A stretch of DNA of 51,062 bases from a virus: positions 1 through 51,062 of IMG/VR virus record IMGVR_UViG_3300015192_000001; one strand, written 5' to 3'. Shown here one piece after another: positions 1 to 51,062 of the stretch (positions are counted from its first letter, which is position 1; the number at the start of each line of letters is the position of its first letter). Below the pieces are notes generated by a model. That model saw nothing but the letters and a program-made list of their open reading frames with translations. It was not told the DNA's origin and made no database searches. The position numbers were made by a program, and so were the translations under genes.

Positions 1-127
1 ATGAGGCACTAGTTCCGTCATTCGATGTGTCTACGGAGAAGTTGCCTGTGGCCGCAGTTTCGTAGATGCCGGGAGTGAGGGTCGTGGCGACCGTTGTGGT
101 GATGGTGTGCGTGTGTCCCGCAAGGCC
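1..127. repeat. Terminal direct repeat identical to 50936..51062. This is a contig-end overlap of a circular or circularly permuted genome (unit 50,935 bp).
   Basis: Read directly: atgaggcactagttccgtcattcgatgtg...gtgtgtcccgcaaggcc occurs at both ends. The repeat lies inside an open reading frame. Confidence 0.95.
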
Positions 128-691
128 CTCTTCATATTGGGTGATGTTCGCGTAGGCGTTGTAGACATGGTTGTGGCTGTTGTAGGTGTTGCTGATAATC
201 GGGTTGGCCCCCGCCGTAACACCGCCTTGTGGGTCACCGTGAGAATGGTCGGCCATCGTCCATGTGGTCGTATCTGTGGCGTTCGACCCTGGGGCGAGGA
301 GTGGGTGACGGTGGATTGGCGAGTTGGCGGCAGACGTTCCCGCGCTGGACGAGGCGCTGACATACTGACGGAAACTCTTCTGCTGCACCCAGACCTTGAT
401 GCTCTTGATCGTCACAACGCCCGTAGGCATTTGGAAGAAGCATTCCAGTGGATGGGTAGCATCGACTGAGTCGTCAAACGGTATCTGAATGACATTGCGA
501 ACCTGGAAGTACTTGTCGGCAGTAAGAGACTGCGTGACGATTTGCATGGCACCGATAGTCGCCGGATCGGCAGCAGATGCCGCACCGGTCTGGCTATTGA
601 AAGGTTGAGTGCCACTCTGCTGTGGGGGCGATGCGACTATGTCGCGGAGGAATGACGTTCTTATACGACCATGATTGACTCTTGTTGTCAT
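1..691 (-). CDS. 5' part of a wrap-around ORF (284 aa once joined to 50772..50935). Call: HxH-repeat tail-fibre or needle-like structural protein.
   Basis: Absent from the ORF track because it runs off the window. ATG at 689..691 overlaps the TAA of the upstream gene (TAATG). The frame is open down to nt 2. Hand translation: MTTRVNHGRIRTSFLRDIVASPPQQSGTQPF...ADHSHGDPQGG...NSHNHVYNAYANITQYEEGLAGHTHTITTT. HxH motifs: HRH 305..313, HSH 239..247, HNH 167..175, HTH 107..115. Confidence 0.7.
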   Translation of the reverse strand, partial: MTTRVNHGRIRTSFLRDIVASPPQQSGTQPFNSQTGAASAADPATIGAMQIVTQSLTADKYFQVRNVIQIPFDDSVDATHPLECFFQMPTGVVTIKSIKVWVQQKSFRQYVSASSSAGTSAANSPIHRHPLLAPGSNATDTTTWTMADHSHGDPQGGVTAGANPIISNTYNSHNHVYNAYANITQYEEGLAGHTHTITTTVATTLTPGIYETAATGNFSVDTSNDGTSAS

Positions 692-2451
692 TACAACTCC
701 ACGAGTTTTAGCTTGTAGTGGATGACGATCTCAGCAAGGGTGTTAGCTGCATCGTGTGACCTAACAATGTCTTCAGCCATGCCCTCTGGTAGTTTGACCA
801 TGACGTTGGGATAGACCTTGCCGTCGATATCCTCGAATGGCACAACCTTGTTCCAGAGTCCGTCGAGTTCTGTCTTCATGGTTGGAGAGTCTCGTTCGAA
901 GTCAGATCCGTCTCGGTATTTCTGAGGCCTGTCTGCTGTGCCCTCAATGAAGATGGCAAGAGACCAGACATGTTTTGGGTTATCTGCAGCTTCGATGTAG
1001 GCCAGGGCAATACTCGTGATGGCGAGCGGTAGACCATTCGCTGTCCCCGACAGTTCGTACTGCAGATACGGACTCTTATAGGTGGCGGGGGCGGCAATGA
1101 TTGCGGATGTCGCAGCTAGAGTGCTAGACGTGCCCCAGCTATCAACTGTGACGCCATCCTTGAGCGCCTTGACGTTGACCGTCTGTCCTGCTCCCAGGGC
1201 TGTGTGGTGTAGTTCAGATGTATGCCAGAGCTTGTTGATGTTCTTGGACTGTCCTGAAAAGAGGGACGAGCGAATGCGGTAGGTTCCTGGGGTTGTCTGA
1301 CCATAGATTCCCTGCCCCTGAATGCCAATGAAGACCTTGCCAGCGAATTGGCAAATGCCGTCGACTATCCCTGTAGTGATCGTATCGATCGTGCTCCCGA
1401 CGTAGAAGCCCGTCTGTACGTCCTGGAAGAGATCCAGGGTGGCGTCATAGACACCGACGCCCGTGGTGTTGTTGGCACCCCAAACGATATTCAGCCCATC
1501 GACGATGGCCGAGCGGATGCCGTAGTCCTTTGTGGTGTCTCCAAAGGTGAAGATCTGCTCAAGTTGATTCGCACCGAGTTTCCAAACAATGCCGATGTTG
1601 TTGATCTCATCGCTCGAGTGGCCAAAGATCAGGAGAACGGTGGTGTAGACGAGGGCCTTTGGTAGGAAGTCCGACCCAAAACCGCCCATCTGATGCAGTT
1701 GGTTGCCATCGGTGAAGAAGATGAGGGCGTACGGTCCAGCGGTAGTGAAGAACAGTCCCCCAGAACCATTTGCGCCTACAGTTGGTGTGCCATCAATAAG
1801 GCCAACGAAGACCTCGACGAATGTCGTGCCATCGAAGGTGAAAACCTGATTGGCAGATCCAACGTACAGTTTGGATTTAATTGCACCAAGAATGTAGATT
1901 GGGGTTGTTACGGCTGCGGGCGCGCCCTTATCTGTGAATGTCAGTCCATCTGTAGTGGAGTAGAGGCGACCGTTGCTTCCCCCGACGTAATAGATGTTTC
2001 GCGAGATCCCCCAATTTGTTGGCAACACTCCAACTGCTGGGATATTGATCGTCGTCACCCAGGTAGTGCCGTCGACAGTGGACTCCATGGTTGAAGTTGT
2101 CTTACCGATAGCGCACATACGAGTCTTCCCAACAGGAAAGACAACCCAGCCCATGCTCGCAGCAGCACGAGACTGTGCCAGTTGCTTGGCGACAGAGATC
2201 TGTCCGGTCTTGCTGAGATCTATGCCATAGCCGTCGTAGTACGGTCCATCAGCGATCCAGTCGTCCTGTCCCTGGCCTAGCCAGTTAGACTGACCCCAGT
2301 AGGACCAGTCGTCTGAGTTGGAGAACTCGTTGGAGGTTGCGGAGGCACGACTGGGGTAGGCTTTTGGAGACTCGCCCCAGTGGTACCCTGCCCCGGATGC
2401 CAAGAGATACTGGAGGCCGTTGAGCTTGATGTCGTATGGGATCTCACCCAT
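691..2451 (-). CDS. Virion or tail structural protein, 586 aa. Candidate nozzle/tail-tubular-B-like protein with beta-propeller-like repeats.
   Basis: Long ORF two genes downstream of the capsid gene. TAATG coupling at both ends. Repeated Y-x-G-G / D-G-x-T-F strands (YYVGGSNGRLYSTTDGLTF, LYVGSANQVFTFDGTTF). Function is inferred from position only. Confidence 0.5.
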   Translation of the reverse strand: MGEIPYDIKLNGLQYLLASGAGYHWGESPKAYPSRASATSNEFSNSDDWSYWGQSNWLGQGQDDWIADGPYYDGYGIDLSKTGQISVAKQLAQSRAAASMGWVVFPVGKTRMCAIGKTTSTMESTVDGTTWVTTINIPAVGVLPTNWGISRNIYYVGGSNGRLYSTTDGLTFTDKGAPAAVTTPIYILGAIKSKLYVGSANQVFTFDGTTFVEVFVGLIDGTPTVGANGSGGLFFTTAGPYALIFFTDGNQLHQMGGFGSDFLPKALVYTTVLLIFGHSSDEINNIGIVWKLGANQLEQIFTFGDTTKDYGIRSAIVDGLNIVWGANNTTGVGVYDATLDLFQDVQTGFYVGSTIDTITTGIVDGICQFAGKVFIGIQGQGIYGQTTPGTYRIRSSLFSGQSKNINKLWHTSELHHTALGAGQTVNVKALKDGVTVDSWGTSSTLAATSAIIAAPATYKSPYLQYELSGTANGLPLAITSIALAYIEAADNPKHVWSLAIFIEGTADRPQKYRDGSDFERDSPTMKTELDGLWNKVVPFEDIDGKVYPNVMVKLPEGMAEDIVRSHDAANTLAEIVIHYKLKLVEL

Positions 2452-3089
2452 TAGCCGATACCCTGGATCGTCCGGGCCTGAACCTGCTTAGCAAGCTGAA
2501 CTGAATGCTGAAGCTTGCGCTCCATCATGGCAAGACCGCTGACCATCTGCATCGGAGTTGAGTCGGCGCGGCGGGTCGTGGCTTGTGACCGACGACTCTC
2601 AACACGCTTGACGTACTCACCAATGAGGGCGCGTATACACGAGCCAAAGAGGACGACGTTCATGACCTCAGTGTTGAGGGCCGTGTCGTCGATTGTGGGG
2701 TATTCCTTTTCACCGAACACCCGAATGCCATAGCCGTTGTAGTTCACGGCTTCGGGGATACGGATGAATCCTGGTCGCTCGAGATCGTCGTAGCCGTAGG
2801 ACTGTGACTGGATCTCAGTCAGGTCAGTCGTGCTAACAAACTCGACGCGGTTGATGCGACGGAATCCTGTCGGGGTCGTGTAATAAAGCGGCGTCGGAGA
2901 TCCAGTGATAAGGATCTCGGTGCCGTAATTGGTGTCCCTTTTAAAGAGGCCGCGTGCGTATAGTGTGCCGACCTCGTCGTCTCGCCAACTATCCAACTGC
3001 TTATCTGTGAAGGTTGCAGAAGAGCTGGCAATGTCTCCCAACTGGTCACGCTGCTTAAGACGGAAGTTGCTAACTGAAATGGTGGCCAT
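2451..3089 (-). CDS. Virion structural protein, 212 aa. Candidate head-tail adaptor or tail-tubular-A-like protein.
   Basis: ORF directly after the major capsid gene. Size and position only. Confidence 0.45.
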   Translation of the reverse strand: MATISVSNFRLKQRDQLGDIASSSATFTDKQLDSWRDDEVGTLYARGLFKRDTNYGTEILITGSPTPLYYTTPTGFRRINRVEFVSTTDLTEIQSQSYGYDDLERPGFIRIPEAVNYNGYGIRVFGEKEYPTIDDTALNTEVMNVVLFGSCIRALIGEYVKRVESRRSQATTRRADSTPMQMVSGLAMMERKLQHSVQLAKQVQARTIQGIG

Positions 3090-3134
3090 GTTTCTCCAGA
3101 GAAGTAGGGGGGGAACTTTCGCTCCCCCGCCTTA

Positions 3135-4058
3135 CTAGACAGCCGTTGCCGTGGACTCCATGCGGAGGAACTTGGTGCTGTCCAGGACTCCGGAACCGAA
3201 GTCCATGTAGTACCCAAGCTTCCACGTACGACCGAGCGCGTCAGCGTGGTCAGGCGTCGGTGAGACTGCGGTGAAACGCAGGTCCTCGATGCTTGCCTTG
3301 CCGAAGGCCCACGGGCCAAGGCCCGCATAGGTCGTATAGACATCCGCAGCCGCTGCGCCCGCACCTGCGAAGATCAGGGCGCGGGTCGTGGTGGCGAAGC
3401 GGAGGTTGTACGCCTTGCCAACTTCTCCGTTGAAGAAGTTGTCGGGACGGTACTGGTGAGCAGCCGTCCAACCGGTACCAGCGGTCGTGTCGGCCATGAC
3501 ATCACCCACGACGAACGGGTGAGTGACTGCGATGACATCGCCAGTCGTGTCAAGGTCGAGAGCCTGCAGCTTGATGAGGCCCTTACGGGCGAACGCCATG
3601 CTGAAGGTGGTGTTAAGCGTGCCGCGAGCAACGCCGTTCGCGTAGAAGGCAGTGCCACCCGTTGAGAGGGCGGTACGGCATTCGTAGTCGATACGACGAG
3701 CCGCGTCGAACGCCAGGGTGTCCTTGGCCCAGTCGACGAGCTCAAGGGGCGAGATGTTGCCAGCACGCCGTGAGATGCTCACGACGCGACCGATCTCGTT
3801 CGTGGAGATGTCCACGTTCGTGATCGCCGGCAGGGCCTCCGACGCGGGGTTCGAGACTTCGTCGGAGAGGTAGGTAGTGTCGGCGGGGAGGTCTGGCTTC
3901 TTGATGAAACGCAGGATGTTCGTGCCCGGGAGGAGCTTGCCGTCCTGCCCAAACTGCGCGTAGATCAGCGCAGCGCGGACGATCGGGATGGTCTTCTCGG
4001 CGAGCTTGAACGTCACTGCATTGGCAAGAGAACCAGTGGTGGTAAGGGTATCCGCCAC
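3135..4058 (-). CDS. Major capsid protein (HK97-fold type), 307 aa
   Basis: GTG start with GAAAGGA SD. Follows a coiled-coil scaffold-like ORF. Length and composition are typical of phage major capsid proteins. Ends TAG followed immediately by an in-frame TAA. Confidence 0.7.
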   Translation of the reverse strand: MADTLTTTGSLANAVTFKLAEKTIPIVRAALIYAQFGQDGKLLPGTNILRFIKKPDLPADTTYLSDEVSNPASEALPAITNVDISTNEIGRVVSISRRAGNISPLELVDWAKDTLAFDAARRIDYECRTALSTGGTAFYANGVARGTLNTTFSMAFARKGLIKLQALDLDTTGDVIAVTHPFVVGDVMADTTAGTGWTAAHQYRPDNFFNGEVGKAYNLRFATTTRALIFAGAGAAAADVYTTYAGLGPWAFGKASIEDLRFTAVSPTPDHADALGRTWKLGYYMDFGSGVLDSTKFLRMESTATAV

Positions 4059-4099
4059 TTAGGGGTTCCTTTCAATGCTGAAAGAACTCCAAGCGATAC

Positions 4100-4555
4100 C
4101 TAGAAGGCGTGGCCGTTCCGAAGGATTTCGTCCATCTTCTCGGATTCCGTCTGAGGCGGGCGAGCGGGATTGTTACGCAGGCCTGAGGACTCCGTGTTGG
4201 GGGCTGAACCAAGCTTCGTCTTCAATGCCTCGATAACGTCCCCCGAAGGGACGCCGTTCGAAGACAGAAGATCGATCACGTCTGCGAGCTCGGGGTTGCC
4301 ACGCTTCAAGCGCTCGACTTGAACTTCCTGCTCGAGCTGTGCCCGTGCGGCACGCTCGCGAGTGAGTTCTTCTTGCGCTGATGGCAGGGGTTCAAGCTCT
4401 CGGACTCGCCTGGCAAGCTCCTGAATGACGTTGTCTTTCTCACCCAGTTTGCGCTGGAGGCCTTTGTATGCCGCACTAGGCTCTGACGAGGTCTGGTCGG
4501 TAGAGTTTCCTGTTTCCGAACCAGTGCCCCCGGCGTTTGTGTCGGGTTCGCTCAT
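4100..4555 (-). CDS. Scaffolding protein candidate, 151 aa
   Basis: Charged coiled-coil segment (ELARRVRELEPLPSAQEELTRERAARAQLEQEVQVERLKR) immediately upstream of the capsid gene. Confidence 0.55.
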   Translation of the reverse strand: MSEPDTNAGGTGSETGNSTDQTSSEPSAAYKGLQRKLGEKDNVIQELARRVRELEPLPSAQEELTRERAARAQLEQEVQVERLKRGNPELADVIDLLSSNGVPSGDVIEALKTKLGSAPNTESSGLRNNPARPPQTESEKMDEILRNGHAF

Positions 4556-4618
4556 GCTTGGGTAGATCCTTCTGGTCCCTTTGGGACCGTTCTTCTCATG
4601 CGCCTTTGGCGCTATGGA

Positions 4619-5485
4619 CTATTTAAGGGCCGCGGCGTCTGCCTTGTATCCGGCAATACCAGCGGTGTTAGCGGGCTGCTTCGCGAGGAAGGCAGCTGTG
4701 TTGGGGTCAATCTTGGGACCCGTCGGCGAGAGGGTTGAGCCATTGGCGAAACCCTTGTTGAGGGTGTCTGCGCCGTATGTATTGACGTAGTTGGTGGCCT
4801 TAACCGGATTAAAGCCCATGCCCTGAAGGGATTGGTTGGCTCTCATCAGGGGATCTTTGACGACTGCCGCAGCCGCGGCATCTTGAGTTTTCTGTTGGTT
4901 ATTCGTGGCGAGGGGGTTTGCTAGAGCCGCGGAGACTGGTGTAGGCACTACTGGAGTCGGAATACCCACTGGAGGGGGGGGTTCATTTCCGAGGCCAGAA
5001 GGAACCACAGGAGCGGGTTCTATGCCCGGAGTAGGAACTGGTGGAACGACGGGGGCCGGCATAGGAGCTGGTGGAACGACTGGGGCTGGCGCCGCAGCTG
5101 CCTTCACGTCATCAAGGAGGGAGTCCGTCGTTGCTCCGCCACCTCCCGGTTCTGCGGTGGAGGTGCTGGGGAGCGAGGTAATGGGTACGTCGTGCTCTCC
5201 AGGGTGTGGATCGGCTGGCTGATCGCCTGCTTCTACCATCTGAGCTAGTTCTGGATACTTCTGGGCGAACTCTTGCGGGTGGCTCATGAGTGCATCGACG
5301 TACTGCTGCTGGTCTGGAGTAAAGATCGGCAGCAGTTTCATCATAGCCTGGATGACATCCATCGGTGGCATCTCATTGCCGAATTGACGCATGAGATTGG
5401 GATCAGCTGTGAGTGGAGAGCCGGGTTGAGGCTGGTTGGCAGCCTCGTCCCTGACGTGGGCCATTGGGTCTGTTTCGAGTGTCAC
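4619..5485 (-). CDS. Proline-rich protein of unknown function, 288 aa
   Basis: Central P-A/T-P-V-V-P repeats (APAPVVPPAPMPAPVVPPVPTPGIEPAPVVP...PTPVVPTPV) flanked by ordinary-composition ends. Lies in the head module. Confidence 0.7.
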   Translation of the reverse strand: MTLETDPMAHVRDEAANQPQPGSPLTADPNLMRQFGNEMPPMDVIQAMMKLLPIFTPDQQQYVDALMSHPQEFAQKYPELAQMVEAGDQPADPHPGEHDVPITSLPSTSTAEPGGGGATTDSLLDDVKAAAAPAPVVPPAPMPAPVVPPVPTPGIEPAPVVPSGLGNEPPPPVGIPTPVVPTPVSAALANPLATNNQQKTQDAAAAAVVKDPLMRANQSLQGMGFNPVKATNYVNTYGADTLNKGFANGSTLSPTGPKIDPNTAAFLAKQPANTAGIAGYKADAAALK

Positions 5486-5490
5486 TAGAC

Positions 5491-8400
5491 TTACTTCCTA
5501 TCCAGACCGTATTGGTCCTGCACGTACTGATCGAAGATCTGCGGGCTTCGTGACTTGCCTGATGTCATACCAGGAGTGTTAATTGATGTCTCGGGTTTGC
5601 CCTTGATCCACTCTGACCAGAGCTTCGGGAAGACCTTGATGTCTCGGAGGAGACCGATCTTCGACATGTCGCTCATGTTTTCGTCGTAGGGTCGACCGTT
5701 AACTAGATTCATTCCTGCCTGTATGCCGTCCCGAAGGGGCACGCTCATCAGGCCGAAGCCAAGACCGGCGTGGTCGCCAGGGATGGGGCTACTGGGTAGT
5801 CCTGGAAGGAGGTACTCCATGACCTTGACGGTCTCTGGGTGCATCTCGATGAAGTTGAGTGAATCGGGGTCGGCGATGAGGGCCTTCATGGTGGCGTCTT
5901 GGAGGTGTTGCCAGGTTGCGAAACCCCCCAGTCCGGTCTTGTAGCCGAACATGGAACTCGTGACGAACTTGGCCCACTCCCCGGTGGCCTTGAGGGTCCA
6001 GGAGAGGGGGTAGATGAGGACAGGGTGGCCGAAACTCTTCTCCCAATACCGTCGTTGAGGGTTGGCAAGATGTGTCGTTTGGGCCTGTCGAATGGCATCG
6101 CGCATCGAGTTCTGTAGATGGTCACTAAGGACATTGAAGGTCTGAGCATCCGCACTGCCCTTGACGATCTTGGCCTGTGCGTAGACCTCATCAGCCGTCA
6201 TCTTGCCCTTGAGGTAGGCCTCTTTGAGAGGTGAATCATGGAGGATGGCGTCAACGATGCCCTCATTGGATCCAAACTGCTTATGGAGCATCTTGTATCC
6301 GCCGGGATCAACGATCTGAAGTCGTTCTCCGAAGTACTGCTTCGTTTCCTTTATGGTTTGAGCAAACATGTATTTCTCTTGTGAGATCTGACGAGCAAGG
6401 TTGCCTGTTTTCACGCCAGAGATTCGGTCTCCACCGGCTGCGTCTCCAGGGAAGGCGCCCATGGTGCTGGCCTCTCGAGACGCTAGGCCTCGCGATGCAA
6501 GCTGTTTATCCATGGCCTTGTTCAGGGCTGGTGCTAGGAGACCATCAGTTGCAGCGTTCTTGACTCCTCGTAGCCAGTTGTAGATTGGGGACTCAAGTCC
6601 GTTCTGTGCAAGCATGAGTGGAGAAACGTCGTATCGCAGTGTCGGGTGACCGACCTGGGCCCACCAGCGATACCAGTCGCCCCAGCGTCCATCTCGAGAG
6701 GCACGGATGCCCTGGAAGAAGGACGGAGCGAGTCCAACCTCACCATGAGTTGTGCCAATGAGGATTTTGATGAATTGCCCCCAGCTCTCTGAGGCAAAGG
6801 ATTTCTCCATGAGCTGGGCTGCATTTGTAGCCAGGATGAGCTTGCGTTTGTCTGGGAACAGTTCTAGTGCGAGGTTCTGAATGGGCTTGCCGGCCGATGC
6901 GGGTGTAGATCCAGCGGCGTACTGGCCTGCATGGCTGAACTGGTTCTTCTCTGCCTCTGTGCGTATTGCATCTGCATAGGCATTGGCCTCTTGTCGTGTC
7001 AAACCCCAGGCTTCGTGATGGGTGCTGTAGAACAATTCCTGTGACTTGCGCGAGAGCTCGGCATTGGGAATCATTTCTCGGAAGTTGGAGATGATGTTGC
7101 CCCATCGGGTAGCATTGGTAGGCATTTGATCAACGATGTCCTGGGCTAGTGGCTTTAAAACCGGCCGCATGACGCTGTATGCACCATGTGGGCCTCCGGA
7201 GTACATGGCACTGTGATCCATTTCCCACTTCGCTAGCACCTTGGCCGGGTTATGGAACTGAGCATCCTCATATGCCTTCTTAATGACATTAAGAGTGACA
7301 TTGGTGTACTCGGGGAACTGCTTGCCGAGGAGCTTTTCGGCCTCTTTGACTGCGGGATGTGCGCGACTTAGTACAACATCCCCGGCGTCAATGCGAAGCT
7401 TCGTTACAGGGTTCTCAGAATCGCGAATGGCCTGGTTGGAGCCTTGTGCGATGACCTTGTACATACCCTTATCGCGGATGCCTGTAGCGACCTCGCCAAG
7501 CTGTCCCTTGGTGATCTCCTTCGGTACATTCTCGATGTGATCATCGATCATCTTGAGAAAGTCGCGTGGCTTCATGCCGTAGACATCACGTCCGTTAGCC
7601 ATGTACTGGACAGTTTTGGAATACTCGGGATCATTCTTGAGGAGTTGGACGACTGGGTCGGGGAGTTTGCGGTACCCCGCCTTGGTCAACCCAGACATAG
7701 AGGGTTCTGCCGTGATTGCATCACGCAATAGTTGTAGGTCGCGATCGGTCACGGTGCTCGCGTAGACCATCAAGGGTTGTGTGGACCCCGAGACGCGACT
7801 GGTGACGGCGTCGAGAGCTTTCCAGTTTTCCTTGGTCTCAATCCAGCGCTTCTGGAAGTCAGCCGCGGTCATGGTTTCTTCGCCGAATTCCTTCTGCGCC
7901 CTGTCGACCATCGTCATGATCTCTTTGGTCATGTTGGACTTGAGGGTCGTGTAGTCCGAGTTGAGACCAATGGCTTTTCTCTCGCCGCGGCCGGTCAGAA
8001 CTGGAATCAGTTCATCAATTTTGCGGCGCAAGAAACTGGTATCTGAGACTACGTGTGTAAGCGGGTTCTCTTCTGCCATCTTGAGGGCGACGTTTTGAAG
8101 AGCCTGTGCAGCCAGTTCTCGAGCGAACTCTTGTGGCTTGTCTACGCCGACGAGACCTCCGCGAAACTGGAAGGCGCGTTCGACCTCACTTGGGCCTCCA
8201 AGAAGTCCTGAGTTCATCAGCTCTCTCGCAGCCTTGCTTTCGGTGAGCTTGCCAATGTTGGGAATGGGATTAACCATCGCCCCCAAGGCCAGATCAAAGA
8301 CACCGCGGAATGGCGAGTCGTCAGAGATGACCCGTTCATTCGCGAGCATCTTGTTGGTATTTTCCCAGTCGGGGAAGATATGGGCTGCAACCTCAGAACC

Positions 8401-9342
8401 AGTCTCGATGCCGTACCCCCCGGCGATGCCGAACTTGGTGGCATTCACTAGGTTCTGCAGGAGCGGTGTGAGTGTGTACTTAGTGGCGCCCTCTTCTGCG
8501 ACTGTCTTCGCGGCTTGCATGACGCCGACCTTGGCCAGGTTCTCGCCCGCTACAACGCCACCACGAGCAAGGACACCAGTGCCCATGCCGACTCCGAGTG
8601 TTGCGATCGTGACGATGGCAGAGAACTCATCAAAGAGTTGATTGCGTAGATCCGCGTCACCGTGCAGGGCGCCCTGAATACGCTTGCTGGTGTTCTCTGT
8701 AATGCCCTCACCACTGACTAGACGCAGAGCCTGCAAGGCAGTGCCGGCCCAGTCACGGTTCTGGTAGGCCTGACTAAGGTCTTCCCATGGTGAGATCCAG
8801 TCCCCGAAGATCTGGCCAACACCCTTGAGTGTTCCCAGGAGGCCTTCCTTGACAAGATCGCCTGCTGCGGCCATGGGAGAGTTGGAGATCAGTTTCCCAT
8901 AGTCGGAGTCAGCAATGTTCTGTCCAATAGCCCCGAGAATGTCTCCGGCGCCTTCCATTCCAGGAATAAAGCGTTTGGTCGTATTGATGAGTGTTTCAAA
9001 AGCCTGGGCCGGATTCCAGAAGTTGAAGTCGGTCCGTGGGTTCAGGGGACCTTCGCCGAATGGCAACAGTAGGTTGCCCTCGGCTCCGGTCTCGGCGCGG
9101 CGCGGCATGCCGATCTCGACACCGTAGTTCGAGACTCGTCCGCCATAGGTTTCGTTTGCTGTGATGGGGTTGTAGTCAGCAAACTTGGGATTCGGAGGTG
9201 ACCAGTCTGTACCATCACGTGGATTGAAGGTATCCCAGGTCGTATTAGATTCCGGCCAGACCGAATCCAGACTGGGCGTGCGGGGAGTGCCCCACTCGCT
9301 GTCTGAGAAGGAATCGGTCTGTGGCTGGACGTCTAGAGTCAC
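5491..9342 (-). CDS. Very large virion-associated protein, 1283 aa, function unknown. Candidate internal or ejection-type protein.
   Basis: Longest ORF in the window. Lies between the portal and scaffold genes. No catalytic motif recognised by eye. Confidence 0.6.
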   Translation of the reverse strand: MTLDVQPQTDSFSDSEWGTPRTPSLDSVWPESNTTWDTFNPRDGTDWSPPNPKFADYNPITANETYGGRVSNYGVEIGMPRRAETGAEGNLLLPFGEGPLNPRTDFNFWNPAQAFETLINTTKRFIPGMEGAGDILGAIGQNIADSDYGKLISNSPMAAAGDLVKEGLLGTLKGVGQIFGDWISPWEDLSQAYQNRDWAGTALQALRLVSGEGITENTSKRIQGALHGDADLRNQLFDEFSAIVTIATLGVGMGTGVLARGGVVAGENLAKVGVMQAAKTVAEEGATKYTLTPLLQNLVNATKFGIAGGYGIETGSEVAAHIFPDWENTNKMLANERVISDDSPFRGVFDLALGAMVNPIPNIGKLTESKAARELMNSGLLGGPSEVERAFQFRGGLVGVDKPQEFARELAAQALQNVALKMAEENPLTHVVSDTSFLRRKIDELIPVLTGRGERKAIGLNSDYTTLKSNMTKEIMTMVDRAQKEFGEETMTAADFQKRWIETKENWKALDAVTSRVSGSTQPLMVYASTVTDRDLQLLRDAITAEPSMSGLTKAGYRKLPDPVVQLLKNDPEYSKTVQYMANGRDVYGMKPRDFLKMIDDHIENVPKEITKGQLGEVATGIRDKGMYKVIAQGSNQAIRDSENPVTKLRIDAGDVVLSRAHPAVKEAEKLLGKQFPEYTNVTLNVIKKAYEDAQFHNPAKVLAKWEMDHSAMYSGGPHGAYSVMRPVLKPLAQDIVDQMPTNATRWGNIISNFREMIPNAELSRKSQELFYSTHHEAWGLTRQEANAYADAIRTEAEKNQFSHAGQYAAGSTPASAGKPIQNLALELFPDKRKLILATNAAQLMEKSFASESWGQFIKILIGTTHGEVGLAPSFFQGIRASRDGRWGDWYRWWAQVGHPTLRYDVSPLMLAQNGLESPIYNWLRGVKNAATDGLLAPALNKAMDKQLASRGLASREASTMGAFPGDAAGGDRISGVKTGNLARQISQEKYMFAQTIKETKQYFGERLQIVDPGGYKMLHKQFGSNEGIVDAILHDSPLKEAYLKGKMTADEVYAQAKIVKGSADAQTFNVLSDHLQNSMRDAIRQAQTTHLANPQRRYWEKSFGHPVLIYPLSWTLKATGEWAKFVTSSMFGYKTGLGGFATWQHLQDATMKALIADPDSLNFIEMHPETVKVMEYLLPGLPSSPIPGDHAGLGFGLMSVPLRDGIQAGMNLVNGRPYDENMSDMSKIGLLRDIKVFPKLWSEWIKGKPETSINTPGMTSGKSRSPQIFDQYVQDQYGLDRK

Positions 9343-9354
9343 TGGTTCTCCTGA

Positions 9355-11892
9355 CTAGTTGCCGTGTGTGACGCCAGTGGTATCTCCTGTGTAGCCACCG
9401 TTATCTGGCGGCGGAGGTTCGGTGTACCCCGGATCGATCATTGGAGGTGGGGCGTCATTCGAACTGAGGTTCAGGTTCATCTCGTTCTGACGCAGTTGAA
9501 GAGTCTTAAAGAGATTGTCGTAGTAGTTGGGAGCCTGAACACCAGGTTGTCCCCCTCCTGCAGCTTCGATTTCTGCAATGCGTGCGTCTAGCGGTGGTAT
9601 TGTTGAAGCTCCACTTGTGAGACTTCCGCCACGTCCAGCCTCCATTGCCTGGAGTGTGGCGAGCTGGGTACCCTCTGGGTCAGATGCGCCCCATTTACTG
9701 TAGGCACCCCAGAGGCCGCCAGCTGCATTTCCGACAAAATTGCCGATTGCATCGCCCCAGGTACCAGCGATTGGCTCAGCAGCGGGCTTCGGTGTGCCTT
9801 GGTCGATGACGCTATCACCGAGGACTCCGCTACGCCCTGCAAGATATGCATCGTCCCAGTGTTTGTTGTCTGGGATCTTTTGTGGATGAGCACTATCAAA
9901 TGCAGCTCGACGTGCTTCATTTTCATTGTCGGCCTTGTTTGCGGCCACGTATCCTGGACTGAAACCAGTTTGTGAACCGTACATACCGAATAGGTTTGCA
10001 CGTGCTTGAAGCACCATGTTGAGACTATCCACACCAGTCTGGCGGAATGTCTCATCGTTGGCTCGGGTGATCTGGCGGATTGGGCCTGAGAGGTCCTCTA
10101 CCTGCTTGGAGAAGTCATCTGCAGATTTGCCTAGCTCGCCCTTCCGGAGCGGGAGTGAGCCAGGTCCAGATCCACCATTGCCGAAGACAGTGACGGTGTC
10201 ATGGAAACCTTCAATGCCCGCACGCTCCAGTGCAGACCGTACTTCATCGGGACTATTGAGAAGCATTTGCTCAACAAGAGAACGCGCCTCGCCCTGAGAT
10301 TTTGGTTGATGGTCTATTGGCAGTTTGCCAAAGAGGAGGTCTATACCACGAACTTCAATGGGGTTACCGGCAGCATCCTTAGTCTTGACTTTCTGGAAGA
10401 GTTCCTGAGTACGGTTATCGACGAAGTCGCGCCACATCAGTCCCTTTGGACTGTTGGTAATGTCCTTGTAATCCTGAGTCATCTTCTGGGATCCAAGTTC
10501 AATCGCAGCTAGGCGGTCCTTCTGTGACATGTACGGGTTGCTGCTGAGAGTCTGGATAAGGAATTTGGCACTCTCACCGTACTTACCCGTGTTCTCGCCG
10601 GTCTGGGGATTGATGTGTTCCTTGTCAATGTTGTTAGCTGTCTGTGTTCCAAGAAGGAACAGTGAACGCGAGAGAGTAGCGTCCTGGGCCACTGCCTTAT
10701 CCAGGTAGTGCCTTGCCCACTGCTGATCGGGATCGATTTCCGAAGCGTGCTCGAGGGCAGAGCGGAAGGTTGTGTTGGCAGCGATGTATTGCTCTGCCAG
10801 ACGTTGGTACTCGGTCCCCGACTTTGACTGGGGAGCGTACTTGTCAATGGCAGCAGCGGCCTTGGTGTGATCAGATTCAGAGTCGGCCACGATGGCCTTC
10901 ATCGAGTCATGGAGACGAGTCACTGAGGATTGAGCGCTACTGGCGCCAGATCTAGCAGCGGCTGCATCCTTCGCCTGGATCTGTCCGACGAGTCCGAGAA
11001 TGCCCTTCTGGGCTGCCGCGTCATTGGTGCCAGCGCGAATACCGAGAAGACGTTGGGCTGCTGTAGCACCGTTAATGTTGCCGGCCTCGTACTCGGCACG
11101 GACGTCGTCTGCTGACTTGAGGATCTCGTTGGACTCAAAGGACTTGAGTTGTCCTCGGAGAGTAGTTGCTTCCCTACTGTCAACCGATCTGCTAATACGA
11201 CTGTTCAGGTAGTCGCGGTATTCCTTCGGAGGTAGTGTGCCTGCGGAATATGCAGCCGACTGCATCTGGTCTCCGACCTTGTTCTCATTGGTCTGAGCTG
11301 ATGCAATGTAGCCGTTGAGTTTGGTGAGGTCTCCCCCATCCTTGGCTCGTTGTGCGGCATAGGTCTGAAACTGATCGAAACCAGAGAGACCGTTCTGGTA
11401 GGAGCCGTACTGTTTGGTGTCTTCGTTGTTACGGGCCATCGACATGAGTTCATTCATGTGCGACAAGTCCCCGCCGTCCTTCTTACGAGAGTCGGCGTAC
11501 TTCTGGAAGTCTGAGAGTGTCATGCCCTCGGACTTGTATGTGTTGAACTGTGTCGTATCCATGTTCCGAACAGCTGTGCGGCCAATCTGGTCGATCGTGC
11601 TGGTGTGGTCAGGGAAGGCTTCCTTCTCCTTAGCCAGGGCGGCATTGAATTCCTTCAATGTGATCGATCGATCGGTAAGCTGTTGAGCAAGGTCAGCGAC
11701 TGTGTTCTGTTCTTTTGCCCAGGTCTCGGCCTTGGCCTGCTTTTCCTGCTCCTGCTTGTAGCGGAGCTGAGACTCGTTGTACCGAGTGTCCTGTTCCTGG
11801 GCCATCTTGTCGGCCTTAAGGTCAGCGACCAGCGTAGATCGGCTTCCCGACATCCCGAGAGCGATAGTCGGCCTGCGGCGGAATGTAGCCAA
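9355..11892 (-). CDS. Large coiled-coil-rich protein, 845 aa, function unknown (portal-adjacent)
   Basis: Uninterrupted ORF directly after the portal gene. Charged helical N-terminus and Pro/Gly-rich C-terminus. Confidence 0.6.
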   Translation of the reverse strand: MATFRRRPTIALGMSGSRSTLVADLKADKMAQEQDTRYNESQLRYKQEQEKQAKAETWAKEQNTVADLAQQLTDRSITLKEFNAALAKEKEAFPDHTSTIDQIGRTAVRNMDTTQFNTYKSEGMTLSDFQKYADSRKKDGGDLSHMNELMSMARNNEDTKQYGSYQNGLSGFDQFQTYAAQRAKDGGDLTKLNGYIASAQTNENKVGDQMQSAAYSAGTLPPKEYRDYLNSRISRSVDSREATTLRGQLKSFESNEILKSADDVRAEYEAGNINGATAAQRLLGIRAGTNDAAAQKGILGLVGQIQAKDAAAARSGASSAQSSVTRLHDSMKAIVADSESDHTKAAAAIDKYAPQSKSGTEYQRLAEQYIAANTTFRSALEHASEIDPDQQWARHYLDKAVAQDATLSRSLFLLGTQTANNIDKEHINPQTGENTGKYGESAKFLIQTLSSNPYMSQKDRLAAIELGSQKMTQDYKDITNSPKGLMWRDFVDNRTQELFQKVKTKDAAGNPIEVRGIDLLFGKLPIDHQPKSQGEARSLVEQMLLNSPDEVRSALERAGIEGFHDTVTVFGNGGSGPGSLPLRKGELGKSADDFSKQVEDLSGPIRQITRANDETFRQTGVDSLNMVLQARANLFGMYGSQTGFSPGYVAANKADNENEARRAAFDSAHPQKIPDNKHWDDAYLAGRSGVLGDSVIDQGTPKPAAEPIAGTWGDAIGNFVGNAAGGLWGAYSKWGASDPEGTQLATLQAMEAGRGGSLTSGASTIPPLDARIAEIEAAGGGQPGVQAPNYYDNLFKTLQLRQNEMNLNLSSNDAPPPMIDPGYTEPPPPDNGGYTGDTTGVTHGN

Positions 11893-11896
11893 CTAC

Positions 11897-13708
11897 TTAT
11901 ACCTCGCTTGGATTCATAAACGGCGGGTGGATCGCGACTGGACTAGTAATTGAGGGACCTACGCCCATGAGTTGGGCGGCGGTATCCCGCATGGGTCCTA
12001 CATGATTTCCTGGCATGGTGTGTTGGTTCTGTCCGGCGTTCCCCGGCATAGCCTTGTCAGAGCCTGCCTGTGCCTGTTGGGCTGCGGCTTGGTTACTGCC
12101 ATTCGCAATGGCATCCATCTGGCCCTGTACGGAAACGATCGCCCCGGCTGTGCCGGGTGAAAGCTTCGGGTCGGCGTTCCACTCACCGATGTAGGTCTCT
12201 TCGTCTTCTGGAACCTTGTTGATCTCTTCCATCGCGCTGCGACGAGAGAGCATGCCTGACGAGATGGCCTGGCTGAGTGAGTTGACTGTGGCGGCGAAGT
12301 CACGAGGAGTAACGGCCGTGAAGTCGATCTTGGTGAAGTAGTTGCCCTGGATGAGTTCCTTGGTGTCTGGCTCAACGATTTCCATGTTCTTGAGCGTCAG
12401 TTCGGCCCAGCGCTGGTAGAGCGTGCCCATGCGAACCTCGCGTGGGCCAAGGCGTGTGACGACAGACTGGAACCGGATGGCCATGGCATACCCGGAGGAA
12501 GTGGTGGGAACACCACCCCCGCCGAGGACCTCAGGCGGAATGCCCGTTGTGCGTCGATACTCGTCGTAGAGATGAGTCAGCAACTCGCCGTATCCGATGT
12601 TGTCCACCGGGTACTTGAGAGGCATGACGTCTTCGTCTTCCTTCGAGCCGAGCGGGAACACCCGGCCACCGCCGGGGAGGTCCCGCGGCGACAGGCCGCG
12701 GACATTGAAGGTCTTCCACTGGTCCTGGCCGTTACGGCGAACCGCTTCGGCCCAGTCGGTGATCCGAGTTGAGATCTCCTTCTGGAACATGACCGTGGGC
12801 TCTGCGTCACCGATACCGAACGGGTTCCCTGGCTCGGTGTCGCAGTTGATCGGGATATACGGGAAGTCCGGTAGCTTGGTGACTTTCTCTTCAACCTGCT
12901 GGCCGTTGCCGAGGAACAGACTGTTGACGACCTTCCCTGCAGTGTTCTTGTAGTGGAAGTCGATTAGTGGAACCCCGACGAACTGCTGACGACCAGACAG
13001 CGTCTTGTTCGGACGTGTGGCTAGTCCGAGGAAGTTCTGGTGGTCGGCGTACTGGGGGGCGTTGCCGTCCTTCTTGCGAAGGGCGTCGTACATCGTGGTA
13101 GCCCCGGTGCCATTCCAGCTGTAGTCATCACGCGCCTGCTCGGGCGAGATGAGAGAGTGGTAGGTATAGGAGCGAACACGCTTGTAACTGTCATCGGCCC
13201 ACTCGGTCCAGAGGTTCTCGATGTTGTCGATGTTCTCGGTCCAGAGCTCAGTTCCGTCGTAGCCAACCTTGAGAGCAGCTCGGCCCTTGAGGGAAAGGAC
13301 CTTAGCCATGTCCAGGTGGACCTCTTTGAGGTTCTGGCGCTGCGATTCATACTTCAGCAGTAGCTCAGTGCGTTCCGCATCGTTGCGGTCCTTCTCGTCA
13401 GCGCTCTTCGGCTCCATCTTGATGATCGGAGCTCGCATGCCCATGAGAGCAGACATGACGTTGACGGTGAACCAGACGAGGGGCACAGGCACATAGGCCT
13501 GCTTCTCACGCTTCTCGCGGAAGAAGTGGTCCCAACCATAGAGTGGGTTGTAGGCTGGGTGGTACTCGCGGTGCAGTTGGTCAACGACCTGCCGATAAGC
13601 AGAGGCATGTGGCCAGGCTCGACGCAAGTGGATCTGCAAACGCTGCAGCGGAGTGTCGAGTTCCGTCTGCGGAATGTTGAATTCAGAGCTCAATAGATGC
13701 TTTCCCAC
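11897..13708 (-). CDS. Portal protein candidate, 603 aa
   Basis: GTG start overlapping the terL 3' end by 19 nt. Size and position are typical of a portal. No motif-level proof. Confidence 0.65.
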   Translation of the reverse strand: MGKHLLSSEFNIPQTELDTPLQRLQIHLRRAWPHASAYRQVVDQLHREYHPAYNPLYGWDHFFREKREKQAYVPVPLVWFTVNVMSALMGMRAPIIKMEPKSADEKDRNDAERTELLLKYESQRQNLKEVHLDMAKVLSLKGRAALKVGYDGTELWTENIDNIENLWTEWADDSYKRVRSYTYHSLISPEQARDDYSWNGTGATTMYDALRKKDGNAPQYADHQNFLGLATRPNKTLSGRQQFVGVPLIDFHYKNTAGKVVNSLFLGNGQQVEEKVTKLPDFPYIPINCDTEPGNPFGIGDAEPTVMFQKEISTRITDWAEAVRRNGQDQWKTFNVRGLSPRDLPGGGRVFPLGSKEDEDVMPLKYPVDNIGYGELLTHLYDEYRRTTGIPPEVLGGGGVPTTSSGYAMAIRFQSVVTRLGPREVRMGTLYQRWAELTLKNMEIVEPDTKELIQGNYFTKIDFTAVTPRDFAATVNSLSQAISSGMLSRRSAMEEINKVPEDEETYIGEWNADPKLSPGTAGAIVSVQGQMDAIANGSNQAAAQQAQAGSDKAMPGNAGQNQHTMPGNHVGPMRDTAAQLMGVGPSITSPVAIHPPFMNPSEV

Positions 13709-15159
13709 TCACCGATCTCATCAGGAGTGACTGACCGCTCGGCCATGTAGGCCGCGAGCGCCATTGCCATTACCGAATCGGTGTCGATCTTTGCGTCGGC
13801 TCGCTTGTAGTCTTTAAGTTCCTGTTTCATGGCGAGGAACTCCCCGGGGATCTGGAGCTGGCCCTTGTCGAGCAGCAGCCGCAGGGTAGTGAGGATGTCG
13901 AGCTTCTTCTTGGTCTGTCCCCCGAAGTCGTAGCCTCGAGGTCGCGGGTAGAGCGTCGACATTTCGGTCTTGAACATCTTTCCGCCAAGACCAGTGGAGT
14001 CATAGACGAGAACGGCATCTGCCTTCTGCAGGGTGCCAACCTCGAACCATTCAGAGTTGTAGTACTCAAGGAGTCGCTTCATCTCGGCAATGAGTTCGGG
14101 ATGAGCGGTTCCCCGTTTGGGTTCCACAACCTCGAGCACCCTGAAGGGGCGCTTGGTCGCGTCCCAGACGCAGAAGACGGAGCGATCGCCAGCCTTGGCA
14201 ACCGCGAGGTCACATCCGATGATGTAGAAGTGCCCGTTCTCATGGAGATGGGCTGACTTCATGCTCGCCAGGAAGGACTTCTCGATTCCCGGCCGGGGGA
14301 AGAAGGCCTCGCTACCCTGGACGAACTCGCCGTACAAGACCTGTGGTATTAGATAGTCTGGTGTGCCTGCTATAAGCTTCTGGATCTGCTCTTCAGTAAC
14401 GAATGGGTTCTCGCGGATGTTTCCACGTGTTGAGTAGAAGAGCGGATCTGCGAAGAAGTTGTCGGGGTCGCCCTTCTTCCACCACTCCTCGTAGTCGGTG
14501 CCTGTGTCTACGTCCGGCGTCGTTGCCGTGCAGATCACTCCACCCGTGTCGAGGGTGCGGGGGTTGATGTGCGCCCCCATCAGGTTGAGGAAGTTCTTCT
14601 GGCGCCCAGCTTCATCAAAGGTGATGAGGAACTTGGGTGTACCCTGGACAGCCTTGGCGTTGTCGTCGGTAGTGCGGTACTCGAGGGTTACATGGGTGAC
14701 CTTTGTGCGGAAGCCTTTGTAGTCCCCGAAGGTGACCAGGTACCCGCCTTTGTCGTTCTGCTCGAATAGCGCTCCGAGTATGCAGCGCCCGCGCCCCGCG
14801 GGGTTGTTGATCTGCTCCTTGGCCTCGCTCTTGAGAATGTTGTCCACCATGTCGCGCAAGACATTGGCGAGATCAACGAGTGGGCAGAGGTTGATGATGC
14901 CGTATGGGTGAGTCCAGAAGTCATCGCCCTCAATGTAGAGGCCGTGCTTGTAGGCTGCGAAGAACAGATGGATTACAGCAAGGCATACTGTCTTGCCCCA
15001 GCGGTTTGACGCTGTGAGGTTGATGTACTTCTTGATGATGTGACCGTCCGCGTCGAAGCAGATGGCTTTTCTAAGGAACCGTTCTTGACCCGGGTGCAGT
15101 TTGATGCCCAGGATGTGGCGAGAAAACCCAACCGGGTCATAACGGTATGTCTCAAGCAG
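13690..15159 (-). CDS. terL: Terminase large subunit, 489 aa if initiated at CTG 15157..15159. The track ORF 13690..14859 is N-terminally truncated.
   Basis: The track ORF contains Walker B LITFDEAG and nuclease motifs (IIGCDLAV, VYDSTGLGG, DTDSVMA). The same frame stays open upstream to the TAG at 15160..15162 and encodes LLETYRYDPVGFSRHILGIKLHPGQERFLRKAICFD...LTASNRWGKTVCLAV, with Walker A at about 14989..15006. There is no ATG/GTG/TTG in those 100 codons. Confidence 0.85.
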   Translation of the reverse strand: MLETYRYDPVGFSRHILGIKLHPGQERFLRKAICFDADGHIIKKYINLTASNRWGKTVCLAVIHLFFAAYKHGLYIEGDDFWTHPYGIINLCPLVDLANVLRDMVDNILKSEAKEQINNPAGRGRCILGALFEQNDKGGYLVTFGDYKGFRTKVTHVTLEYRTTDDNAKAVQGTPKFLITFDEAGRQKNFLNLMGAHINPRTLDTGGVICTATTPDVDTGTDYEEWWKKGDPDNFFADPLFYSTRGNIRENPFVTEEQIQKLIAGTPDYLIPQVLYGEFVQGSEAFFPRPGIEKSFLASMKSAHLHENGHFYIIGCDLAVAKAGDRSVFCVWDATKRPFRVLEVVEPKRGTAHPELIAEMKRLLEYYNSEWFEVGTLQKADAVLVYDSTGLGGKMFKTEMSTLYPRPRGYDFGGQTKKKLDILTTLRLLLDKGQLQIPGEFLAMKQELKDYKRADAKIDTDSVMAMALAAYMAERSVTPDEIGEWESIY

Positions 15160-17841
15160 CTAAGTTTTGATCTGGATCTTCACGTCGTCGATCGACGTAA
15201 TGGTCCCGATCTTGCCTTCTGTCTCGAAGGTCCAGCCGCCGGCAGCATCTCCAACGGTTGTTTGATAGGTGTACTGCCAGACCCCGAGTGATATCTTGGT
15301 CATCGCACCGCCGCTCACGGCTCGTACGAATCCAGCGACATAGCCTCCGGTGGGGTTCTTGACATATAGCTTTGCAGTACCAACGTCAGGGTCGATAAGA
15401 CCACCGTTGGAATCTGTAAAGGTTGTCTCGATAATGATGGCGGTGCCAGCTTTGTATGCCAACTCTTGTGGACCCACAATCCTTGATCGCATGACCAAGT
15501 AGCTTTTGTTAATAGTGAGATCGTCCATCCAGCCTTTGCCTCGGATCTTCACTGTGCTGAACAGGAATTCCCTGACTTGCTGGTAGAACTGGATGTATCT
15601 CTGAATAGTGTGTGTACCGGTAAATGAGAGGCTGGCAACGAAGTTCTTCACGTAGACGATCGGCAAGCCGACCCTCTGGACGGTGATGTTCCCGATGAGG
15701 GGCAATGCAGCTGTGAATGTCCGGAAGAATTGACGGAGCCTAGAGAATGTGCCAGTGAATGACAGGACTCCAGCCATATTTCTGAAGTAGGCTTTGCCTG
15801 CAGAAAAGGCCCCAGAGAAGGACAGAGTTCCGGCGAGACTGCGAAGAATAGTGGCGGATCTAGTCCATGTACCAGTGAAGGTGAGGACGCTGGGGAAGCT
15901 CCGGAGGAACGTCCCAACGCGTGACCATGTCCCCGTGAATGAGAGCACACCAGCAAAGGCTCTTAAGAAGATCTTTATCCCGGTGTGAGTTCCCGTGAAG
16001 GACAGGACTGCGGTCTGTGTCCTCTGGAAGATGCCTACACGCGACCAAGAACCAGCGAACGAGAGGACGCCTGCCAGTGCTTGTGCGAAGGGGAAGGATG
16101 CTGGGCGTAGCGCGATTGAGAGTGCGAACCATCCTCCTGCGACATCCGTCGTTGAGGTTGCTGATCCTGTCGCTCCGGCAGGAGTAATGAGTTTGTGGTC
16201 TACCCTCATTACACGCCCGACGCTACCGAATGTCGGAACGTCGTTTGTATAGCCAGTTGGCAGGGTAAGAGTGGTTCCGTTAACGTCCGAAGCAAAGACA
16301 CCGATGTGCCAAGCATTGTCGCTGACTGTCGTAATTGACGGTGCGGTCACCGAGGTAGTCGTACCTATCGAACTCGCTGGAGTCACATCTATCGGAGTAG
16401 CGTTATCTACTCCACTATATGCCGAGACGAACGCATCGACAACACCGTTAGTTGGACCACTGAAAACGAAACTTGCGCCTTCGCTGCTGGCGATGCGGCG
16501 CAGTGTAGTGAATCGGTTGAAAACCCCGGGCGTAAAGTCAACTTCGGTCCAGCCGGTGAGGGTGGCGTGTGGAGGTGAATCGTTCGCTGTAATCGTGGCA
16601 ATTAGAACATCGCCATCGACCACTCCGGTCGGCTTGGTGACTGTGATGGTAGTAGCGCCGTTCGTAAGGTCTGTGTTCGACGAGGCCCTGAAGACGATTG
16701 CTCGCTTCTTCGTCAAGGTTCCAGCGAATGATAGTGCGGCGGTCAGGACCTTCTTCGGGTTCTTGATGATCGAACCGGCGAACGTCAGACCCCCAGTGAG
16801 GCTCCTTGCGAACGTCGCAGCGCGGGTCCAGGTTCCGGTAAACGACAGGACCCCGGCCAGGCTGCGGAAGTAGGCCTTGCCAACAGCGAAGGCTCCAGTG
16901 AAGGATAACGTGGCGGCTAGTGGTCTTAGCATTGTTGCGGCTCTTGACCATGTGCCGGTAAAGGACAGACCGCCTGTGAGTGTTCGTAGAACCGTAGCTA
17001 CTCGTGTCCAGTTGCCGATAAATGACAGTACCCCAGCTAGGACTCTAAGGAAGATACCTACCCGAGAGAAGGACCCTACAAAGGACAGTCCACCCGAAAG
17101 TGCTTGAGTGAAGGTCGATGGCCCCGCGCTTCCTGTACCAAATCGTGGTGTCGGTTGGCGATAGAAGAACCGCATCGCCTGCGGGCCAACGTATTTGTTA
17201 GCAATTCGAATGATTGGTAGGGCTGCGTTGGCCACAACTGCTGTAGCGAATACTTCAGCCGCGACGATGGCCCAGGTCGAGGTCGCCCCCGTCCAGTTCA
17301 TCGTGATCGTGCCGCCAGAGGAAGCCTTGCGTTGCGAGCCGCCCGACTCTCCGGCGATGGCGAGGGCGTGGTGGAGGGTGCCGGTTTCGGTAAGGATGGT
17401 GCCCGCGCCCTCGGCCCAGGAGTCCACCACGATGTTGCCGGTGGTCGTGCCGGTGACATCGACGGTCGGTTCGCCCGATGCTCCGCTGGCGGTGACGCCA
17501 GTGCCGAACGGGGTGGTCTGATCGACTCCGGTGAACGACTGACCGCCGCCGATGGCCGAACCAACCGTCCCGACGAAGGTGACGGTGATGGTGTTCGCGC
17601 CGGTGGCGGGGTTCTTCAGTCCCCACAGGGACGAGTTATCGAACGCGGCGCCGGTGACCTCGGCCAGCCGGGTCAGCGCCACGCCGTTGTAGGTCACGGT
17701 CGATACGCGGTTCCCGGAGGCACCGTCGTAGGAACCGACATCGACGACCAGGGCGAGGTTCGACCCGGTGCAGGTGTGTGACCAGGAAAGCGTCGCGCCG
17801 CTGCCAGTGGCGCTGGTCTTTACGTCGAGAGCGATGGCCAC
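15160..17841 (-). CDS. 893-aa fibre or receptor-binding-like structural protein. It has a duplicated module, each a globular domain followed by an array of 20-aa repeats.
   Basis: GTG start. Two paralogous about 190-aa domains, each followed by L-x-G-x-L-S-F-x-G-x-W-S/T-R-x-x-x-x-x-R repeats. Ig-like C-terminus. Ends on a TAG in frame with terL. Confidence 0.75.
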   Translation of the reverse strand: MAIALDVKTSATGSGATLSWSHTCTGSNLALVVDVGSYDGASGNRVSTVTYNGVALTRLAEVTGAAFDNSSLWGLKNPATGANTITVTFVGTVGSAIGGGQSFTGVDQTTPFGTGVTASGASGEPTVDVTGTTTGNIVVDSWAEGAGTILTETGTLHHALAIAGESGGSQRKASSGGTITMNWTGATSTWAIVAAEVFATAVVANAALPIIRIANKYVGPQAMRFFYRQPTPRFGTGSAGPSTFTQALSGGLSFVGSFSRVGIFLRVLAGVLSFIGNWTRVATVLRTLTGGLSFTGTWSRAATMLRPLAATLSFTGAFAVGKAYFRSLAGVLSFTGTWTRAATFARSLTGGLTFAGSIIKNPKKVLTAALSFAGTLTKKRAIVFRASSNTDLTNGATTITVTKPTGVVDGDVLIATITANDSPPHATLTGWTEVDFTPGVFNRFTTLRRIASSEGASFVFSGPTNGVVDAFVSAYSGVDNATPIDVTPASSIGTTTSVTAPSITTVSDNAWHIGVFASDVNGTTLTLPTGYTNDVPTFGSVGRVMRVDHKLITPAGATGSATSTTDVAGGWFALSIALRPASFPFAQALAGVLSFAGSWSRVGIFQRTQTAVLSFTGTHTGIKIFLRAFAGVLSFTGTWSRVGTFLRSFPSVLTFTGTWTRSATILRSLAGTLSFSGAFSAGKAYFRNMAGVLSFTGTFSRLRQFFRTFTAALPLIGNITVQRVGLPIVYVKNFVASLSFTGTHTIQRYIQFYQQVREFLFSTVKIRGKGWMDDLTINKSYLVMRSRIVGPQELAYKAGTAIIIETTFTDSNGGLIDPDVGTAKLYVKNPTGGYVAGFVRAVSGGAMTKISLGVWQYTYQTTVGDAAGGWTFETEGKIGTITSIDDVKIQIKT
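15592..16077 (-). repeat. Coding tandem repeat array 2, about 7-8 units of 60 bp (20 aa), with unit order parallel to array 1
   Basis: Residues 589-750: LAGVLSFAGSWSRVGIFQRT / QTAVLSFTGTHTGIKIFLRA / FAGVLSFTGTWSRVGTFLRS / FPSVLTFTGTWTRSATILRS / LAGTLSFSGAFSAGKAYFRN / MAGVLSFTGTFSRLRQFFRT ... Confidence 0.85.
16702..17100 (-). repeat. Coding tandem repeat array 1, about 6.5 units of 60 bp (20 aa)
   Basis: Residues 248-380: LSGGLSFVGSFSRVGIFLRV / LAGVLSFIGNWTRVATVLRT / LTGGLSFTGTWSRAATMLRP / LAATLSFTGAFAVGKAYFRS / LAGVLSFTGTWTRAATFARS ... Confidence 0.85.
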
Positions 17842-17842
17842 C

Positions 17843-18202
17843 TTAGGCCGTCGCTACATCGAGTCCGATGTTCACCTTACGCGAGAGGTTGGCGGTCACG
17901 CGGAAGAACGCGGGCTGGACGCCAGAGGTCGAGTAACTGACCGACGGCGGGACTAGTGTGCCCGCACGGTTGAGGATGTTGCCGTGCCATGTGCCCCCGC
18001 CAGCCATCAGCGACCAGGGGCCTGTCGTGGACGCTCCGCCCTCGATGGTCATTTGGATGGTGAGGGTCGCGTCCGCGAGGTCGGCTTGGTTCATGATCGC
18101 TGAGGTGATGTAGCGGGTGTCTGGGGCGAACGCACCACTCGCGACGGCGGCAGTGGCGACTAGACCTGGACCGCGTGGCGCTTGGGGAACAACGACGGCC
18201 AT
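17843..18202 (-). CDS. Hypothetical structural protein, 119 aa
   Basis: ORF tightly packed between neighbours (TAGATG upstream junction; its TAA is 1 nt from the next GTG). Confidence 0.65.
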   Translation of the reverse strand: MAVVVPQAPRGPGLVATAAVASGAFAPDTRYITSAIMNQADLADATLTIQMTIEGGASTTGPWSLMAGGGTWHGNILNRAGTLVPPSVSYSTSGVQPAFFRVTANLSRKVNIGLDVATA

Positions 18203-18781
18203 CTAGTTCAGTCCGTAGACGGACAGTGAGAGCAGCTGGATCGCGTTCGAGACGCTCGAGGTTCCACAGACTGCCGAGATGTTCACGTAGTTCGTGATTG
18301 AAATGTCCACTGTTGCGATGGTGCCCGGGGTCGCCCCGCCACCGAAGACTGATCCCTGTATCGTGAATGGTGCACCGGCCAGAAGGCCAAGGCCGCGCAT
18401 CGTCGAGTTGGCCCCTGCGCCCCCAAGAGTTTCCATGAAGGCATCGAGTTCCAGTTCAAAAAGCAGGTTGGCAATGCCAGATCCGGTCGTAAGTGCTGGG
18501 CTCTGTCCGATGATCGGTCCTGTGATCGCAGCTGCGCCGCCCAGTCGGGCAACGAGTTGGAAAGTTGGCGTAACAGTAGTTGAGATAATCCCACGAGCCA
18601 TGATCCGAATGCCTTTAGACAACGAGCCAGAGGGCAGGAAGAAGAACGGGGGGAGAATGGGCTGTGGGCCCATCCCCGCCACATCGTTGATCAATGCTTC
18701 GGCAGTGAATGTGTTCTTCGCCGTAGCAGGTTTGACGCTCTGGTAAATCAGCTCGCAGTTGGTGCCAGTGAGAAAGCTCAT
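18203..18781 (-). CDS. Hypothetical structural protein, 192 aa
   Basis: ORF in the fibre-gene block. Gly/Ala/Thr-rich beta-type composition. Confidence 0.65.
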   Translation of the reverse strand: MSFLTGTNCELIYQSVKPATAKNTFTAEALINDVAGMGPQPILPPFFFLPSGSLSKGIRIMARGIISTTVTPTFQLVARLGGAAAITGPIIGQSPALTTGSGIANLLFELELDAFMETLGGAGANSTMRGLGLLAGAPFTIQGSVFGGGATPGTIATVDISITNYVNISAVCGTSSVSNAIQLLSLSVYGLN

Positions 18782-18784
18782 CGA

Positions 18785-19633
18785 TTAACCGCCCGAGTTG
18801 ATGGTGAGGTCGTAGGTGTAGGTAACCTGGTCGTTCACGGCGACGTTGATGACCGTGAAAGTCTTGTGGTCGAACATGACCGGACGGATCGTGTAGGCAT
18901 TGGTGTTGGCCGGGGTGACACCTGCGGCGGTGCCGTCGGACACCTTGTACCAAGCCGGAACAGTGAAGATCGAGGTGTCATTCGAGGTGACGAGGCCCCA
19001 GTGCGGAGTCGCGTTGCCGGTGTTCTCAACGATGAACTGTGTGTGCCCACGAACCGAAGCAGACGAGGCGGTGAGCGCAGCGCCCGTGCTTGTACCTGTA
19101 GTCGCGGCGCCAGCAGTGAATGGCGAACCCGTGGTCGCTGTGATGGTTGCGCTTGTCATGAGGCCCCACTCGGTCACTCCACCCGTCTCTGTGCCGGTGA
19201 ACGTCTGCGTACCGACAGTGCGGTACTTCTGAACGTTCGCAGCAGAGATGAGGGACTGTGCACCAGTAGCAGCAGTCTGACCACCAGCAGCACCAAGAGT
19301 CTGGAGCTTGATATCAGTCGCAGCTGCCGCAGTAGCGGAACCGGCGCCGTTACCAGTACCAGAGACGTGGAAGTTCGCGACCTTGAGGGTGTTGATCGGA
19401 CCCGCGGTCGGCCAGAAGGCGTCGTTCGCCAGAGCGAGGACACCGACGTTGGTAACCAGGCCTGAGCCAAGCTCGCGGAAACCCTGCCACTTTCCGTCGT
19501 GGTACAGATCAGCGCGGAGATTTGAGCCAAGCACCAGGCCCCCGGTCATGAGGGCCTCGCCGTCCTTGCGATCGAGGACGATACCGATGCGCACGATACC
19601 GGGGATCTTGATGAAGTATGGCTTGTTGTACAT
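18785..19633 (-). CDS. Hypothetical structural protein, 282 aa (fibre or receptor-binding-like composition)
   Basis: ORF with Thr/Gly/Ala-rich beta-type composition. First gene of the fibre-like block. Confidence 0.65.
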   Translation of the reverse strand: MYNKPYFIKIPGIVRIGIVLDRKDGEALMTGGLVLGSNLRADLYHDGKWQGFRELGSGLVTNVGVLALANDAFWPTAGPINTLKVANFHVSGTGNGAGSATAAAATDIKLQTLGAAGGQTAATGAQSLISAANVQKYRTVGTQTFTGTETGGVTEWGLMTSATITATTGSPFTAGAATTGTSTGAALTASSASVRGHTQFIVENTGNATPHWGLVTSNDTSIFTVPAWYKVSDGTAAGVTPANTNAYTIRPVMFDHKTFTVINVAVNDQVTYTYDLTINSGG

Positions 19634-19675
19634 GCAATCCTTCGTGCCGGGATTTTCTAGATCCCTAGCAACTCT

Positions 19676-20191
19676 TTAAGTTTTTGCCACTTCGTTGGTT
19701 TCGCGCGATGGACTCTGATCTTCAGCGTCCCCCGCATTCCGAGTTTCGCTTTCACTATTGATGTCCTTTGGTTTTGTGAACGCTGCTCCTTGTAGTAATC
19801 TGCGCAATGCTTCTTCGTCGCCACGCCTTGCCTCTGTGTCTGCAAGCTTGGCGTCTGCCAACATGAAGTCGATCATCTCTTTTGTAGAAGGGATCTTGTT
19901 CTTGTTAGCTTTCTGATAGACCTCGAAGAGTCGCTTGGCGTATTCCCGTAGGGAAAGCACCGTGCCATCGAGCTCGAGAGACGCCCCCGAGAACTCGGTC
20001 TGCATGTGTCCGTTCTGTTTATGCCGGTCAAGTGAGGATTTGGATACCTTGATGGGGAGATCGTTCTTCTGTGACCACCAAGTTACGAAGTCCACGACGT
20101 CTCTGAGGGCTAGTCCGGCTCGCCAGACTGCTTCGACTACCCGTCGAGACTTCGCATCTAGCTCGCAAATGGTGCAAATAGGGCTAGGCAT
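19676..20191 (-). CDS. DNA-binding-type protein, 171 aa. Possibly a small terminase subunit, but not adjacent to terL.
   Basis: N-terminal C-x2-C (ICTICE), an HTH-like segment (VSKSSLDRHKQNGH) and an acidic tail. The function call is weak. Confidence 0.35.
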   Translation of the reverse strand: MPSPICTICELDAKSRRVVEAVWRAGLALRDVVDFVTWWSQKNDLPIKVSKSSLDRHKQNGHMQTEFSGASLELDGTVLSLREYAKRLFEVYQKANKNKIPSTKEMIDFMLADAKLADTEARRGDEEALRRLLQGAAFTKPKDINSESETRNAGDAEDQSPSRETNEVAKT

Positions 20192-20618
20192 GTGGGTGTA
20201 CGAAGCCTTTTGGCTCGTAAATGTGGTCTGTTAGGCAGTAGATTTCGTCGTTTTGGGCGTGTTTTTGGTCACTTTTGGCCCTAAAACGGATGCGATAGGG
20301 CGTGGCGTACGTCTTTCCGGTGTCACAAATGCATCGGAACCCAAAATCGGGGCTGAGAGAACGGCCACAGAGACAGTTCTTGCACTGTGAGCACATCGTG
20401 TGGCCACGATCTGCGTGCGACTGGTTCTGTTGGCGCTTTCTCTCAGCCCAAAAGTACAGTTCCGAGGTGAAAAGACCTCCGCCGAGGTCGTTGTCCTCGC
20501 CCTGAAGGTGTTCCCAGGGCGATCGGAGCGTGGTTTGGTTCAACTTTTCTCCCGAAGTGTGCTCACGAGCCAGCGTGCGTATGCGTCGGCGCCCCGTTCG
20601 TTGGGGTCTGCCTTCCAT
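20184..20618 (-). CDS. Hypothetical Cys-rich protein. The start is uncertain (ATG at 20396 is also possible).
   Basis: Track ORF overlaps the upstream gene by 79 nt. The C-terminal part, MCSQCKNCLCGRSLSPDFGFRCICDTGK, looks genuine. Confidence 0.4.
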   Translation of the reverse strand: MEGRPQRTGRRRIRTLAREHTSGEKLNQTTLRSPWEHLQGEDNDLGGGLFTSELYFWAERKRQQNQSHADRGHTMCSQCKNCLCGRSLSPDFGFRCICDTGKTYATPYRIRFRAKSDQKHAQNDEIYCLTDHIYEPKGFVHPHA

Positions 20619-20971
20619 TGCTTCCTGGTGACTGGTCGTTTCATGCTCAATGTGCCGTTGATGAATTGGCGATAGTGCCCGAGCTCATGACAAAGGCTGA
20701 AGAAGGAGTCGTGCTTGGCAGCCTTTGCGAATGCATACCTTGCGCACGGACTCGAGTCGACAAATACGGTGATGCGATTCGGGCGGTGGTACATCGCGGT
20801 GGTGACGCCGTACTTGGCGCGATTGCGGCTGATCATTTCTGAGTATTGCCAGCGTCGTTGGGCTAGCCCGATGACGTTGAGTGTTCCTTTGAAGCCTGCT
20901 ACACGGGCGGCTCGGCGCCAGAGGCGCTCTCCACCCGGTAGCCGCTCACTACAGTGACGGCGGATCTCCAT
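20540..20971 (-). CDS. Small HExxH zinc-metallopeptidase-like protein, 143 aa
   Basis: Motif LCHELGHY in a 143-aa ORF (ImmA/IrrE- or SprT-like size class). Confidence 0.5.
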   Translation of the reverse strand: MEIRRHCSERLPGGERLWRRAARVAGFKGTLNVIGLAQRRWQYSEMISRNRAKYGVTTAMYHRPNRITVFVDSSPCARYAFAKAAKHDSFFSLCHELGHYRQFINGTLSMKRPVTRKQWKADPNERGADAYARWLVSTLREKS

Positions 20972-21060
20972 GATGATTTCTCAATCGCTTTTTTCCAGTA
21001 GAGGAACGCTGGGGGGATTGCTCCCCCCGCACCCCACCGTCTAAGCAGTGGGGGTTGTGC

Positions 21061-21570
21061 CTAGCCGCTGTAGTCGACTGAGGCGCCGTTGATCGAGAGA
21101 ACAGACGTCGCGGCCTCGTTCATCGTGAGGGCGAGGAAGAGCGCGTCGGTGTCGGCTGTCGCAGCCGGGGCGGTAACCGTGAAGGTCGCGATGTAGTCGC
21201 CGATGGCAGTACCAACGGCGTTGGTGCCAACAAAGGTGAGCGTGCCTGCGATGGTCGCCGTGGTGACAGCTCCAGTCGTGGCATTGATGGTCTGCTTGTT
21301 CAGGGTCGCCGTTGGGGCACCAGTCAAGCCTGCTGTCGCGACGGAATAGGCAACGGAGACGGACGCGATGCGACCATCTTCAAAGCCAGCATCGATCGGC
21401 TGCTTGGGAACCGGAATGTTCACGACAGAAACGGTGGCCGCGGCAGCCTTGGTGAGCTTGGCGGTACCACCAGTAATGGTGAGGGCTGCGACGCCCGTCA
21501 CGGAGTTGGCGGCGGTCAGACCGAGGTCCAGGACAGAGAGGTTTCGCTTGCGGGTACGGCTATTAGCCAA
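21061..21570 (-). CDS. Hypothetical protein, 169 aa, Ala/Thr/Gly-rich (decoration or Ig-like composition)
   Basis: ORF followed by a GGGGGGA-GCAA-TCCCCCC hairpin at about 21014..21031. Confidence 0.6.
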   Translation of the reverse strand: MANSRTRKRNLSVLDLGLTAANSVTGVAALTITGGTAKLTKAAAATVSVVNIPVPKQPIDAGFEDGRIASVSVAYSVATAGLTGAPTATLNKQTINATTGAVTTATIAGTLTFVGTNAVGTAIGDYIATFTVTAPAATADTDALFLALTMNEAATSVLSINGASVDYSG

Positions 21571-21586
21571 TGAAGTCTCCTATTTC

Positions 21587-21769
21587 CTAACGCTGAATGG
21601 GGCCGGTAGTTGGCTTGGTCGTCTTGACCTTGGGCGGGGTATAGGGCGAGATGTCGTCGGTGTCGCTAAAGGACGGACCACCCGTGTAGGGCATGCTCCC
21701 CGAGGCGAGCGGCATGCCTGCCAGCTGGGACTCCCCATTTGGGTCGTCCGAGATCTTGACGGTATCCAT
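21587..21769 (-). CDS. Small protein, 60 aa. Its C-terminus is shared with the upstream 55-aa ORF.
   Basis: TAATG coupling. C-terminus is PKVKTTKPTTGPIQR. Confidence 0.5.
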   Translation of the reverse strand: MDTVKISDDPNGESQLAGMPLASGSMPYTGGPSFSDTDDISPYTPPKVKTTKPTTGPIQR

Positions 21770-21936
21770 TAGCGATTCACGACGCCAGTGGATGGCTTGC
21801 TCGTCTTGACGGACGTAGTGCGGGCGACTTTCATGATGCCGCTGTTGTCACTCGGCTTGGACGACTTATGAGTCTGCCCGCCGGCCGACTTGTCGGAACC
21901 AGAGTTAGGGACGCTTGCGGTCGATCGGCTGTGCAT
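21769..21936 (-). CDS. Small protein, 55 aa (below the track cutoff)
   Basis: Hand translation: MHSRSTASVPNSGSDKSAGGQTHKSSKPSDNSGIMKVARTTSVKTSKPSTGVVNR*. Its stop overlaps the next ATG (TAATG). Confidence 0.45.
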   Translation of the reverse strand: MHSRSTASVPNSGSDKSAGGQTHKSSKPSDNSGIMKVARTTSVKTSKPSTGVVNR

Positions 21937-21960
21937 GTGTCTCCAGAGGCCTCAGCCTCG

Positions 21961-22257
21961 TCAAATTTTGGGGCGCAGGAGAATCGCGAGGAGTGCGTCT
22001 AGGGTGCCTATCCCCCGGAGTTCATCGTGTGCATCGATGATGTCTTCTTGGGAGATGGGAGGTGCCTCGAGGAAGTCAGTACAGGCGCATCTGTCCACGG
22101 TGCAGGCGCCCGGCCGGTATTGCAGGGCAGAGCCGGTGTCCTTCCAGGCTTGGCCGTGGAGGTAGCGGTAGTGAGGACACCCAGAGCAGAGCTCTGACAG
22201 GATGTCGCGGACTTGATCGTCTGCGCCACGCCAGTCACGCTCGTCTAGGTAACCCAT
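21961..22257 (-). CDS. Cys-rich small protein, 98 aa, using the internal ATG of track ORF 21961..22395
   Basis: MGYLDERDWRGADDQVRDILSELCSGCPHYRYLHGQ...CTVDRCACTDF. GGAG lies 4 nt upstream of the ATG at 22257. The upstream part of the track ORF overlaps the preceding gene. Confidence 0.5.
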   Translation of the reverse strand: MGYLDERDWRGADDQVRDILSELCSGCPHYRYLHGQAWKDTGSALQYRPGACTVDRCACTDFLEAPPISQEDIIDAHDELRGIGTLDALLAILLRPKI

Positions 22258-22339
22258 GGAGCTCCAAGTTGGTTGGGCGCCGGGTAACCCGTGAGGGCCA
22301 GAGCGGCGCCGATCCCGGTTGTGCCTTACGGCTGGGGGA

Positions 22340-22570
22340 CTATTGAGGACCCGGAAGTCCGGGTGGGAGGCCGGCAGGAGCGCCAGGCGGTCCACCTGGG
22401 CCTGCTAGGGCAGCGAGGGCCGCAGCAATGGCTTGGCCGTTCTGGGGCACGTTGACAACGTGGCCGTCCGGACCGTGGGTATGCGGGGGGACTGGCATCG
22501 GTCCTTGGGCTGGACCTGGCATCGGACCGGGCATAGGTCCAGGAGGACCACCCGGAGGCTGGGCCATCAT
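22340..22570 (-). CDS. Pro/Gly-rich small protein, 76 aa. First ORF of the minus arm.
   Basis: ATG preceded by AAGGAG (aacaaggagctgcccATG). Low-complexity PGP repeats. Confidence 0.5.
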   Translation of the reverse strand: MMAQPPGGPPGPMPGPMPGPAQGPMPVPPHTHGPDGHVVNVPQNGQAIAAALAALAGPGGPPGAPAGLPPGLPGPQ

Positions 22571-22597
22571 GGGCAGCTCCTTGTTATCTCGAGGTCG

Positions 22598-22658
22598 CTA
22601 GTTAGCTAGATAGCAGTCGCAGCCGATCAAAGATCGGTACCAGCTAGCTAGCTAGCAG
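22598..22658. repeat. (CTAG)n-rich element: two AGCTAG-N-TAGCAGTC direct repeats flanking a CCGATC-AAA-GATCGG hairpin
   Basis: cgctagttagctagatagcagtcgcagCCGATCaaaGATCGGtaccagctagctagctagcagtc. The gctagctagctagc stretch is palindromic and places TAG in all three frames on both strands. Confidence 0.8.
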
Positions 22659-22706
22659 TCTCTACAAGTAAGGTCACTTGGACCCCCCTTTTATGCATAT
22701 GTCCCG

Positions 22707-22727
22707 CAAAGATTCTTCAAATCTTTG
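22707..22727. promoter_or_regulatory. Perfect 8-bp inverted repeat, CAAAGATT-cttca-AATCTTTG. Operator-like, and overlaps a TTGACA box.
   Basis: Read directly. The 3' half overlaps the TTGACA at 22725..22730. Confidence 0.6.
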
Positions 22728-22753
22728 ACAATCTACCCGATCTGTGCTTCTAT
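22725..22753 (+). promoter_or_regulatory. Candidate rightward promoter: TTGACA, 17-nt spacer, TTCTAT
   Basis: Perfect -35 box and 17-nt spacer, but a weak -10. Confidence 0.35.
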
Positions 22754-23387
22754 GCATGTCCGCATCCCGCGAATGACCGGCCCGTCCCGTATCTTTCGCG
22801 CCCTCGAGATGGGACAGGTTTCCCGGCCGGTATGCATAGTCCCCCGGTGCGCTTGTATCTGTCCCGTATGCATAGCCCAGGCGGGCGTGGGTGATCTTGG
22901 CGGGTAAATAGGTACGTGTAGTGTGCTAGCCGCCCCTAGTGTCGCAGGTTTCTTGGCTCGACCGGGGGTGTGTGTGCTGGCTGAGGAGCAGGCTGGCACC
23001 TACCCGTCCTGGGCACTGTAGCTCCGACAATACACACACCTGACCACACCGGCCCACCTCAGCCTCACACAGGCTGCCTGACCTTTGTCCTCATGACGCC
23101 ACTGGTTGCGGCATCCTGCTTCGGCTTCGGAGAGTCACTCGAGGTGTATATGGCAATCAGGTCCTCGCGTTCCCCCGCGGTCATGACGAGGTTTCTGGTC
23201 GAACAAACTATGTGATTCTGGCGATGACCTGCTCGTCGCCTGCGGGCTCCTCGCTTCACGATAACGGCGGGGGCTTTGCCCCCTACCCCAGCATGACTGT
23301 TCAAGCCACGTTGCAAGCCTCCACGCGGGGTTCACCTGAATATGCCCCTTCGCCCCCATCGAGGGGGCTCAGGGGAACAACACAAAG

Positions 23388-23407
23388 AAATCGCGCTGCG
23401 ATTTTTT
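23388..23407 (+). terminator. Intrinsic-terminator-like hairpin: AAATCGC-gct-GCGATTT followed by TTT
   Basis: 7-bp stem, 3-nt loop and a T-run, inside the ORF-poor control region. Confidence 0.45.
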
Positions 23408-23832
23408 GCGCTCCATAGGTTAACCTCGGGGCCGCTCGCTACGCGGGCTGCTGGCTAAAGCCAGCCCTTCGGGGCTTCGCCAGCCCGCTGGGCTCACTAG
23501 TTCACCGGTCAAGCACTCAGGTCGCCACTCGGCCACAAAGTGGCAGCAAGTTGCTTGAGCGTCATGTCGCTTCGCTCCACGGCGTCTCGGCTCGGGATGA
23601 CCCCCGCACACCTCATGACGATTCAGCTATGGGGCCAGCCCTCTAGCCGAGCCACCTTGTGCGCCCAACTTCCTACCGCTTTGTAACCTCGCCGTCGACC
23701 TGAGAACTTGACCTGGCCATGCAGCCAGCGCAAGCGCTGTCTTCTGGCCTGCCCTTCCCCTTCGTTGCGTCTAGCATATGGGTTCAAAGAATCCATGTGG
23801 GGGCTTCGCCCCCACCGCGAAGGAGAACGACC

Positions 23833-24108
23833 GTGGACGAGTACATCGAGCTGACCCCAGCAGTCATCGACCTCATGGAGGCTGGCGACTTCGCGGCCAT
23901 CGACGCCATGTTCGACAACACGCCTACCACACCCGGGGGCCTCAGCGACGCCTACCCAGACTACGAGCCGCTCGACAACCCGTTCTCACCAAAGGACGGG
24001 CACCGCTACATCCCCGACACCGGCTACGTACTCGACACCAGCGGCGAGGCCTGCGTCGTGTGCGCCGGATGGCCCGAAGAACACAAGCATTTCGCGGAGG
24101 TGAAGTAA
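23833..24108 (+). CDS. Hypothetical protein, 91 aa. First gene of the plus arm.
   Basis: GTG 7 nt after GAAGGAG. The track ORF 23719..24108 has an implausible N-terminal extension. Confidence 0.6.
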   Translation: MDEYIELTPAVIDLMEAGDFAAIDAMFDNTPTTPGGLSDAYPDYEPLDNPFSPKDGHRYIPDTGYVLDTSGEACVVCAGWPEEHKHFAEVK

Positions 24109-24530
24109 TGACGGTCCGCAACCTCAACAGCGAGAACGACGAGGTACTCACACTCCCCAACGACCTCAATGGCCTTGAGCGCATCTGCCGCAACTACCAC
24201 GCACGGCAGACAGTCGCCACCTACGAAATGACGCCAATCTTCACACCCGGTGATGGATGGCTCTGCGAATCCTGCGAAATCGAAACGTGGGTCCCCTACG
24301 GAGTCACACACACACATGGCCACAGAGCCATCTCCGTCCCCCCCACCGCCACAACTACTTTTCAGTACAAGTCGCACTCACTCGCGCGCTTCGGAGACAC
24401 CACAGCCTGCATTTCATGCGGCGCTGATGACAGATCCGACCTGTTCGAGTTCAAGCTCGATTGCGACACCCGCGCGGTTCGCATCTACCGATCGACCAAT
24501 GGCTCAGGACTCCGACGGGGTGTGGCGTGA
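24108..24530 (+). CDS. Hypothetical protein, 140 aa, with CxxC pairs
   Basis: TAATG coupling with GGAGGTGAAG as SD. Corresponds to the C-terminal part of track ORF 23778..24530. Confidence 0.65.
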   Translation: MTVRNLNSENDEVLTLPNDLNGLERICRNYHARQTVATYEMTPIFTPGDGWLCESCEIETWVPYGVTHTHGHRAISVPPTATTTFQYKSHSLARFGDTTACISCGADDRSDLFEFKLDCDTRAVRIYRSTNGSGLRRGVA

Positions 24531-24697
24531 TCGGCGCCGTTGACCCCACGGTGCGTGGATCACGGGTTCCGGCCGACTCCACCCCCGCACGGCTGCGCCC
24601 AGAGGGCGCACCGGCCGCAAGCGGCCTGCCGCACGTGGGCCCCGGAGCTCGGTCGGCGTCAGGAGAAGTAAGCAAGAAAGTGGAAGGAAACACTGAA

Positions 24698-26251
24698 ATG
24701 CCGCAAACAATCTCGTTTTGGTCGCGGGATGCCAAATGGTCTGGCCTTAGCAACTTCGCGCCAGTGACCATCGAGCACAACGGCACCATCTACCGCAGCC
24801 TTGAGCACGCCTACCTCGCATCACGCGTGGCAATCGAGCACGCTGCAGACATCGCAGCAGCGCCTACCGCACGCGATGCGAAGATCATGATGCGCGACCT
24901 ACCGCGCAACCCGCAGCCGCCGAACAAGATCACCACCATGAAAACACTGCTGCTCAAGAAATTCGCACTGGAGCCGTACCGCACGCTCCTGCTCAGCACA
25001 GGCGATACATACCTGTCCCACTACGCGCCATGGGACAGCTTCTGGGGCACAGGCAAAGATGGCAAAGGCGAGAACCGCCTCGGCCACATGCTCATGAACG
25101 TCAGGAGCGAGATCAATCCCGAAACAACCAAACCCACCGCATCAACAGATGCCACAACAAGTATTGCACTCGTAGGCTCGCGTGCGTTCGGAAAGGACCC
25201 GGCCCTGCTCAACGGCAAGGCAGCATGGACCCTCCTGACACGCATCTTCACAGGCATCGAGAAGCGGTACAGCCTCGTGAACATCGTCTCAGGTGGCGCC
25301 AACGGCGTCGACAAGATGGGCGTGTTCATGGCCAAGGATCGTGGACACACCACCACCGTCTTCCCAGCCGACTGGGACCGCCTCGGCAAGAGCGCTGGCT
25401 ACGCTCGCAACGTCACCATCGTCGAGAACTCAGACATGGTCGTAGCCATCATGGACCCCGGCTCCAAGGGCACCAGGCACACCGTCCACCTCGCTATGGA
25501 CGCACGGCTGCCCCTGCGGATCTTCAGCGCCATCGATGGCAGCGAGTACAAGTCGTGCCCCTGCGATGACAAGATCACGCACGACCGTATCAAGGCCGAG
25601 CAAACCTACCAGACAGTATCCATCGCAGGCACAGACGTCCTGATGGAAGGCGATGACGCCCGCATCCACCGCTACGACAAGCCGTACATCGATCCCGAGA
25701 CTGGTGACTTCATCGAGCCAGATGACAGCCTGCTCGGCATCGAGGTCGATGGCAACTGCCAGACCTGCGGCCGTGAGATGCCAGAGGGTGAGTGCGGCAA
25801 GTGCGCCACCGAGGTCTACGGCTTCCTCCCGGGGGACAACGCCCCAGTGGAAACGCCACAGGACCACCCAGACGTCACTGGCCACAACTACTTCATCAAG
25901 CCAGCCAAGGTGGAGTGGCAGCCAAACCCGTTCTCACGCGGCACGTTCTACAAGATCGTGAACGGTCACCGCATGTACACCGTAGACCAGGTGACCAAGG
26001 CTCGCTTCACCAAAGAGGACCTTGAGGCACAAACGATCCGCCTCAACGCTATCCCAGCAGGCGCCTTCAGCTTCGATGTCATCGCAAAGAACGCCATCAC
26101 GCGCAAGTTCCCAGTGATGCCGTTCGCACACGCAAGCCCGTTCGCCAAGGCGCAGCGCAACACGATCGTCAATCCGCCGCTTCCCCAGCTCCCGGCCACC
26201 ATGGTCGAGATGAGCAAGAAGATCGCTGACAACGCTCGGCTTTACCGCTAA
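24698..26251 (+). CDS. Three-part fusion protein, 517 aa: NADAR (YbiA-like), SLOG/DUF2493-like, and an unknown C-terminal domain with a zinc ribbon
   Basis: ATG after GGAAGGA. NADAR motifs: LSNFAPVTIEHNGTIYRSLEHAY and FWGTGKDGKGENRLGHMLM. SLOG/DUF2493 motifs: SGGANGVDKMG, FPADWDRLGKSAGYARN and GSKGTRHTV. CTD contains CQTCG...CGKC. Confidence 0.75.
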   Translation: MPQTISFWSRDAKWSGLSNFAPVTIEHNGTIYRSLEHAYLASRVAIEHAADIAAAPTARDAKIMMRDLPRNPQPPNKITTMKTLLLKKFALEPYRTLLLSTGDTYLSHYAPWDSFWGTGKDGKGENRLGHMLMNVRSEINPETTKPTASTDATTSIALVGSRAFGKDPALLNGKAAWTLLTRIFTGIEKRYSLVNIVSGGANGVDKMGVFMAKDRGHTTTVFPADWDRLGKSAGYARNVTIVENSDMVVAIMDPGSKGTRHTVHLAMDARLPLRIFSAIDGSEYKSCPCDDKITHDRIKAEQTYQTVSIAGTDVLMEGDDARIHRYDKPYIDPETGDFIEPDDSLLGIEVDGNCQTCGREMPEGECGKCATEVYGFLPGDNAPVETPQDHPDVTGHNYFIKPAKVEWQPNPFSRGTFYKIVNGHRMYTVDQVTKARFTKEDLEAQTIRLNAIPAGAFSFDVIAKNAITRKFPVMPFAHASPFAKAQRNTIVNPPLPQLPATMVEMSKKIADNARLYR

Positions 26252-26340
26252 TGAAGGTAGAAACCCTAGCAATCAGCACCTTCACAAGCGCGCTTCTCTG
26301 GATTGCCATGATCGCAATCCTTCGCACACTTGCGCAATAA
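26251..26340 (+). CDS. Small hydrophobic peptide, 29 aa (below the track cutoff)
   Basis: TAATG coupling to the NADAR-SLOG gene. Sequence MKVETLAISTFTSALLWIAMIAILRTLAQ*. Followed by an ACCGCC...GGCGGT hairpin. Confidence 0.4.
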   Translation: MKVETLAISTFTSALLWIAMIAILRTLAQ

Positions 26341-26379
26341 CAGGACCGCCCTGTCTCAGGCGGTAGAAAGAGGCCCAGC

Positions 26380-26760
26380 ATGTCCACCATCGCAAAGTTG
26401 ACCCTCATCGGTCACCTTGGTAACAACGCAGAGCTCCGCAACGTCGGCCCCGCAGACAACCTCCGCGCAGTCCTGAACTTCAGCGTCGCGACCCAGAACC
26501 GCAAGGACCAGCCCACGCTCTGGACACGGTGCTCCCTCTGGGGCAACCGCGCCGAATCCCTCGCGCAGTACATGACGAAGGGCACGCTCGTCATGGTCGA
26601 TGCCATCCCGCTGCCCCCGAAGGTCTTCCGTCGTGCCGACGGGACCTACGACACTTCCCTCGAGGCCATCGCGAACGACGTCGTACTGCTCAGCAGCCAG
26701 AACACCATCGAGCCCAGTGCTGCGGCAGTTGAGGTGACGGAGGTCGCGATCCCGTTCTAA
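26380..26760 (+). CDS. ssb: Single-stranded DNA-binding protein, 126 aa
   Basis: OB-fold SSB pattern (KLTLIGHLGNNAELR..., LWTRCSLWGNRAE, KGTLVMVDA) and a C-terminal ...EVAIPF tip. Confidence 0.8.
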   Translation: MSTIAKLTLIGHLGNNAELRNVGPADNLRAVLNFSVATQNRKDQPTLWTRCSLWGNRAESLAQYMTKGTLVMVDAIPLPPKVFRRADGTYDTSLEAIANDVVLLSSQNTIEPSAAAVEVTEVAIPF

Positions 26761-27300
26761 CCAAACTGCCCGGACCAAGATGAGCCACCGGGCACCCGCT
26801 TCGTGGAAGCGGGAAGTCCTACGTCGGGTGGGCCTCCTTCCCCTATCTGCCGCAGGACCTCCCGCTTCTACGTGAGGTGAACACATGCGATGACCTGAAT
26901 AGCGATCCAGTACAACGCTTGACACAGAATTCCTAAGACCCCACAGGGGTCTGCCGCCCGGTCACAGGCAAGCGAAGCCCCCGGTAATGTCGGGTTCGGG
27001 CCTCTCCTGCGTCCTACTCCAGAGCCGTTAGAACAGCCGGTATCCCCATAGGGACGAGGTAAAACTCGCTATCCGGCAAAGGTGTGTCCGCGACCGTAAT
27101 GGACGGACGAGCCGCTGACCATATGGGCTCATCAACCAAGTGGTCTCCCCGCTGCTCGGATTCAGCAGCAGTAATGAGCTCCGACTTGCAGGGCTCGCCC
27201 AACTCCCGGGTTGGGCTCGTGGTTTCAGAAGCAGATTGTACTGCTGGTGAAGCCACGAGCCTAGCCCAGGCGCCACCGGCACGCCATCGCCGGACCAACT

Positions 27301-27335
27301 TTGGACATTCGCAATATCCAACATTTGACATTCGC
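27301..27335 (+). repeat. Direct repeat TT(G/T)GACATTCGCA x2, 22 bp apart, upstream of gene 27372
   Basis: ttggacattcgcaatatccaacatttgacattcgcac. The second copy contains TTGACA. Confidence 0.6.
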
Positions 27336-27371
27336 ACAAACTTCGTCCAAGATTCAGGAGAACAGGAAATC

Positions 27372-27752
27372 ATGCCGAAGAAACCAGCCTATAACGACGA
27401 AGACGCAAAAGACGTAGAAACAACCATCCACGACACATCCTGCTGCGCAATCTCCGACGCCGAAGGCATCGGATCAGTCAAATCCACCGCCGACGCACAC
27501 AACCTACGACGCCGTGCATTCCTTGGCGCCAACAGTGGCTACATCTTCGCAACCTGCGTCATGCCAGAACACAAGGCACAAGTCACACACCTCAAGCGAG
27601 GAGGATGGAAGCAGCTAGCGACGATCAAGAACCCCAACACATGCAAAACCATCGTGCTCATGGGAGCCCACACCTACACGGCAAAACGTCAGCAGAAACC
27701 CACCGAATACAACTACTACGACGACACATACGACTACGGCCACAACTACTAG
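27372..27752 (+). CDS. Hypothetical protein, 126 aa. CC-motif family, paralogous to 29660..30130.
   Basis: ATG after CAGGAGAACAGGA. The pattern CC ... GY-x-[FL]A ... GW/AW ... N-x2-T-x3-V-L is shared with the 156-aa ORF. Tyr/Asp-rich tail. Confidence 0.6.
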   Translation: MPKKPAYNDEDAKDVETTIHDTSCCAISDAEGIGSVKSTADAHNLRRRAFLGANSGYIFATCVMPEHKAQVTHLKRGGWKQLATIKNPNTCKTIVLMGAHTYTAKRQQKPTEYNYYDDTYDYGHNY

Positions 27753-27888
27753 CCGCGACCGCATGCGCCAGAGAGCCTCGTTCGGACGTGAGATTCCATG
27801 GTCAACAACGTCTGCGGGCAATTAGGGGCCTCACTCATGGTCACAGCCCCTGTCTCTGGCGCAGCCGATCACGGCTAGGAGAACATCA

Positions 27889-28155
27889 ATGACCTACGAC
27901 CCACTCACCGCAACAGGTTTCCAAGACTTCGCAACGAAGTACTACCAAGAACAAGACCACAGCTTCTCAAGGTCAGCGTACGACCTGTCACTCGCTAGTC
28001 GGATGTGCTCAGCGGCCGGATGGCACCCCGACGACTGCTATGTCTACGAAGACGACAAGTTCATCACCGTCGTGCAGATCGACAAGCAAGAAGTCCGCAT
28101 GCAGGCCAAAGACGTCCACAAGACACGACTTGACGACTTAGGAGTTGCACCATGA
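27889..28155 (+). CDS. Hypothetical protein, 88 aa
   Basis: ATG after TAGGAGAAC. Compact ORF. Confidence 0.65.
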   Translation: MTYDPLTATGFQDFATKYYQEQDHSFSRSAYDLSLASRMCSAAGWHPDDCYVYEDDKFITVVQIDKQEVRMQAKDVHKTRLDDLGVAP

Positions 28156-28394
28156 CCAGAACCGAGGTCCTGCTCAGGGATCGCAAACACGGCATCGCCT
28201 TCCTCAAGAACGACCAAGGAAAGATCATCCTCGCCTGCGCTTCCTACGGAAAGTCAAAGCTAATCGCTATCCCACTCAGCCAGGCAGAAGGACTAAGTCT
28301 GCTGAGTGCAGCACAGGCCACGTTCGTTCCCCCGCCCCACTACGAAAACTGGCTCGAAACGCTCATTCGGCTCATGAAAGGAGACAGGCAGTGA
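28152..28394 (+). CDS. Hypothetical protein, 80 aa
   Basis: ATGA coupling upstream and GTGA coupling downstream. Confidence 0.65.
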   Translation: MTRTEVLLRDRKHGIAFLKNDQGKIILACASYGKSKLIAIPLSQAEGLSLLSAAQATFVPPPHYENWLETLIRLMKGDRQ

Positions 28395-29491
28395 CACAAC
28401 TCGGCACCGATCCGGAGTTCTTCATCTTCGACAAGGATGACAAGCCGGTCCCCGCACACACCCTCGGATTCCCAACCAAAGAAAACAAGCTCAAATCAGA
28501 AGACATCGTTGGCGTCTTCGAGCAATACGCCACTCTCTTCCGAGACGGCTACGCGATCGAAGCCAACGTCACATACGCACCATCCTGCCGAGCCATGCTG
28601 GCAACACACATCCGATCAGCCGTACGCGCCATGCGTGCCAAGGTCGGACCGAACTATCACATCGGCACAGAAGCCGCCGTTCGCATCCGGCTTCGTACCC
28701 AGATGCGTGGAGCACCAGACGATGTCTCACACTTCGGATGCGAGCCATCATTCGACGGCTATCGCAATGGTGCAGCCAAGGTAGTCGACATCGACGCCTT
28801 CACCCACAGCTATCGCTATGCCGGAGGACACATGCACTTCGGCACTTTCAACAACAAGTCAGCACTCTACCGTCAAGCCGCAAAAGACGACAACTCCGAA
28901 GCATTGCAAGACCCGACCAACTTCCCACTCATGGCCAAGATCTTCGACCTACTCGTCGGACTGCCTCTCACCATCATCTATGACGACAGCAAGCAGTTTC
29001 TCCGTCGTCGTCACTACGGTCAGGCTGGCGAGTACCGACCACAGATCTACCCAGGCGAACGAGTGGGCTTCGAGTACCGCACACCCCCCCCGCAGCTATG
29101 GAACCACCACGCCATCGCCGGACTGTTCTTTGGCGTAGGCAAGTGGATCGTGAACAACTACGCCACCCTAGCCGAAGACTGGAACCCCAACATCGAGCAG
29201 GATCTGCAGCGTGCCATCAACCATGGCACCCGCGGACAGAACCTCCTGCAGAGCGTTCCAGGGTTCTATACCCCAGAGACAATCCTGTCTCTCAAGGGTG
29301 TCAAGGAAATCAAATCGCTCTTCCTTCCGGACTACACCGGCAGCACCGATTCGGGATGGATCGAGTTCGCCGAGCTCTGGGGCCTAAAGAAGACCATCCC
29401 GGAGCCCAACTTCAAGCGAAGCTACACCTCAGCACCATACGCACCCACCGCACGTCCCAAGTTCAGCTTCATTGCGGCCAAAGCCGCATGA
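28391..29491 (+). CDS. Carboxylate-amine (COOH-NH2) ligase, 366 aa, phage phiEco32-like type 2, in the GCS/GS-like superfamily
   Basis: GTG start (GTGA overlap, GGAGACAGG as SD). Motifs: LGTDPEFFIF, FGCEPSFDG, AGGHMHFG, GQAGEYRPQ and GFEYRTPP. The first about 80 aa of the track ORF overlap two other genes. Confidence 0.7.
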   Translation: MTQLGTDPEFFIFDKDDKPVPAHTLGFPTKENKLKSEDIVGVFEQYATLFRDGYAIEANVTYAPSCRAMLATHIRSAVRAMRAKVGPNYHIGTEAAVRIRLRTQMRGAPDDVSHFGCEPSFDGYRNGAAKVVDIDAFTHSYRYAGGHMHFGTFNNKSALYRQAAKDDNSEALQDPTNFPLMAKIFDLLVGLPLTIIYDDSKQFLRRRHYGQAGEYRPQIYPGERVGFEYRTPPPQLWNHHAIAGLFFGVGKWIVNNYATLAEDWNPNIEQDLQRAINHGTRGQNLLQSVPGFYTPETILSLKGVKEIKSLFLPDYTGSTDSGWIEFAELWGLKKTIPEPNFKRSYTSAPYAPTARPKFSFIAAKAA

Positions 29492-29646
29492 AACACTGGG
29501 GACTGATCCAATTCGAGATCTTCAACATCAGCTTCGGTCTTCTGTTCTACGGACACGGACAGCGACCGAAGGGCACGCCAGTCAGGAAGATCTGGATGTT
29601 CCATCCATTCTTCTATCGCTACCACCACTACTGCGACAACAGCTAG
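29488..29646 (+). CDS. Small aromatic-rich protein, 52 aa (below the track cutoff as its own gene)
   Basis: ATGA coupling to the ligase stop. Sequence MKHWGLIQFEIFNISFGLLFYGHGQRPKGTPVRKIWMFHPFFYRYHHYCDNS*. Confidence 0.45.
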   Translation: MKHWGLIQFEIFNISFGLLFYGHGQRPKGTPVRKIWMFHPFFYRYHHYCDNS

Positions 29647-29659
29647 AGAGGAAAAGAAC

Positions 29660-30130
29660 ATGGGTGTCATTCACAACCAGGGAATCGGACAAGCACTGGC
29701 ACAGTCAGCACCAGCTGGCTACTACATCGTGCCAGAATTCCAAGACAACAAAGCAACAGATCGATACTTCTTGAGAACCAAGAAGAACGGCGACAACTGG
29801 GCCACCTTCAAGGCAGAGACGCTACCAGGATGCTGCGGCGTCGCAGTTCTGTCACACGTCAACGTGTACTACTACGAAAAAGCTGCCGAGATCGCCAGAC
29901 GCAACAAGGTCATCGTCGATATGTTCGTTACTGCTGCTAAGAAGCGCGGTTACGGACTCGCGATGGCAACCCAGAAGGCCACGTCAGCGGCGCTCCCAGC
30001 GTACGACGCATGGGAACACGGACAGCCATTCAACAACGGCAAAACGGACAACGACGTTTTGCTTCTAAAGCTCGATCTCAAGCAGCCCAAGAGAACACCT
30101 GTCAAATACATCGAAACAGGCGGCGAGTAG
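29660..30130 (+). CDS. Hypothetical protein, 156 aa, CC-motif family, with a Pup-type C-terminus ...KYIETGGE
   Basis: ATG after GAGAGGAAAAG. C-terminal codons read directly: cct gtc aaa tac atc gaa aca ggc ggc gag tag. Confidence 0.65.
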   Translation: MGVIHNQGIGQALAQSAPAGYYIVPEFQDNKATDRYFLRTKKNGDNWATFKAETLPGCCGVAVLSHVNVYYYEKAAEIARRNKVIVDMFVTAAKKRGYGLAMATQKATSAALPAYDAWEHGQPFNNGKTDNDVLLLKLDLKQPKRTPVKYIETGGE

Positions 30131-30352
30131 CAATAAGGGGTGAGGCATAGGCCTCACGTGCTGGGGTAGAGGACGGGACCCCTAGCGATGTAGCTCTGGC
30201 AGAAAACACATCCAGTGTTCCAGAGCAAGGGTGCGGTTAAATCGTCTTGCGGTCTCAAAGTGCATTTGGGTTACCCCCAAACAGGCGTCGAGACATATTA
30301 AGGCGCAAGGGACAACCGTAAATCGGTGGAACCAGAGGCCACCAGCCCACTA

Positions 30353-30483
30353 GCTTGTCGGTAGTTCAACGAGATGCCTGCCCAAACGGCTAACGGTTCC
30401 ATCCCGGAAACCCAGAGGGTCAGTACTAATCGGATGCCAGAACACCCGCAAGGACATGGAGGTCGGAATCCTCCCCGACAAGC
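30353..30483 (+). ncRNA. Candidate structured RNA with a tRNA-like acceptor/T-arm module (not a canonical tRNA)
   Basis: 9-bp terminal helix GCTTGTCGG/CCGACAAGC. It abuts a GGAGG-TCGGAAT-CCTCC hairpin exactly as the acceptor and T stems do in a tRNA. UA follows the 5' strand. The interior is about 40 nt too long and no D-arm is found. Confidence 0.3.
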
Positions 30484-30557
30484 TTCTCATCTGCCGAGAC
30501 ATGGCAGAGGACTGACGGGCCTTACCCGTCAACCACTTCGCATACCGAAGGAGCACC

Positions 30558-32225
30558 ATGGCTCTGCATTTCGAGCACCAACCTCCCACCATCATGACCC
30601 TCAAAAAGCCCAAAAAGACCAGCAAAAAGCGTACTTGGGCCATTCCGATCATGTTCGGCAGCACACCCATGCTGCGTCGCTGTCCCAACTGCGACAGAAC
30701 CAGATCCACCACCCACGTCGTCGGATTCTGCGCTGAATGCGAAAGCTGCGTTGCCTGCGGCGCTGCGCCATGGATAGATCGCGACACACGACTCTGCGCC
30801 AACTGCGTATGCCAAACATGTGGCGGCACTAATGCGCCCATGGGTCGTGATGAGGATGGCGACACTGCATGCGGCACCTGTCGCAAGGTCGTCATCTGCA
30901 CGATCTGCTCACGCAACTTTGCTAACTGCCTGAGGAAAGGCGAACAAACACCAACCCAGTGCTACGAGTGCGCCGGACGATCCAAGATGCGCTGCTACTT
31001 CTGCAACGGCAAAGCCAGCAAGATCATGGGAAACGATTCACGAGCCAACCGCAAGTACTACCTCGTCTGCGCCATCTGTCACAACACCTTCTGCTGCTGG
31101 CGCAAAGACTGCATCCCAACCAAACAGTGCGGCGGATGCACCGACAGGCAGCACGAGCAAGAGCAAGCAGACACCAATCCCACACCTCGTTGGAACAACC
31201 CGTTCGGCAACTGGGTCAACAATCCGATCAAGTTCTGGGATGCCACACCAATCACTAGCCGCAAGATCAATCGATCACCCCGAATGCTCGGCATCGAAAT
31301 CGAATGCGCAGGCGCCACAAACGTCACACTCAAAACCAAAGCAGAACTGTACCGAGTGCTCAAAAAGTGGGGCGCCAGCATGGTGTACGACGGCTCACTG
31401 CGCAGCGGCGGATTCGAGATCACCACATCCCCCGCTGCAGGCGACGTCTTCCTCAAGCAGATCGACGAGATCACCGACGCCCTGCGAGCCGCAGGCGCAT
31501 TTGTCGACGAGCAATGCGGTCTCCACGTACACATCGACGCACGAGACCACCACTACGCCGACATCCGCAAGCTCGTGCGCTACTACGCCTTCCTCGAGCC
31601 AGCACTCATCCGTACCCAGCCATTCGATCGCATCCTTCGCCCCAACCCGAACAACGGCAAGTACTACTGCCTACCATGCGGAGAGAAGTACCTAACAGGC
31701 CTCGGTGACACAAGCGCTGAGACCGTCTCCAAGATGTACACCGACATCACTCGAGAGAAACTTCTGAGCAACATCTATGGCACAGACACATGGCGCCCAC
31801 CCAGGAGGGAGCACTACACCCAGGCCAAGTACCACGCATTCAACTTCCACTCATGGTTCTACAAGAACCGACGCACAGTCGAATCCAGGATACACGCAGG
31901 CACAATCGTCCCCAGAAAGATCAAAGACTGGGGCATGCTCTGGGCCAGCATCGTCGATGAGGCCTACCGGATGACAGACAAGGTCATCCCGGTCCCCGGA
32001 CCAGTCGACGACAGCATCGCGCAGCTCAAGCGCGTAGCACCAACCCCACGTATCAAGACCTACATCCAGACACGACTGGATACCTTCCGCAAGAAGTACG
32101 ACGACTACTACGCCACGCAACCTGCAACTTCCATACCCAACAACCCATTCTTCGAAGAAACATTCGAAGCAGAAATTCAAGACCCACCTGAAGACCACGA
32201 CAACTACGAAGAAGAGGACTTTTAA
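30558..32225 (+). CDS. Amidoligase_2-family (GS-like) ligase, 555 aa, with a long N-terminal multi-CxxC zinc-ribbon array
   Basis: ATG after GAAGGAG. 26 Cys, including 11 CxxC pairs, in residues 42-194. Ligase motifs: MLGIEIECAG, YDGSLRSGGFEITTSP, CGLHVHIDA. Acidic tail ...EDHDNYEEEDF. Confidence 0.7.
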   Translation: MALHFEHQPPTIMTLKKPKKTSKKRTWAIPIMFGSTPMLRRCPNCDRTRSTTHVVGFCAECESCVACGAAPWIDRDTRLCANCVCQTCGGTNAPMGRDEDGDTACGTCRKVVICTICSRNFANCLRKGEQTPTQCYECAGRSKMRCYFCNGKASKIMGNDSRANRKYYLVCAICHNTFCCWRKDCIPTKQCGGCTDRQHEQEQADTNPTPRWNNPFGNWVNNPIKFWDATPITSRKINRSPRMLGIEIECAGATNVTLKTKAELYRVLKKWGASMVYDGSLRSGGFEITTSPAAGDVFLKQIDEITDALRAAGAFVDEQCGLHVHIDARDHHYADIRKLVRYYAFLEPALIRTQPFDRILRPNPNNGKYYCLPCGEKYLTGLGDTSAETVSKMYTDITREKLLSNIYGTDTWRPPRREHYTQAKYHAFNFHSWFYKNRRTVESRIHAGTIVPRKIKDWGMLWASIVDEAYRMTDKVIPVPGPVDDSIAQLKRVAPTPRIKTYIQTRLDTFRKKYDDYYATQPATSIPNNPFFEETFEAEIQDPPEDHDNYEEEDF

Positions 32226-32227
32226 AC

Positions 32228-33535
32228 ATGTGCGGACAATTCGGCGTGCAATGGCGAGAGCGACCAGGCGGAGCCAACATCCCGCTCTTCGCCGTACTTG
32301 AGGTCCTCATGGACGACCGCGGTGGTCACTCATGGGGATTCTGGGCCGACGGGGTAGTCCGCAAGGGACTGGGCCGCATCACAGAATCGATCCCAGCCAG
32401 AACATTGGGCGGAGTCAAAACACTCATCGCCCACACCCGCCTCGCCACCACAGGCAAGATCTGCGAGAGCAACTCCCACCCTTTTGAGATGGGAAAGATC
32501 GTCGGCACACACAACGGAATGATCTACAACCACGAGGATCTCGCACGGCACTACGACCGCAAGTTCGAAGTCGATTCCATGCACATCTTCGCCCATCTTG
32601 ACGAAGGCCAAGACCTTCAGGAGCTGCGAGGCTATGGTTCAGCAGTCTGGCTACACACCGACGACCTGAACACCATCAACTTCGTACGCTGGAACAGCGG
32701 AGACCTAGCCATCGCCGAGATCTACAGCAAAGACAAGAAGCTGCTGGGCACTGCATGGGCCTCAACTCCAGAAGCACTCGTCCCAGCCATCGAAACCACA
32801 GGACTCGTCGATCGCCTCATCAAGGTCGATGAAGAGCGCCATTACTACACCAAAAACGCCGAAGTCTTCGCAGAGAACGAAAAGAGCATGAAGTTCGGCT
32901 TCGGTTCAAAGGGCGCATCCACCTTCAGCTCTCACGCAGACAAGATCGGTGGCGAATGGGTCAAAAACGTCTGGACTGCCTATGAAAATGGAGTCCTGCC
33001 AGCCCCCAAGCCGGTGCAGATCTACTCGGGCTTCAGACACAAGCAGAAGCCAACACCCATCGAAGTCCGAGACACACTCGCAAAGCAGGGCCTCAAAGCG
33101 ATCCAGCGGCCGGGTGGCGTCACCATCAAGAACAAATCCCAGTTCGAAGAATGGCCCAAAGACACCCTCACACAAAGTCGCAAGTGCATGAACTGCGATC
33201 TTGCCAACATGAAGACAGTCCGGCACCCCGAGATCGGCGTAGCGCTCTGCTACGACTGCACCAAAGTCACCGATTCCTACGATGACGCTGGACTCCCAAT
33301 CATCGTGCCCAACACCACAGAACACGGCATCGCCCTAGTCGCCAACCTACAAGATGTCGTCACCCTCCAAGATGCCATCAAATACGAAGGCATCGACGAA
33401 GACACACTAGACCCAGACGAAGTCGCCCTACTGGAGTGGATGCGCGAAGGACGCCGTCCCGAAAGCGGCACGCTCTACATCCCAAACAACGAAGAGATCG
33501 AGTTCCCACCCCGAGATTGGGTCGGCATGATCTAG
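32228..33535 (+). CDS. Class II (Ntn-type) glutamine amidotransferase-like protein, 435 aa, with a C-terminal zinc ribbon
   Basis: Met-Cys start (MCGQFG). Motifs: IAHTRLATTG, NSHPF, GTHNGMIYNHEDL. C-terminus contains CMNCD...CYDC. Confidence 0.7.
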   Translation: MCGQFGVQWRERPGGANIPLFAVLEVLMDDRGGHSWGFWADGVVRKGLGRITESIPARTLGGVKTLIAHTRLATTGKICESNSHPFEMGKIVGTHNGMIYNHEDLARHYDRKFEVDSMHIFAHLDEGQDLQELRGYGSAVWLHTDDLNTINFVRWNSGDLAIAEIYSKDKKLLGTAWASTPEALVPAIETTGLVDRLIKVDEERHYYTKNAEVFAENEKSMKFGFGSKGASTFSSHADKIGGEWVKNVWTAYENGVLPAPKPVQIYSGFRHKQKPTPIEVRDTLAKQGLKAIQRPGGVTIKNKSQFEEWPKDTLTQSRKCMNCDLANMKTVRHPEIGVALCYDCTKVTDSYDDAGLPIIVPNTTEHGIALVANLQDVVTLQDAIKYEGIDEDTLDPDEVALLEWMREGRRPESGTLYIPNNEEIEFPPRDWVGMI

Positions 33536-33772
33536 ATGTATCAGATCATTGAGATCCGCATCGCCGTTGACGGAACTGAAGACCGTATCCGAGACCGGAT
33601 TCAGAACAAAGGACAAGAGATCACCCGAAGCCTAGAGACCAATCTCGTAGGCCACGGATTCATTCCACTGCGTCTCATGGGCGCCAACAGCATCATCCCC
33701 AGAATCCGTATCAAGAGTACACACCAAGAACCAGAGCAACTCAGCATCGGACTGAGAGGAGACGAACCATGA
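33536..33772 (+). CDS. Hypothetical protein, 78 aa
   Basis: TAGATG junction upstream and ATGA downstream. Confidence 0.6.
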   Translation: MYQIIEIRIAVDGTEDRIRDRIQNKGQEITRSLETNLVGHGFIPLRLMGANSIIPRIRIKSTHQEPEQLSIGLRGDEP

Positions 33773-34227
33773 GATGCGACAAACGCGTCGGCAGCCTCCG
33801 TTGTCCACAAACAGCAATGGCCGGATTCGTACGGTGCTCGGCACACGTCGCACAGTACCAAAACGAAGGCAGCAACATCGAAGCCCTGCGTGCCACACCA
33901 ACACAAGCCGCAACCCTAGCAACCAACACCTGGACCATGAACCCAACAATGCACTTCGACACCACACAAGCCTTCCATGACATGGATGCAGCCACTGCCG
34001 CTGTAATAGCTGGCTTGGGCCTCCCACCCACCGAAGCACCAGCCAAGAAGGAAGTCACCAAGGTCGTCGACCCAGAGTGTCTGGCACGAGTCATCGCACA
34101 GCTCGATATGCCGAAAGACGACAAGCTCAAGCTCGCCATGGAATTCGCAGAAGCCCTCGTCGAAATGAAGCCAATCAAGTTCAACCGAGACAGCTTCATC
34201 CAACACATCCAGGAGAAGATCGCATGA
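33769..34227 (+). CDS. Hypothetical protein, 152 aa, with a Cys/His-rich N-terminus
   Basis: ATGA coupling at both ends. N-terminus is MRCDKRVGSLRCPQTAMAGFVRCSAH. Confidence 0.6.
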   Translation: MRCDKRVGSLRCPQTAMAGFVRCSAHVAQYQNEGSNIEALRATPTQAATLATNTWTMNPTMHFDTTQAFHDMDAATAAVIAGLGLPPTEAPAKKEVTKVVDPECLARVIAQLDMPKDDKLKLAMEFAEALVEMKPIKFNRDSFIQHIQEKIA

Positions 34228-34337
34228 ACGAGCTCACCGCAGAAGACATCGAACTGCTAGATGGCATCGACCCCGACGATGACGACGACGCCATCTTTCT
34301 CGAACAGTTCTACCTCAAGGGAGGCACCGGAGAGTGA
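34224..34337 (+). CDS. Pup-like small acidic peptide, 37 aa, ending KGGTGE
   Basis: ATG at 34224 after AGGAGAAG, with ATGA overlap. Codons read directly give MNELTAEDIELLDGIDPDDDDDAIFLEQFYLKGGTGE*. Its stop overlaps the next GTG (GTGA). Confidence 0.6.
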   Translation: MNELTAEDIELLDGIDPDDDDDAIFLEQFYLKGGTGE

Positions 34338-35086
34338 AGACGCTCGTCAAGCGGCGGGTGCTCGTCGCCGTAGCCAAGGTAGCGGCGACTCGCCCCGCGG
34401 TTGAGATCCAGCCATATGACGGACCGGCCGCCAACTACATCCAGTTGACGGGCGTCCCCCTCACCATGGCCATTCTCAACGATGAGTACAAGGAGCTCAT
34501 GTCGCCAGTCATGTGCAAGGACTACATCACCGATGCCTTCTGGTCCGAACACAGCAAGAAGCCAATTTCCATCTACGGCTTCAACTGGACATCGGGAACA
34601 ATAGACCCCAGCAAGGTCGTCTATCGCATCGGACTCAAGTTCGGCAACGACGACGATGCCCAAAAGACAACCAACGTCATCGACCTCATCAACCTTTGGG
34701 ACAAAGCACTTGGCTTCAAACCAAGCCAGCTCCTAAAGACCAACGACATCAAGAACCGTGTCCTTGAAGTCGATCGCGCATGGACCGAGCAGCCAATCCG
34801 CATCAGCCTTCTCACCCTCATGCTTCGCATGGGCACCGCCTACACCCCCGGAGAGGGGCTCGAGGCATTCCTCAACAACACCAAGACCAACATAAACACC
34901 GGGAAGAAAGGCCTACGCGCACTCATCCACAGTGGTGACGGCATGCATGTCGCCCAGGCCCAGAACCTCATCCTGAAGATCTACAAGGAGGGAAAGTTCC
35001 CCGCGCAGACCTACGCACAATACAAAAGCCACAGCGAAATCCACAACCGAAGCGGCATCGTCTCAATGGCAGGGAGCAGTAAGTGA
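34334..35086 (+). CDS. Hypothetical protein, 250 aa, lying between the Pup-like peptide gene and the ATP-grasp gene
   Basis: GTG start. Its SD AAGGGAGG is encoded by the KGG codons of the upstream peptide. No motif recognised. Confidence 0.65.
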   Translation: MKTLVKRRVLVAVAKVAATRPAVEIQPYDGPAANYIQLTGVPLTMAILNDEYKELMSPVMCKDYITDAFWSEHSKKPISIYGFNWTSGTIDPSKVVYRIGLKFGNDDDAQKTTNVIDLINLWDKALGFKPSQLLKTNDIKNRVLEVDRAWTEQPIRISLLTLMLRMGTAYTPGEGLEAFLNNTKTNINTGKKGLRALIHSGDGMHVAQAQNLILKIYKEGKFPAQTYAQYKSHSEIHNRSGIVSMAGSSK

Positions 35087-35838
35087 TCGACCTCGTCGTA
35101 GCCTCAGCAGCCAAGACCACCGGACGCTACCTCAGAACAGCCCTCTCTACACTCAATGTAGGGGTCGGTGCAAGCACCAAGCGTGTGAGCTACGGCGTAC
35201 CGCTGCATGTTCCTCATGGCTCCTCGGCCCTCAACGCCAACGCAGGTCGGCTCGACAAGTTCGAGCAGATGAAGAAGCTTAACTCTGCGGGAATCACCGT
35301 GCCCCTGTTCTGGCTTCCAGGACAGACGCCGTCTAAGTTCCCGCTTCTCGCGAGAAAGAGGCATCACAAGGGAGGTACCGACATCATGCCCGTCTTCATG
35401 GCAGAGGAGATGTCATGGCGCGTCCTCGCAGGTGCTGAATTCTTCGTGGAGTACATCCCGTGGCAGGCGGAGTATCGCACATGGATATTCCGCTCAGCTC
35501 ACCTGGGGACCGATCGCAAAGTCCTGACGAACCCGAGTCAGTACAAGAAGATCGGATGCAACGCAAAGAACGGGTTCACGTTCCAGACCGTCCACCAAGA
35601 CGATGTCCCAAGGGCAGCCGTCGAAGCCGCCATGAGGTCAATCCACACACTTGACCTTGACTTCGGCGCAGTAGACATTCTTCTTGGCAAGGACAGTCGA
35701 TACTACGTGCTTGAGGTAAACACGGCCCCCGGGGTCGAGAGCGCAGAGCGCAGGCTACTCCGCTCCCTCGCACAGAAGATCGCCAACTGGAACGCCAACC
35801 CGGTCGAACGTCGCAAAACCTACACACCGACCATCTAA
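35083..35838 (+). CDS. ATP-grasp (RimK-like) amide ligase, 251 aa
   Basis: Motifs: DKFEQMKKLNSAGITVP, RKRHHKGGTD, EYRTWIF and LDLDFGAVDILLGKDSRYYVLEVNTAPG. Confidence 0.7.
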   Translation: MIDLVVASAAKTTGRYLRTALSTLNVGVGASTKRVSYGVPLHVPHGSSALNANAGRLDKFEQMKKLNSAGITVPLFWLPGQTPSKFPLLARKRHHKGGTDIMPVFMAEEMSWRVLAGAEFFVEYIPWQAEYRTWIFRSAHLGTDRKVLTNPSQYKKIGCNAKNGFTFQTVHQDDVPRAAVEAAMRSIHTLDLDFGAVDILLGKDSRYYVLEVNTAPGVESAERRLLRSLAQKIANWNANPVERRKTYTPTI

Positions 35839-35902
35839 ATCATGCTACCACACAAGCATAGTCATGATATCATTCGGAGCAGACTCGATAAGGAGAATGC
35901 TC

Positions 35903-36355
35903 ATGCCAAAGGTTCTGAAGATCTCCTTGCTGGAACAAATCTTGGGCAAGACTCAAACAGAGGAACTGTTGAAGAAAGCTGGGAGTCTGACGGAGACGGC
36001 TGGGAGAACTATTACGGCGGATACGGTCCAGGCTACCAAGCGGTATCTCGAGTGGCTTGCAACCCACGGCCAAAAGCCAGCTTCGTATACGCCGAAGCAA
36101 AGAAGACAGGACCGGATCGCATGGCAGAGAGTAGCGGAGCGGATGCTAATGTCCAACGCCCCGGCTCAACGCCTTATGGCTACGTACCTGAAAGCGGGGA
36201 CGACGACAGCGAATACTGACGTCGCCATACCGTGCCCTAAATGCGGTGTGCCACAACTCGTCCACGGCCTCGACATCCATCTCAGCAGGACGCACGGCAT
36301 AAGAGGCCCGCATTACGGCAAGGGTAAAAAGAGCAGTGGAGCCCAATCACGCTAG
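35903..36355 (+). CDS. Hypothetical protein, 150 aa, with a C-terminal C2H2-like zinc finger
   Basis: ATG 7 nt after AAGGAG. Finger sequence is CPKCGVPQLVHGLDIHLSRTH. The stop lies within TAGCTAGCTAA, which stops all three frames. Confidence 0.55.
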   Translation: MPKVLKISLLEQILGKTQTEELLKKAGSLTETAGRTITADTVQATKRYLEWLATHGQKPASYTPKQRRQDRIAWQRVAERMLMSNAPAQRLMATYLKAGTTTANTDVAIPCPKCGVPQLVHGLDIHLSRTHGIRGPHYGKGKKSSGAQSR

Positions 36356-36504
36356 CTAGCTAAAGTACTAACCCGGCGATATAGCCATACCTGAACCGCA
36401 GCGTCGCTGCACTGAAGGTTTGTTGCTTGCCGTAACGCACTTCAGTATGGAATAGCGGCCGGGCTTGGCTGGGAGGCGATCTCCCCAGCACACAGCTCAG
36501 TCTC

Positions 36505-36577
36505 ACGGGGCAATCGTTCAGCGGCAGGACCCTGGGTTGTGAACCCGGCAAGGCAGGTCCAACTCCTGCGTGCCCCT
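36505..36577 (+). promoter_or_regulatory. Structured 5' leader candidate: nested helices with a GNRA-capped hairpin, ending 5 nt before an SD
   Basis: Outer helix ACGGGGCA/TGCCCCT. Inner helix GGACC/GGTCC. Hairpin CTGGGTT-GTGA-AACCCGG. Then cagAAAGGActtccaATG. Confidence 0.35.
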
Positions 36578-36592
36578 CAGAAAGGACTTCCA

Positions 36593-36739
36593 ATGTCTTA
36601 CCTCACCGGTCTTTCCGATCGCCTAATGGACATCGCCTACCACACCAAGAACCAGTACGAAAGCGAGACAATCCAAGAGGCAGCAGAAGCAATCAAGAAA
36701 CTCGACCCAATAAAGCCAAAGGGCTTCCACAAACAGTGA
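36593..36739 (+). CDS. Small protein, 48 aa
   Basis: ATG after AAAGGA. The track ORF 36539..36739 has an unlikely upstream extension. Confidence 0.5.
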   Translation: MSYLTGLSDRLMDIAYHTKNQYESETIQEAAEAIKKLDPIKPKGFHKQ

Positions 36740-37158
36740 GCAAGATCTACGTCATCGGATCACTCCGCAATCCTGAGATCCCCACAGTCGCCAAAACCTT
36801 GAGAGAGGCAGGCTACGAAGTCTTCGATGACTGGTACGCCGCAGGCCCGATCGCTGACGACTCGTGGCAGGCCTACGAAAAGGCCAGGGGACGCAACTAC
36901 CAGGAAGCCCTGCAAGGCTATGCAGCCAATCACGTCTACGCATTCGACTACAGCCACCTTGTCACGTCAGACATAGCCGTGCTGGTCACCCCAGCAGGCA
37001 AGTCAGGACATCTCGAATTCGGATACTTCAAGGGACTCGGGCGACCCGGCTACATCCTGCTAGACAAGGAACCAGATCGCTGGGACGTCATGTACAAATT
37101 CGCAACCGGCGTCGTCTTCAGTATGGACGAGCTGATGCAGAAACTAGGAAATCAGTAG
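36736..37158 (+). CDS. Nucleoside 2-deoxyribosyltransferase-like protein, 140 aa
   Basis: GTGA coupling. KIYVIGSL N-terminal strand. Motif SDIAVLVTPAGKSGHLEFGYFKGLGRPGYIL. Confidence 0.55.
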   Translation: MSKIYVIGSLRNPEIPTVAKTLREAGYEVFDDWYAAGPIADDSWQAYEKARGRNYQEALQGYAANHVYAFDYSHLVTSDIAVLVTPAGKSGHLEFGYFKGLGRPGYILLDKEPDRWDVMYKFATGVVFSMDELMQKLGNQ

Positions 37159-37275
37159 ATGAGCGGTGTTCGCGTCCTATGGGTCATTCGGTTCTTCCGT
37201 TGGTACATCGCAGCAGGTGCGAACGGAAGCGGGTACACACGGATAATCGCTGGTCGCAACAGGGGGGCGAAGTGA
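37159..37275 (+). CDS. Small ORF, 38 aa
   Basis: TAGATG junction. Sequence MSGVRVLWVIRFFRWYIAAGANGSGYTRIIAGRNRGAK*. Confidence 0.35.
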   Translation: MSGVRVLWVIRFFRWYIAAGANGSGYTRIIAGRNRGAK

Positions 37276-37403
37276 GACACCGACACCGCTACGGAAACTC
37301 GGTACACCTCGAATGGCTCCATGACTGGCGGGAGTTGCTGCGCTGCCCCTGCGGGATGCTCTGGATACGAGCGGCTCTCAACAAGGAGACGAAGTGCAAG
37401 TAA
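37272..37403 (+). CDS. Small ORF, 43 aa, ending ...WIRAALNKETKCK
   Basis: GTGA junction after GGGGGGCGAA. Corresponds to the tail of track ORF 36864..37403. Confidence 0.35.
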   Translation: MRHRHRYGNSVHLEWLHDWRELLRCPCGMLWIRAALNKETKCK

Positions 37404-37495
37404 TCGGAATCGGCGTTCTCATCGGACTGGTCATTGTCGCCGCCGTGTGGCTCGTCGCGGACATCCGGGCGGCTCTCAACAAGGAGGCGAAGTAG
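37394..37495 (+). CDS. Small membrane peptide, 33 aa, ending ...DIRAALNKEAK
   Basis: GTG after AAGGAGACGAA. Sequence VQVIGIGVLIGLVIVAAVWLVADIRAALNKEAK*. Confidence 0.4.
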   Translation: MQVIGIGVLIGLVIVAAVWLVADIRAALNKEAK

Positions 37496-37690
37496 ATGAG
37501 CGACCCCGCTCGGTGCGAATGCGGCCATGTCGAGTCTGACCATCGCAGCATCCCGCCCTATTACTGCCAGTCGGGACTGCTTGTGGGCAACCCCTGCGAG
37601 TGCCCCGTGTTCATCGAGGAGAACGCCGACAGGCTCAACGCCGAGTACGAAGCCCAGAAGGCTGACGACAATCGGGAGGCCATGCGATGA
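37496..37690 (+). CDS. Hypothetical Cys/His-rich protein, 64 aa
   Basis: TAGATG junction after AAGGAGGCGAAG. Confidence 0.6.
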   Translation: MSDPARCECGHVESDHRSIPPYYCQSGLLVGNPCECPVFIEENADRLNAEYEAQKADDNREAMR

Positions 37691-38127
37691 CCGACCCGAC
37701 ACTCCCTGAGCGACTGGAAGCGCACTCCGATTTGCTGGTCAGTATCACCGGATGGCCGAACGAGAACCGCTACAAGGCCGGCGAACTGCTCAGCGAAGCC
37801 GCCGCCGCACTGCGGCAGTTGGAGCAGGAGCGGAACGAGGAGCAGTCCGGTCGAAACTCAGCCGAGGCCAATGGCGTCATTCTCCGCGCTGATAACGCCA
37901 ATCTCACCGCTCGCATCACCGAGCTGGAAGGGGCGCTCCTCGCGTCGCCAAAGGGTGTCACAAGTCGCGCCATCCAAGAACTGGACGACGAACTGACATA
38001 CGCGGACGCTGCCCTCGACGCCTCAAGCGAGCCGAAGGAGTGTCCGATCAGGCCCATGACCGACAACGAGAAGGCGTGGGTGGAACGGGCGACAATCCGC
38101 CTCCACCCGAATCGGAAGGCGAAGTGA
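37687..38127 (+). CDS. Hypothetical coiled-coil protein, 146 aa
   Basis: ATGA coupling upstream and GTGA downstream. Confidence 0.6.
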   Translation: MTDPTLPERLEAHSDLLVSITGWPNENRYKAGELLSEAAAALRQLEQERNEEQSGRNSAEANGVILRADNANLTARITELEGALLASPKGVTSRAIQELDDELTYADAALDASSEPKECPIRPMTDNEKAWVERATIRLHPNRKAK

Positions 38128-38642
38128 AGACATGGATCATCCGTGACTCCGGTGGCCTCTGGGGCAGCACCGATCACGCCACTGGCGTCATCTCAGCCCC
38201 CCCAGGCAACGACTACATCGCCACCGCCATTCGGGTTCACGAACTCCTTCACGCATGGACATCCAACCCCACCAAGCCAAAGGACCATGAGGAGGCCTTC
38301 TCTTGGCTGGAAGAAGCACGCATTGACTACCTAGTCAGCAAGCTCAGTCAACGATGCCACGCAGGCATCACACGCCACAGACAAATCGACGTAGACAACT
38401 GGGTCAAATACGGAGACCTCACACAACGATCCCGAGCTAAAGCCGTTCTCATTTCACGTGGCTACCGCATGGCCAACATCCTCGAAGGAATGCCAGAGGA
38501 TAAGCGATTCATCGGCAATCTACTCCGAGAGTTGAGCCACGAACCAACCTACCAAACAGTCGTAGAGCTCGCCATCGAGTTCGATGAACAGTACCCCCCA
38601 GAGGAGGACGACCTAAGCAACGTCAACATGGGCGTCGAATAA
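38124..38642 (+). CDS. HExxH metallopeptidase-like protein, 172 aa
   Basis: GTG after GGAAGGCGAA. Motif AIRVHELLHAW. The N-terminus of track ORF 38040..38642 overlaps the upstream gene. Confidence 0.5.
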   Translation: MKTWIIRDSGGLWGSTDHATGVISAPPGNDYIATAIRVHELLHAWTSNPTKPKDHEEAFSWLEEARIDYLVSKLSQRCHAGITRHRQIDVDNWVKYGDLTQRSRAKAVLISRGYRMANILEGMPEDKRFIGNLLRELSHEPTYQTVVELAIEFDEQYPPEEDDLSNVNMGVE

Positions 38643-38670
38643 CAGAGGAGTACCAATGCTAAGAAAGTAA

Positions 38671-38698
38671 TTGACTCCACTACAACCATCCATACAAT
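38671..38698 (+). promoter_or_regulatory. Candidate promoter: TTGACT, 16-nt spacer, TACAAT
   Basis: Read directly, between the HExxH gene and the last plus-strand ORF. Confidence 0.5.
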
Positions 38699-38731
38699 CC
38701 TTCTATCCAAGATGGAAGAAGGAGCGTAGAT

Positions 38732-38971
38732 GTGGGGTCTCGTACTAATAGGACTAGCAGCTTGGTGGATCGTAGAGGGCTATCAGCAGAAGAAGCGGCA
38801 GAAGGCACATTCGTTGTTGAAGACGACCGGGGCAACCTCGAAGAATTCAACAACATCATAGAAGCCAGAATGCACATGGGTTGGCTTGTCCAGGTCGCAA
38901 ACCAAGACAACACCCAGGTCCGCCTATTGAAGCTGATCAACTTCCACGTACTCCCCAAGATCTCTGTATAG
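38732..38971 (+). CDS. Hypothetical protein, 79 aa, start uncertain. It is fully overlapped at its 5' end by a 43-aa TM ORF at 38730..38861.
   Basis: GAAGGAG lies 6 nt before the ATG at 38730 (MWGLVLIGLAAWWIVEGYQQKKRQK...). The GTG at 38732 opens the longer frame, whose 3' two-thirds has the genome's typical C-ending codons. Confidence 0.4.
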   Translation: MGSRTNRTSSLVDRRGLSAEEAAEGTFVVEDDRGNLEEFNNIIEARMHMGWLVQVANQDNTQVRLLKLINFHVLPKISV

Positions 38972-38979
38972 CAAGAAGC

Positions 38980-39010
38980 GGGGGCCGGATGAAACCCGAC
39001 CCCCACCTTT
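38980..39010 (+). terminator. Imperfect GC-rich hairpin followed by TTTT
   Basis: GGGGGCCGG-atgaaac-CCGACCCCC, then accTTTT. Confidence 0.45.
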
Positions 39011-39014
39011 TATA

Positions 39015-39038
39015 CCCCCAAACACAAGGGGGTTTTTT
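39015..39038 (+). terminator. Intrinsic terminator: CCCCC-aaacacaa-GGGGG followed by TTTTTT
   Basis: Read directly at the convergence point of the two arms. Confidence 0.75.
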
Positions 39039-39082
39039 ACTGTTTAGACGCATCCACCCCGCCCCCGCCGGACCAACTTTGC

Positions 39083-39409
39083 TTATCCGACGATGTCAGT
39101 GTCGTACTGTGCTGCACGTGGATCACCATACTCAGCAAAGGCCTTTCGTACTGGACGTTCTGGCTCGGCTTGAAGTGTCTTGTACGTTGTTGACGCGATC
39201 TTCTTAGTGGCCAGCCTTCGTGCAAAAACTGCGACTGCGGCACCAATGATGTATTGCAGGTCGATGTGGAACGCCGACAGGAGTACTGCCAGACCCACCA
39301 CGCCAACGCCGGCCGCGATCTCCGTGCCCCAAAAGTCCCACAGGTAGACCTTCCAGAAGGCGTCCTTGACTCGGGCTGTGCTTACTCGCTTGGTAGGACT
39401 ATCGGGCAT
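39083..39409 (-). CDS. Membrane protein, 108 aa. Last gene of the minus arm.
   Basis: Two hydrophobic segments (IAAGVGVVGLAVLLSAF, IIGAAVAVFA). Confidence 0.6.
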   Translation of the reverse strand: MPDSPTKRVSTARVKDAFWKVYLWDFWGTEIAAGVGVVGLAVLLSAFHIDLQYIIGAAVAVFARRLATKKIASTTYKTLQAEPERPVRKAFAEYGDPRAAQYDTDIVG

Positions 39410-39641
39410 TCTGTTTCCCCTCGAGAATGAGATTGATCAACACGGCCTCGAACGGATAGGACTTCGTCTCCCCCGAGGTTGCTGCTGTGGCCTCCCACTC
39501 GGCAGCGGTCACCGTGGCTCTCTTACCATCGCCCTCGAGCTCCGACAGGGCTGTTGCGGCGTGCATGGCCACGGCCTCGCGGTATCGCATGACTCGCAAT
39601 GCCGCCCATTCAAGGAACCGCTCGTACGGCTCGTTAAGCAT
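39399..39641 (-). CDS. Hypothetical protein, 80 aa (C-terminal part of track ORF 39399..39938)
   Basis: ATG at 39641, 9 nt after GAGGA. The upstream 99 codons of the track ORF are Ser/Thr/Pro-rich and overlap the HNH frame. Confidence 0.5.
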   Translation of the reverse strand: MLNEPYERFLEWAALRVMRYREAVAMHAATALSELEGDGKRATVTAAEWEATAATSGETKSYPFEAVLINLILEGKQNAR

Positions 39642-39654
39642 GTCGATGAGATCC

Positions 39655-39864
39655 TCATACCCCGACAACTCGGATGCGGTGTCGGGCGTTGTGGTGGACG
39701 AGGCAGAGGGCTTCCAAGTTACTGTCGATGTCCCCACCACCGCGTGAACGGAAGGTTCGATGGTGGATGGCTGAGGCGGGGGCTCCGCAAAGAACGGTTG
39801 AACCGTCCCCGTAAGAAACGGGAAACTCGCACTCTCCGTGCTCTCGCCGGTATCGTTCGACCAC
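39655..39864 (-). CDS. HNH endonuclease, 69 aa from the GTG. The frame is open and basic further upstream.
   Basis: Motifs: ECEF...LCG and IHHRTFRSRGGGDIDSNLEALCLVHHNARH. Confidence 0.65.
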   Translation of the reverse strand: MVERYRREHGECEFPVSYGDGSTVLCGAPASAIHHRTFRSRGGGDIDSNLEALCLVHHNARHRIRVVGV

Positions 39865-39934
39865 TGGTTTGTCAACGATTCGGCTGGGGCGTTTTCTGTG
39901 CTTCTTGCCGCTCTTCGGCTGGGGATTGAAGGTG

Positions 39935-40099
39935 TCATTTGGCGTACTTCTTCTCCTGCGCTTCTGCTCGTGGGGTGATAAACGGCTCAGTGAACTTCAC
40001 CTTGTCCGAGCAGAACGGGCATAGGTCTTCTTCGTCTGCAAGATGAATCGCCTGATTGCGATCAAGGATGATGTCGAAGTGCGTAACTGTTGCTGGCAT
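39935..40099 (-). CDS. Small protein, 54 aa (below the track cutoff)
   Basis: TAATG coupling upstream and ATGA downstream. Sequence MPATVTHFDIILDRNQAIHLADEEDLCPFCSDKVKFTEPFITPRAEAQEKKYAK*. Confidence 0.45.
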   Translation of the reverse strand: MPATVTHFDIILDRNQAIHLADEEDLCPFCSDKVKFTEPFITPRAEAQEKKYAK

Positions 40100-40461
40100 T
40101 AGGCGTCTACTCCCAGCTTGTGCAGTACGTCCTTCGCAGCTTCCTCGGGGAGCGACTCGATGATGAGTGCGAGGGAGATGGCGACATAGTTCAGGGCGTC
40201 CGCGGCGGTATCTAGGAGGGACTCATCTTTGACTTGTCCCGTTCCCCCCTGCTCGGCAAGGCGGATGAGTCGGGAGAACTTGTCCATGAGCCGGACCATG
40301 GCCCCGCGCCACGCTTCGACTCCGACGACTGCGGACTTGTGGAAGTTGGCAAAGGGGACTTCGGTCCCGGAGTAGTCGTTGCGCTTCGGGCCCATGATAT
40401 CGATCGCCTTCTTGAAGAGGTTCTCGTGAAGGGCTCGAGCCTGTTTCGGTGTAAGATGCAA
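40099..40461 (-). CDS. DUF1599-like or MazG-like all-alpha NTP-pyrophosphohydrolase-fold protein, 120 aa from the TTG
   Basis: TTG 6 nt after GGAAAGGA. Motifs: GPKRNDYSG, FANF, MVRLMDKFSRLIRL and ESLLDTAADALNYVAISLAL. The N-terminus of track ORF 40099..40644 looks non-coding. Confidence 0.5.
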   Translation of the reverse strand: MHLTPKQARALHENLFKKAIDIMGPKRNDYSGTEVPFANFHKSAVVGVEAWRGAMVRLMDKFSRLIRLAEQGGTGQVKDESLLDTAADALNYVAISLALIIESLPEEAAKDVLHKLGVDA

Positions 40462-40597
40462 ATTCGGTCCTTTCCGCAGGGTAGATACGGGACGTGGGTC
40501 TGGTAGATTCCGGGCCGTAGCGGGCCTCTCAGAGCCTCCCAGGGCCATTGGGTAATGGTCCCTGGGGTTCATGGGGCCTACGCCGACGAGCCCCCGC

Positions 40598-40732
40598 CTA
40601 GACGAGGTTGGTCGCGACCCACAGCGCAAGGCCGAGGGCCACAAGCTGGATGCGAGCGGGGACGTTAAACGTCGCGAGTGCGAATGCCACGAAGGCCGCG
40701 GCGAAGAGGATGAAGTGAAGGGACACTGTCAT
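40598..40732 (-). CDS. Small two-TM membrane peptide, 44 aa (below the track cutoff)
   Basis: TAATG coupling to the exonuclease gene. Sequence MTVSLHFILFAAAFVAFALATFNVPARIQLVALGLALWVATNLV*. Confidence 0.45.
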   Translation of the reverse strand: MTVSLHFILFAAAFVAFALATFNVPARIQLVALGLALWVATNLV

Positions 40733-41460
40733 TAGTTGCTTTCCTTTGCTGCATAGAGCTGTTTGCCAGCCCATGTCTTATCGAGTGGTCGACGATCCCA
40801 GCTACCACAGTTCTGGCAGTGGACACGCTGCTGGTCGTTCTTGATGTGAGTGACGTAGAGCCCCCGCTTTTGTAGGGCAGATACACCGCAGAAGCGGCAG
40901 GCGCCACTGTCCTGACGGTTGACGTATGGGTGGGTGCGGACGTACGGGCGAAGCTCGATGTAGACATCACGCAAGACTTCGATGTCTGCGATGTTGTGGA
41001 TCTCGATCTGTCGCAGGGCCTTCTGATTGCCAGCCATTGCTGCTTTCCAGAGACGGCCTTCGACGCCAGACTTCTCATGCGCGACCTGCGAGAAATACGC
41101 CACGTTCTGCATGGACTTCCGGCTGAGCGAGAAGTTGGACTTCGCGGTCCAGTAGATGTCGATGTGTGGTGTGTTCGGTAGCGGAGCCAGCTTGTACTCC
41201 AGCATCTTGCTGTTGAGGAACGGGATGTCGTAGCCCTTGCCGTAGTAGGACAGGAGTACGTCGATGTCCTGCATCTTCTTGGCAACGTCGTTGACGAGAT
41301 CCTCTTCATAGGTGAGGGGGTTCTTGTCACCGTACTGGGAGAGACTAAGCAGTTCGACCTTCTTCTTCCCAACGTCCCCGAAGGCAACGCAGAGAAGGAA
41401 GGCGAAGTCGGCCTTGAGGCCGGTTGCCTCGATATCAAAGGCAGTAATGTCTGCGGTCAT
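40732..41460 (-). CDS. DnaQ/RNase H-fold 3'-5' exonuclease (PolB-exo-like), 242 aa, with a C-terminal zinc ribbon
   Basis: Exo I: FDIEATGL. Exo II: SYYGKGYDIPFL. Exo III: HNIADIEVL. Zinc ribbon: CRFCG...CQNCG. Confidence 0.7.
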   Translation of the reverse strand: MTADITAFDIEATGLKADFAFLLCVAFGDVGKKKVELLSLSQYGDKNPLTYEEDLVNDVAKKMQDIDVLLSYYGKGYDIPFLNSKMLEYKLAPLPNTPHIDIYWTAKSNFSLSRKSMQNVAYFSQVAHEKSGVEGRLWKAAMAGNQKALRQIEIHNIADIEVLRDVYIELRPYVRTHPYVNRQDSGACRFCGVSALQKRGLYVTHIKNDQQRVHCQNCGSWDRRPLDKTWAGKQLYAAKESN

Positions 41461-41605
41461 TGGTCTCCTGCCAGCGGGACTTCATGTCGTCTGATCTTCA
41501 AACGCTGGGCCGGTCCCTCGATGGCGTACTTGATGCAGTACTCGTTGAAGGTCAGGCCTTGCCGCTGTGCATCTTCGCGAAGTAGTTTGTCTGCCGCGTC
41601 TTCCT

Positions 41606-41848
41606 CTACGAAGCGCGGGTGATAAGGCGCTTGAGTCGGCGCGAGACGCTCGATTGGTTCACTCCTAACATGTCCGCGATCTCAATTTGAGTCCGTCCCC
41701 CGTATAGAAAGACCAGCATTTCCTCATCGTCAAAGCTGCGGATTGCGTCAATGAGATCGAGGATGTAGATGTGGCGGGACTTGCCCACCTTGAGTCCTTC
41801 GGGACTTACGAGGTCAGTGCTCTTAAGCTGCGGGACGTATTTATCCAT
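41606..41848 (-). CDS. HTH DNA-binding protein, 80 aa (sigma-70 region 4 / LuxR-type helix-turn-helix)
   Basis: Motif GRTQIEIADMLGVNQSSVSRRLKR. Confidence 0.6.
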   Translation of the reverse strand: MDKYVPQLKSTDLVSPEGLKVGKSRHIYILDLIDAIRSFDDEEMLVFLYGGRTQIEIADMLGVNQSSVSRRLKRLITRAS

Positions 41849-42101
41849 AGGTCTCCAGATAAGTCACAACTGCTTTCGCTTTGTCGAGCGTGAGCCGCCC
41901 GACGATGTAGTGGTTACAGAAGCCGCATAGGAGTCCACGAACCTTGCCTGTCTTATGGTCATGGTCCACGGCAAGCCGGATCTTCTTGGGAGGCTTACGG
42001 CAGATGGCACAAAGTCCATCCTGCCTGGTGAGCATTCCGTCGTAGTCGGTGAGGGTGAGTCCGTACTTCTTCTGTAGATAGCGCTCACGCGCTGATGTCA
42101 C
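41841..42101 (-). CDS. Endonuclease VII-family (HNH-superfamily) nuclease, 86 aa
   Basis: Motifs: CAICRK... and VDHDHKTGKVRGLLCGFCN. Confidence 0.75.
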   Translation of the reverse strand: MTSARERYLQKKYGLTLTDYDGMLTRQDGLCAICRKPPKKIRLAVDHDHKTGKVRGLLCGFCNHYIVGRLTLDKAKAVVTYLETYG

Positions 42102-42772
42102 TCAGCAGCGATTTCGTCAGCCAACCCATACTTTACGCACTGGTCCGCATCCAAGATCCATTCGCCGGTCTTGATGCGTCGCTTGATATCGGCCTCTTTG
42201 AGATTGCTGTGGTGTGCAAGCAGTTTGACCAGTCGGTTGTTGAGGCGCTCAAGGAAGGCCGTCTGGTTCTTCATTTCCTCGAGAGAGCCGCGGGCCCCGG
42301 CCTGAACCTCATGAATGAGGAAGTAGCTGTTGGGGGTTACGACTCGGGTGCTACCAGCCTGGAGCAGGACGCCGGCCATGGAGGCCGACATGCCCATGCA
42401 GACTGTGCGGATCGGAGTACCCTCGGCGATGACACCACGGAGATAGTCGAAGAGTGCTAGTCCATTGAGGACATCACCCCCGGGGCTGTTGAATCGAATC
42501 GTGATCTCTGACTTGGGGGCCTGTCGGGCCCACTTAGAGATCTGGTCGATCACCTCGGCGACGCTGCCCTTGTCGACCTGCGTACCGAAATCGAGGATGC
42601 GATTACGTGCGTTACTGGTGGACTGTTCGCTGGCGAGGGACCGGAACTCATCGAGCTCGATCTCTGCTTTTGATGCGCTGGCTTTGGCTTCCCGAGCCTT
42701 GGCTCGGTAGAAGTCTGCTTCTGCAGTGAACTTCTCAGCCTGAGCAGCAGACACTGCAATGGCTTTGGTCAA
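42098..42772 (-). CDS. ClpP-family (S14) serine protease, 224 aa, with an N-terminal coiled coil
   Basis: TTG start. Motifs: FNSPGGDVLNGLALFDY, CMGMSASMAGVLLQAG and FLIHEVQ. Confidence 0.7.
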   Translation of the reverse strand: MTKAIAVSAAQAEKFTAEADFYRAKAREAKASASKAEIELDEFRSLASEQSTSNARNRILDFGTQVDKGSVAEVIDQISKWARQAPKSEITIRFNSPGGDVLNGLALFDYLRGVIAEGTPIRTVCMGMSASMAGVLLQAGSTRVVTPNSYFLIHEVQAGARGSLEEMKNQTAFLERLNNRLVKLLAHHSNLKEADIKRRIKTGEWILDADQCVKYGLADEIAAE

Positions 42773-42963
42773 AAGGGCAAATCCTCCTGGGTGGGTGGCC
42801 CACCCGCTACTTGCGAAAGCTCTTCGATCGCTGCGAGCCGCTCTGCCTCGGGGACCACGCCAAACTCATGTGTAAGTCCCAGCGTGGCCAGAACGAGATC
42901 ACGGATGTGACTCTGTGGAGCAGCAGCGATGGAACGAATCACGACTTCTGGCACGGTGATCAC
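42769..42963 (-). CDS. Small acidic protein, 64 aa, ending ...PTQEDLPF
   Basis: GTG start. The C-terminal EDLPF resembles the SSB tip (DDDIPF class). Confidence 0.55.
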   Translation of the reverse strand: MITVPEVVIRSIAAAPQSHIRDLVLATLGLTHEFGVVPEAERLAAIEELSQVAGGPPTQEDLPF

Positions 42964-43343
42964 TAGGCGTTCTGCTTGAAGCCACAGGTGTTGCAGGCAT
43001 AGAAGGACGGGTAGGGCTTGCCTGCCTTACTCAACTTGCCAGTCTCATTGGTTCCCTTGACTCGACGCATCGGTCCGCACCCGGTGGGGCACTCGGCCGA
43101 GACTTCGGCGCCAAAGGTCTTTGCCGCGGCAGCGAGCATCGGATCGATGATCGGAGCCTGGGTACTCGTGGGCTTGTTGAATGACCCCGACTTAGGGGCG
43201 CGGGGGCTTGCGCCATCCGCAAGAAGAGCCTCGATCAGGGCTGTACGGCCCTCGAGAAGAGCGGCTGGCTCTTCTGCCGAAACCTGAATGTGTTCCTCAA
43301 AGCCTTCTTTGCTGTTGAAGAACAGGTCGTAGGTAAGTGCCAA
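42963..43343 (-). CDS. Hypothetical protein, 126 aa, with a C-terminal zinc ribbon
   Basis: TTG 8 nt after GGAGG. Zinc ribbon: CPTGCG...CNTCG. Confidence 0.6.
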   Translation of the reverse strand: MALTYDLFFNSKEGFEEHIQVSAEEPAALLEGRTALIEALLADGASPRAPKSGSFNKPTSTQAPIIDPMLAAAAKTFGAEVSAECPTGCGPMRRVKGTNETGKLSKAGKPYPSFYACNTCGFKQNA

Positions 43344-43344
43344 A

Positions 43345-43647
43345 CTAGGAACCTCCGTGTTTATTGAGTGACATGCGGGTCATGAGGGCGCGGTCCATGC
43401 CCTTGACAAGAGCCTCGAAGAGATCCTCAACGGCCTGACAGCGGAACACGTAGTCAGGGTCTTCGGAGGAATGTCTTGCGCGGCGCTTCTTGTCTTTGGC
43501 TAGGGCGTACCACCACCCGAGGGTTTGGTAGGCCTCTTGGAGCTGTGTAATGGGGACGCTGAACGGGTCCCACGCCGTGCTGATGGCTAGTCTGATCTTG
43601 ACCTTCTCGAGTTCATCATCAGTGATGAAGTCGACTATGTCGTGAAT
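43345..43647 (-). CDS. Hypothetical protein, about 100 aa, with no ATG/GTG/TTG start. Coordinates assume ATT at 43645..43647; the frame is open up to the TAG at 43684..43686.
   Basis: Absent from the track. Hand translation: ...IHDIVDFITDDELEKVKIRLAISTAWDPFSVPITQLQEAYQTLGWWYALAKDKKRRARHSSEDPDYVFRCQAVEDLFEALVKGMDRALMTRMSLNKHGGS*. The stop is 1 nt from the next start. A consensus promoter lies upstream. Confidence 0.5.
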   Translation of the reverse strand: MHDIVDFITDDELEKVKIRLAISTAWDPFSVPITQLQEAYQTLGWWYALAKDKKRRARHSSEDPDYVFRCQAVEDLFEALVKGMDRALMTRMSLNKHGGS

Positions 43648-43794
43648 TGGTGCACGACCTTTCTGTGTTTCTTGCCTATCTCCCTAATGCGTTCCCGATC
43701 GTTCTCGTGCCTCTGAAATCCCAGGAGTATCTGGCAATACTTGCAGCGAGTTTCTATGGGGAAGACTGAGGGGAAGTACCTTTCTACCTTAGCG

Positions 43795-43823
43795 ATTATA
43801 GCACATCCATTCTATTTTGTCAA
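43795..43823 (-). promoter_or_regulatory. Consensus sigma-70-type promoter: TTGACA, 17-nt spacer, TATAAT
   Basis: Minus strand reads cTTGACAaaatagaatggatgtgcTATAATcgc. -35 at 43818..43823 and -10 at 43795..43800, directly after the dnaB stop. Confidence 0.75.
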
Positions 43824-43824
43824 G

Positions 43825-45081
43825 TTATCTCACTACGAACTTCGACTGTTCCTTGAGTAGTGCGAGGGTGAACAACCCCGTCGGACCATGGCGATTCTTA
43901 GCGACCTTGCACTGGGTAAAGACGAGATGACTAGCCGGATCATCCTTGCCCTCACGCCAGAGGAAGATCACTTGATCGCTGTCCTGCTCGACCGAGCCGC
44001 TGTCGCGGAGGTCTGACAGCCGGGGTTCTCCATCCCCCCGGGCCTCAACCTGCCGGTTCAGCTGAGACACGGCGATGACTGGGATCTGCAACTCCCGGGA
44101 GAGGACTTTCAGCTGTCGGGTGATGATTGAAACTTGTTCCACCCTGCTGTCCGTACTCTCCGGGGGAGTGATGAGGCCGAGATAATCGACTACGAGTAGG
44201 TCCAGTCCCCGCTCTGCCTTCTCCCGCTTAGCACGGGTAGAGAGCTCGAAGGTAGACATGCTTGAGGTGTCGTCGATCGCCAACTGCCACGTTGACATGC
44301 GGTAGATGGCAATGCCGATCCTCGCAATGTCTTCCATGGTGAGGCGGTGTTGGCGGATACGGTGTGAGTCCACCCCAGACTCCGAAGCGATGAGTCGCTC
44401 CATGAGTTCGGCAGCACTCATCTCGAGGGAGTAGAAGCCGACCTTGTTGCCCTTGGAGGCGACATATGCAGCGATGTTCAGGGCCAACGTGGTCTTCCCC
44501 ACCCCCGGCCGTGCAGCCATTGTGATTAGACGTCCTGCTCCGAGTCCTCCAATTCGTGCATCAAGCGGGCTGTATCCCGTCGGAATTTCCGTGGGCCTGG
44601 GCGCCACGGTGGTAGGAGCAAATAGCCCAAATCGTTGGAAGCCATCGCCCCGCGTAGGTCGTATAGAAAGAAGGGAATGTTCGAGTTCGTCAAGGATCTT
44701 GACGGGGTCGCCAGACACAGCTTGCTCCGCCGTCCGCTCACCCAAATCCACGAGATGCCGTCCGAGGCTCTTTCCTGAGACAATTCGGGCGTAGTCTTCG
44801 ACTCGCTCCACATGTGACTCTTCGTCCCGATACCCTGCGACGAGAGACTTGGCTCCGGCAAAGTGGGGAGACAGAACCTCGGTGACGCTGACATGATCTG
44901 GCTTACCACCTTGTGCCCAAATTTCCAGTGCTGCTTCGAAGACTGCGCGGTTCTCTGGTTGGTAGAAATCTTCCGGTCGGAGGGACTCGAGGTGCAAGAA
45001 GGCTAGGCCGGCTGAATCGAGAATCGCTGCGATGATTGCTCGCTCCGCGTCCGGTGCTGTTGGCATGAGGCTTGGGTTCAT
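43825..45081 (-). CDS. dnaB: DnaB-family replicative helicase, 418 aa
   Basis: N-terminus APDAERAIIAAILD. Walker A MAARPGVGKTTLALNIA. Walker B LLVVDYLGLI. Also SQLNRQVE and SGSVEQDSDQVIFL. Confidence 0.85.
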   Translation of the reverse strand: MNPSLMPTAPDAERAIIAAILDSAGLAFLHLESLRPEDFYQPENRAVFEAALEIWAQGGKPDHVSVTEVLSPHFAGAKSLVAGYRDEESHVERVEDYARIVSGKSLGRHLVDLGERTAEQAVSGDPVKILDELEHSLLSIRPTRGDGFQRFGLFAPTTVAPRPTEIPTGYSPLDARIGGLGAGRLITMAARPGVGKTTLALNIAAYVASKGNKVGFYSLEMSAAELMERLIASESGVDSHRIRQHRLTMEDIARIGIAIYRMSTWQLAIDDTSSMSTFELSTRAKREKAERGLDLLVVDYLGLITPPESTDSRVEQVSIITRQLKVLSRELQIPVIAVSQLNRQVEARGDGEPRLSDLRDSGSVEQDSDQVIFLWREGKDDPASHLVFTQCKVAKNRHGPTGLFTLALLKEQSKFVVR

Positions 45082-46012
45082 ACTTAGGCCACAGGTTCCT
45101 CTCTCGAAGTGCGTCGATTACAGACTCTTGCGTGCATCCCGAAAAGCAGTGCACCAGCACTCGCCCATCGTTTTCCTTAACAGAGAACGACGGAGTCGAG
45201 TCGGAATGTGCTGGACAATGCACTGCTCCCCATCCACGTCGGGCGGCGTACTCACATGGGCACCTGTTCCCACAGGTCAGTCCATGTAGCAGCTTCCCGA
45301 TATCGATGTCCGTACGCCCTGGTCCGGAGGTTCGGATCGCAGGGGGTGGAGGGTTCTTAAGAATGCGGATCGCCGGACCCCCGATGCCAGAGGCTGCACA
45401 GAGACGGGCCGCGTCGGCGCCGTACTGCTTAACGTAGTCGGTGAGGTCCAGGTCCTGAGTTGAGTACCACTCCCCGAAGTCTTTGGAGAGGACCCACTTG
45501 CCGATCTTCTCAGGTGGGAGAAGAAAGGTCACGGAAATGGCAGTGTTGTTTGTCTCGAGCAGACCCGTCACAAGTGCCCGCGTAGCCTTCCAGCCCGCCT
45601 TGTCGGCATCCATGATGATGTTCACGTACGGGTAAGAGGCAAGCCTCGGCAGGACGTTGTTGACGGTGCTGACCCCCATGAGGCCCATGGCATTCATGCC
45701 AAGGTTCAGGGCCGTCACCGTGTCTGTGTGGCCCTCACAGAGGACAACAGGTATACCGATCGGCTTGGGAAGGTAGAGCTGGGGGGCCGGCAGTTCATGT
45801 TTGTACTTCGGACCCTCGCCAGTCCACTGACGCGTCGTGTAGTACCACGCCCCGTCGAGGTCCTGCGAGGGGAAGAGGAACCGGTCACCCTCAAGCCCGA
45901 TGTGGGCATCAAGAATGGCCTCTCCGGTCCAACCGTACCGCTCACGTAGGAACTGGACTGCAGCCTTGTTAGCCCACAGATTTAGCTCCGCATCGTTCAC
46001 GCGTTGTGTCAT
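44903..46012 (-). CDS. DnaG-type primase with permuted domain order: RNA-polymerase/TOPRIM core first, CHC2 zinc finger last. The track start at 46063 is less likely.
   Basis: GPKYKHELP. TOPRIM motifs VVLCEGHTDTVTA and IIMDADKAG. C-terminal finger HCPAHSDSTPSFSVKENDGRVLVHCFSGC. The last about 60 codons overlap dnaB and look like out-of-frame sequence. Confidence 0.7.
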   Translation of the reverse strand: MTQRVNDAELNLWANKAAVQFLRERYGWTGEAILDAHIGLEGDRFLFPSQDLDGAWYYTTRQWTGEGPKYKHELPAPQLYLPKPIGIPVVLCEGHTDTVTALNLGMNAMGLMGVSTVNNVLPRLASYPYVNIIMDADKAGWKATRALVTGLLETNNTAISVTFLLPPEKIGKWVLSKDFGEWYSTQDLDLTDYVKQYGADAARLCAASGIGGPAIRILKNPPPPAIRTSGPGRTDIDIGKLLHGLTCGNRCPCEYAARRGWGAVHCPAHSDSTPSFSVKENDGRVLVHCFSGCTQESVIDALRERNLWPKYEPKPHANSTGRGASNHRSDSRFSRPSLLAPRVPPTGRFLPTREPRSLRSSTGNLGTRW

Positions 46013-46019
46013 ATCTCTC

Positions 46020-46215
46020 CGACTAGAGCAATGATTTCGGGGCCCGAATGTCAGCGCGGGCACACCCTAAATTGCTGTATTTGCTAAGGAATTCGGGTAT
46101 TTGCTGGTGTGGGTTGAGCAATGAGTCTTCAGACCATTGCTCTACCAACTGAGCTATCTCGGCCTATTTCTGCAAGTTTAGCCGTTTCGAGTGCTCAGTG
46201 AGCAATGATTTCGGT
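46020..46215. other. attP region: a tRNA-Phe-derived core flanked by integrase-arm-type direct repeats
   Basis: Core inverted repeat GAGCAATG-agtcttcagac-CATTGCTC (46116..46142). GAGCAATGATTTCGG at 46026..46040 and 46200..46214. GTATTTGCT at 46077 and 46097. Adjacent to int. Confidence 0.7.
46118..46164 (-). other. 5' half of a tRNA-Phe(GAA): acceptor 5' strand, D arm and anticodon arm only. This is an identity block with the presumed host attB, not a functional tRNA.
   Basis: Minus strand reads GGCCGAGATAGCTCAGTTGGTAGAGCAATGGTCTGAAGACTCATTGC. D arm is GCTCAGTTGGTAGAGC and the anticodon loop is CTGAAGA. No T arm or 3' acceptor strand follows. Confidence 0.75.
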
Positions 46216-46298
46216 TACTTGAAAAAGATGAGGAACACGATGATCGTGGCGGCGATGACGAAGGTGCCGGCGGGGTTCTCTTTGATCCACTTGCTCAT
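46215..46298 (-). CDS. Small hydrophobic peptide, 27 aa, translationally coupled to int
   Basis: ATGA overlap with the int stop, and GGAGG 6 nt upstream. Sequence MSKWIKENPAGTFVIAATIIVFLIFFK*. Confidence 0.45.
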   Translation of the reverse strand: MSKWIKENPAGTFVIAATIIVFLIFFK

Positions 46299-47275
46299 AT
46301 CGCGCCTCCAAATACTTTGCTCAGCGTTGCGGGGTAGGTCTTCAACTGACTCGTAGGAATCTTGCCAACGTAGCGGCGCAGCATGTTGGGGCCTTCCCAT
46401 CCCATGATCTGGAGGATCGCCGTCTCCGGCACCCCCGCCTCATGGAGCTGCTGTGCCCGGTCTACCCGAAGGCGGTGCTGCTTGAAGGGCACGCCTTCCT
46501 TGGCGGCAAGGGCCCGAAACCGCTGGGCCATGGTGTGCCATCCAGAGTCACTGAATGGATGTCCCTCATCGGTGACGAAGAGCGTCTCTTCGCCCTCACC
46601 CCTCCACTCGGCCCGGGTGTTGCGGATGTAGTCCATGATGGGGGCCTTGGCTATGTGTTCCATGGGGACGATACGGACACCAGCATCCGTCTTGGTTTCA
46701 TCCGGCTCTGAAATAACGAAGTGACCCATCTCCTTGCGCTTACCGAAGATGATGTTTCCAAGTCGAAGAAGTCGTGTCTCACGAGATCGAAACCCGTGCA
46801 GCTCCACAGCGAGCCAAGCCCTCTTGAGTACAGGGTTCGGTGCGTCCCCAGCAACTCTGAGTAGGGTACGGACTTCTGCATCTGAGTATCCCGGGAGGCC
46901 TGTCTTGCTCGGCCGCGGGGTCCTACATGAAGCCAGTATCGATAGGCGGGCGAGTTCGTCTCCGGCATACCAGGCCTTCTTTTCTGCGAGGAAGTTGGAC
47001 AACGCCTTGAGGGCGATCATCTTGTTCATCGCGGTGTGGTTCTGCTTCGCCTTCAAGGGTCGGATGTAATCCTCTGCAGTGTTGGCGGTCAGGCCCCCCA
47101 GGACGCGCTGGTCGTCGGGGAGCCAGTTCAGGAACGCATACAGGTGGGACCGGTAGGTCTTCCACGTAGCCTCTCGAAGATCGCTCTCGCGGTCCTGTAG
47201 GAACCACTCGATCGCTGCCTCGAGAGAACTACTAGCGTCCTTCACGCGAGCGTATGCGGCTGTAAAGGTTCTCAT
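46295..47275 (-). CDS. int: Tyrosine integrase (site-specific recombinase), 326 aa
   Basis: N-terminal SAM-like domain. Catalytic region: HGFRSRETR, HRLRVDRAQQLHEAG and IMGWEGPNMLRRYVG. Confidence 0.85.
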   Translation of the reverse strand: MRTFTAAYARVKDASSSLEAAIEWFLQDRESDLREATWKTYRSHLYAFLNWLPDDQRVLGGLTANTAEDYIRPLKAKQNHTAMNKMIALKALSNFLAEKKAWYAGDELARLSILASCRTPRPSKTGLPGYSDAEVRTLLRVAGDAPNPVLKRAWLAVELHGFRSRETRLLRLGNIIFGKRKEMGHFVISEPDETKTDAGVRIVPMEHIAKAPIMDYIRNTRAEWRGEGEETLFVTDEGHPFSDSGWHTMAQRFRALAAKEGVPFKQHRLRVDRAQQLHEAGVPETAILQIMGWEGPNMLRRYVGKIPTSQLKTYPATLSKVFGGAI

Positions 47276-47316
47276 GCGGCACCCTTCCGGGTGTACCCGC
47301 GCTGACGAAAGTCAGT

Positions 47317-47589
47317 CTAACCATTCTTCACATCTCCGCAACATTGGCCACTACCAAGAAATGGACAGTAGGAAATCCGCCAGTCCTGCTTGACAAATGG
47401 TTGGCCCTTCTTTGGGCCAATCTTGTAGATCTGAGGTTCGCCAGCTTTGGTCAGGATTGGTACGTCCGGCAGTGGTGCCGGCAGATCTCCGCAGTCCTGG
47501 AAGATGGCGTACTGCTCATCGAGGTGGACTAGCTTCTTCTTGACGTTCTCACGGAGTTCGTCCGTAATCTTGATCTCGAACTCCATCAC
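47317..47589 (-). CDS. C-terminal fragment of the split Cas4/RecB-like exonuclease, 90 aa
   Basis: GTG-ATG start after AAGGA. Contains VMEFEIKITDE... and a terminal Cys cluster (YCPFLGSGQCCG). Same frame as the inserted Endo VII ORF. Confidence 0.55.
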   Translation of the reverse strand: MMEFEIKITDELRENVKKKLVHLDEQYAIFQDCGDLPAPLPDVPILTKAGEPQIYKIGPKKGQPFVKQDWRISYCPFLGSGQCCGDVKNG

Positions 47590-47605
47590 TGCCGCATCGT
47601 CCTTG

Positions 47606-48472
47606 CTACCAGTACACCAGGCGACCCCACCTAGGAGCTGAAATCAGCCCCGTCCCTTCACATTGGATACATAGTTCATTGCTCTCGCTAGGTTCTCTTC
47701 CCCCAGCATCCCGAGAGATGCGTTGCATCTCTGACATAGCATGCCCCGGAAGAGTCCCGTCGAGTGGTCGTGATCGAAGCAGTTCGCTTCTCTCGTCAGG
47801 CAGATTGAGCACTTCTGCGGCGGCGGAACTTCTAGGAGGCCGTACTTCTTCGCCTTGCGAAGTCTCGCCTTTTGCTGTTGTTCTGTCAGGTTCGCCGCTC
47901 GCCATAGCGGAAAGTAATTGCGATTCTTCGCATTCCACTTTCTCTTGGATTCTCGCACCTTCTCGCGGTTCTGTTCGACGTAGCGCTTCTTTGCCTCGAG
48001 GCTCGGTTGTGTCGTTTTTACACTCCTGGCAAGTTGATGGAAAGGTCCCATAGATGCCTAGCTGGAGGATGTGTTCGGGCTTGGGGAGGTCTCCATATCC
48101 GAAGGCTTTTGTTCGGGTTGACTTGTACTCGATGACTTCGAGTTCTCCGTCAGGACGACGGACAAGCGTATCGAGTCGCCCGGATACGTGGTAATCGGCG
48201 TCTCGGACCCGGAGCTCATGACCAACCAACGAATATCCCTCGGGGAGTCCAGACGCAACAGCCTTCTGCAGACCTGCGTGAACCTCGTCTCCCATCCAGA
48301 ACACTCGGAGTGTTCGATCGTCAAAATCGGCCCCCCGGACTCCTGCTCGCTTAAGGACAGCTTGACGCTCGCAGCCTCCAATTTGGGAGGGGTACCAGTG
48401 GGCTTGTGGGCCTTCCCGGACCTCCCGGGTGCTCGAAATGTACCTAGAAATTGCTTCACTGATTAGACCCAA
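47606..48472 (-). CDS. N-terminal catalytic part of a PD-(D/E)XK (Cas4/RecB-like) exonuclease. Only about the first 140 codons (48052..48472) look native; the rest of the ORF is the second frame of the Endo VII gene.
   Basis: Motifs: YPSQIGGCERQ, GRLDTLVRRPDGELEVIEYKS (D...ExK) and HILQLGIY (QxxxY). After the insert the frame reads ...APRWGRLVYW* and stops on TAG at 47606. Confidence 0.6.
   Translation of the reverse strand: MGLISEAISRYISSTREVREGPQAHWYPSQIGGCERQAVLKRAGVRGADFDDRTLRVFWMGDEVHAGLQKAVASGLPEGYSLVGHELRVRDADYHVSGRLDTLVRRPDGELEVIEYKSTRTKAFGYGDLPKPEHILQLGIYGTFPSTCQECKNDTTEPRGKEALRRTEPREGARIQEKVECEESQLLSAMASGEPDRTTAKGETSQGEEVRPPRSSAAAEVLNLPDERSELLRSRPLDGTLPGHAMSEMQRISRDAGGREPSESNELCIQCEGTGLISAPRWGRLVYW
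47644..48051 (-). CDS. Endonuclease VII-family (HNH-superfamily) nuclease, 135 aa. Candidate free-standing homing endonuclease inserted in the exonuclease gene.
   Basis: Motifs: KCSICLTRE and FDHDHSTGLFRGMLCQRCN. Paralog of 41841..42101. The ATG lies inside the codons for ...LGIYG of the exonuclease. Confidence 0.75.
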   Translation of the reverse strand: MGPFHQLARSVKTTQPSLEAKKRYVEQNREKVRESKRKWNAKNRNYFPLWRAANLTEQQQKARLRKAKKYGLLEVPPPQKCSICLTREANCFDHDHSTGLFRGMLCQRCNASLGMLGEENLARAMNYVSNVKGRG

Positions 48473-48522
48473 GTTCGCTTCGCGTTCATGATTGTCACCA
48501 TTTCCTGATCTGATTTGCCCTG

Positions 48523-48551
48523 ACTATACCATATCTAGACCCAAATGTCAA
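48523..48551 (-). promoter_or_regulatory. Near-consensus promoter: TTGACA, 17-nt spacer, TATAGT
   Basis: Minus strand reads cTTGACAtttgggtctagatatggTATAGTcagg, upstream of the exonuclease gene. Confidence 0.7.
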
Positions 48552-48568
48552 GTAGGTAGATATGGAAC

Positions 48569-48598
48569 AAGAGCCGCCCTGATTAGAGAGCGGCTCTT
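48569..48598 (-). terminator. 9-bp hairpin AAGAGCCGC...GCGGCTCTT downstream of gene 48621..48974
   Basis: Read directly. On the minus strand it is followed by TGTTCC, a weak U-tract. Confidence 0.4.
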
Positions 48599-48620
48599 GG
48601 GTCGGGAGAGGAGGGGTTGA

Positions 48621-48974
48621 CTAGTTCGGAGGGGTCTGGGAGAACGCCTGCTTGTCAGCGAGCGCGACGTCCCTGGCTACATTGGCAGCCTCAGCAGACG
48701 CCTCAGCCTTAGCCTGAGCAGCCTCAAAAGCGGCTGTCTTAGCCTTGGATTCTGCGATCTGAGCGTCTTTCTCTTCCTTAGCCAGCTTCTCGGCAGCGGC
48801 TTCGTCTTCCTTGGCCTTCTTGTCAGCAGCCTCTTTGTCTGCCTTAGCCTGCTTCTCAGCAGGAGTGGCGGCAGCATCTGCCTTCTTTTGGGCAGCCGCC
48901 TCTGCATTGGCCTTCTTTTCGGCAGCGGTCTCGTCTGCGGCTTTTGGCTGGTTAGGGTCTTTCTCGTTAGCCAT
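48621..48974 (-). CDS. Lys/Ala/Glu-rich low-complexity protein, 117 aa (histone H1-like composition)
   Basis: Sequence ...AAEKKANAEAAAQKKADAAATPAEKQAKADKEAADKKAKEDEAAAEKLAKEEKD... Confidence 0.6.
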   Translation of the reverse strand: MANEKDPNQPKAADETAAEKKANAEAAAQKKADAAATPAEKQAKADKEAADKKAKEDEAAAEKLAKEEKDAQIAESKAKTAAFEAAQAKAEASAEAANVARDVALADKQAFSQTPPN

Positions 48975-49021
48975 AAGTGTCTTCTTTCTTTTCTATTTTC
49001 GACAAAGGAGGAGGGGGTTGA

Positions 49022-49216
49022 CTAAGGGGTCACGACAGTCGCTACCAGGTAACGACGGGCAGCGTTGATCACGCCGTTAATCGCTCCGAGGATGACAGCA
49101 AAGACGAGGGTCTTAGCGTCTACGGTATTGACGTCAAAGGTCATAGCGACGAGGACAGCAGTGGCGCCAGCCCCGGTTAGGAGGTCAATGGCAAACTTCT
49201 TGAGTGCAATGCGCAT
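49022..49216 (-). CDS. Holin candidate (r1t/LL-H-like), 64 aa, using the internal ATG of track ORF 49022..49276
   Basis: ATG after AAAGGAGG, with TAATG coupling to the lysin. Sequence MRIALKKFAIDLLTGAGATAVLVAM...LVFAVILGAINGVINAARRYL. Confidence 0.55.
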   Translation of the reverse strand: MRIALKKFAIDLLTGAGATAVLVAMTFDVNTVDAKTLVFAVILGAINGVINAARRYLVATVVTP

Positions 49217-50055
49217 TAGGGTGTTACCTCCTTTCCGTTCATGAAGAAGTGGACAACCCCATCGGGGTAACTCCAACCGATCATCTCGAGGTTGTCTGAG
49301 GCCGAGAAGTACACCGCCCCCGGAACGGGGGGCATGAGCGGCTCGCTGGTCCGGCCGGTAGGCGGGACTGTTACCAAGTGCGGGTGGTGTGCGAGTAGGG
49401 CGAGCGTGTCCTTCACCGCGGTGAATGTGTCAGCTACGTCTTTGCGGTAGGCGATTGCGTCTGGGTCGTCCTTGAAGGCCATGTCTGTCTCCCTGCTCCA
49501 GCCGTGGACGGTTGCCTCGTTGACATCAACTGAGGTGCCACAGCGGTCTTCTTGTAGGTGTTGCCATAGGTCAAGTGGAACGGTCTTGGCTCCGTAGGTC
49601 TGCCAGAGATGTTTCCCAACATTCGGGAATTTGAGATAGGCGTACTCGCAGAATCTCTGGTAGCCATAACCCCCGGGGATGATGAGTGGAGTGACTACTG
49701 ACTCGATACCTTTGAAGTACGCGTCGGTGATCTCGGGATTCACGTTCACATCGACCGTGAATCTCACGATCGTTGGGGTTGTGATTTCCAGATCCGTAAG
49801 ACGCTGTTGGGCCTGTAGGCAATCCTGGACGCCCTGTGCAAACGTGAAGTAGCCCGGATACGTCGGGTTCATCTCGTACATGAGATAAACCTCGAGACCT
49901 ACTGCTAGGGCATCCTCGAGCTCTTGGCGATTGATCTGCCGGGGATCGGACATTGACGCTGTTAGATAGTGTGCAATGCCTGTCGCCCCGGAGTTCTTGA
50001 AGCATTGAAGTGTTGCTCGCGACTGAACAGCGTAGTAATCGAGGACTTCCCCCAT
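49216..50055 (-). CDS. Endolysin candidate, 279 aa, with a DUF1906 / Rv2525c-like glycoside-hydrolase-fold domain
   Basis: Pattern GATGIAHYL ... ELEDALAVGLEVYLMYE ... IVRFTVDVNV ... YFKGI ... GGYGY. Adjacent to the holin gene. Confidence 0.55.
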   Translation of the reverse strand: MGEVLDYYAVQSRATLQCFKNSGATGIAHYLTASMSDPRQINRQELEDALAVGLEVYLMYEMNPTYPGYFTFAQGVQDCLQAQQRLTDLEITTPTIVRFTVDVNVNPEITDAYFKGIESVVTPLIIPGGYGYQRFCEYAYLKFPNVGKHLWQTYGAKTVPLDLWQHLQEDRCGTSVDVNEATVHGWSRETDMAFKDDPDAIAYRKDVADTFTAVKDTLALLAHHPHLVTVPPTGRTSEPLMPPVPGAVYFSASDNLEMIGWSYPDGVVHFFMNGKEVTP

Positions 50056-50556
50056 CTAGCGAATCGTGCCGCTAAATTTGAGGATCATTGTAAGAAGAGC
50101 GATGGCTCCAGTAGCCAGTCCGCTCACGCCGAGGAATCGGACAATAGCAAGTGCGCCCTTAGCTTCATCTGAGCCGGTCTTGAGATCATCAAGCTTTTCG
50201 CTAATGACTCCGATAGCGGTATCAAGCACTCCAAATCGGCCAGTCATGATCTCGCGCAAATGAGCCTGCTCTTGTTTAATGAGGCCCACATCGGCGGCGA
50301 GTTTGCCCTGCTCAATTTCGAGTCGTCCAATACGACTGTCGTTGGCCGTTGTTGCAGTAGCTGCAGCCGTGGCAGCGGCACTGGCGGCAGTGGCGACAGC
50401 CTTTGCGGCTGCAGAAGCTGCCTCAGCGGCAGCCGATGCAGCAGCTGTAGCTGCGGCAGCCGCGGCGGTAGCTGCGGAAGATGCAGCAGTAGCCGCGGCG
50501 GTAGCTGCTTCGCTGGCGATTGAGCGAGTAATGGGTATCTTGGCGATAGTAGGCAC
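50056..50556 (-). CDS. Membrane-anchored protein, 166 aa: Ala/Thr-rich low-complexity N-terminus, coiled coil and C-terminal TM segment
   Basis: SEAATAAATAASSAATAAAAAATAAAS..., then RLEIEQGKLAADVGLIKQEQAHL, then LGVSGLATGAIALLTMIL. Lies next to the lysis genes. Confidence 0.6.
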   Translation of the reverse strand: MPTIAKIPITRSIASEAATAAATAASSAATAAAAAATAAASAAAEAASAAAKAVATAASAAATAAATATTANDSRIGRLEIEQGKLAADVGLIKQEQAHLREIMTGRFGVLDTAIGVISEKLDDLKTGSDEAKGALAIVRFLGVSGLATGAIALLTMILKFSGTIR

Positions 50557-50768
50557 TATTTCTTCTGATCCACTAGGTCTTTCCTGTCAACTTTCCCGCT
50601 CTCCCGTGCTTCTGCGATGGCCCGGAGGCGCTTGGCTTCGTCTTTGATGTTCTGTGCCGTAGCCCATGCGGGCAGGACGACTGTCTGTGTCAGGCCGTCG
50701 TCGAATGACACGACTGCCGTAACCTGGCCGTCGTTCTCGTGTGCTGTAGTGACTTTTGGTGGTTGCAT
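50556..50768 (-). CDS. Hypothetical protein, 70 aa
   Basis: The ATG follows the TAG of the wrap-around gene by 3 nt. Confidence 0.6.
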   Translation of the reverse strand: MQPPKVTTAHENDGQVTAVVSFDDGLTQTVVLPAWATAQNIKDEAKRLRAIAEARESGKVDRKDLVDQKK

Positions 50769-50771
50769 GGA

Positions 50772-51062
50772 CTAGGCCCCCAGCTGAAGGATCAGGTCCA
50801 TGACAACGAGCACTTGGGCTCGCGATAGGCCTGTGGCATTGATTCGGACACGTCGATCCCCGGCAGTCGTGGTGAACCCAGCAGATACATCAACAGCAGT
50901 GATGGGAGGAACTTGGCTGGCGACTCGGTTGACGTATGAGGCACTAGTTCCGTCATTCGATGTGTCTACGGAGAAGTTGCCTGTGGCCGCAGTTTCGTAG
51001 ATGCCGGGAGTGAGGGTCGTGGCGACCGTTGTGGTGATGGTGTGCGTGTGTCCCGCAAGGCC
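50772..51062 (-). CDS. 3' part of the same wrap-around ORF, with stop TAG at 50772..50774
   Basis: Same frame as 1..691 after mapping nt 1 to 50936. Hand translation: ...GNFSVDTSNDGTSASYVNRVASQVPPITAVDVSAGFTTTAGDRRVRINATGLSRAQVLVVMDLILQLGA*. Confidence 0.7.
   Translation of the reverse strand, partial: GLAGHTHTITTTVATTLTPGIYETAATGNFSVDTSNDGTSASYVNRVASQVPPITAVDVSAGFTTTAGDRRVRINATGLSRAQVLVVMDLILQLGA
50936..51062. repeat. Second copy of the 127-bp terminal repeat (= 1..127)
   Basis: Exact identity to the first 127 nt, read by eye. Confidence 0.95.

Follow-up and report, generated by a model that had tools for sequence, protein, structure and literature searches.

How does a phage produce its large terminase subunit when the frame encoding it has no canonical start codon where the protein should begin? 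In the window, by which we mean the whole 51,062-nt stretch of viral DNA analysed here, the terL frame opens directly 3' of the TAG that ends an 893-aa ORF and continues for 489 codons in the same phase as that ORF. As the original prediction had stated, the sequence confirms that the frame begins right after this TAG, and that the TTG at 14859 is the first ATG, GTG or TTG of the frame, with 100 open codons upstream of it. Our reading, to which we assign a probability of roughly three in four from sequence comparison, is that terL is translated from the CTG abutting the TAG through translational coupling (termination-reinitiation), with low TerL output.

An open terL frame next to an upstream stop

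On the minus strand, the junction of the 893-aa ORF and terL reads ...ATC AAA ACT TAG CTG CTT GAG ACA TAC..., and comprises the following features.

15160..17841, minus strand: upstream 893-aa ORF, tail- or minor-tail-like, with a GTG start and a TAG end
15162..15160, minus strand: TAG stop of the 893-aa ORF, read from the sequence
15159..15157, minus strand: CTG, proposed terL initiation codon, 0 nt from the upstream TAG
14860..15159, minus strand: first 100 terL codons, free of ATG, GTG and TTG, encoding the N-terminal helices, a beta strand, the Walker A P-loop and the next helix
13690..15159, minus strand: full terL coding sequence, 489 codons plus the TGA at 13692..13690
14857..14859, minus strand: TTG, earliest canonical start in the terL frame (codon 101), rejected as the real start
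14850..14848, minus strand: ATG, codon 104 of the terL frame and the start in public call P0003, rejected as the real start

If counting begins at the first canonical start, the terL ORF covers 13690..14859 (389 aa, TTG start). The public gene call P0003 begins at the ATG at 14850..14848 (MVDNIL..., 386 aa) and therefore lacks the P-loop. In-frame ATG, GTG and TTG make up 3.6% of codons across 34 window genes, so that a run of 100 codons with none of them has a chance probability of about 0.026 and is by itself unremarkable. What is remarkable is that the canonical start is missing at the conserved N-terminus of terL; among the real genes of the window, only TerL has such a leader. The CTG is the only near-cognate codon among terL codons 1-11, ahead of the invariant F12. 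A GTG in the terL frame lies at 15183..15181, 7 codons 5' of the TAG.

The junction has two features expected of translational coupling, a stop-start spacing of 0 nt and an intrinsically weak start. Shine-Dalgarno pairing at the CTG is 0 to -1.0 kcal/mol, that is, there is no Shine-Dalgarno sequence. In a scan of the window, this codon was the weakest of 26 candidate starts with detectable pairing, and two plus-strand candidates scored 0; many other window genes carry GGAG or AGGA Shine-Dalgarno sequences at -5 to -11 kcal/mol. A predicted hairpin at the junction pairs AAAACUUAGCUG with CGGUUGGGUUUU, and its z of -1.3 is not significant. As nothing comparable was found at the junctions of relatives, a form of coupling that works by RNA unfolding is without support, and we dropped the hairpin as a mechanism.

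Three further junctions flank this region.

18200..18205, minus strand: juxtaposed TAG and ATG between the 192-aa and 119-aa genes (...AACTAG ATGGCC), weak Shine-Dalgarno at -3.2 kcal/mol
17839..17845, minus strand: TAA-G-GTG between the 119-aa gene and the 893-aa ORF (...CCTAAG GTGGCC), Shine-Dalgarno at -3.0 kcal/mol
13690..13693, minus strand: TTGA overlap at the terL-portal junction, placed by alignment of the portal N-terminus with the L007 portal

The 119-aa gene, the 893-aa ORF and terL belong to one chain of closely abutting late genes, and the junction of the 192-aa and 119-aa genes has the geometry of the terL junction with a canonical start. The 893-aa product, described as fibre-like in the original prediction, has internal repeats and matches PHROG 553 ('minor tail protein', E=5e-9) over residues 10-202, which leaves that description plausible and weakly tested. 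Homology over its C-terminal 100 aa links it to the gene abutting terL upstream in L006, L007, L010, L001 and L014. No recognisable terS lies upstream of terL, where this tail-like gene abuts instead. On the other side, the window's 603-aa ORF aligns with the N-terminus of the L007 portal, and the gene downstream of terL in relatives encodes 590-600 aa with PF05133 SPP1_portal. The portal gene probably starts at the TTG at 13693..13691, over the terL stop; starting instead from the GTG at 13708 would lengthen the product by 5 residues with no match in the L007 portal. The window also contains an integrase gene and a single tRNA gene, for tRNA-His, and no suppressor tRNA. The contig ends share a 127-nt exact overlap through which it closes on itself, suggesting a well-covered assembly.

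The leader as part of the ATPase domain

The leader codons are coding sequence under purifying selection and form part of a P-loop ATPase domain. Codons 2-100 gave dN/dS values of 0.07-0.18 in the five computable of six comparisons with relatives (L011 was left out owing to saturated dS), and codons 101-489 behaved alike. The translated leader contains LHPGQERFLRKAI and six residues that are invariant in the homologue alignment (F12, G18, Q25, N52, R53 and K56). Walker A, SNRWGKT, is present as predicted and occupies codons 51-57 at 15009..14989; the earlier placement at about 14989..15006 was close enough. A TTG-started protein would lack its ATP-binding loop, as had been argued, a point on which the codon positions, the AlphaFold model and Foldseek agree. 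The model has a mean pLDDT of 85, with residues 1-70 at 89-96, and it shows a strand (45-50), the P-loop and a helix (56-69) with pLDDT above 89.

Profile and structure searches identify the protein along its length. Residues 6-475 match phrog_2, 'terminase large subunit' (E=8e-19); Pfam Terminase_6C matches residues 314-469 at 24.8 bits against a curated cut-off of 22.6, and Terminase_6N falls slightly under its cut-off (21.4 bits against 22). In PDB, sequence searching matched the nuclease domain only, with profile hits to the nuclease-domain chains 5m1f/5m1q and 5tge (P74-26), and left the ATPase domain unmatched; we therefore examined the latter by structure prediction and Foldseek. The model matched full-length T4 gp17 (E=4e-15) as well as the full-length Sf6 gp2, HK97 and D6E terminases, the ATPase domain of P74-26 (TM(target) 0.67-0.70) and the nuclease domains of RB49, P74-26 and SPP1. 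With a Walker A ATPase domain, an RNase-H-like nuclease domain and a portal gene directly downstream, the product qualifies as a large terminase.

The start region in relatives

Full-length homologues (489-498 aa, 60-78% identical) begin M/V-L-E-x-Y-R-Y-D. The window reads L-L-E-T-Y-R-Y-D, with the CTG in the same column, and ATG or GTG starts align with it in P0001, P0002, P0004, P0005, P0009, P0021 and P0024. Junctions were compared in related phages, as proposed alongside the original prediction. Most junctions were retrieved protein by protein, a metagenome scan having given 5 loci. P0004 supplied a fifteenth junction from gene coordinates only (-1), and P0026 is a contig-end fragment. At the DNA level, all 14 distinct relative junctions place the terL start between -14 and +9 nt relative to the upstream stop, as TAGTG (-1), CTGA (-4), TAA plus 3 nt and TAA plus 9 nt among other arrangements. 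This tight spacing holds whatever the upstream gene, which ranges from 79 to about 1000 aa. Relatives read ACT TAG TG (L007) or TAGTG (L009, L010 and L002) at the junction, from which the window differs by a single additional C, TAG-C-TG.

A canonical start is absent at the conserved N-terminus in 7 of these 14 junctions.

L006: ATT within TAATT at the terL junction
L011: ATC directly 3' of TAA at the terL junction
L015, L016/L017 and L019/L020: CTG within CTGA at the terL junction
L014 and L018: CTG 11 nt and 5 nt before the upstream stop, respectively

Together with the window, 8 of about 35 informative family members lack a canonical terL start. In the window, L006, L014, L016, L018 and L019, no canonical alternative keeps the conserved N-terminus; in L011 and L015, a start at a canonical GTG 9-12 codons further on would still leave most conserved residues in the protein. 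The eight cases are dispersed over the TerL tree and interspersed with canonical sisters. The window CTG, the L006 ATT and the L011 ATC are each confined to one lineage with canonical sisters, and the window's nearest relatives have a GTG start. In L015, L016 and L019, the upstream genes have homologous ends (D[VI]IDGE[VI]LN* with AAC-TGA), and their TerLs are mutually only 53-65% identical; a CTGA shared across such distances points to an old and viable state. Among the genes flanking terL in the fetched loci, only the L019 portal frame has a comparable leader, and the trait is therefore largely confined to terL.

The identity of these codons is by itself weak evidence. CTG, ATT, ATC and ATA make up 6.7% of background codons. 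Every third-position change of ATG yields a near-cognate, and C is the sole non-canonical option in an NTGA overlap. A one-step mutation model therefore leaves a weak enrichment, and we do not treat it as primary evidence.

Alternative readings and the case for coupling

The window's extra or changed C could be artefactual, introduced in sequencing or assembly, or belong to a minor variant, with TAGTG or TAG ATG as the real sequence. The difference of one inserted nucleotide from the closest relatives fits such an error, as does the origin of the window contig and protein in one sample only. However, the C lies outside any homopolymer, the self-overlap of the contig speaks for good coverage, and a canonical start is likewise missing at this junction in seven further contigs, which come from different samples and assemblers. 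The L016/L017 and L019/L020 junctions are identical in assemblies from independent samples, which argues further against sequencing error, and we regard this explanation as improbable. A shade less probable is a defective genome, in which a recent mutation removed the start and left terL unexpressed in a dead or helper-dependent phage or a prophage remnant. The nearest relatives do not share the CTG, and the integrase makes a decaying prophage conceivable. Against this, terL is otherwise intact over 489 codons and the late genes are uninterrupted across the 51-kb genome. Moreover, what has changed in the 8 of about 35 lineages is always the start codon, with never a frameshift or stop within terL, and decay would have to be reconciled with the conservation of CTGA among distant TerLs.

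Occasional readthrough of the TAG, one of the explanations originally offered, would append TerL to the C-terminus of the 893-aa protein, to be used as a fusion or released by proteolysis. The two ORFs do share a frame with one TAG between them, as do the upstream gene and terL in L011 and L001. This relation is not conserved: the frames differ in 10 of 14 relative junctions, with overlaps of -1, -4, -8 and -14 (L007, L009, L010, L002, L006, L015, L016, L018, L019 and L014). The upstream partner varies more than tenfold in length, homologous TerLs start with ATG or GTG at the CTG column, and tRNA-His is the only tRNA available; readthrough is thus very improbable and unsupported. It is scarcely credible that TerL is an N-terminally truncated protein begun at TTG 14859 or ATG 14850. 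These are the first canonical starts in frame, but starting there would discard Walker A together with the six invariant positions and the opening strand and helix of the ATPase core, although codons 2-100 are under purifying selection and no full-length homologue begins there. Least credible of all is an amber-recoded phage in which TAG specifies an amino acid and terL starts at an upstream GTG, for example the in-frame one at 15183..15181. Stop-codon usage already refutes it, TAG being the commonest stop (14 of 34 window genes). A sense TAG would also make one ORF of terL and the 893-aa frame; nothing like KIQIKT extends the N-terminus of the homologues, no internal TAG interrupts terL or the other long ORFs, and there is no suppressor tRNA to read one. 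On frames, stop usage and the conserved N-terminus, we reject the readthrough fusion, the reassigned TAG and the TTG- or ATG-started protein alike, and the unrecognised recoding event that had also been suggested is not needed.

This leaves CTG initiation coupled to UAG termination, one of the three explanations in the original prediction, which now has comparative support from the start-column alignment, the tight junctions and near-cognate codons in seven other lineages. We infer that the CTG is the start actually used. Decoded by the initiator tRNA as fMet, it would yield M-LETYRYDPVGF..., colinear with the homologues. Translation of the 893-aa ORF would deliver ribosomes to the terL start; given a CTG directly after the TAG and no Shine-Dalgarno sequence, initiation is most likely by ribosomes that have just terminated there, so that terL translation would be driven by reinitiation and not by de novo binding of 30S subunits. 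The A/U-rich stretch AUCAAAACUUAG possibly aids this step. The weak codon may keep TerL low relative to the structural proteins, as would suit a catalytic packaging enzyme, and low expression would then be the selective reason for it.

If the CTG is used, an essential enzyme would be made from a codon with about 1% of AUG efficiency in E. coli and no ribosome-binding site; ribosomes passed on from the upstream gene would then supply nearly all TerL, and this hand-over would fix the ratio of terminase to structural proteins. The recurrence of CTG, ATT and ATC, largely specific to terL, provides about eight natural replicates for studying the stringency of reinitiation, and the start-codon stringency of reinitiating ribosomes is listed as unresolved in a 2025 review of translational coupling (PMC12548453). 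There is a practical consequence as well. For terL in the window and in seven relatives, the public calls set the start 9 to about 100 codons too far downstream, and several of these eight have lost the Walker A loop. As TerL is a standard phage marker, used for phylogeny and to predict packaging mode, such truncated calls spread into databases. To our knowledge, annotation normally passes over CTGA and TAATT variants.

More tentatively, terL in this soil-phage family may depend wholly on termination of the preceding gene, with the identity of its start codon nearly neutral or tuned downward by selection, an extension that we consider doubtful at present. If correct, terL flips repeatedly between ATG, GTG or TTG and CTG, ATT or ATC, sometimes with no Shine-Dalgarno sequence, and offers a natural case, replicated in evolution, of bacterial reinitiation that tolerates different start codons. 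A hidden class of phage genes, essential yet systematically truncated by gene finders, would be a further implication. Searches of GenBank phages (blastn and tblastn) and a TerL profile scan of IMG/VR and GTDB genomes found no relatives, and consequently gave no host assignment and no prophage copy. The literature searched contained no description of a terminase with a CTG, ATT or ATC start, and one report of reinitiation at non-canonical codons (PMC4648390) proved inapplicable as it concerns a eukaryotic oocyte system.

As an enzyme, the window TerL resembles the T4-type terminases (T4 gp17, Sf6 gp2, HK97, D6E and P74-26) in its Walker A motif, its pairing of an ATPase with an RNase-H-like nuclease and the portal gene immediately downstream, although it shares only 11-15% sequence identity with TerLs of known structure. 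As for its initiation, CUG, AUU, AUC and AUA form a near-cognate class that supports about 0.1-3% of AUG initiation in E. coli (bioRxiv 10.1101/063800), and near-cognate codons account for 0.004-0.024% of annotated starts (PMC5499595). The geometry classes of the TerL family, -4 (CTGA), -1 (TAGTG and TAATT) and 0 or a few nt, are those of the overlapping AUGA, UAAUG and UGAUG pairs that undergo termination-reinitiation in bacteria and archaea (PMC10666635; PMC12548453), with the difference that these textbook pairs have canonical starts. Juxtaposed UAAAUG is rare in E. coli and relies heavily on a Shine-Dalgarno sequence (PMC3592434), a counter-point to coupling at the terL junction, which has none. 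Gene VII of phages f1 and IKe, coupled to gene V, likewise has a defective start with no usable Shine-Dalgarno sequence and, in the account given by the coupling review, works only through adjacent termination (Ivey-Hoyle and Steege 1989, cited in PMC12548453); it retains AUG, however, and its upstream dependence was demonstrated for f1, whereas for terL we infer it. The closest parallel is E. coli infC, which encodes IF3 and, like terL, is an essential gene with a near-cognate start a few nt from an upstream stop (UAA GGU AUU, the AUU lying 3 nt after the thrS stop; PMC3592434). Reinitiation and de novo initiation contribute equally there (PMC3592434), so that infC, as proposed for terL, is partly served by reinitiating ribosomes, with a weak codon setting a low level (PMC3592434; 10.1101/063800). 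The AUU start of E. coli pcnB is a further example of infC-type near-cognate initiation. In contrast to terL, infC has a Shine-Dalgarno sequence and a conserved AUU that serves IF3 autoregulation; terL combines a CUG with no Shine-Dalgarno sequence and a spacing of 0, and its state alternates between canonical and near-cognate among relatives.

The terL frame and its product

The large-terminase gene (terL) of this phage has no ATG, GTG or TTG where its conserved coding sequence begins, and every element of the original prediction on this point was confirmed against the window sequence, ORF list and open frame. The minus-strand junction reads ...ATC AAA ACT TAG CTG CTT GAG ACA TAC CGT TAT GAC..., within the following arrangement.

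Features at the terL junction
15160..17841, minus strand: upstream ORF, 893 aa, closed by TAG 15162..15160
15159..15157, minus strand: CTG directly after the TAG, opening the terL frame
CTG 15159 to TGA 13692..13690, minus strand: terL open frame, 489 codons
15009..14989, minus strand: Walker A SNRWGKT, terL codons 51-57
14859, minus strand: TTG, first ATG/GTG/TTG of the terL frame, codon 101
14850, minus strand: ATG of the public gene call (P0003; MVDNIL..., 386 aa), three codons past the TTG

At this genome's codon usage, a 100-codon run without ATG, GTG or TTG has a chance of ~0.026, so its length is itself unremarkable; the remarkable feature is that the start is missing at the conserved TerL N terminus. 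Among real genes of the window, such a leader of in-frame codons ahead of the first canonical start is found in terL alone.

Every feature tested identifies the 489-aa product as a T4-type large terminase. Residues 6-475 match phrog_2 'terminase large subunit' (E=8e-19), the Pfam Terminase_6C match exceeds the curated cut-off and that to Terminase_6N lies slightly under it (21.4 bits versus 22). In the PDB, the family profile matches TerL nuclease domains, chains 5m1f/5m1q and 5tge (P74-26). We built an AlphaFold model on 28 family members; its pLDDT averages 85 and is 89-96 over residues 1-70, where the P-loop is set between a strand (45-50) and a helix (56-69). In Foldseek, the complete model matched T4 gp17 (E=4e-15) and the Sf6 gp2, HK97 and D6E terminases, and its N-terminal half matched the P74-26 ATPase domain (TM 0.67-0.70 on target).

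The 100-codon 'leader' is translated TerL sequence. F12, G18, Q25, N52, R53 and K56 are invariant in a 28-sequence alignment, and dN/dS for codons 2-100 is 0.07-0.18 in the five computable comparisons of six relatives (that with locus L011 was left out because dS was saturated), indistinguishable from codons 101-489. The expectation that a TTG-started TerL would lose its ATP-binding loop is borne out by the position of Walker A, upstream of codon 101. We therefore exclude initiation at the TTG or ATG, as the product would be without its ATP-binding core and the leader is conserved.

Start codons across the TerL family

Our search of 5.8 billion proteins returned 38 close TerL family members, all of them in metagenomes of soil, groundwater and similar sources; none was found in GenBank phages, IMG/VR or GTDB genomes. 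Full-length members span 489-498 aa. The closest homologues begin M/V-L-E-x-Y-R-Y-D and the window L-L-E-T-Y-R-Y-D, which therefore places its CTG in the exact start-codon column. This CTG is also the only near-cognate codon in terL codons 1-11, before the first invariant residue.

We read junction DNA in 14 distinct relatives and took the spacing of P0004 from gene coordinates only. The terL start always lies -14 to +9 nt from the stop of the preceding gene, which ranges from 79 aa to ~1000 aa and is homologous in some relatives but not all. At L007/L008, L009, L010 and L002 the junction is TAGTG, in which a single G both ends the upstream TAG and begins the terL GTG. The window's TAG-C-TG is this junction plus one C; with it GTG becomes CTG, and the two genes, neither of them disrupted, share a reading phase. 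A canonical start at the conserved N terminus is lacking in the window and in seven relatives (8 of ~35 informative members), and the public gene calls of all seven are truncated. CUG, AUU, AUC and AUA account for 0.004-0.024% of the starts annotated in model bacterial genomes (PMC5499595).

Relatives without a canonical start at the conserved N terminus (locus, protein: junction; first canonical start)
L006 (P0012): GCG TAATT, ATT overlapping TAA; 103 codons downstream
L011 (P0006): TAA ATC CTA GAA.. (I-L-E-Q-Y-R-Y-D); GTG, 9 codons downstream
L014 (P0025): CTG 11 nt before the upstream stop; downstream of invariant residues
L015 (P0032): CTGA, CTG overlapping upstream TGA; GTG, 12 codons downstream
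L016/L017 (P0035): CTGA; ATG, 26 codons downstream
L018 (P0030): CTG 5 nt before the upstream stop; past F12, would keep G18 and Q25
L019/L020 (P0038): CTGA; at least 36 codons downstream (GTG at open-frame codon 69; public call later still, MESDQW...)

The proposed TAG readthrough fusion did not hold up as a family mechanism and is excluded as such: the two genes are in different frames at 10 of the 14 distinct relative junctions, and the gene preceding terL differs between relatives. TAG reassignment is also excluded, TAG being the commonest stop (14 of 34 genes); tRNA-His is the only tRNA in the window, and no internal TAG was found in its conserved genes.

Replicate loci, persistence of CTGA, scatter on the tree and intact terL genes speak against explaining these cases in general by sequencing error or decay. 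L016 and L017, and likewise L019 and L020, are 100% identical stretches from independent samples with the same CTGA in both members. The upstream genes of L015, L016 and L019 have homologous ends (D[VI]IDGE[VI]LN*, AAC-TGA), yet the TerLs of these loci share only 53-65% identity, and CTGA has therefore persisted over long divergence. The eight cases are dispersed among canonical-start members in a neighbour-joining tree, terL is otherwise undamaged in all eight, and no terL-flanking gene of the fetched loci has a leader apart from the L019 portal frame (63 codons). Because the window's contig was seen only once, its own CTG could be a one-base artefact or a very recent mutation, each of which we consider very unlikely.

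Genome context

Positions 1-127 and 50936-51062 form an exact 127-nt direct repeat, the mark of an assembly closed into a circle (k=127 overlap), and the window probably represents an entire phage genome of 50,935 bp. A DnaB-type helicase, Toprim/zinc-ribbon primase and tyrosine integrase (43825-47275, minus strand) suggest a temperate lifestyle. The plus strand carries a cluster of ligase-type (peptide or amide-bond) genes at 24461-35838.

Plus-strand features
24461..26251, plus strand: NADAR + SLOG/DprA-like protein
28145..29491, plus strand: phiEco32-like COOH-NH2 ligase
30558..32225, plus strand: Amidoligase_2
32228..33535, plus strand: GATase_6
35083..35838, plus strand: RimK-like ATP-grasp protein
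36507-36578, plus strand: single tRNA-His, GTG anticodon

The 893-aa ORF has at its C terminus ~100 residues (15163-15460) with 53% identity to a stand-alone 103-aa gene of L007/L008 (L007 5690-6001), itself joined by TAATG to a preceding 649-aa gene; the domain directly upstream of terL is thus fused or separate among relatives. Repeats are also present within the ORF, at residues ~245-380 and ~585-745. This tail-like gene abuts terL, and no small terminase gene is recognisable upstream of terL in the window. In more distant relatives (L007, L009, L011, L015, L016, L018) a small ORF of 79-123 aa precedes terL and could be terS.

Downstream, the ORF list has portal beginning at GTG 13708 (13690-13708); alignment with the L007 portal suggests that its real start is TTG 13693..13691, whose TTGA overlap with the terL TGA would be another -4 coupled junction. 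The L019 portal frame is open before its first canonical start (4396-4614), in a 220-nt 'gap' after terL, and in that phage portal, like terL, may start at a non-canonical codon. L016 (4445-5029) and L017 (2967-3551) carry an HNH endonuclease gene between terL and portal, absent in the window and other loci.

Proposed initiation at the stop-start junction

Many window genes have GGAG/AGGA Shine-Dalgarno sequences whose pairing with the anti-Shine-Dalgarno sequence scores -5 to -11 kcal/mol. No such sequence precedes the terL CTG, where the score of 0 to -1.0 kcal/mol is the weakest among 26 candidate starts with any detectable pairing; plus-strand candidates at 23778 and 35864 scored 0 in the same scan. 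Genes just upstream of terL are joined in the same style.

Junctions upstream of terL
18205..18200, minus strand: abutting TAG ATG upstream of the 893-aa ORF, poor Shine-Dalgarno pairing
17845..17839, minus strand: TAA-G-GTG at the start of the 893-aa ORF, poor Shine-Dalgarno pairing

As the CTG is near-cognate and lacks a ribosome-binding site, the natural reading is a restart after UAG termination. Free 30S subunits engage such a codon very poorly; on this reading, ribosomes that have ended translation at UAG would begin again at the neighbouring CUG, using initiator tRNA. The absent Shine-Dalgarno may be offset by the A/U-rich stretch AUCAAAACUUAG that precedes the CTG, and low TerL output would plausibly suit a catalytic enzyme. 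A hairpin predicted across the window junction was neither significant nor conserved, so RNA unfolding is not invoked.

We found no literature report of a terminase or phage gene family recurrently using CTG, ATT or ATC at a stop-start junction. What is unusual is this replicated, largely terL-specific recurrence, not the mechanism itself. The family provides natural material for testing how stringent start-codon choice is in reinitiation, and is of immediate use for annotation, as public calls truncate the TerL marker and lose its Walker A loop.

A caveat to the reinitiation reading is that juxtaposed UAAAUG is rare in E. coli and Shine-Dalgarno-dependent (PMC3592434). In infC the AUU start is located 3 nt beyond the thrS stop, and about equal shares come from reinitiation and from de novo initiation (PMC3592434); the proposed terL start is likewise a near-cognate codon close to an upstream stop. 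Expression of terL would also resemble that of phage f1 gene VII, whose inherently defective start site, as cited in PMC12548453, works through coupling only.

Follow-up and report, generated by a model that had tools for sequence, protein, structure and literature searches.

A phage NADAR domain fused to a rare SLOG and orphan-domain protein encoded beside SSB, a possible tethered DNA de-ADP-ribosylase

The window (the whole stretch of 51,062 nucleotides of viral DNA analyzed here) encodes a 517-amino-acid protein in which a NADAR domain is joined to a SLOG domain of the viral YspA/DUF2493 type and to a C-terminal region that has only four relatives (Table 1). Our tentative interpretation is that a DNA de-ADP-ribosylase resembling AdfN is here tethered to a SLOG/zinc module linked to SSB. 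The protein would probably represent a known anti-defence enzyme in variant form and not a new kind of system, because it combines a known ADP-ribose-removing domain with a nucleotide/DNA-binding domain and a rare, putative zinc domain. In this mechanism, the NADAR domain would work as a glycohydrolase of the AdfN/DarG1 kind: once a host DarT1-type transferase has modified the phage DNA, the domain would release ADP-ribose from guanine and possibly from cytosine. The SLOG and zinc/orphan module, which is a separate protein encoded beside the SSB gene elsewhere in the phage lineage, may here provide targeting, through contact with ssDNA or an SSB-coated replication intermediate or through recognition of the ADP-ribose moiety.

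Table 1. Features of the gene and its surroundings, in window coordinates.
Feature	Position	Strand	Basis
517-aa NADAR-SLOG-orphan domain gene	24698..26251, stop codon included	+	ORF list; Pfam and PHROG matches; orthologs P0002, P0003, P0005, L003
Shine-Dalgarno-like GGAAGGA	24682..24688	+	9 nt 5' of ATG 24698; read from sequence
NADAR domain, aa 7-139	24716..25114	+	PF08719; active-site positions E36, R43 (family Lys), H108, D113, W116
Thr/Ser/Pro-rich linker, aa 143-153	25124..25156	+	sequence
SLOG, viral YspA/DUF2493 type, aa ~154-283	25157..25546	+	phrog_289; ortholog P0002; Foldseek; invariant columns
Orphan C-terminal region, aa 284-517 (234 aa)	25547..26248	+	no family match; 4 relatives
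C287-P-C289-D-D...H295 motif	25556..25582	+	conservation in family alignment
Zinc ribbon (putative) CxxCGRE-x5-CxxC (C354, C357, C366, C369; CxxC-x8-CxxC)	25757..25804	+	invariant in 5/5 family members
Upstream gene (conserved), 140-aa Cys-rich protein	24108..24530	+	translation
29-aa hydrophobic ORF, overlaps stop codon	26251..26340	+	TAATG overlap, GRAVY 1.24
GC-rich hairpin ACCGCCC-TGTCTC-AGGCGGT, between gene and SSB	26345..26364	.	sequence
SSB gene	26380..26760	+	phrog_44 at 9e-16; protein ends ...EVAIPF

The gene lies in a + strand open frame that extends from 24461 to 26251. ATG 24698 is the best start, as it is preceded by a Shine-Dalgarno-like sequence, the alignment of NADAR homologs begins at residue 3-7 of the resulting product, and the GC pattern upstream is non-coding-like. 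The product of the automatic caller (P0001, 574 aa) starts from a GTG at 24527 and adds 171 nt. Codon-position GC in this extension is 0.77/0.65/0.65, compared to 0.55-0.59/0.42-0.50/0.76-0.80 in the gene body, and the longer 574- and 596-aa starts were rejected on this basis. Since the linker between the NADAR and SLOG domains contains no in-frame start codon, the assembled sequence encodes a true NADAR-SLOG fusion.

The match of the NADAR domain to PF08719 spans positions 2-162 of the 163 in the profile and, at 67.6 bits (E = 2e-18), clears the curated cut-off of 35.1; the top sequence match of the domain among solved structures is YbiA (2b3w, E = 9e-12). TIGR02464 remains below its cut-off for the 517-aa protein (67.3 vs 73.7), and a Pfam scan of the protein itself yielded no match to PF08010, the gp30.3 family. 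The catalytic Glu of NADARs (E88 in E. coli C7, E43 in PnNADAR and E36 in T4; PMC11543638) is present as E36 in the motif S-L-E-H and is invariant in alignments of phage and metagenomic NADARs. These alignments also show that H37, D113, W116 and the GENRLG motif are kept, and in the alignment with 2b3w the spacing of H108, D113 and W116 is identical to that in YbiA. The motif H-Y-A-P-W-D-S-F-W-G is common to the protein and its closest NADAR relative, P0008, and so is HYAPWDSFWGTGK. His108 falls at the position of PnNADAR E125, which is Asp in DarT1-linked NADARs and His in phage NADARs (PMC11543638). Seven positions beyond the catalytic Glu, NADARs carry a phosphate-binding Lys (K95 in C7, K50 in Pn, K43 in T4; PMC11543638). 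The protein has Arg43 there, while 12/12 other aligned NADARs have Lys. In the E. coli C7 NADAR, the corresponding K95R mutant was still active in vitro but failed to rescue cells from DarT1 (PMC11543638). Among the close NADAR relatives, P0009-P0011 additionally match PF08010. P0008 is encoded next to a DUF488/DUF4326-like gene, with a bona fide member of the DprA family around 2 kb away, and a related phage NADAR is located between the helicase and primase genes of a Klebsiella phage.

For the SLOG domain, phrog_289 matches aa 144-304 at 8e-21. PF10686 (YAcAr, formerly DUF2493) reaches 24.4 bits in the 517-aa protein, under its cut-off of 28.2, and 35.0 bits in the ortholog P0002, over the same cut-off; the Pfam profiles YAcAr, DprA and LDcluster4 are all under cut-off in the 517-aa protein. 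Both hallmark loops of the SLOG superfamily are present, i.e., the Gly-rich loop after strand 2 (GGxxGxD) and the GTxxT/E loop after strand 4. The glycine-rich loops SGGANGVD (198-205) and SKGTRHT (256-262) are invariant across the family. The full-length AlphaFold model, made with three sequences in the alignment, has a mean pLDDT of 44.7 and is usable only in its SLOG segment (pLDDT 70-87), the NADAR part being unusable. A Foldseek search with this segment returned DprA (3uqz, 4ljk) as the nearest solved fold, along with ThsA (7uxs, its SLOG bound to 3'cADPR, and 8bto), ShosA and DNPH1, and it matched many viral YspA/DUF2493 proteins, down to E = 1e-12. ICP1 HelB, where an SF1B helicase is joined to a SLOG domain of this clade, shows 38.5% identity over 120 aa.

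The orphan region comprises an acidic part with the putative zinc sites (aa 284-376; computed pI 4.3) and a basic tail (aa 377-517; computed pI 9.7). C287 and C289 are conserved in 4/4 sequences that cover this stretch, while H295 and H324 are invariant in 5/5; together, C287/C289/H295 and H324 could form a second zinc site. Zinc binding by the C-terminal region is thus predicted from its conserved residues. Searches with aa 284-517 in PHROG, by PDB profile search and by tblastn against GenBank phages returned nothing, and Pfam on all five members at E-values up to 10 gave only noise, as did a Foldseek search with a low-confidence AlphaFold model of the region (four sequences, pLDDT 45.4). An HNH nuclease was considered because of the CxxC pairs and a DH/N/H pattern and was dropped, as His390 varies within the family and the motif comes after both CxxC pairs. 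The initial annotation had described a three-part protein of 517 aa, and this description holds: the gene is real and all three parts are present. Its NADAR call agrees with the PF08719 score above the curated cut-off and the YbiA match, its DUF2493-type SLOG call with phrog_289, the above-threshold Pfam match of P0002 and the fold matches, and its C-terminus of roughly 220 aa with a zinc ribbon that could not be assigned with a 234-aa region whose ribbon is invariant and for which Pfam, PHROG, PDB and GenBank phages are blank. The Pfam check that it had proposed for each third places NADAR above and YAcAr below the cut-off, with no match for the C-terminal third.

The orphan domain is present in only four other sequences among approximately 15 billion proteins and three contig collections, namely P0002, P0003, P0005 and L003, the latter being a partial locus from a metagenome scan. 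HMMER against 1.84 billion representatives retrieved, besides the family itself, just two repeat proteins, P0006 and P0007, whose matches are spurious. No further members were found by a profile search of a 5.8-billion-protein database, no relatives in IMG/VR and GTDB genome scans, and no paralogs by an HMM search of all ORFs in the window and the fetched loci. None of the four relatives carries a NADAR domain. Each begins at the SLOG domain, the orthologs starting with M-N/R-I-A-I-V-G at the exact point where the 517-aa protein reads S-I-A-L-V-G, and a separate NADAR gene upstream was looked for in the relatives and is absent. The NADAR domain was therefore added in the lineage of the window only, and what has to be explained is a SLOG plus orphan-domain protein that is followed by SSB. 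The NADAR-SLOG fusion highlighted in the initial annotation is thus indeed encoded, but its NADAR part does not belong to the conserved protein. In a search for NADAR-SLOG fusions among GenBank phages, all matches covered 31% of the query or less; Variovorax phage V45v66, the most promising of them, was discarded as its SLOG is stand-alone.

The gene order [small Cys-rich protein]-[SLOG plus orphan domain]-[SSB] forms a conserved unit in three diverged phages. SSB follows the SLOG-orphan gene in 3/3 loci with downstream DNA (the window, L001 and L002). Homologs of the Cys-rich protein, for which no Pfam or PHROG family was found, are encoded immediately 5' of the SLOG gene in L002 (39% identity) and L001 (35%). 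The hairpin preceding the SSB gene has no T-run on the + strand, and a terminator scan flags it on the - strand only. The initial annotation had coupled a 29-aa hydrophobic peptide to the stop codon of the gene. This ORF exists but is probably not a gene, judging from its GC3 (0.59 vs 0.70-0.86 in adjacent genes), the absence of a Shine-Dalgarno sequence, and L001 and L002, which have neither room for it nor a counterpart. The early timing that was also put forward finds no support: the gene is the third ORF of a + strand arm divergent from the structural one, and as a sigma-70 promoter scan detected no promoter, early expression is at most presumed. Further downstream, on the same strand and arm, lie genes for a phiEco32-like COOH-NH2 ligase, an Amidoligase_2, a class-II GATase, a RimK-like ATP-grasp protein and a nucleoside deoxyribosyltransferase-like protein. 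L001 retains the order SLOG-orphan, ligase, amidoligase, GATase, ATP-grasp.

Several observations favor a tethered DNA de-ADP-ribosylase. The NADAR domain exceeds the Pfam cut-off and retains E36, H37, D113, W116 and GENRLG, His108 is as in phage NADARs, and P0009-P0011 carry PF08010. Every NADAR subtype tested, T4 gp30.3 included, hydrolyses ADP-ribosyl-guanine on DNA in vitro (PMC11125620), and three unrelated phage NADARs (AdfN) neutralize DarTG1 in vivo (PMC11825919). T4 AdfN reaches full activity only when the infecting phage is T-even, and the authors suggest that an extra phage protein is needed; in the protein of the window, a covalent partner might fill such a role. The position of SSB after the SLOG-orphan gene (3/3), the ssDNA-binding Rossmann domain of DprA as nearest solved fold, the helicase fusion of the SLOG clade in ICP1 HelB, the DprA-family gene near P0008 and the Klebsiella phage NADAR argue in the same direction. 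On the other side stand Arg43 instead of Lys, given the loss of toxin rescue by K95R in C7 (PMC11543638), the absence of a NADAR-bearing ortholog with which to check the conservation of the domain, the SLOG match to Pfam DprA under cut-off, and a survey of viral NADAR and SLOG domains that favors soluble ADP-ribose derivatives as main substrates (PMC9503650). The counter-defence role proposed in the initial annotation is plausible on published NADAR evidence; its interpretation as a whole holds in part, as Arg43 stands in place of Lys and the observations fit a DNA-linked as well as a small-molecule substrate. Going further, the SLOG and two-zinc module may be an unrecognized SSB-partnered factor for damaged or ADP-ribosylated ssDNA that captured a NADAR domain and became a self-targeting de-ADP-ribosylation repair enzyme, which we regard as unlikely. 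If true, the orphan C-terminal region would represent a new lesion- or ssDNA-recognition fold, and the fusion would reveal the type of partner that stand-alone AdfN such as T4 gp30.3 need in cells.

The invariant nucleotide-binding loops of the SLOG domain and its match to ThsA SLOG with 3'cADPR (7uxs) may also point to a soluble ligand. The NADAR and SLOG domains might together bind and cleave, or sequester, soluble NAD-derived immune signals or toxins (such as cADPR isomers, ADPr-1''P or His-ADPR) and blunt Thoeris-like or other TIR/sirtuin/ART defences, with oligomerization or a further catalytic step added by the C-terminal domain. The survey cited above, reasoning from fusions and co-occurrence, takes low-molecular-weight ADP-ribose derivatives to be the main substrates of viral NADAR, SLOG, Macro and DUF4326 domains (PMC9503650), and the nearest NADAR relative adjoins a DUF488/DUF4326-like gene. 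Yet, none of the papers found shows a phage SLOG or NADAR acting on such signals, all NADAR activities demonstrated so far concern base-linked ADP-ribose or riboflavin intermediates, and both the SSB pairing and the helicase fusions of the SLOG clade indicate nucleic acid. The core protein would moreover need a role of its own in the relatives without NADAR, and we consider this explanation rather improbable, though a serious competitor of the favored one.

These relatives function without NADAR, which is what would be expected if the core SLOG-orphan protein were a replication or recombination factor working with SSB (e.g., a DprA-like mediator or loader) and NADAR an independent passenger with an unrelated activity. 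The gene order kept in three diverged phages, DprA as top solved-structure match and the IPF at the C-terminus of SSB, a partner-binding-type tip, are in line with such a factor, but the SAM and winged-helix domains of DprA are missing, the Pfam DprA match is under cut-off, and no recombinase gene was recognized among the scanned ORFs. Stable fusions also usually link related functions, and NADAR and DprA/SLOG genes co-occur elsewhere, as near P0008 (PMC9503650). This explanation seems quite unlikely. A role in nucleotide metabolism appears very unlikely. Here, SLOG and NADAR would be N-glycosidases, like LOG and YbiA, acting on an intermediate or by-product of the downstream amidoligase, GATase, ATP-grasp and deoxyribosyltransferase cluster. 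The gene shares strand and arm with this cluster and keeps its order with the ligase, amidoligase, GATase and ATP-grasp genes in L001, YbiA, the top sequence match among solved structures, is a riboflavin-intermediate N-glycosidase, and DNPH1 is among the SLOG fold matches. However, TIGR02464 is under its cut-off, the SLOG domain is of the YspA/DprA and not the LOG type, approximately 1.7 kb of unrelated ORFs separates the SSB gene from the cluster, and an annotated SLOG gene is absent in the one other amidoligase-carrying phage inspected.

The activity that we favor, removal of ADP-ribose from DNA, is itself known, as phages are already recognized to overcome DarTG1 by means of NADARs. Some of these enzymes, with T4 AdfN as an example, are active in no phage but their own, and the fusion bears on this puzzle: a NADAR joined to a protein that related phages keep beside SSB suggests a concrete, testable way in which such enzymes may get to their DNA substrate. 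It also offers a functional hint for the large viral YspA/DUF2493 SLOG family and flags a very rare, putatively zinc-binding domain with no detectable relatives outside its five-member family. New are the absence of NADAR in all four relatives, the conserved SLOG-orphan/SSB unit and the active-site set including Arg43 and His108. The reach of these observations is small, because the family counts five known members and the most likely biochemical activity has already been described.

Compared with known systems, the resemblance to ThsA is limited to the SLOG fold (7uxs, 8bto), with an identity of 14-16% at which residue-level comparison is unreliable; the window protein has no Sir2 or other effector domain, and ThsA serves the defence of the host and is not phage-encoded. 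With DprA, the protein shares the Rossmann/SLOG fold (3uqz, 4ljk), and its gene lies beside that of an ssDNA-binding protein. The identity is however only around 20-23%, the SAM and winged-helix domains are absent, the flanks being NADAR and the orphan domain, and the scores lie below the DprA profile cut-offs (PF02481: 20.6 vs 29.6; TIGR00732: 14.7 vs 191). To our knowledge, none of the viral YspA/DUF2493 SLOGs has a demonstrated function. Those of PF10686 and phrog_289, such as the C-terminus of ICP1 HelB and gp61 of mycobacteriophage D29, belong to the same clade by sequence and fold and are often fused to other domains (PMC9503650). Their partners are helicase, HNH, HTH, exonuclease and guanylate kinase domains, whereas here they are NADAR and an orphan, putative zinc domain. 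Viral NADAR/SLOG fusions and neighborhoods were already proposed as ADP-ribose-processing modules in a computational prediction (Iyer et al. 2022, PMC9503650). As in these NADAR/SLOG/Macro/DUF4326 modules, NADAR and SLOG occur in one polypeptide, and the nearest NADAR relative resides in a neighborhood of DUF488/DUF4326-like, NADAR and DprA genes; the orphan C-terminal domain and the pairing of SLOG-orphan with SSB are not mentioned in the passages of that source that were consulted. The closest counterparts are AdfN (T4 gp30.3, AdfN-Bas32 and AdfN-Bas60) and DarG1, with which the protein shares the NADAR fold, the catalytic Glu and the Asp/Trp contacts to phosphate and ribose (PMC11825919; PMC11543638). 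Like AdfN, it is phage-encoded, has His at the PnNADAR E125 position and counts gp30.3-family (PF08010) matchers among its nearest relatives. It differs by Arg43 instead of Lys and by having no PF08010 match itself, and the N-terminal basic extension of DarT1-linked NADARs is absent. Above all, the known enzymes are single-domain proteins of ~150-230 aa, whereas the NADAR domain of the window is fused to a SLOG domain and a 234-aa orphan region.

The fusion gene lies where the initial annotation had placed it, in a + strand frame that is open from 24461 to 26251 in the ORF list of the window. Translation from ATG 24698 gives a product of 517 aa, and this start is favoured over that of the automatically called 574-aa version (P0001) because of the Shine-Dalgarno sequence GGAAGGA 9 nt 5' of it, the alignments of NADAR homologs, which begin at residues 3-7 of the 517-aa product, and codon-position GC. 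The latter is 0.77/0.65/0.65 in the 171 nt extra upstream in P0001 versus a coding-type 0.55-0.59/0.42-0.50/0.76-0.80 in the gene body, a pattern common to the neighbouring genes. Within the + arm, which begins around 23.7 kb, past a gene-poor divergent region, two ORFs precede the gene. A scan for sigma-70-type promoters found none, and early expression is no more than a reasonable guess. The hydrophobic 29-aa peptide said to be coupled to the stop codon did not hold up: its ORF overlaps the stop via TAATG, yet it lacks a Shine-Dalgarno sequence, has a low GC3 (0.59) and has no counterpart in two contig loci with orthologs, L001 and L002 (20 nt between the ortholog and SSB in the latter). It is treated as a chance ORF.

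All three parts described for the protein were borne out. The NADAR domain (aa 7-139) matches PF08719 (2e-18; 67.6 bits, cut-off 35.1) and phrog_1017 (8e-28), and E. coli YbiA (2b3w, 9e-12) is the only solved structure that it reaches by sequence. Active-site residues of Schuller et al. (PMC11543638) were placed via the YbiA alignment and two phage/metagenomic NADAR alignments. Glu36, the counterpart of E. coli C7 E88 and PnNADAR E43, is retained, as are Asp113 and Trp116. Position 108, equivalent to E125 of PnNADAR, is a His, as in phage NADARs (PMC11543638), and the whole motif HYAPWDSFWGTGK is shared with the closest NADAR relative (P0008; 41% identity). Arg43 replaces the phosphate-binding Lys of all 12 other aligned NADARs; the K95R mutant of the E. 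coli C7 enzyme still hydrolyses in vitro but fails to rescue cells from DarT1 (PMC11543638). Judged by these residues, with Arg43 as a caveat, the domain is probably active. Among the near relatives, several (P0009-P0011) match PF08010 as well, the family of T4 gp30.3, for which a Pfam search gave no match in the window protein itself.

The second part is a SLOG domain of the viral YspA/DUF2493 clade. Pfam scores of the window protein are all just under the cut-offs (YAcAr/DUF2493, 24.4 bits; DprA, 20.6; LDcluster4, 20.1), and the assignment is based on phrog_289 (aa 144-304; 8e-21), on the ortholog P0002, which exceeds both the YAcAr and DprA cut-offs, on a tblastn match to ICP1 HelB (38.5% identity with its DUF2493 part) and on fold matches. 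The AlphaFold model is confident in the SLOG part only (pLDDT 70-87), which matches DprA, the ThsA SLOG domain, ShosA and DNPH1 among solved structures and dozens of YspA/DUF2493 proteins among viral models (down to E = 1e-12). We found no demonstrated function for any viral YspA/DUF2493 SLOG in the literature. In the more distant orthologs P0003 (aa 70-120) and L003 (a partial metagenomic locus), the SLOG domain carries an insertion of ~40-50 aa with Cys and His (FCLHN...C-D-K-x-x-H), possibly a further metal site, that neither the window protein nor P0002 has.

The remaining residues 284-517 have no match in Pfam, PHROG, PDB or GenBank phages. Exhaustive HMMER searching of 1.84 billion representative proteins returned only the window protein, P0002, P0003 and the fragment P0005, besides two spurious repeat proteins; a metagenome scan added L003, IMG/VR and GTDB genome scans yielded none, and a further profile search no added members. 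Common to the five family sequences are CPC(D/E)D...H-x-R...YQT, an invariant His324, the ribbon CxxCGRE-x5-CxxCAxExYG, PD(V/I)TGxN and VNG. These motifs suggest two zinc sites, one at Cys287/Cys289/His295/His324 and one in the C4 ribbon. The first half of the region is acidic (pI 4.3) and its tail basic (pI 9.7). Two structure predictions were unusable (pLDDT about 45), and a fold search with the low-confidence model returned noise only.

NADAR is absent from all four relatives of the SLOG domain plus orphan region (SLOG-X). The SLOG domain is where P0003 and the L003 product begin. The same almost certainly holds for P0002, in view of a GGGGG 6 nt ahead of the ATG that opens MNIAIVG, and P0005 is a fragment without N-terminus. 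None of the genes checked upstream of the orthologs is a NADAR. The window phage is syntenic with the 45.5-kb contig behind L001 (35-68% protein identity): in both, the gene for a small Cys-rich protein is followed by SLOG-X, SSB, a handful of small ORFs and then the ligase genes in the order listed in the table, and the first three of these genes are kept in L002. The relatives without NADAR and the kept gene order show SLOG-X beside SSB, rather than NADAR, to be the conserved, selected unit. NADAR and its Thr/Ser/Pro linker, which contains no in-frame start codon, are an N-terminal addition confined to this lineage. The fusion is known from a single contig, for which an assembly error is conceivable; it does not look like a fresh insertion, since the GC3 of NADAR (0.76) equals that of the rest of the gene.

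The SSB of the window ends in ...EVAIPF, resembling the C-terminal tip by which bacterial SSBs recruit partners. In L003, the 113-aa Cys-rich ORF that precedes the ortholog (144-485, +) ends in a similar tip (...DPDEIPF); it shows no detectable homology to the window's upstream gene. Elsewhere in the window, the motifs and hairpin of the divergent region may serve as operators or promoters, or mark where a small transcript ends. A temperate lifestyle is suggested by the tyrosine integrase. None of the ORFs scanned was recognised as a DNA polymerase.

Features of the window around and beyond the fusion gene
Feature	Position	Strand	Remark
76-aa Pro/Gly-rich ORF (PGPMPGPMPGP...)	22340-22570	-	coincides with tandem-like short repeats of CTGGCATCGGTCC at 22492-22540
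Gene-poor divergent region	22570-23700		~1.1 kb, between structural arm and + arm
Four TATGCAT(A) motifs	near 22691, 22752, 22831, 22867		two are exact 15-mers (CSGTATGCATAGYCC), 36 nt apart; chance expectation 0.28 matches
Bidirectional hairpin with T-run	23388-23404
NADAR-SLOG fusion gene	24698-26251	+
29-aa hydrophobic ORF	26251-26340
SSB	26380-26760	+	downstream of fusion gene
phiEco32-like peptide/amide-ligase set: COOH-NH2 ligase (PF14395), Amidoligase_2 (PF12224), class-II GATase (PF13522), unknown protein, RimK-like ATP-grasp	28145-35838	+	order conserved in L001, 13820-20141
tRNA-His (GTG)	36507-36578	+	same arm as fusion gene
Nucleoside deoxyribosyltransferase-like gene	36736-37158	+	after tRNA-His; phrog_12607, 5e-20; no Pfam match
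Third arm	39400-50600	-
ClpP-like protease	42098-42772	-
DnaB helicase	43825-45081	-
Primase	44903-46063	-
Tyrosine integrase	46295-47275	-
Cas4-like nuclease	47606-48472	-
Rv2525c-like glycoside hydrolase	49216-50055	-

Our tentative reading is that of a tethered DNA de-ADP-ribosylase. NADAR would strip ADP-ribose from guanine on phage DNA, and possibly from cytosine (PMC12945103). SLOG-X, which has a DprA-like fold and is encoded next to SSB in this lineage, would recruit NADAR to replication intermediates that are single-stranded, or would detect the ADP-ribose adduct. The analysis establishes the domain identities, most of the catalytic residues, the kept pairing of SLOG-X with SSB and the fusion specific to this lineage; all that concerns substrate, binding, zinc and phenotype is presumed. 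A less likely reading, still a serious rival, is that the protein processes or sequesters small NAD-derived signals, in line with Iyer et al. 2022, who propose that such domains mainly sense or process soluble ADP-ribose derivatives (PMC9503650). We give still less credence to a replication or recombination factor partnered with SSB, on which NADAR would be an unrelated passenger, and it seems improbable that the protein is an N-glycosidase acting for the amidoligase/deoxyribosyltransferase cluster downstream. What little remains falls to an inactive NADAR or something unforeseen.

The counter-defence role proposed in the initial annotation is partly supported. Its NADAR part fits published biology, which also makes the idea less novel. 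Four E. coli-associated NADAR subtypes, YbiA and T4 gp30.3 included, all hydrolyse ADPr-guanine and not ADPr-thymine on ssDNA (PMC11125620). DarTG1 defence fails in vivo against T4 gp30.3 (AdfN) and two further, unrelated phage NADARs (PMC11825919); full function of T4 AdfN is restricted to T-even infections, which its authors explain by a possible additional phage protein. In their survey of viral NADAR and SLOG domains, Iyer et al. list NADAR, Macro and DUF4326 as SLOG fusion partners, next to HTH, HNH, exonuclease, SF1 helicase and guanylate kinase (PMC9503650). A neighbourhood of the ADP-ribose-processing type predicted there is found on L008, the small contig carrying P0008, where 1240-5120 holds a DUF488-N3a/DUF4326-like gene, the adjoining NADAR, four small ORFs and, ~2 kb from P0008, a strong DprA-family gene (PF02481, 150 bits); so NADAR is again found together with a protein of the DprA/SLOG type. 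A related NADAR of a Klebsiella Jedunavirus is flanked by helicase and primase/helicase genes, and an unrelated phage encodes a different YAcAr-SLOG fusion (P0004) as the second gene of the arm diverging from its terminase arm. What is new is the three-part architecture, the orphan, predicted zinc domain, and SLOG-X, not NADAR, as the conserved SSB-linked core.

Follow-up and report, generated by a model that had tools for sequence, protein, structure and literature searches.

The 51,062-nt stretch of viral DNA analysed here (IMG/VR record IMGVR_UViG_3300015192_000001, hereafter the window) comes from a metagenomic phage and encodes a module of amide-bond-forming enzymes that is widespread in phages, here in a form specific to the lineage. 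The four enzyme genes are accompanied by several smaller ORFs and by a candidate structured RNA, listed below; other viral loci compared with the window are given L numbers.

27372..27752, + strand: 126-aa GNAT-like protein, in one iterated-HMM family with its paralogue, the GGE protein
28152..28394, + strand: 80-aa ORF coupled to the COOH-NH2 ligase gene, with a 4-nt overlap with both neighbours
28391..29491, + strand: COOH-NH2 ligase type 2 (366 aa, GTG start; Pfam PF14395)
29488..29646, + strand: 52-aa basic, aromatic-rich ORF (MKHWGLIQFEIFNISFGLLFYGHGQRPKGTPVRKIWMFHPFFYRYHHYCDNS)
29660..30130, + strand: GGE protein, a GNAT-like protein of 156 aa ending ...ETGGE, of the same iterated-HMM family
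30131..30557, + strand: candidate structured RNA (core 30301-30479) in the 427-nt gap directly upstream of the amidoligase gene
30558..32225, + strand: Amidoligase_2 (555 aa; Pfam PF12224)
32228..33535, + strand: Ntn-type (class II) glutamine amidotransferase, GATase_6 (PF13522) plus a ~230-aa C-terminal region
33536..33772, + strand: 78-aa ORF, its start abutting the amidotransferase stop
33769..34227, + strand: 152-aa ORF with Cys-rich N terminus, 4-nt overlap on either side
34224..34337, + strand: GTGE peptide, 37 aa, acidic, ending ...FYLKGGTGE, 4-nt overlap with both neighbours
34334..35086, + strand: p250, with homologues in L005 and L007 (44-48% identity)
35083..35838, + strand: ATP-grasp ligase (251 aa; Pfam RimK, PF08443)
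35903..36355, + strand: 150-aa ORF 3′ of the ATP-grasp gene, with a 51% identical homologue in L005/L006

Enzymes and operon

All four enzymes pass the curated Pfam cut-offs: COOH-NH2_lig at 47.7 bits (cut-off 25), Amidoligase_2 at 78.1 (22), GATase_6 at 40.2 (27) and RimK at 24.7 (21), the last match being limited to the final ~56 residues. PHROGs agree, returning COOH.NH2 ligase (phrog_3815, 5.6e-19), amidoligase (2.5e-24), aminotransferase (1.3e-17) and S6 glutaminyl transferase (phrog_2599, 4e-22), respectively. The four domain assignments of the initial annotation therefore stand, every one of the ORFs falling in a ligase or amidotransferase family.

The predicted catalytic residues of the four enzymes are conserved. 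The COOH-NH2 ligase is 36-41% identical to its homologues in L005, L008 and L014, and D7-P8-E9, E57, H147/H149 and E228-Y-R230 are invariant among the six homologues compared. For the amidoligase (69 homologues) the invariant residues are E247, E249, D278, E287, H323, H325, R358, E442 and R444; metal- and phosphate-binding residues are invariant in both of these glutamine synthetase (GS)-like ligases. A Cys-rich, zinc-ribbon-like N-terminal region (residues ~1-235) precedes the GS-fold catalytic domain of the amidoligase, most of which is modelled by AF2 with pLDDT >90, and the best 50 Foldseek matches of the model are glutamine synthetases (best 1.8e-6) and YbdK. The amidotransferase begins Met-Cys-Gly, as do its homologues in L005, L007, L008, L013 and L014, and its NCBIfam matches are only to the N-terminal domains of GlmS, PurF, EgtC and AsnB, all far below cut-offs. 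In the same five loci the ATP-grasp enzyme is 45-67% identical, with LDFGAVD and LEVN.APG invariant. Its profile matches in the PDB are Ddl (6.6e-6) and RimK (5.9e-5), and its best NCBIfam matches, again far below cut-offs, are the ribosomal-peptide maturases MvdD and MvdC and RimK-family alpha-L-glutamate ligases.

Translational coupling from 30558 onward, proposed earlier from TAGATG, ATGA and GTGA junctions, is confirmed by gaps of +2, 0, -4, -4, -4 and -4 nt up to 35838. The amidoligase/amidotransferase junction reads TAAACATG (gap 2), the amidotransferase stop and the start of the 78-aa ORF form TAGATG (gap 0), and the 4-nt overlaps that follow are, in order, ATGA, ATGA, GTGA and GTGA. 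Such overlaps also link the genes from 27889 to 29646, among them the 80-aa ORF, whose L005 homologue (39% identity, 1e-7) occupies the equivalent position. The only strong + strand terminator-like site, at 39014-39033, lies downstream of the operon. Judging from this layout, the enzymes, the two GNAT-like proteins and p250 are expressed as a single coupled operon. The 150-aa ORF is an uncertain member of the system; its L005/L006 homologue comes after the second amidoligase gene of that locus.

Lineage-specific peptide, RNA and accessory proteins

The GTGE peptide (pI about 4) is preceded, 8 nt upstream, by the Shine-Dalgarno sequence AGGAG. Counterparts occupy the same position in L005 (...NIYAGSGTGE), L007 (...DMYLRNGTGE) and L014 (...QMYVMGGTGE), always just upstream of the p250 or ATP-grasp gene, in loci whose amidoligases are 35-56% identical to that of the window. 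The pattern Y-x-x-x-G-T-G-E-stop is thereby kept in four diverged loci through synonymous codon changes, third positions varying in the Y, G, T, G and E codons. Six-frame translation of 95 loci yields eight ends of the form G[TS]GE, five of them at this position. This pattern of conservation marks the ORF as a real gene, with selection at the peptide level on its G-T-G-E end. Some of this conservation may nevertheless reflect the DNA rather than the peptide, because the GAR-TGA end also provides the start codon of the overlapping downstream gene and, in two loci, a Shine-Dalgarno-like GGAGG overlaps the GG codons. A junction cassette of this kind is the best explanation for a conserved ...LENE end that many small ORFs share in CVT22.

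The 427-nt gap before the amidoligase gene, on which the initial annotation did not comment, holds a new candidate RNA with strong covariation, conserved in L005, L007 and L012. Its core has seven helices and 31 pairs, with 97.6% of cells paired and 12 pairs showing compensatory changes, against 24-51% paired and 0-1 compensatory pairs in slid controls. Covariance-model scores are 132-175 bits, with no further match in 1.36 Mb and no matching Rfam family. In relatives a tRNA-like element comes after the RNA.

Two further small products had been put forward as candidate substrates. The ORF ending in GGE exists, and its ending is uncommon (6 of 12,623 ORF segments of at least 50 aa), but together with its paralogue at 27372-27752 it belongs to a GNAT-like family present in 11 loci. 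The family profile has 12 PDB matches at E up to 1, every one of them a GNAT acetyltransferase, with 1yr0 (E 0.006) ranking first; the R/Q-x-x-G-x-G/A motif is missing from the window copy at 27372-27752. The single close homologue of the GGE protein (L007:80-556, 41% identity) ends ...VQGGE, keeping GGE while the preceding nine residues differ. A role as a fifth or sixth enzyme, or as an adaptor, is more likely for the GGE protein than one as a simple substrate. The 52-aa aromatic peptide (pI 9.7; 18 F/W/Y/H residues) is likewise present but is kept in one relative only: it shares FG..F.G..QRP[KR]GTPVRK[IV]W.F.PF.Y with L013:2261-2416, and these are the sole two matches to the motif in all loci.

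The 78-aa and 152-aa ORFs have L007 homologues (43% identity, 8e-13, and 34%, 5e-17, respectively). The former has no match among families or in the PDB; in the latter, and in the same-position ORFs of L005, L008 and L014, a C...C...C..H pattern was seen by eye only. The p250 family has 447 representatives in a library of 1.8 billion proteins, with C61, W150, S158, R165, H237 and G241 invariant. Its AF2 model (pLDDT 94) matches no PDB fold (best E 0.42), and its one match in BFVD is an uncharacterised phage protein (8e-9).

Distribution of the module and comparison with known systems

We retrieved 80 IMG/VR viral loci by the ATP-grasp gene alone. In the large majority of them the other three families are encoded nearby, within a few kb and on the same strand, so the clustering of the four families is not due to chance. 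With G for the amidotransferase, C for the COOH-NH2 ligase, A for the amidoligase and R for the RimK-like ATP-grasp gene, the order is G-C-A-R in 25 and C-A-G-R in 9 of 91 loci that have at least one family. Because the domain assignments hold and gene neighbourhoods are kept in related phages, with the genes not scattered, the earlier reading of a ligase and amidotransferase cluster is upheld.

As a gene set the module is not new, being present in hundreds of phages, and the same four-family annotation already exists for the cultured phages TC6/PA11, CVT22 and NV1/UFV-P2. The clusters of cultured phages (Zobellviridae PA11/TC6 and CVT22; LUZ24-like UFV-P2 and NV1; phiEco32) share the four Pfam families with the window and, like it, have mostly adjacent genes on one strand in the early/replication region. 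NV1 and UFV-P2 even have the window's order (C, ~186-aa ORF, A, G, ~72-aa ORF, R), although sequence identity to the cultured-phage clusters is only 25-37%. The window lineage adds the zinc-ribbon-rich amidoligase N terminus, the GTGE peptide, p250, the two GNAT-like proteins and the structured RNA. It has neither the gamma-glutamyl cyclotransferase found in NV1 nor the additional amidotransferase found in TC6 and CVT22.

In the pupylation system of actinobacteria, Pup has GGQ or GGE as its last residues, and its gene can lie immediately upstream of pafA. PafA is derived from GS and positions the terminal Glu where GS binds glutamate; Pup-GGE is activated on the side chain of that Glu (PMC3511204). 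In the window too, GS-fold carboxylate-amine ligases are encoded next to a small acidic peptide whose end is Gly-rich and whose last residue is Glu. The 'Pup-like peptide' of the initial annotation is thus retained as a conserved gene with an invariant G-T-G-E end, but not as a Pup homologue: similarity to Pup is not detectable, the end differs from G-G-[QE], and neither PafA nor Dop is among the best 50 Foldseek matches of the amidoligase model. Mpa and proteasome genes are absent from the window, and pupylation does not use an amidotransferase or an ATP-grasp ligase. RimK extends the C-terminal Glu of ribosomal protein S6. It and the graspetide enzymes (microviridin, MvdC/MvdD) are ATP-grasp proteins that act on ribosomally made polypeptides and are the best family-level matches of the window enzyme, although at 22-24 bits against cut-offs of 143-475 and with the C-terminal half alone aligned; the GTGE peptide shows no evident graspetide-type core motif or leader. 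In the ergothioneine pathway a gamma-glutamyl group is attached by a GCS2-type carboxylate-amine ligase (EgtA) and later taken off by an Ntn hydrolase that resembles class-II amidotransferases (EgtC). The weak matches of the window amidotransferase include EgtC (6.8e-5, score 22 against a cut-off of 219), but the partners EgtB and EgtD are absent from the window. In PEARL systems ('pearlins'), as described in PMC11962472 and bioRxiv 10.1101/2024.03.12.584671, amino-acid-derived products are assembled at the C-terminal end of a small ribosomal peptide that is subsequently cleaved away; the likeness is in logic only, as the ligases described there are LanB-like and aminoacyl-tRNA-dependent, and none was found in the window.

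Possible chemistry and alternatives

From the folds and gene context we tentatively infer, at somewhat below even confidence, that the C-terminal Glu of the GTGE peptide is the residue which these enzymes modify or conjugate. The substrate in the window lineage would be this ribosomally made, cis-encoded acidic peptide, whose terminal Glu carboxylate a ligase would activate as an acyl-phosphate, as PafA does on Pup-GGE and RimK on the Glu end of S6. The activated Glu would then be joined to an amine. Candidates are ammonia from the amidotransferase (giving Gln from Glu, or an amidated C terminus), additional amino acids that the ATP-grasp enzyme would attach, and a lysine in a target protein. 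This could leave a host or phage protein tagged with the peptide, or yield a small product assembled on the peptide as scaffold and released later. With its invariant Cys and His, p250 would be a candidate for the releasing or processing step, although this role is only a guess because its fold is not recognisable.

It is rather unlikely, though deserving of weight, that the enzymes instead make or alter a small molecule or cell-envelope component, such as a gamma-glutamyl or peptide-like metabolite or a peptidoglycan or surface modification that blocks superinfection, with the small ORFs being unrelated early genes or coupling spacers. As relayed in PMC10580990, the suggestion of Iyer et al. 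(2009) for phiEco32 was cell-wall modification and superinfection exclusion, and not specifically the peptide tags that the initial annotation attributed to the Aravind group (2009); for mycobacteriophage Marvin a secondary-metabolite suggestion is relayed there. Many phages carry the four-enzyme core without the GTGE peptide. L008, L013, NV1 and the Zobellviridae clusters all lack it, so the core module would be peptide-independent or have another substrate. The gamma-glutamyl cyclotransferase gene adjoining the ATP-grasp gene in NV1 and UFV-P2 points to gamma-glutamyl chemistry on small amines, and the ATP-grasp profile fits D-Ala-D-Ala ligase as well as RimK. However, searches of the operon turned up no transporter, peptidoglycan enzyme or envelope-targeting signal, and a small-molecule or envelope product leaves unexplained why G-T-G-E is conserved as peptide sequence, always in the same place, in four diverged loci.

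Modification of nucleic acid, either of phage DNA bases (anti-restriction hypermodification) or of RNA, possibly the upstream structured RNA, seems improbable. Amidoligase and amidotransferase genes are co-associated with thymidine-hypermodification genes in viral contigs (PMC8989533), and both the zinc-ribbon-like region of this lineage's amidoligase and the RNA that precedes the amidoligase gene in the four closest loci, with its tRNA-like follower, are consistent with a nucleic-acid target. Yet 5-HMUDK, aGPT-Pplase, dUMP hydroxymethylase and TET/JBP-type enzymes were all unmatched among the ~45 window ORFs scanned, L008, L013 and L014 keep the zinc-ribbon amidoligase without the RNA, and the RNA could be a mere regulatory leader. 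Very improbable is the view that these are ordinary auxiliary metabolic genes boosting host glutamine, glutamate or glutathione-type metabolism during infection, as common phage annotations ('glutathione synthase/RimK', 'GlmS-like aminotransferase', 'AMG') would have it. No NCBIfam housekeeping-family cut-off is reached (GlmS 33.6 against 418, PurF 27.1 against 350, RimK family 22 against 143, Ddl 18 against 243), the amidotransferase has no recognisable synthase domain, and both GS-like ligases fall in phage-centred families rather than with GlnA or GshA.

A 2023 paper still terms the function of the module unexplored. The GTGE peptide and the structured RNA provide testable candidate substrates for it.

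Ligase and amidotransferase genes of the cluster

The cluster encodes three ATP-dependent carboxylate-activating ligases of two folds and one Ntn amidotransferase. The initial annotation had assigned the four ORFs to ligase and amidotransferase families; all pass the curated Pfam cut-offs, and PHROGs gives the same names (E-values 1e-17 to 1e-24). The features discussed are listed here, with the letters used for gene order.

Features in and around the cluster
27372-27752, second GNAT-like protein
28391-29491, COOH-NH2 ligase (C)
29488-29646, 52-aa aromatic, basic ORF
29660-30130, 156-aa GNAT-like protein ending G-G-E (GGE protein)
30131-30557, +, 427-nt gap
30558-32225, Amidoligase_2 protein (A)
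32228-33535, GATase II amidotransferase (G)
34224-34337, 37-aa ORF (GTGE peptide)
34334-35086, p250
35083-35838, ATP-grasp ligase (R)
39014-39033, +, sole strong terminator-like site on this strand

The COOH-NH2 ligase scores 47.7 bits against PF14395 (cut-off 25; E 1.6e-12) with only residues 182-281 aligned, while its phrog_3815 match spans residues 4-231. D7-P8-E9, E57, H147, H149, E228 and R230 are invariant in six homologues that include those of phages TC6 and CVT22. A sequence-profile search of the PDB gave no relative, and the class assignment is a sequence-level one. The amidoligase scores 78.1 bits against PF12224 (cut-off 22), with E247, E249, H323, H325, R358, E442 and R444 invariant across 60 sequences. 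Its AF2 model has pLDDT above 90 over most of the catalytic part, and the top 50 Foldseek matches are exclusively glutamine synthetases (best 1.8e-6) and the carboxylate-amine ligase YbdK (3.9e-5).

The amidotransferase reaches 40.2 bits against GATase_6 (cut-off 27) and begins Met-Cys-Gly in the window and in five related viral loci fetched for comparison (L005, L007, L008, L013 and L014); its C-terminal ~230 aa have no family match in Pfam or NCBIfam. A partner synthase is suggested from gene adjacency only, the neighbor being the amidoligase gene in the window and the COOH-NH2 ligase gene in loci of order G-C-A-R. The ATP-grasp protein matches Pfam RimK at 24.7 bits (cut-off 21) over residues 181-236 only, with the motifs LDFGAVD and LEVN.APG conserved. 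Because it misses the curated RimK-family cut-offs (NCBIfam rimK_fam, 22 versus 143.4; PRK10446, 20.6 versus 331), we call the product of 35083-35838 an ATP-grasp ligase and not a RimK orthologue. It is likewise below the cut-offs for the graspetide maturases MvdC/MvdD (23.7 versus 475 and 22.5 versus 425). No cluster protein reaches membership of any NCBIfam family, and PADLOC gave no defence-system match for nine cluster proteins.

The proposal of one coupled operon starting at 30558 is borne out by the successive junctions to 35838 (+2, 0, -4, -4, -4 and -4 nt); further upstream, 4-nt overlaps link the genes of 27889-29646 as well. Searched with an ATP-grasp profile built from six homologues, IMG/VR yielded more than 521 relatives; 80 loci were fetched, and iterated HMMs for the four families placed the other three on the same strand in most of them. 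Among 91 loci with at least one of the four families, a set that takes in cultured-phage and near-relative loci fetched earlier, the commonest orders were G-C-A-R (25 loci) and C-A-G-R (9, window included). Profile searches and synteny gave neither non-ligase folds nor scattered genes in relatives.

The gene set of the module was known before. The cultured phages TC6/PA11 and CVT22 (Zobellviridae), NV1 and UFV-P2 carry the same four genes; NV1 and UFV-P2 have them in the order of the window, but with an extra gamma-glutamyl cyclotransferase of their own. Closer to the window, six independent loci (L005, L007, L008, L012, L013 and L014; L006 is the same region as L005 from a second sample) were reached through amidoligase homologues of 34-56% identity. 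These share a backbone of COOH-NH2 ligase, amidoligase, amidotransferase, one to three small ORFs and ATP-grasp ligase; the amidoligases of the lineage have a Cys-rich N terminus of ~235 aa and its ATP-grasp ligases are 45-67% identical. L005, a 45.5-kb relative, has directly after the ATP-grasp gene a second, shorter amidoligase gene (L005:14999-15946; 315 aa, without the Zn-ribbon region) that the window does not have.

The window is a complete 51,062-bp JGI metagenome contig, a tailed phage genome, and megablast of 28000-36000 found no near relative among GenBank phages. Up to ~22.4 kb the genes lie on the - strand; those between ~23.7 and 39 kb are on the + strand, and the rest of the contig uses the - strand once more.

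Other features of the window genome
691-2451, 5491-9342, 9355-11892 and 11897-13708, all -, four large structural-arm ORFs (586-1283 aa) without any Pfam or PHROG match
3135-4058, major head protein
13690-14859, large terminase
24698-26251, +, 517-aa protein in which a NADAR domain (2e-18) is fused to a SLOG/YspA/DprA-like domain and a C-terminal region rich in Cys
36507-36578, +, tRNA-His (GTG anticodon), the one copy, just downstream of the operon
36539-36739, tiling ORF that overlaps tRNA-His and may not be a real gene
42098-42772, -, ClpP protease (1.9e-33)
43825-45081, DnaB
46295-47275, -, tyrosine integrase

An endolysin-like protein, a primase, an RNase H-like exonuclease and an SSB are also encoded. 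Given the integrase, the phage may be temperate. The ClpP is the phage's own copy, and L005 has one too. A relative of the NADAR fusion lies at the same place in L005, and the fusion's domains point to a putative NAD/ADP-ribose-related function upstream of the ligase operon.

The GTGE peptide and other small proteins

The 37-aa ORF reads MNELTAEDIELLDGIDPDDDDDAIFLEQFYLKGGTGE. Counterparts occupy the same position in L005 (...NIYAGSGTGE), L007 (...DMYLRNGTGE) and L014 (...QMYVMGGTGE), and the peptides are acidic, with pI about 4. The window peptide ends G-G-T-G-E; the invariant part is G-T-G-E, preceded in the four loci by G, S, N or G. In 95 loci translated in six frames there are eight G[TS]GE ends, five of them at the peptide position.

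A shared tail in CVT22 led us to inspect the codons. There a dozen small ORFs within the cluster end ...LENE, and these tails were rejected as a substrate family since ORFs elsewhere than in the cluster have the same end and the DNA that encodes it, TGGAGAATGAATAATG, carries the next gene's Shine-Dalgarno and start codon. Across the early region of the CVT22 locus (L002; NC_027988.2 28954-47541, reverse complement), ~18 small ORFs (63-118 aa) end this way, at a repeated junction, TGGAGAATGAATRATG, which also bears the next gene's Shine-Dalgarno and start codon. The GTGE peptide passed the check: its Y, G, T, G and E codons vary at third positions across the four loci, which argues for selection on the peptide, beyond any that acts on the start codon or Shine-Dalgarno that the next gene has in the overlap. 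We conclude from the codons that a predicted cis-encoded peptide is under selection for C-terminal G-T-G-E in the window lineage. In other lineages in IMG/VR, several small paralogue-like ORFs lie among the ligase genes and share C-terminal ends of their own, namely DR[DE]DDI, DDEDD[VI], FKGN.K and ALxCL[KQ] (L047, L093, L078/L080 and L059); these may be either junction cassettes or families of peptides.

The peptide had been described as Pup-like, and as a Pup homologue it was rejected on searches: Pfam to E 10 gave no match, BLASTP against M. tuberculosis Pup gave no alignment, and phmmer against the PDB gave no Pup chain. The comparison is therefore one of analogy only. Pupylation uses a C-terminal Gly-Gly-Gln/Glu, to be set beside the G-G-T-G-E of the window peptide and the G-G-E of the GNAT-like protein. 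No PafA/Dop-type ligase is among the best 50 structural matches of the window amidoligase. The initial annotation, which saw here an enzyme cluster with candidate peptide substrates in cis, was correct as an observation and is partly supported as an interpretation.

Two further small products had been proposed as substrates. For the GGE protein there is a single close homologue (L007:80-556, 41% identity), whose last three residues are GGE too, after nine diverged ones; this conservation is weaker evidence because the codons are identical in both copies. Its family is found in 11 loci and includes the second window member. A profile of the family matched 12 PDB entries, all GNAT acetyltransferases, with a best E of only 0.006, and the acetyl-CoA motif R/Q-x-x-G-x-G/A is present in the members from L035, L045, L017 and L024 and absent from both window copies. 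TC6_050 and CVT22 gp57 were tried as homologues of the GGE protein and no homology was found. A long motif of the 52-aa ORF recurs in an ORF of 51 aa in L013. A ubiquitin-like GG protein following the amidotransferase was dropped as a candidate, since the ORFs of L013 (ending ...LGG) and L008 are not detectably related to the homologous pair in the window and L007.

Between the peptide gene and the ATP-grasp gene lies p250, common to the window, L005 and L007 and without occurrence in the other 80 loci. The family has 447 representatives in the library, with C61 and H237 invariant. No Pfam match was found in 58 members and no PDB match by sequence or fold; the predicted fold (pLDDT 94) is matched in BFVD by one uncharacterised phage protein.

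A candidate structured RNA upstream of the amidoligase gene

DNA-level conservation of the 427-nt gap that precedes the amidoligase gene extends to L005, L007 and L012. Its core of 179 nt folds into seven helices with 97.6% of cells paired and compensatory changes in 12 of 31 pairs; with partners shifted by 1-3 columns as a control, 24-51% were paired and 0-1 pairs were compensatory. Several of the G-U pairs are consistent with the + strand. With a covariance model the four copies score 132-175 bits, and no other match appears in 1.36 Mb.

Copies of the RNA
30301-30479, window core
L005:9686-9845
L007:1039-1217
L012:2085-2250

None of the 4227 Rfam covariance models reaches its gathering threshold in 30131-30557, the sole match to E 5 being a chance snoRNA fragment, and a pattern scan of IMG/VR gave no further copies. 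Three pattern matches in JGI metagenomes have no wider similarity, and the one inspected (L011) lies inside ORFs; they were treated as chance. Only loci with an amidoligase of at least 41% identity to the window's carry the RNA, and in each of them it sits immediately before the Zn-ribbon amidoligase gene. The RNA may serve the operon that runs from amidoligase to ATP-grasp as a leader or regulator, or it may act as a partner of the amidoligase with its zinc-ribbon-rich region. A T-arm-like GGTTCGA(A/C)TCC follows the RNA in L005 (~9940-9990), L007 and L012 (~2400-2440), a part that the window does not have. In L007 the stretch belongs to a tRNA-like element (1271-1349) that scores weakly, at 24.5 bits, against Rfam tRNA-Sec and has the anticodon loop CGUCAAG, possibly anticodon UCA; ARAGORN called no tRNA in L005 or L007.

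Possible roles of the operon

By analogy with known chemistry, the ligases may modify or conjugate the terminal Glu of the GTGE peptide, a reading that we put forward tentatively, with somewhat less than an even chance of being right. Going by glutamine synthetase, PafA, RimK and class-II amidotransferases, a carboxylate of that Glu would be converted to an acyl-phosphate, and its partner in the next step would be ammonia released by Gln hydrolysis, amino acids or the lysine of a protein, while p250 and the GNAT-like proteins might act in processing or acyl transfer. A fuller proposal, which is speculative and on balance rather unlikely, is that the operon is a peptide-conjugation or scaffold-peptide system: the glutamine-synthetase-fold and ATP-grasp ligases would activate the Glu of G-T-G-E, making the peptide either an independently arisen Pup-like tag on host or phage proteins or a carrier for a new metabolite, with the upstream RNA, of a class outside Rfam, as regulator or cofactor.

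The enzymes could instead make a small-molecule or envelope product, to which the peptide would be incidental. We consider this doubtful, though less so than the full tag-or-scaffold proposal; related suggestions have been made for other phages. A passage in a 2023 paper (PMC10580990) that relays Iyer et al. 2009 suggests cell-wall modification or superinfection exclusion for phiEco32, and the same paper mentions secondary metabolism for Marvin and states that the functions of the module remain to be explored. Nucleic-acid modification has a smaller chance again. Amidoligase and amidotransferase genes are reported near thymidine-hypermodification genes (2021, PMC8989533), but the window ORFs scanned with Pfam and PHROGs include no 5-HMUDK, aGPT-Pplase, dUMP hydroxymethylase or TET/JBP gene. 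That the genes simply assist host metabolism in an ordinary way would be a surprise, as no protein comes near the cut-off of any housekeeping family.

The four-enzyme module is among the commoner predicted enzyme sets in tailed phages, and Pseudomonas and Klebsiella phages of relevance to therapy carry it. It has figured in annotations since 2009, and we found no biochemistry for it in the literature. Three items open this old question to testing: the peptide, as a conserved candidate substrate; the structured RNA; and p250, with no solved-structure match. The RNA and p250 are new objects in their own right. Relative to the cultured examples, the window lineage adds the peptide, which is short, conserved and encoded in cis and always has Glu at its C terminus; it can be made by synthesis and tried directly as a substrate. 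Should the peptide be a tag or scaffold, the operon would represent a new viral chemistry of protein or peptide modification; otherwise the same experiments would still show the product of the core module.

Follow-up and report, generated by a model that had tools for sequence, protein, structure and literature searches.

The gene at 29660..30130 (plus strand) of the 51,062-nt viral DNA analysed here (the window) encodes a 156-aa degenerate GNAT-fold protein, which belongs to a phage protein family that had not been annotated before. Several lines of evidence indicated that the protein is a compact domain of the GNAT fold, in which motif A, the loop that binds the CoA pyrophosphate, has been lost and an invariant L-P-G-C-C-G loop is retained. 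Relative to their tail-less kin, the tail-bearing members of the family have gained an M-G-x-x-H N-terminus and a Pro/Lys-rich C-terminal tail of fixed length that ends in [T/F]-x-G-E. The family is a component of the phage amidoligase cassette of the phiEco32/LUZ24/PA11 type, and the data support the terminal Glu as a strongly conserved, protein-level feature of its tailed members.

The ORF starts with an ATG that follows a GAGAGGA Shine-Dalgarno sequence and closes with ...PVKYIETGGE and a TAG stop codon at 30128-30130. A preliminary description of the gene as a 156-aa ORF ending KYIETGGE was therefore borne out by the sequence. The start codon is also backed by the N-terminal pattern of the family, M-[GS]-x-x-H, in which His5 is present in 50 of 53 members. 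On the plus strand, 29660..29674 encodes the N-terminal M-G-V-I-H (family consensus M-[G/S]-A-x-H), 29822..29839 encodes the L-P-G-C-C-G motif (residues 55-60) in a loop preceding the central beta-strand, and 30035..30046 encodes an N-G-K-T motif (residues 126-129) in the turn preceding the last strand. The C-terminal tail, residues 140-156 (LKQPKRTPVKYIETGGE; 30077..30127, plus strand), is a Pro/Lys/Arg-rich linker ending T-G-G-E. Of the 633 window ORFs with a length of 30 aa or more, this alone ends in GG[EQ].

We modelled the protein with AF2. The model (mean pLDDT 93.3, pTM 0.87) showed an alpha/beta fold across residues 3-139, with L-P-G-C-C-G forming the loop between strands 46-54 and 61-69. 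Tail residues 141-150 were modelled at a pLDDT of ~92, suggesting that the tail packs against the domain instead of hanging free; the value fell to ~70 over the final six residues, where the Glu lies. A Foldseek search of the model against the PDB gave 156 matches at E ≤ 0.001, and of these the 50 listed were nearly all GNAT acyltransferases (probability 1.0, TM ~0.5), including RimI, AAC(6'), Nat subunits and others, and viral GNATs gave the same picture in a Foldseek search of BFVD. The protein had no family match in Pfam (E ≤ 0.1), PHROG, NCBIfam or PADLOC, and the family profile had none among PDB sequences. Pfam Acetyltransf_1 matches were confined to three distant members of the 51-sequence alignment. 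The target thus shares its fold with the GNAT superfamily, and distant family members also share motif A and GNAT Pfam matches; the core family differs in that it has neither the CoA loop nor a GNAT HMM match, but has a Cys-Cys loop and a Glu-ended tail.

The family was collected by an exhaustive HMMER search; a single-protein, word-indexed homolog search returned the target alone. It comprises ~60 representatives at 50% identity, with members from metagenomes and viral contigs only. No match was found in 50,697 phage records, either for the region by megablast or for the target by tblastn. A single-protein scan of the genome collection found no relative of the target. A degenerate DNA pattern built on two motifs matched there seven times by chance, in no case with tblastn support.

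The census included 58 tail-bearing and 19 tail-less members, with tail length counted from the N-x-K-T anchor. In the 58 tailed members the tail was fixed at 24-29 residues past this anchor. Motif A (R/Q-x-x-G-x-G/A, between beta4 and alpha3) was missing from the target and from 57 of the 58 tailed members, and the single match in this group was a false positive. Tail-less relatives, in contrast, kept motif A in 14 of 19 cases, and none of the 19 ended in Glu. They were found in the same cassettes as tailed members, indicating that the GNAT domain has a role independent of the tail. The N-terminal motif (Gly2 in 46/53 and Ser2 in 7/53 tailed members, together with His5) was likewise missing from the tail-less relatives. 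The L-P-G-C-C-G loop was common to both groups: in the 51 aligned sequences, tail-less ones included, C58 was invariant and P56, G57, C59 and G60 were each at least 90% conserved. In N-x-K-T, N126 was invariant, and K128 and T129 were at least 90% conserved.

The terminal residue of the tailed members was Glu in 45/58 and Asp in 7/58 (acidic in 52/58). A -GE terminus was present in 31/58, and the consensus was [T/F]-x-G-E, with T (24/58) or F (13/58) at position -4; TEGE, FNGE, TASE and FDGE were frequent endings. Gly occupied position -2 in 33/58 members and position -3 in just 6/58, although G-G-E also ended L019, L007, P0012 and P0020. As a control, we used 131 tightly coupled genes drawn from the same loci as the family. 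Of these, 6.1% ended in E, 9.2% in E or D, and 0.8% in GE, versus 90% (E or D) and 53% (GE) in the family. The preliminary description had regarded the GGE terminus as a ligation handle and had made its conservation among homologs the test. The terminal Glu does persist among homologs, and a conserved acidic terminus stands against the 9% of the controls; the GG part of the claim does not hold.

The genes around the target form a cassette in the early arm of the window, where a COOH-NH2 ligase, an Amidoligase_2 protein, a class-II glutamine amidotransferase (GATase) and an ATP-grasp ligase all lie on the plus strand between 28400 and 35838. Directly upstream of the target is the COOH-NH2 ligase gene of the phiEco32 type (PF14395; 28400..29491, start approximate; Pfam E = 1.5e-12, PHROG 3815 E = 1e-18). 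This ligase had no relative among PDB sequences, and a scan of viral contigs with its sequence alone produced no pattern match. The Amidoligase_2 protein (PF12224; 30558..32225; Pfam E = 1.2e-21, PHROG 2443 E = 2.5e-24) carries a Cys-rich N-terminal extension of ~240 aa. The class-II (Ntn, MCG... start) GATase follows at 32228..33535 (Pfam GATase_6 E = 4.1e-10), with weak NCBIfam matches to glmS, purF and asnB. The RimK-like ATP-grasp ligase at 35083..35838 scored above the Pfam RimK cutoff (E = 2e-5, 24.7 bits vs 21) and matched the 'S6 glutaminyl transferase' genes of phages PA11, CW02 and Asterion; among PDB sequences it matched Ddl and RimK, the RimK similarity being weak. Its homologs were present in L008, L011, L016-L019 and L034. 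Immediately before it, orf250a (34334..35086, plus strand) encodes an unknown protein that co-occurs with the ATP-grasp: it had no Pfam match, and its L008 homolog (E = 6e-23) also lies beside an ATP-grasp gene. A 37-aa, highly acidic peptide ending FYLKGGTGE (34224..34337, plus strand) is translationally coupled on both sides, with an ATGA start/stop overlap and an AGGAG Shine-Dalgarno sequence, and a GTGA overlap with orf250a. It had no family match, and a search for small acidic '-GE' peptides in other cassettes indicated that they are not a general feature.

The cassette has been recognised since 2009 and is widespread, occurring in phiEco32-, LUZ24- and PA11-like groups and in many marine and soil viruses. 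Iyer et al. reportedly described its families PF14395 and PF12224 in that year. A matching cassette is present in LUZ24-like phages (PMC3890496). In the papers found, its function (PMC10580990) and its substrate and product (PMC10580990; PMC3890496) are described as unknown. In every locus with enough context (the window, L004, L006, L007/L021, L019, L024, L028 and L034/L035), a ligase was at most 3.2 kb from the tailed member and usually adjacent to it; the L004 ligase was 53% identical to that of the window. These cassettes also contained ATP-grasp, GATase or Amidoligase_2 genes, and in L019 a GATase-type gene (MCG...) begins 1 nt past the stop codon of the tailed member. A crude UPGMA tree of the ligases did not sort by GNAT type, so no co-evolution signal was shown. 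PA11, CW02 and Asterion have the same four-enzyme set as the window (COOH-NH2_lig, Amidoligase_2, class-II GATase and ATP-grasp), but their cassettes have no tailed GNAT, and a protein of ~190 aa lies between the ligase and the amidoligase instead. We considered these syntenic proteins as possible relatives of the target and rejected them; they are unrelated and do not end in Glu.

Because the Glu is conserved and the target lies beside a carboxylate-amine ligase, a ligation handle is a reasonable mechanistic idea. We tentatively propose, at somewhat short of even confidence and by analogy, that a ligase of the cassette uses the terminal Glu as its carboxylate substrate, with chemistry like that of Pup-PafA, LysW-LysX or S6-RimK. 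The tail would present the Glu to an ATP-dependent carboxylate-amine ligase, of which the adjacent COOH-NH2 ligase is the likeliest candidate. That ligase would convert the Glu carboxyl into an activated acyl-phosphate and then couple it to an amine, for which an amino acid, ammonia from the GATase and an amino group on a protein are candidates. The target protein would thereby be a protein-borne carboxyl handle, acting as a carrier or a tag. Several observations speak against this proposal: the high-confidence modelling of residues 141-150, which suggests a docked tail; the tail-less relatives in the same cassettes; the PA11, CW02 and Asterion cassettes, which do without the family; and the lack of a ligase co-evolution signal.

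The target itself belongs to none of the Pup-PafA, LysW-LysX and S6-RimK families. LysX, a RimK-family enzyme, loads LysW, whose C-terminus is -EDWGE. In ribosomal protein S6, also a folded protein, the C-terminal Glu is extended with further residues by the ATP-grasp ligase RimK. In the amino-group carrier systems (AmCP/LysW with LysX/ArgX; PMC11726168), a RimK-family ATP-grasp attaches an amino acid to the carboxyl borne by a C-terminal -G-E, and enzymes of the pathway then act on the tethered substrate. In the family a -G-E terminus is seen in 31/58 members, where it would be a putative attachment point, and the cassette likewise combines a RimK-like ATP-grasp with several further enzymes. 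LysW, however, is an acidic zinc-ribbon protein of ~54 aa, whereas the target has a GNAT fold, no Cys4 zinc ribbon and a basic, Pro-rich linker, and the residues before the terminal -GE differ between the two. The nearest neighbour of the target is a glutamine-synthetase-type ligase, whereas the partner of LysW is an ATP-grasp, and no set of kinase, reductase and aminotransferase like that of the LysW pathway was recognised in the window. The RimK/S6 system resembles the cassette in the ATP-grasp above the Pfam RimK cutoff, whose PA11 and CW02 homologs are annotated as S6 glutaminyl transferases. It differs in that the target is unrelated to S6, and the ATP-grasp is 5 kb away in the window and missing in some contexts. 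If the tail is a ligation handle, the glutamate handle at the C-terminus of Pup and LysW would have a third counterpart, of independent origin and carried by a folded protein, in which a GNAT domain has been repurposed from an enzyme to a carrier or tag. A family that is linked to the cassette, has a Glu at the end of a fixed-length tail as its sole strictly conserved terminal feature and gained this tail exactly as the CoA loop disappeared offers a concrete candidate protein substrate or carrier of the cassette.

A rather unlikely alternative to the ligase-substrate proposal is that the tail works within its own protein. In this reading, the tail may fold into the cleft emptied by the loss of the CoA loop, and the terminal carboxylate or the Glu side chain may act in the active site of the same protein as a catalytic base or a pseudo-substrate. 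Its activity would be that of an acyl- or aminoacyl-transferase, with a donor other than CoA supplied by the neighbouring ligases, such as an acyl-phosphate or acyl-adenylate. N-myristoyltransferase is a GNAT-fold enzyme that uses its own C-terminal carboxylate in catalysis. The gain of the tail coincides exactly with the loss of motif A, the tight tail length of 24-29 residues is what a molecular ruler would have, and the confidence at residues 141-150 suggests docking on the domain. In addition, the tail-less relatives in the same cassettes resemble working GNATs with motif A, and the Cys-Cys pair is invariant in both subgroups, suggesting that catalysis is retained. However, the last six residues, with the Glu, reached a pLDDT of only ~70, and tail folding alone does not explain the conserved N-terminal M-G-x-x-H. 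An intramolecular role is also compatible with modification by a ligase and does not exclude it.

An extension of the ligase-substrate proposal, which we regard as distinctly improbable, is that the phage encodes a system for protein conjugation, assembled from parts not seen together before, in which the tailed GNAT is the unit that is transferred and the adjacent glutamine-synthetase-type ligase activates the Glu. The activated carboxyl might pass to a thioester on the Cys-Cys loop of the same protein, as an E1/E2-like relay within one polypeptide, or might be joined directly to an amine, either a lysine of a host or phage protein or the N-terminal Gly of another copy. If true, phages would have a counterpart of pupylation that works with a folded protein, and the long-unexplained amidoligase cassette would gain a function.

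The preliminary description had gone further and read the terminus as a Pup-type GGE handle, with the protein as a substrate, adaptor or decoy for a host PafA/Pup-proteasome system. Pup is small and intrinsically disordered (PMC3511204), and PafA, a relative of the carboxylate-amine ligase/glutamine synthetase superfamily, conjugates it through its C-terminal Glu (PMC3511204, PMC2588565), which follows a GG (PMC3511204). The target does end in G-G-E, like L019, L007, P0012 and P0020. Like Pup, the target has a free C-terminal Glu preceded by Gly, and the next gene encodes an ATP-dependent carboxylate-amine ligase from the superfamily that PafA is related to; in our proposal it would also share the formation of an acyl-phosphate on the terminal Glu and then of an amide. 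The resemblance does not extend to the family or the fold, and the Pup-type label could not be kept. Pup (~64 aa, disordered; PMC3511204) has an invariant GG[QE], whereas the family consensus is [T/F]-x-G-E, with Gly at -3 in only 6/58 members, and the target is a compactly folded GNAT of 156 aa (pLDDT 93.3) with no sequence homology to Pup. It gave no match to the Pup model PF05639 in Pfam, and NCBIfam likewise gave none. The window ORFs that were scanned contained no gene for PafA, Dop, Mpa or the proteasome, and searches for host inference and of the genome collection gave no actinobacterial signal; host inference from the 586-aa structural-arm protein (691-2451), DnaB and a lysin-like protein was uninformative. 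The phage's own ligases adjoin the target gene, and they, rather than a host PafA, are the likely partners of the target. We consider involvement of a host Pup system very improbable.

We also rejected, largely on the 131-gene control comparison, the notion that the terminal Glu is an artefact at the nucleotide level, GGN-GAR being an embedded Shine-Dalgarno sequence for a coupled downstream gene and the tail having no function as protein; we regard this as very unlikely. The downstream gene does start -4 to +3 nt from the stop codon in 7 of the 12 tailed members with DNA, and several tailed members, such as L019, L023 and L025, have GGAG-like terminal codon strings. However, the matched controls, coupled in the same way, rarely end in E/D or GE. 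The -GE is also retained where no gene abuts, as in L022, L006 and the window, whose next ORF is no less than 243 nt away, and its Gly codon is mostly GGC, which breaks GGAG. A Shine-Dalgarno origin further fails to account for the T/F at -4, for a tail of constant length and for its correlation with motif A loss.

Downstream of the target there is a 427-nt gap without a long ORF (30131..30557), with a hairpin at 30140-30157. The target had been placed between the COOH-NH2 ligase gene and a tRNA-like RNA candidate in this gap. The upstream neighbour was correct, but the RNA found no support: ARAGORN and Rfam identified no tRNA and no RNA family in 30131..30557, the minimum free energy z-score of its folding was only -2.0, and its DNA was not conserved in related loci.

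A further GNAT-like gene of the window, orf126 (27372..27752, plus strand; 126 aa), encodes a distant, N-terminally truncated paralog of the target. It is a real gene, as indicated by a 62%-identical homolog (P0074) in the syntenic contig L036. The protein keeps the CC, an E-G-I-G remnant of motif A, GYxFAT, GW and NPNT, and is without the N-terminal half of the domain. Pairwise BLASTP between orf126 and the target gave E = 5.2, and the family HMM matched orf126 at E = 0.023. With hhalign, the family aligned to orf126 plus its one homolog over 84 colinear columns (probability 62%, E = 7.7e-5), and inclusion of a bridging protein gave a probability of 95.5%. The identity of orf126 was 24-30% to several motif-A-bearing tail-less members and ~15% to tailed ones. 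AF2 modelled its residues 39-101 as the alpha3-beta5-alpha4-beta6-beta7 half (pLDDT 76-92); this support is weak and partly circular, since GNAT-like sequences were in the input alignment and every Foldseek E-value was at least 0.08. The paralogy suggested in the preliminary description is therefore real yet distant. The gene and the shared motifs listed for it were confirmed, as was its C-terminus, a Tyr/Asp-rich tail with no terminal Glu.

The preliminary description had placed a 156-aa ORF at 29660-30130 (+ strand), ending in ...PVKYIETGGE followed by TAG, and called it a second protein with a Pup-type C-terminus. The ORF is as described. It starts with ATG, preceded by GAGAGGA, and is the only one of the 633 window ORFs of at least 30 aa that ends in GG[EQ]. 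The window makes up the whole of a 51,062-bp JGI metagenomic contig. Its gene layout is phage-like, with large genes without a Pfam match on the − strand (0.7-22 kb), an early or metabolic arm on the + strand (23.7-39.9 kb), and DnaB, primase, tyrosine integrase and a lysin-like gene on the − strand (40-51 kb); no nucleotide-level relative was found among 50,697 phage records. At 24000-38000, within the + strand early arm, AT skew was +0.20 to +0.32 and GC skew −0.10 to −0.16, with the opposite sign in the − strand arms, so that it follows the direction of transcription.

A word-indexed search with the 156-aa protein matched only the protein itself. An exhaustive HMMER search returned 60 representatives at 50% identity. 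Almost all have 140-170 aa, and all stem from metagenomic or viral assemblies; two were named 'hypothetical protein', one distant representative 'GNAT superfamily N-acetyltransferase', and the others were nameless. Once ORFs of 13 viral and 15 metagenomic loci and of several encoding contigs were included, the set reached 83 non-identical members. The family splits cleanly into tail-bearing (n = 58) and tail-less (n = 19) groups, with 24-29 residues after the invariant N-x-K-T in the former and fewer than 20 (typically 11, ending in '...NL') in the latter. Glu was terminal in 45/58 tailed and 0/19 tail-less members and Asp in 7/58 and 2/19, and the ending -GE occurred in 31/58 and 0/19. The GNAT CoA-binding loop, motif A, was present in 14/19 tail-less members, with three near-matches, and in a single tailed one (1/58), a false positive. 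Tailed proteins begin with M-[G/S]-A-x-H (His5 in 50/53), whereas the N-terminus of tail-less ones is variable. At the C-terminus, tailed members follow the consensus [T/F]-x-G-E after a linker rich in Pro, Lys and Arg. The 'GG' of Pup was not retained, Gly being found at −3 in just 6/58 tailed members. These counts indicated that the Pup-specific part is not conserved and that the family hallmark is a C-terminal Glu on a tail of fixed length. Two long proteins, P0007 (1660 aa) and P0008 (363 aa), each matched residues ~21-91 of the 156-aa protein in 6-7 separate stretches, a pattern that points to tandem repetition of the N-terminal half-domain or to an artefact of composition.

Gly-Glu is encoded by GGN-GAR, and the last codons could serve as the Shine-Dalgarno sequence of the next gene, since that gene starts −4 to +3 nt from the stop in 7 of the 12 tailed members for which DNA was available. 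However, in a control set of 131 non-family genes that are tightly coupled in the same loci, the ending was Glu in only 6.1%, Glu or Asp in 9.2% and GE in 0.8%; binomial P-values for this comparison overstate the significance because family members are related, although their linkers are highly diverged despite this kinship. Moreover, -GE is kept without an abutting gene in the window, where the next ORF is at least 243 nt away, and in two other loci (L022 and L006), and the Gly codon is mostly GGC, which breaks the GGAG core. The constraint on the terminus is at the protein level.

The 156-aa protein had no match in Pfam, PHROG, NCBIfam or PADLOC, nor did the family profile match any PDB sequence. 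An AF2 model from a 51-sequence alignment (pLDDT 93.3, pTM 0.87) showed, in residues 3-139, an N-terminal helix leading into four antiparallel strands, then a long helix and a single strand, and finally a short helix with two further strands; a coil tail comes after these (pLDDT ~92 for residues 141-150 and ~70 for the last six). Foldseek against the PDB gave 156 matches at E <= 0.001, and the best 50 listed were almost all GNAT acyltransferases; GNATs were also found in a viral library. Three distant tail-less members, which carry the classic K-G-[LI]-G motif A, matched Acetyltransf_1, and both groups conserve an L-P-G-C-C-G loop. The predicted fold, the Foldseek matches and these distant members indicated that the protein is a degenerate GNAT domain, in contrast to the disordered tag Pup (PMC3511204). 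Thus, the preliminary finding is real but its Pup label is not: the protein is the founding example in the window of a so far undescribed phage family, whose GNAT domains lack the CoA loop and carry a glutamate-ended tail.

The 126-aa ORF at 27372-27752 (+), orf126, had been proposed as a paralog. It is a real gene; a homolog with 62% identity lies in a contig that shares synteny with the window, in the order SSB, orf126-like gene, two small ORFs and COOH-NH2 ligase. Pairwise BLASTP between the two window proteins gave no significant match. Among 570 stop-to-stop segments of the window, orf126 was the second-best match of the family HMM (E = 0.023), and BLAST matched it to the same GNAT-like genes in two other loci, L008 and L030. 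With hhalign, the family aligned to orf126 together with its one homolog at E = 7.7e-5 (probability 62%), and the 84 colinear columns of this alignment reach from CC as far as the last strand; adding a bridging protein from L030 raised the probability to 95.5%. In the joint alignment its E-G-I-G sits on motif A, and its identity is 24-30% to several motif-A-bearing tail-less members and ~15% to tailed ones. AF2 modelled its residues 39-101 as the α3-β5-α4-β6-β7 half of a GNAT, a result partly circular from the input alignment, and Foldseek support for this half was weak. Therefore, orf126 is a remote motif-A-type paralog, truncated at its N-terminus, with an aromatic tail and no terminal Glu. 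In L030 (7788-8641), a full-length tail-less GNAT with motif A is directly followed by a 99-aa N-terminally truncated copy starting near LPGCCG, mirroring the truncated and full-length copies of the window; this locus belongs to a relative of the window phage (Amidoligase_2 match E = 2e-33, GATase match E = 1e-30).

The gene lies in a + strand ligase cassette. Upstream are a NADAR+SLOG protein (24692-26251), an SSB (26380-26760), orf126 and a phiEco32-type COOH-NH2 ligase (PF14395, 28400-29491). Downstream, after a 427-nt gap, follow an Amidoligase_2 (PF12224, 30558-32225) with a Cys-rich N-terminal extension, a class-II glutamine amidotransferase starting MCG (32228-33535), orf152 (33769-34227), a 37-aa acidic peptide (34224-34337), orf250a (34334-35086) and a RimK-like ATP-grasp (35083-35838). 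PA11, CW02 and Klebsiella phage Asterion carry the same cassette, as do LUZ24-like phages (PMC3890496); PMC10580990 still calls its function unknown. In the cultured phages PA11, CW02 and Asterion, the ligase and amidoligase flank a ~190-aa protein that is unrelated to the 156-aa one and does not end in Glu. About eight small paralogous genes are interspersed in each cassette of the Salinivibrio phage CW02 (L002, 2-7801) and Asterion (L003, 3539-10218); their products (59-97 aa) share an N-terminal F-K-x-G-[DQ] motif and have near-identical C-termini (...LLEENV in CW02, ...LENK in Asterion), and they could be ligase substrates, or the common ending could be a DNA signal. The amidoligase extension (~240 aa, 30558-31280, +) is rich in Cys pairs, many of them CxxC, has no family match and may be a multi-zinc-finger module. 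The SLOG part of the NADAR+SLOG (YspA-like) fusion is 47% identical to a gene (7063-7470) that shortly precedes a tail-less GNAT-like gene in each of the viral contigs L012, L014 and L015.

A COOH-NH2 ligase was nearby in every tailed member with enough flanking sequence. It ends 168 nt upstream in the window, and is adjacent in L004 (53% identical) and in L019, where the tailed protein ends in TETGGE and an ATP-grasp lies upstream. It lies 0.3 kb downstream in L007/L021, 0.6 kb upstream in L024, 1.7 kb upstream in L034/L035 (with an R2K ATP-grasp downstream), 2.5 kb upstream in L028 and 3.1 kb downstream in L006. Ligase cassettes also hold tail-less members (L008, L010, L011, L013, L016, L017, L018 and L030), and a crude ligase tree did not sort by GNAT type and so gave no co-evolution signal. 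The family is tied to a widespread, still uncharacterised cassette. In two unrelated loci, the gene right after the tailed GNAT starts Met-Cys: in L019 an MCG-type class-II GATase (MCGLTGW..., 2771 onward) begins 1 nt past the stop, and in L034 a 331-aa product (MCVIML..., 10501-11496) has no Pfam match, which hints at a coupled amidotransferase or hydrolase of Ntn type. In a soil contig (L027), a Ro60/TROVE + vWA protein (4766-6385, Pfam E = 4e-60) is directly upstream of a tailed family member.

In LysW and S6, the C-terminal Glu is the site at which RimK-family ATP-grasp enzymes act. By analogy with this precedent, and since the 156-aa gene adjoins exactly these enzyme types, its terminal Glu would be the carboxylate substrate of a cassette ligase, a tentative reading to which we give somewhat less than an even chance. 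With the same reservation, the protein might belong to a wider known class, that of proteins presenting a C-terminal glutamate to a ligase; AmCP systems have been described (PMC11726168). The main rival, an intramolecular role, seems rather unlikely. Here the tail would fill the cleft instead of CoA, and the terminal carboxylate would work within the active site of the same protein. This role is favoured by the gain of the tail exactly where motif A is lost, by the constant length of the tail and by the high-confidence modelling of residues 141-150. N-myristoyltransferase is a precedent for such a carboxylate. The intramolecular and ligase-substrate readings are not mutually exclusive. Targeting by host PafA is very improbable, since the family does not conserve GG, the protein is folded and the window ORFs scanned gave no Pup-system context.

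Another 'Pup-like' ORF had been listed at 34077-34337 (+). It most likely starts at the ATG overlapping the orf152 stop (ATGA), giving 34224-34337; AGGAG precedes this ATG as a Shine-Dalgarno sequence. The product is a very acidic 37-aa peptide, MNELTAEDIELLDGIDPDDDDDAIFLEQFYLKGGTGE, which is much closer in character to Pup or LysW than the 156-aa protein is. No ortholog was found in other loci. The stop of the peptide gene overlaps the GTG with which orf250a starts, and orf250a in turn runs into the RimK-like ATP-grasp.

Downstream of the 156-aa gene, a 'tRNA-like RNA' had been suggested; ARAGORN, Rfam, folding and conservation gave it no support. In 30131-30557, ARAGORN and Rfam found nothing at gathering or E <= 10 besides a spurious 21-nt snoRNA match, the folding z-score was −2.0, and no conservation was found in related loci. 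The only tRNA in the window is a tRNA-His (36507-36578). These 427 nt hold no long ORF, and a perfect 7-bp hairpin (GTGAGGC-ATAG-GCCTCAC, 30140-30157), without a T-run, starts 9 nt past the stop.
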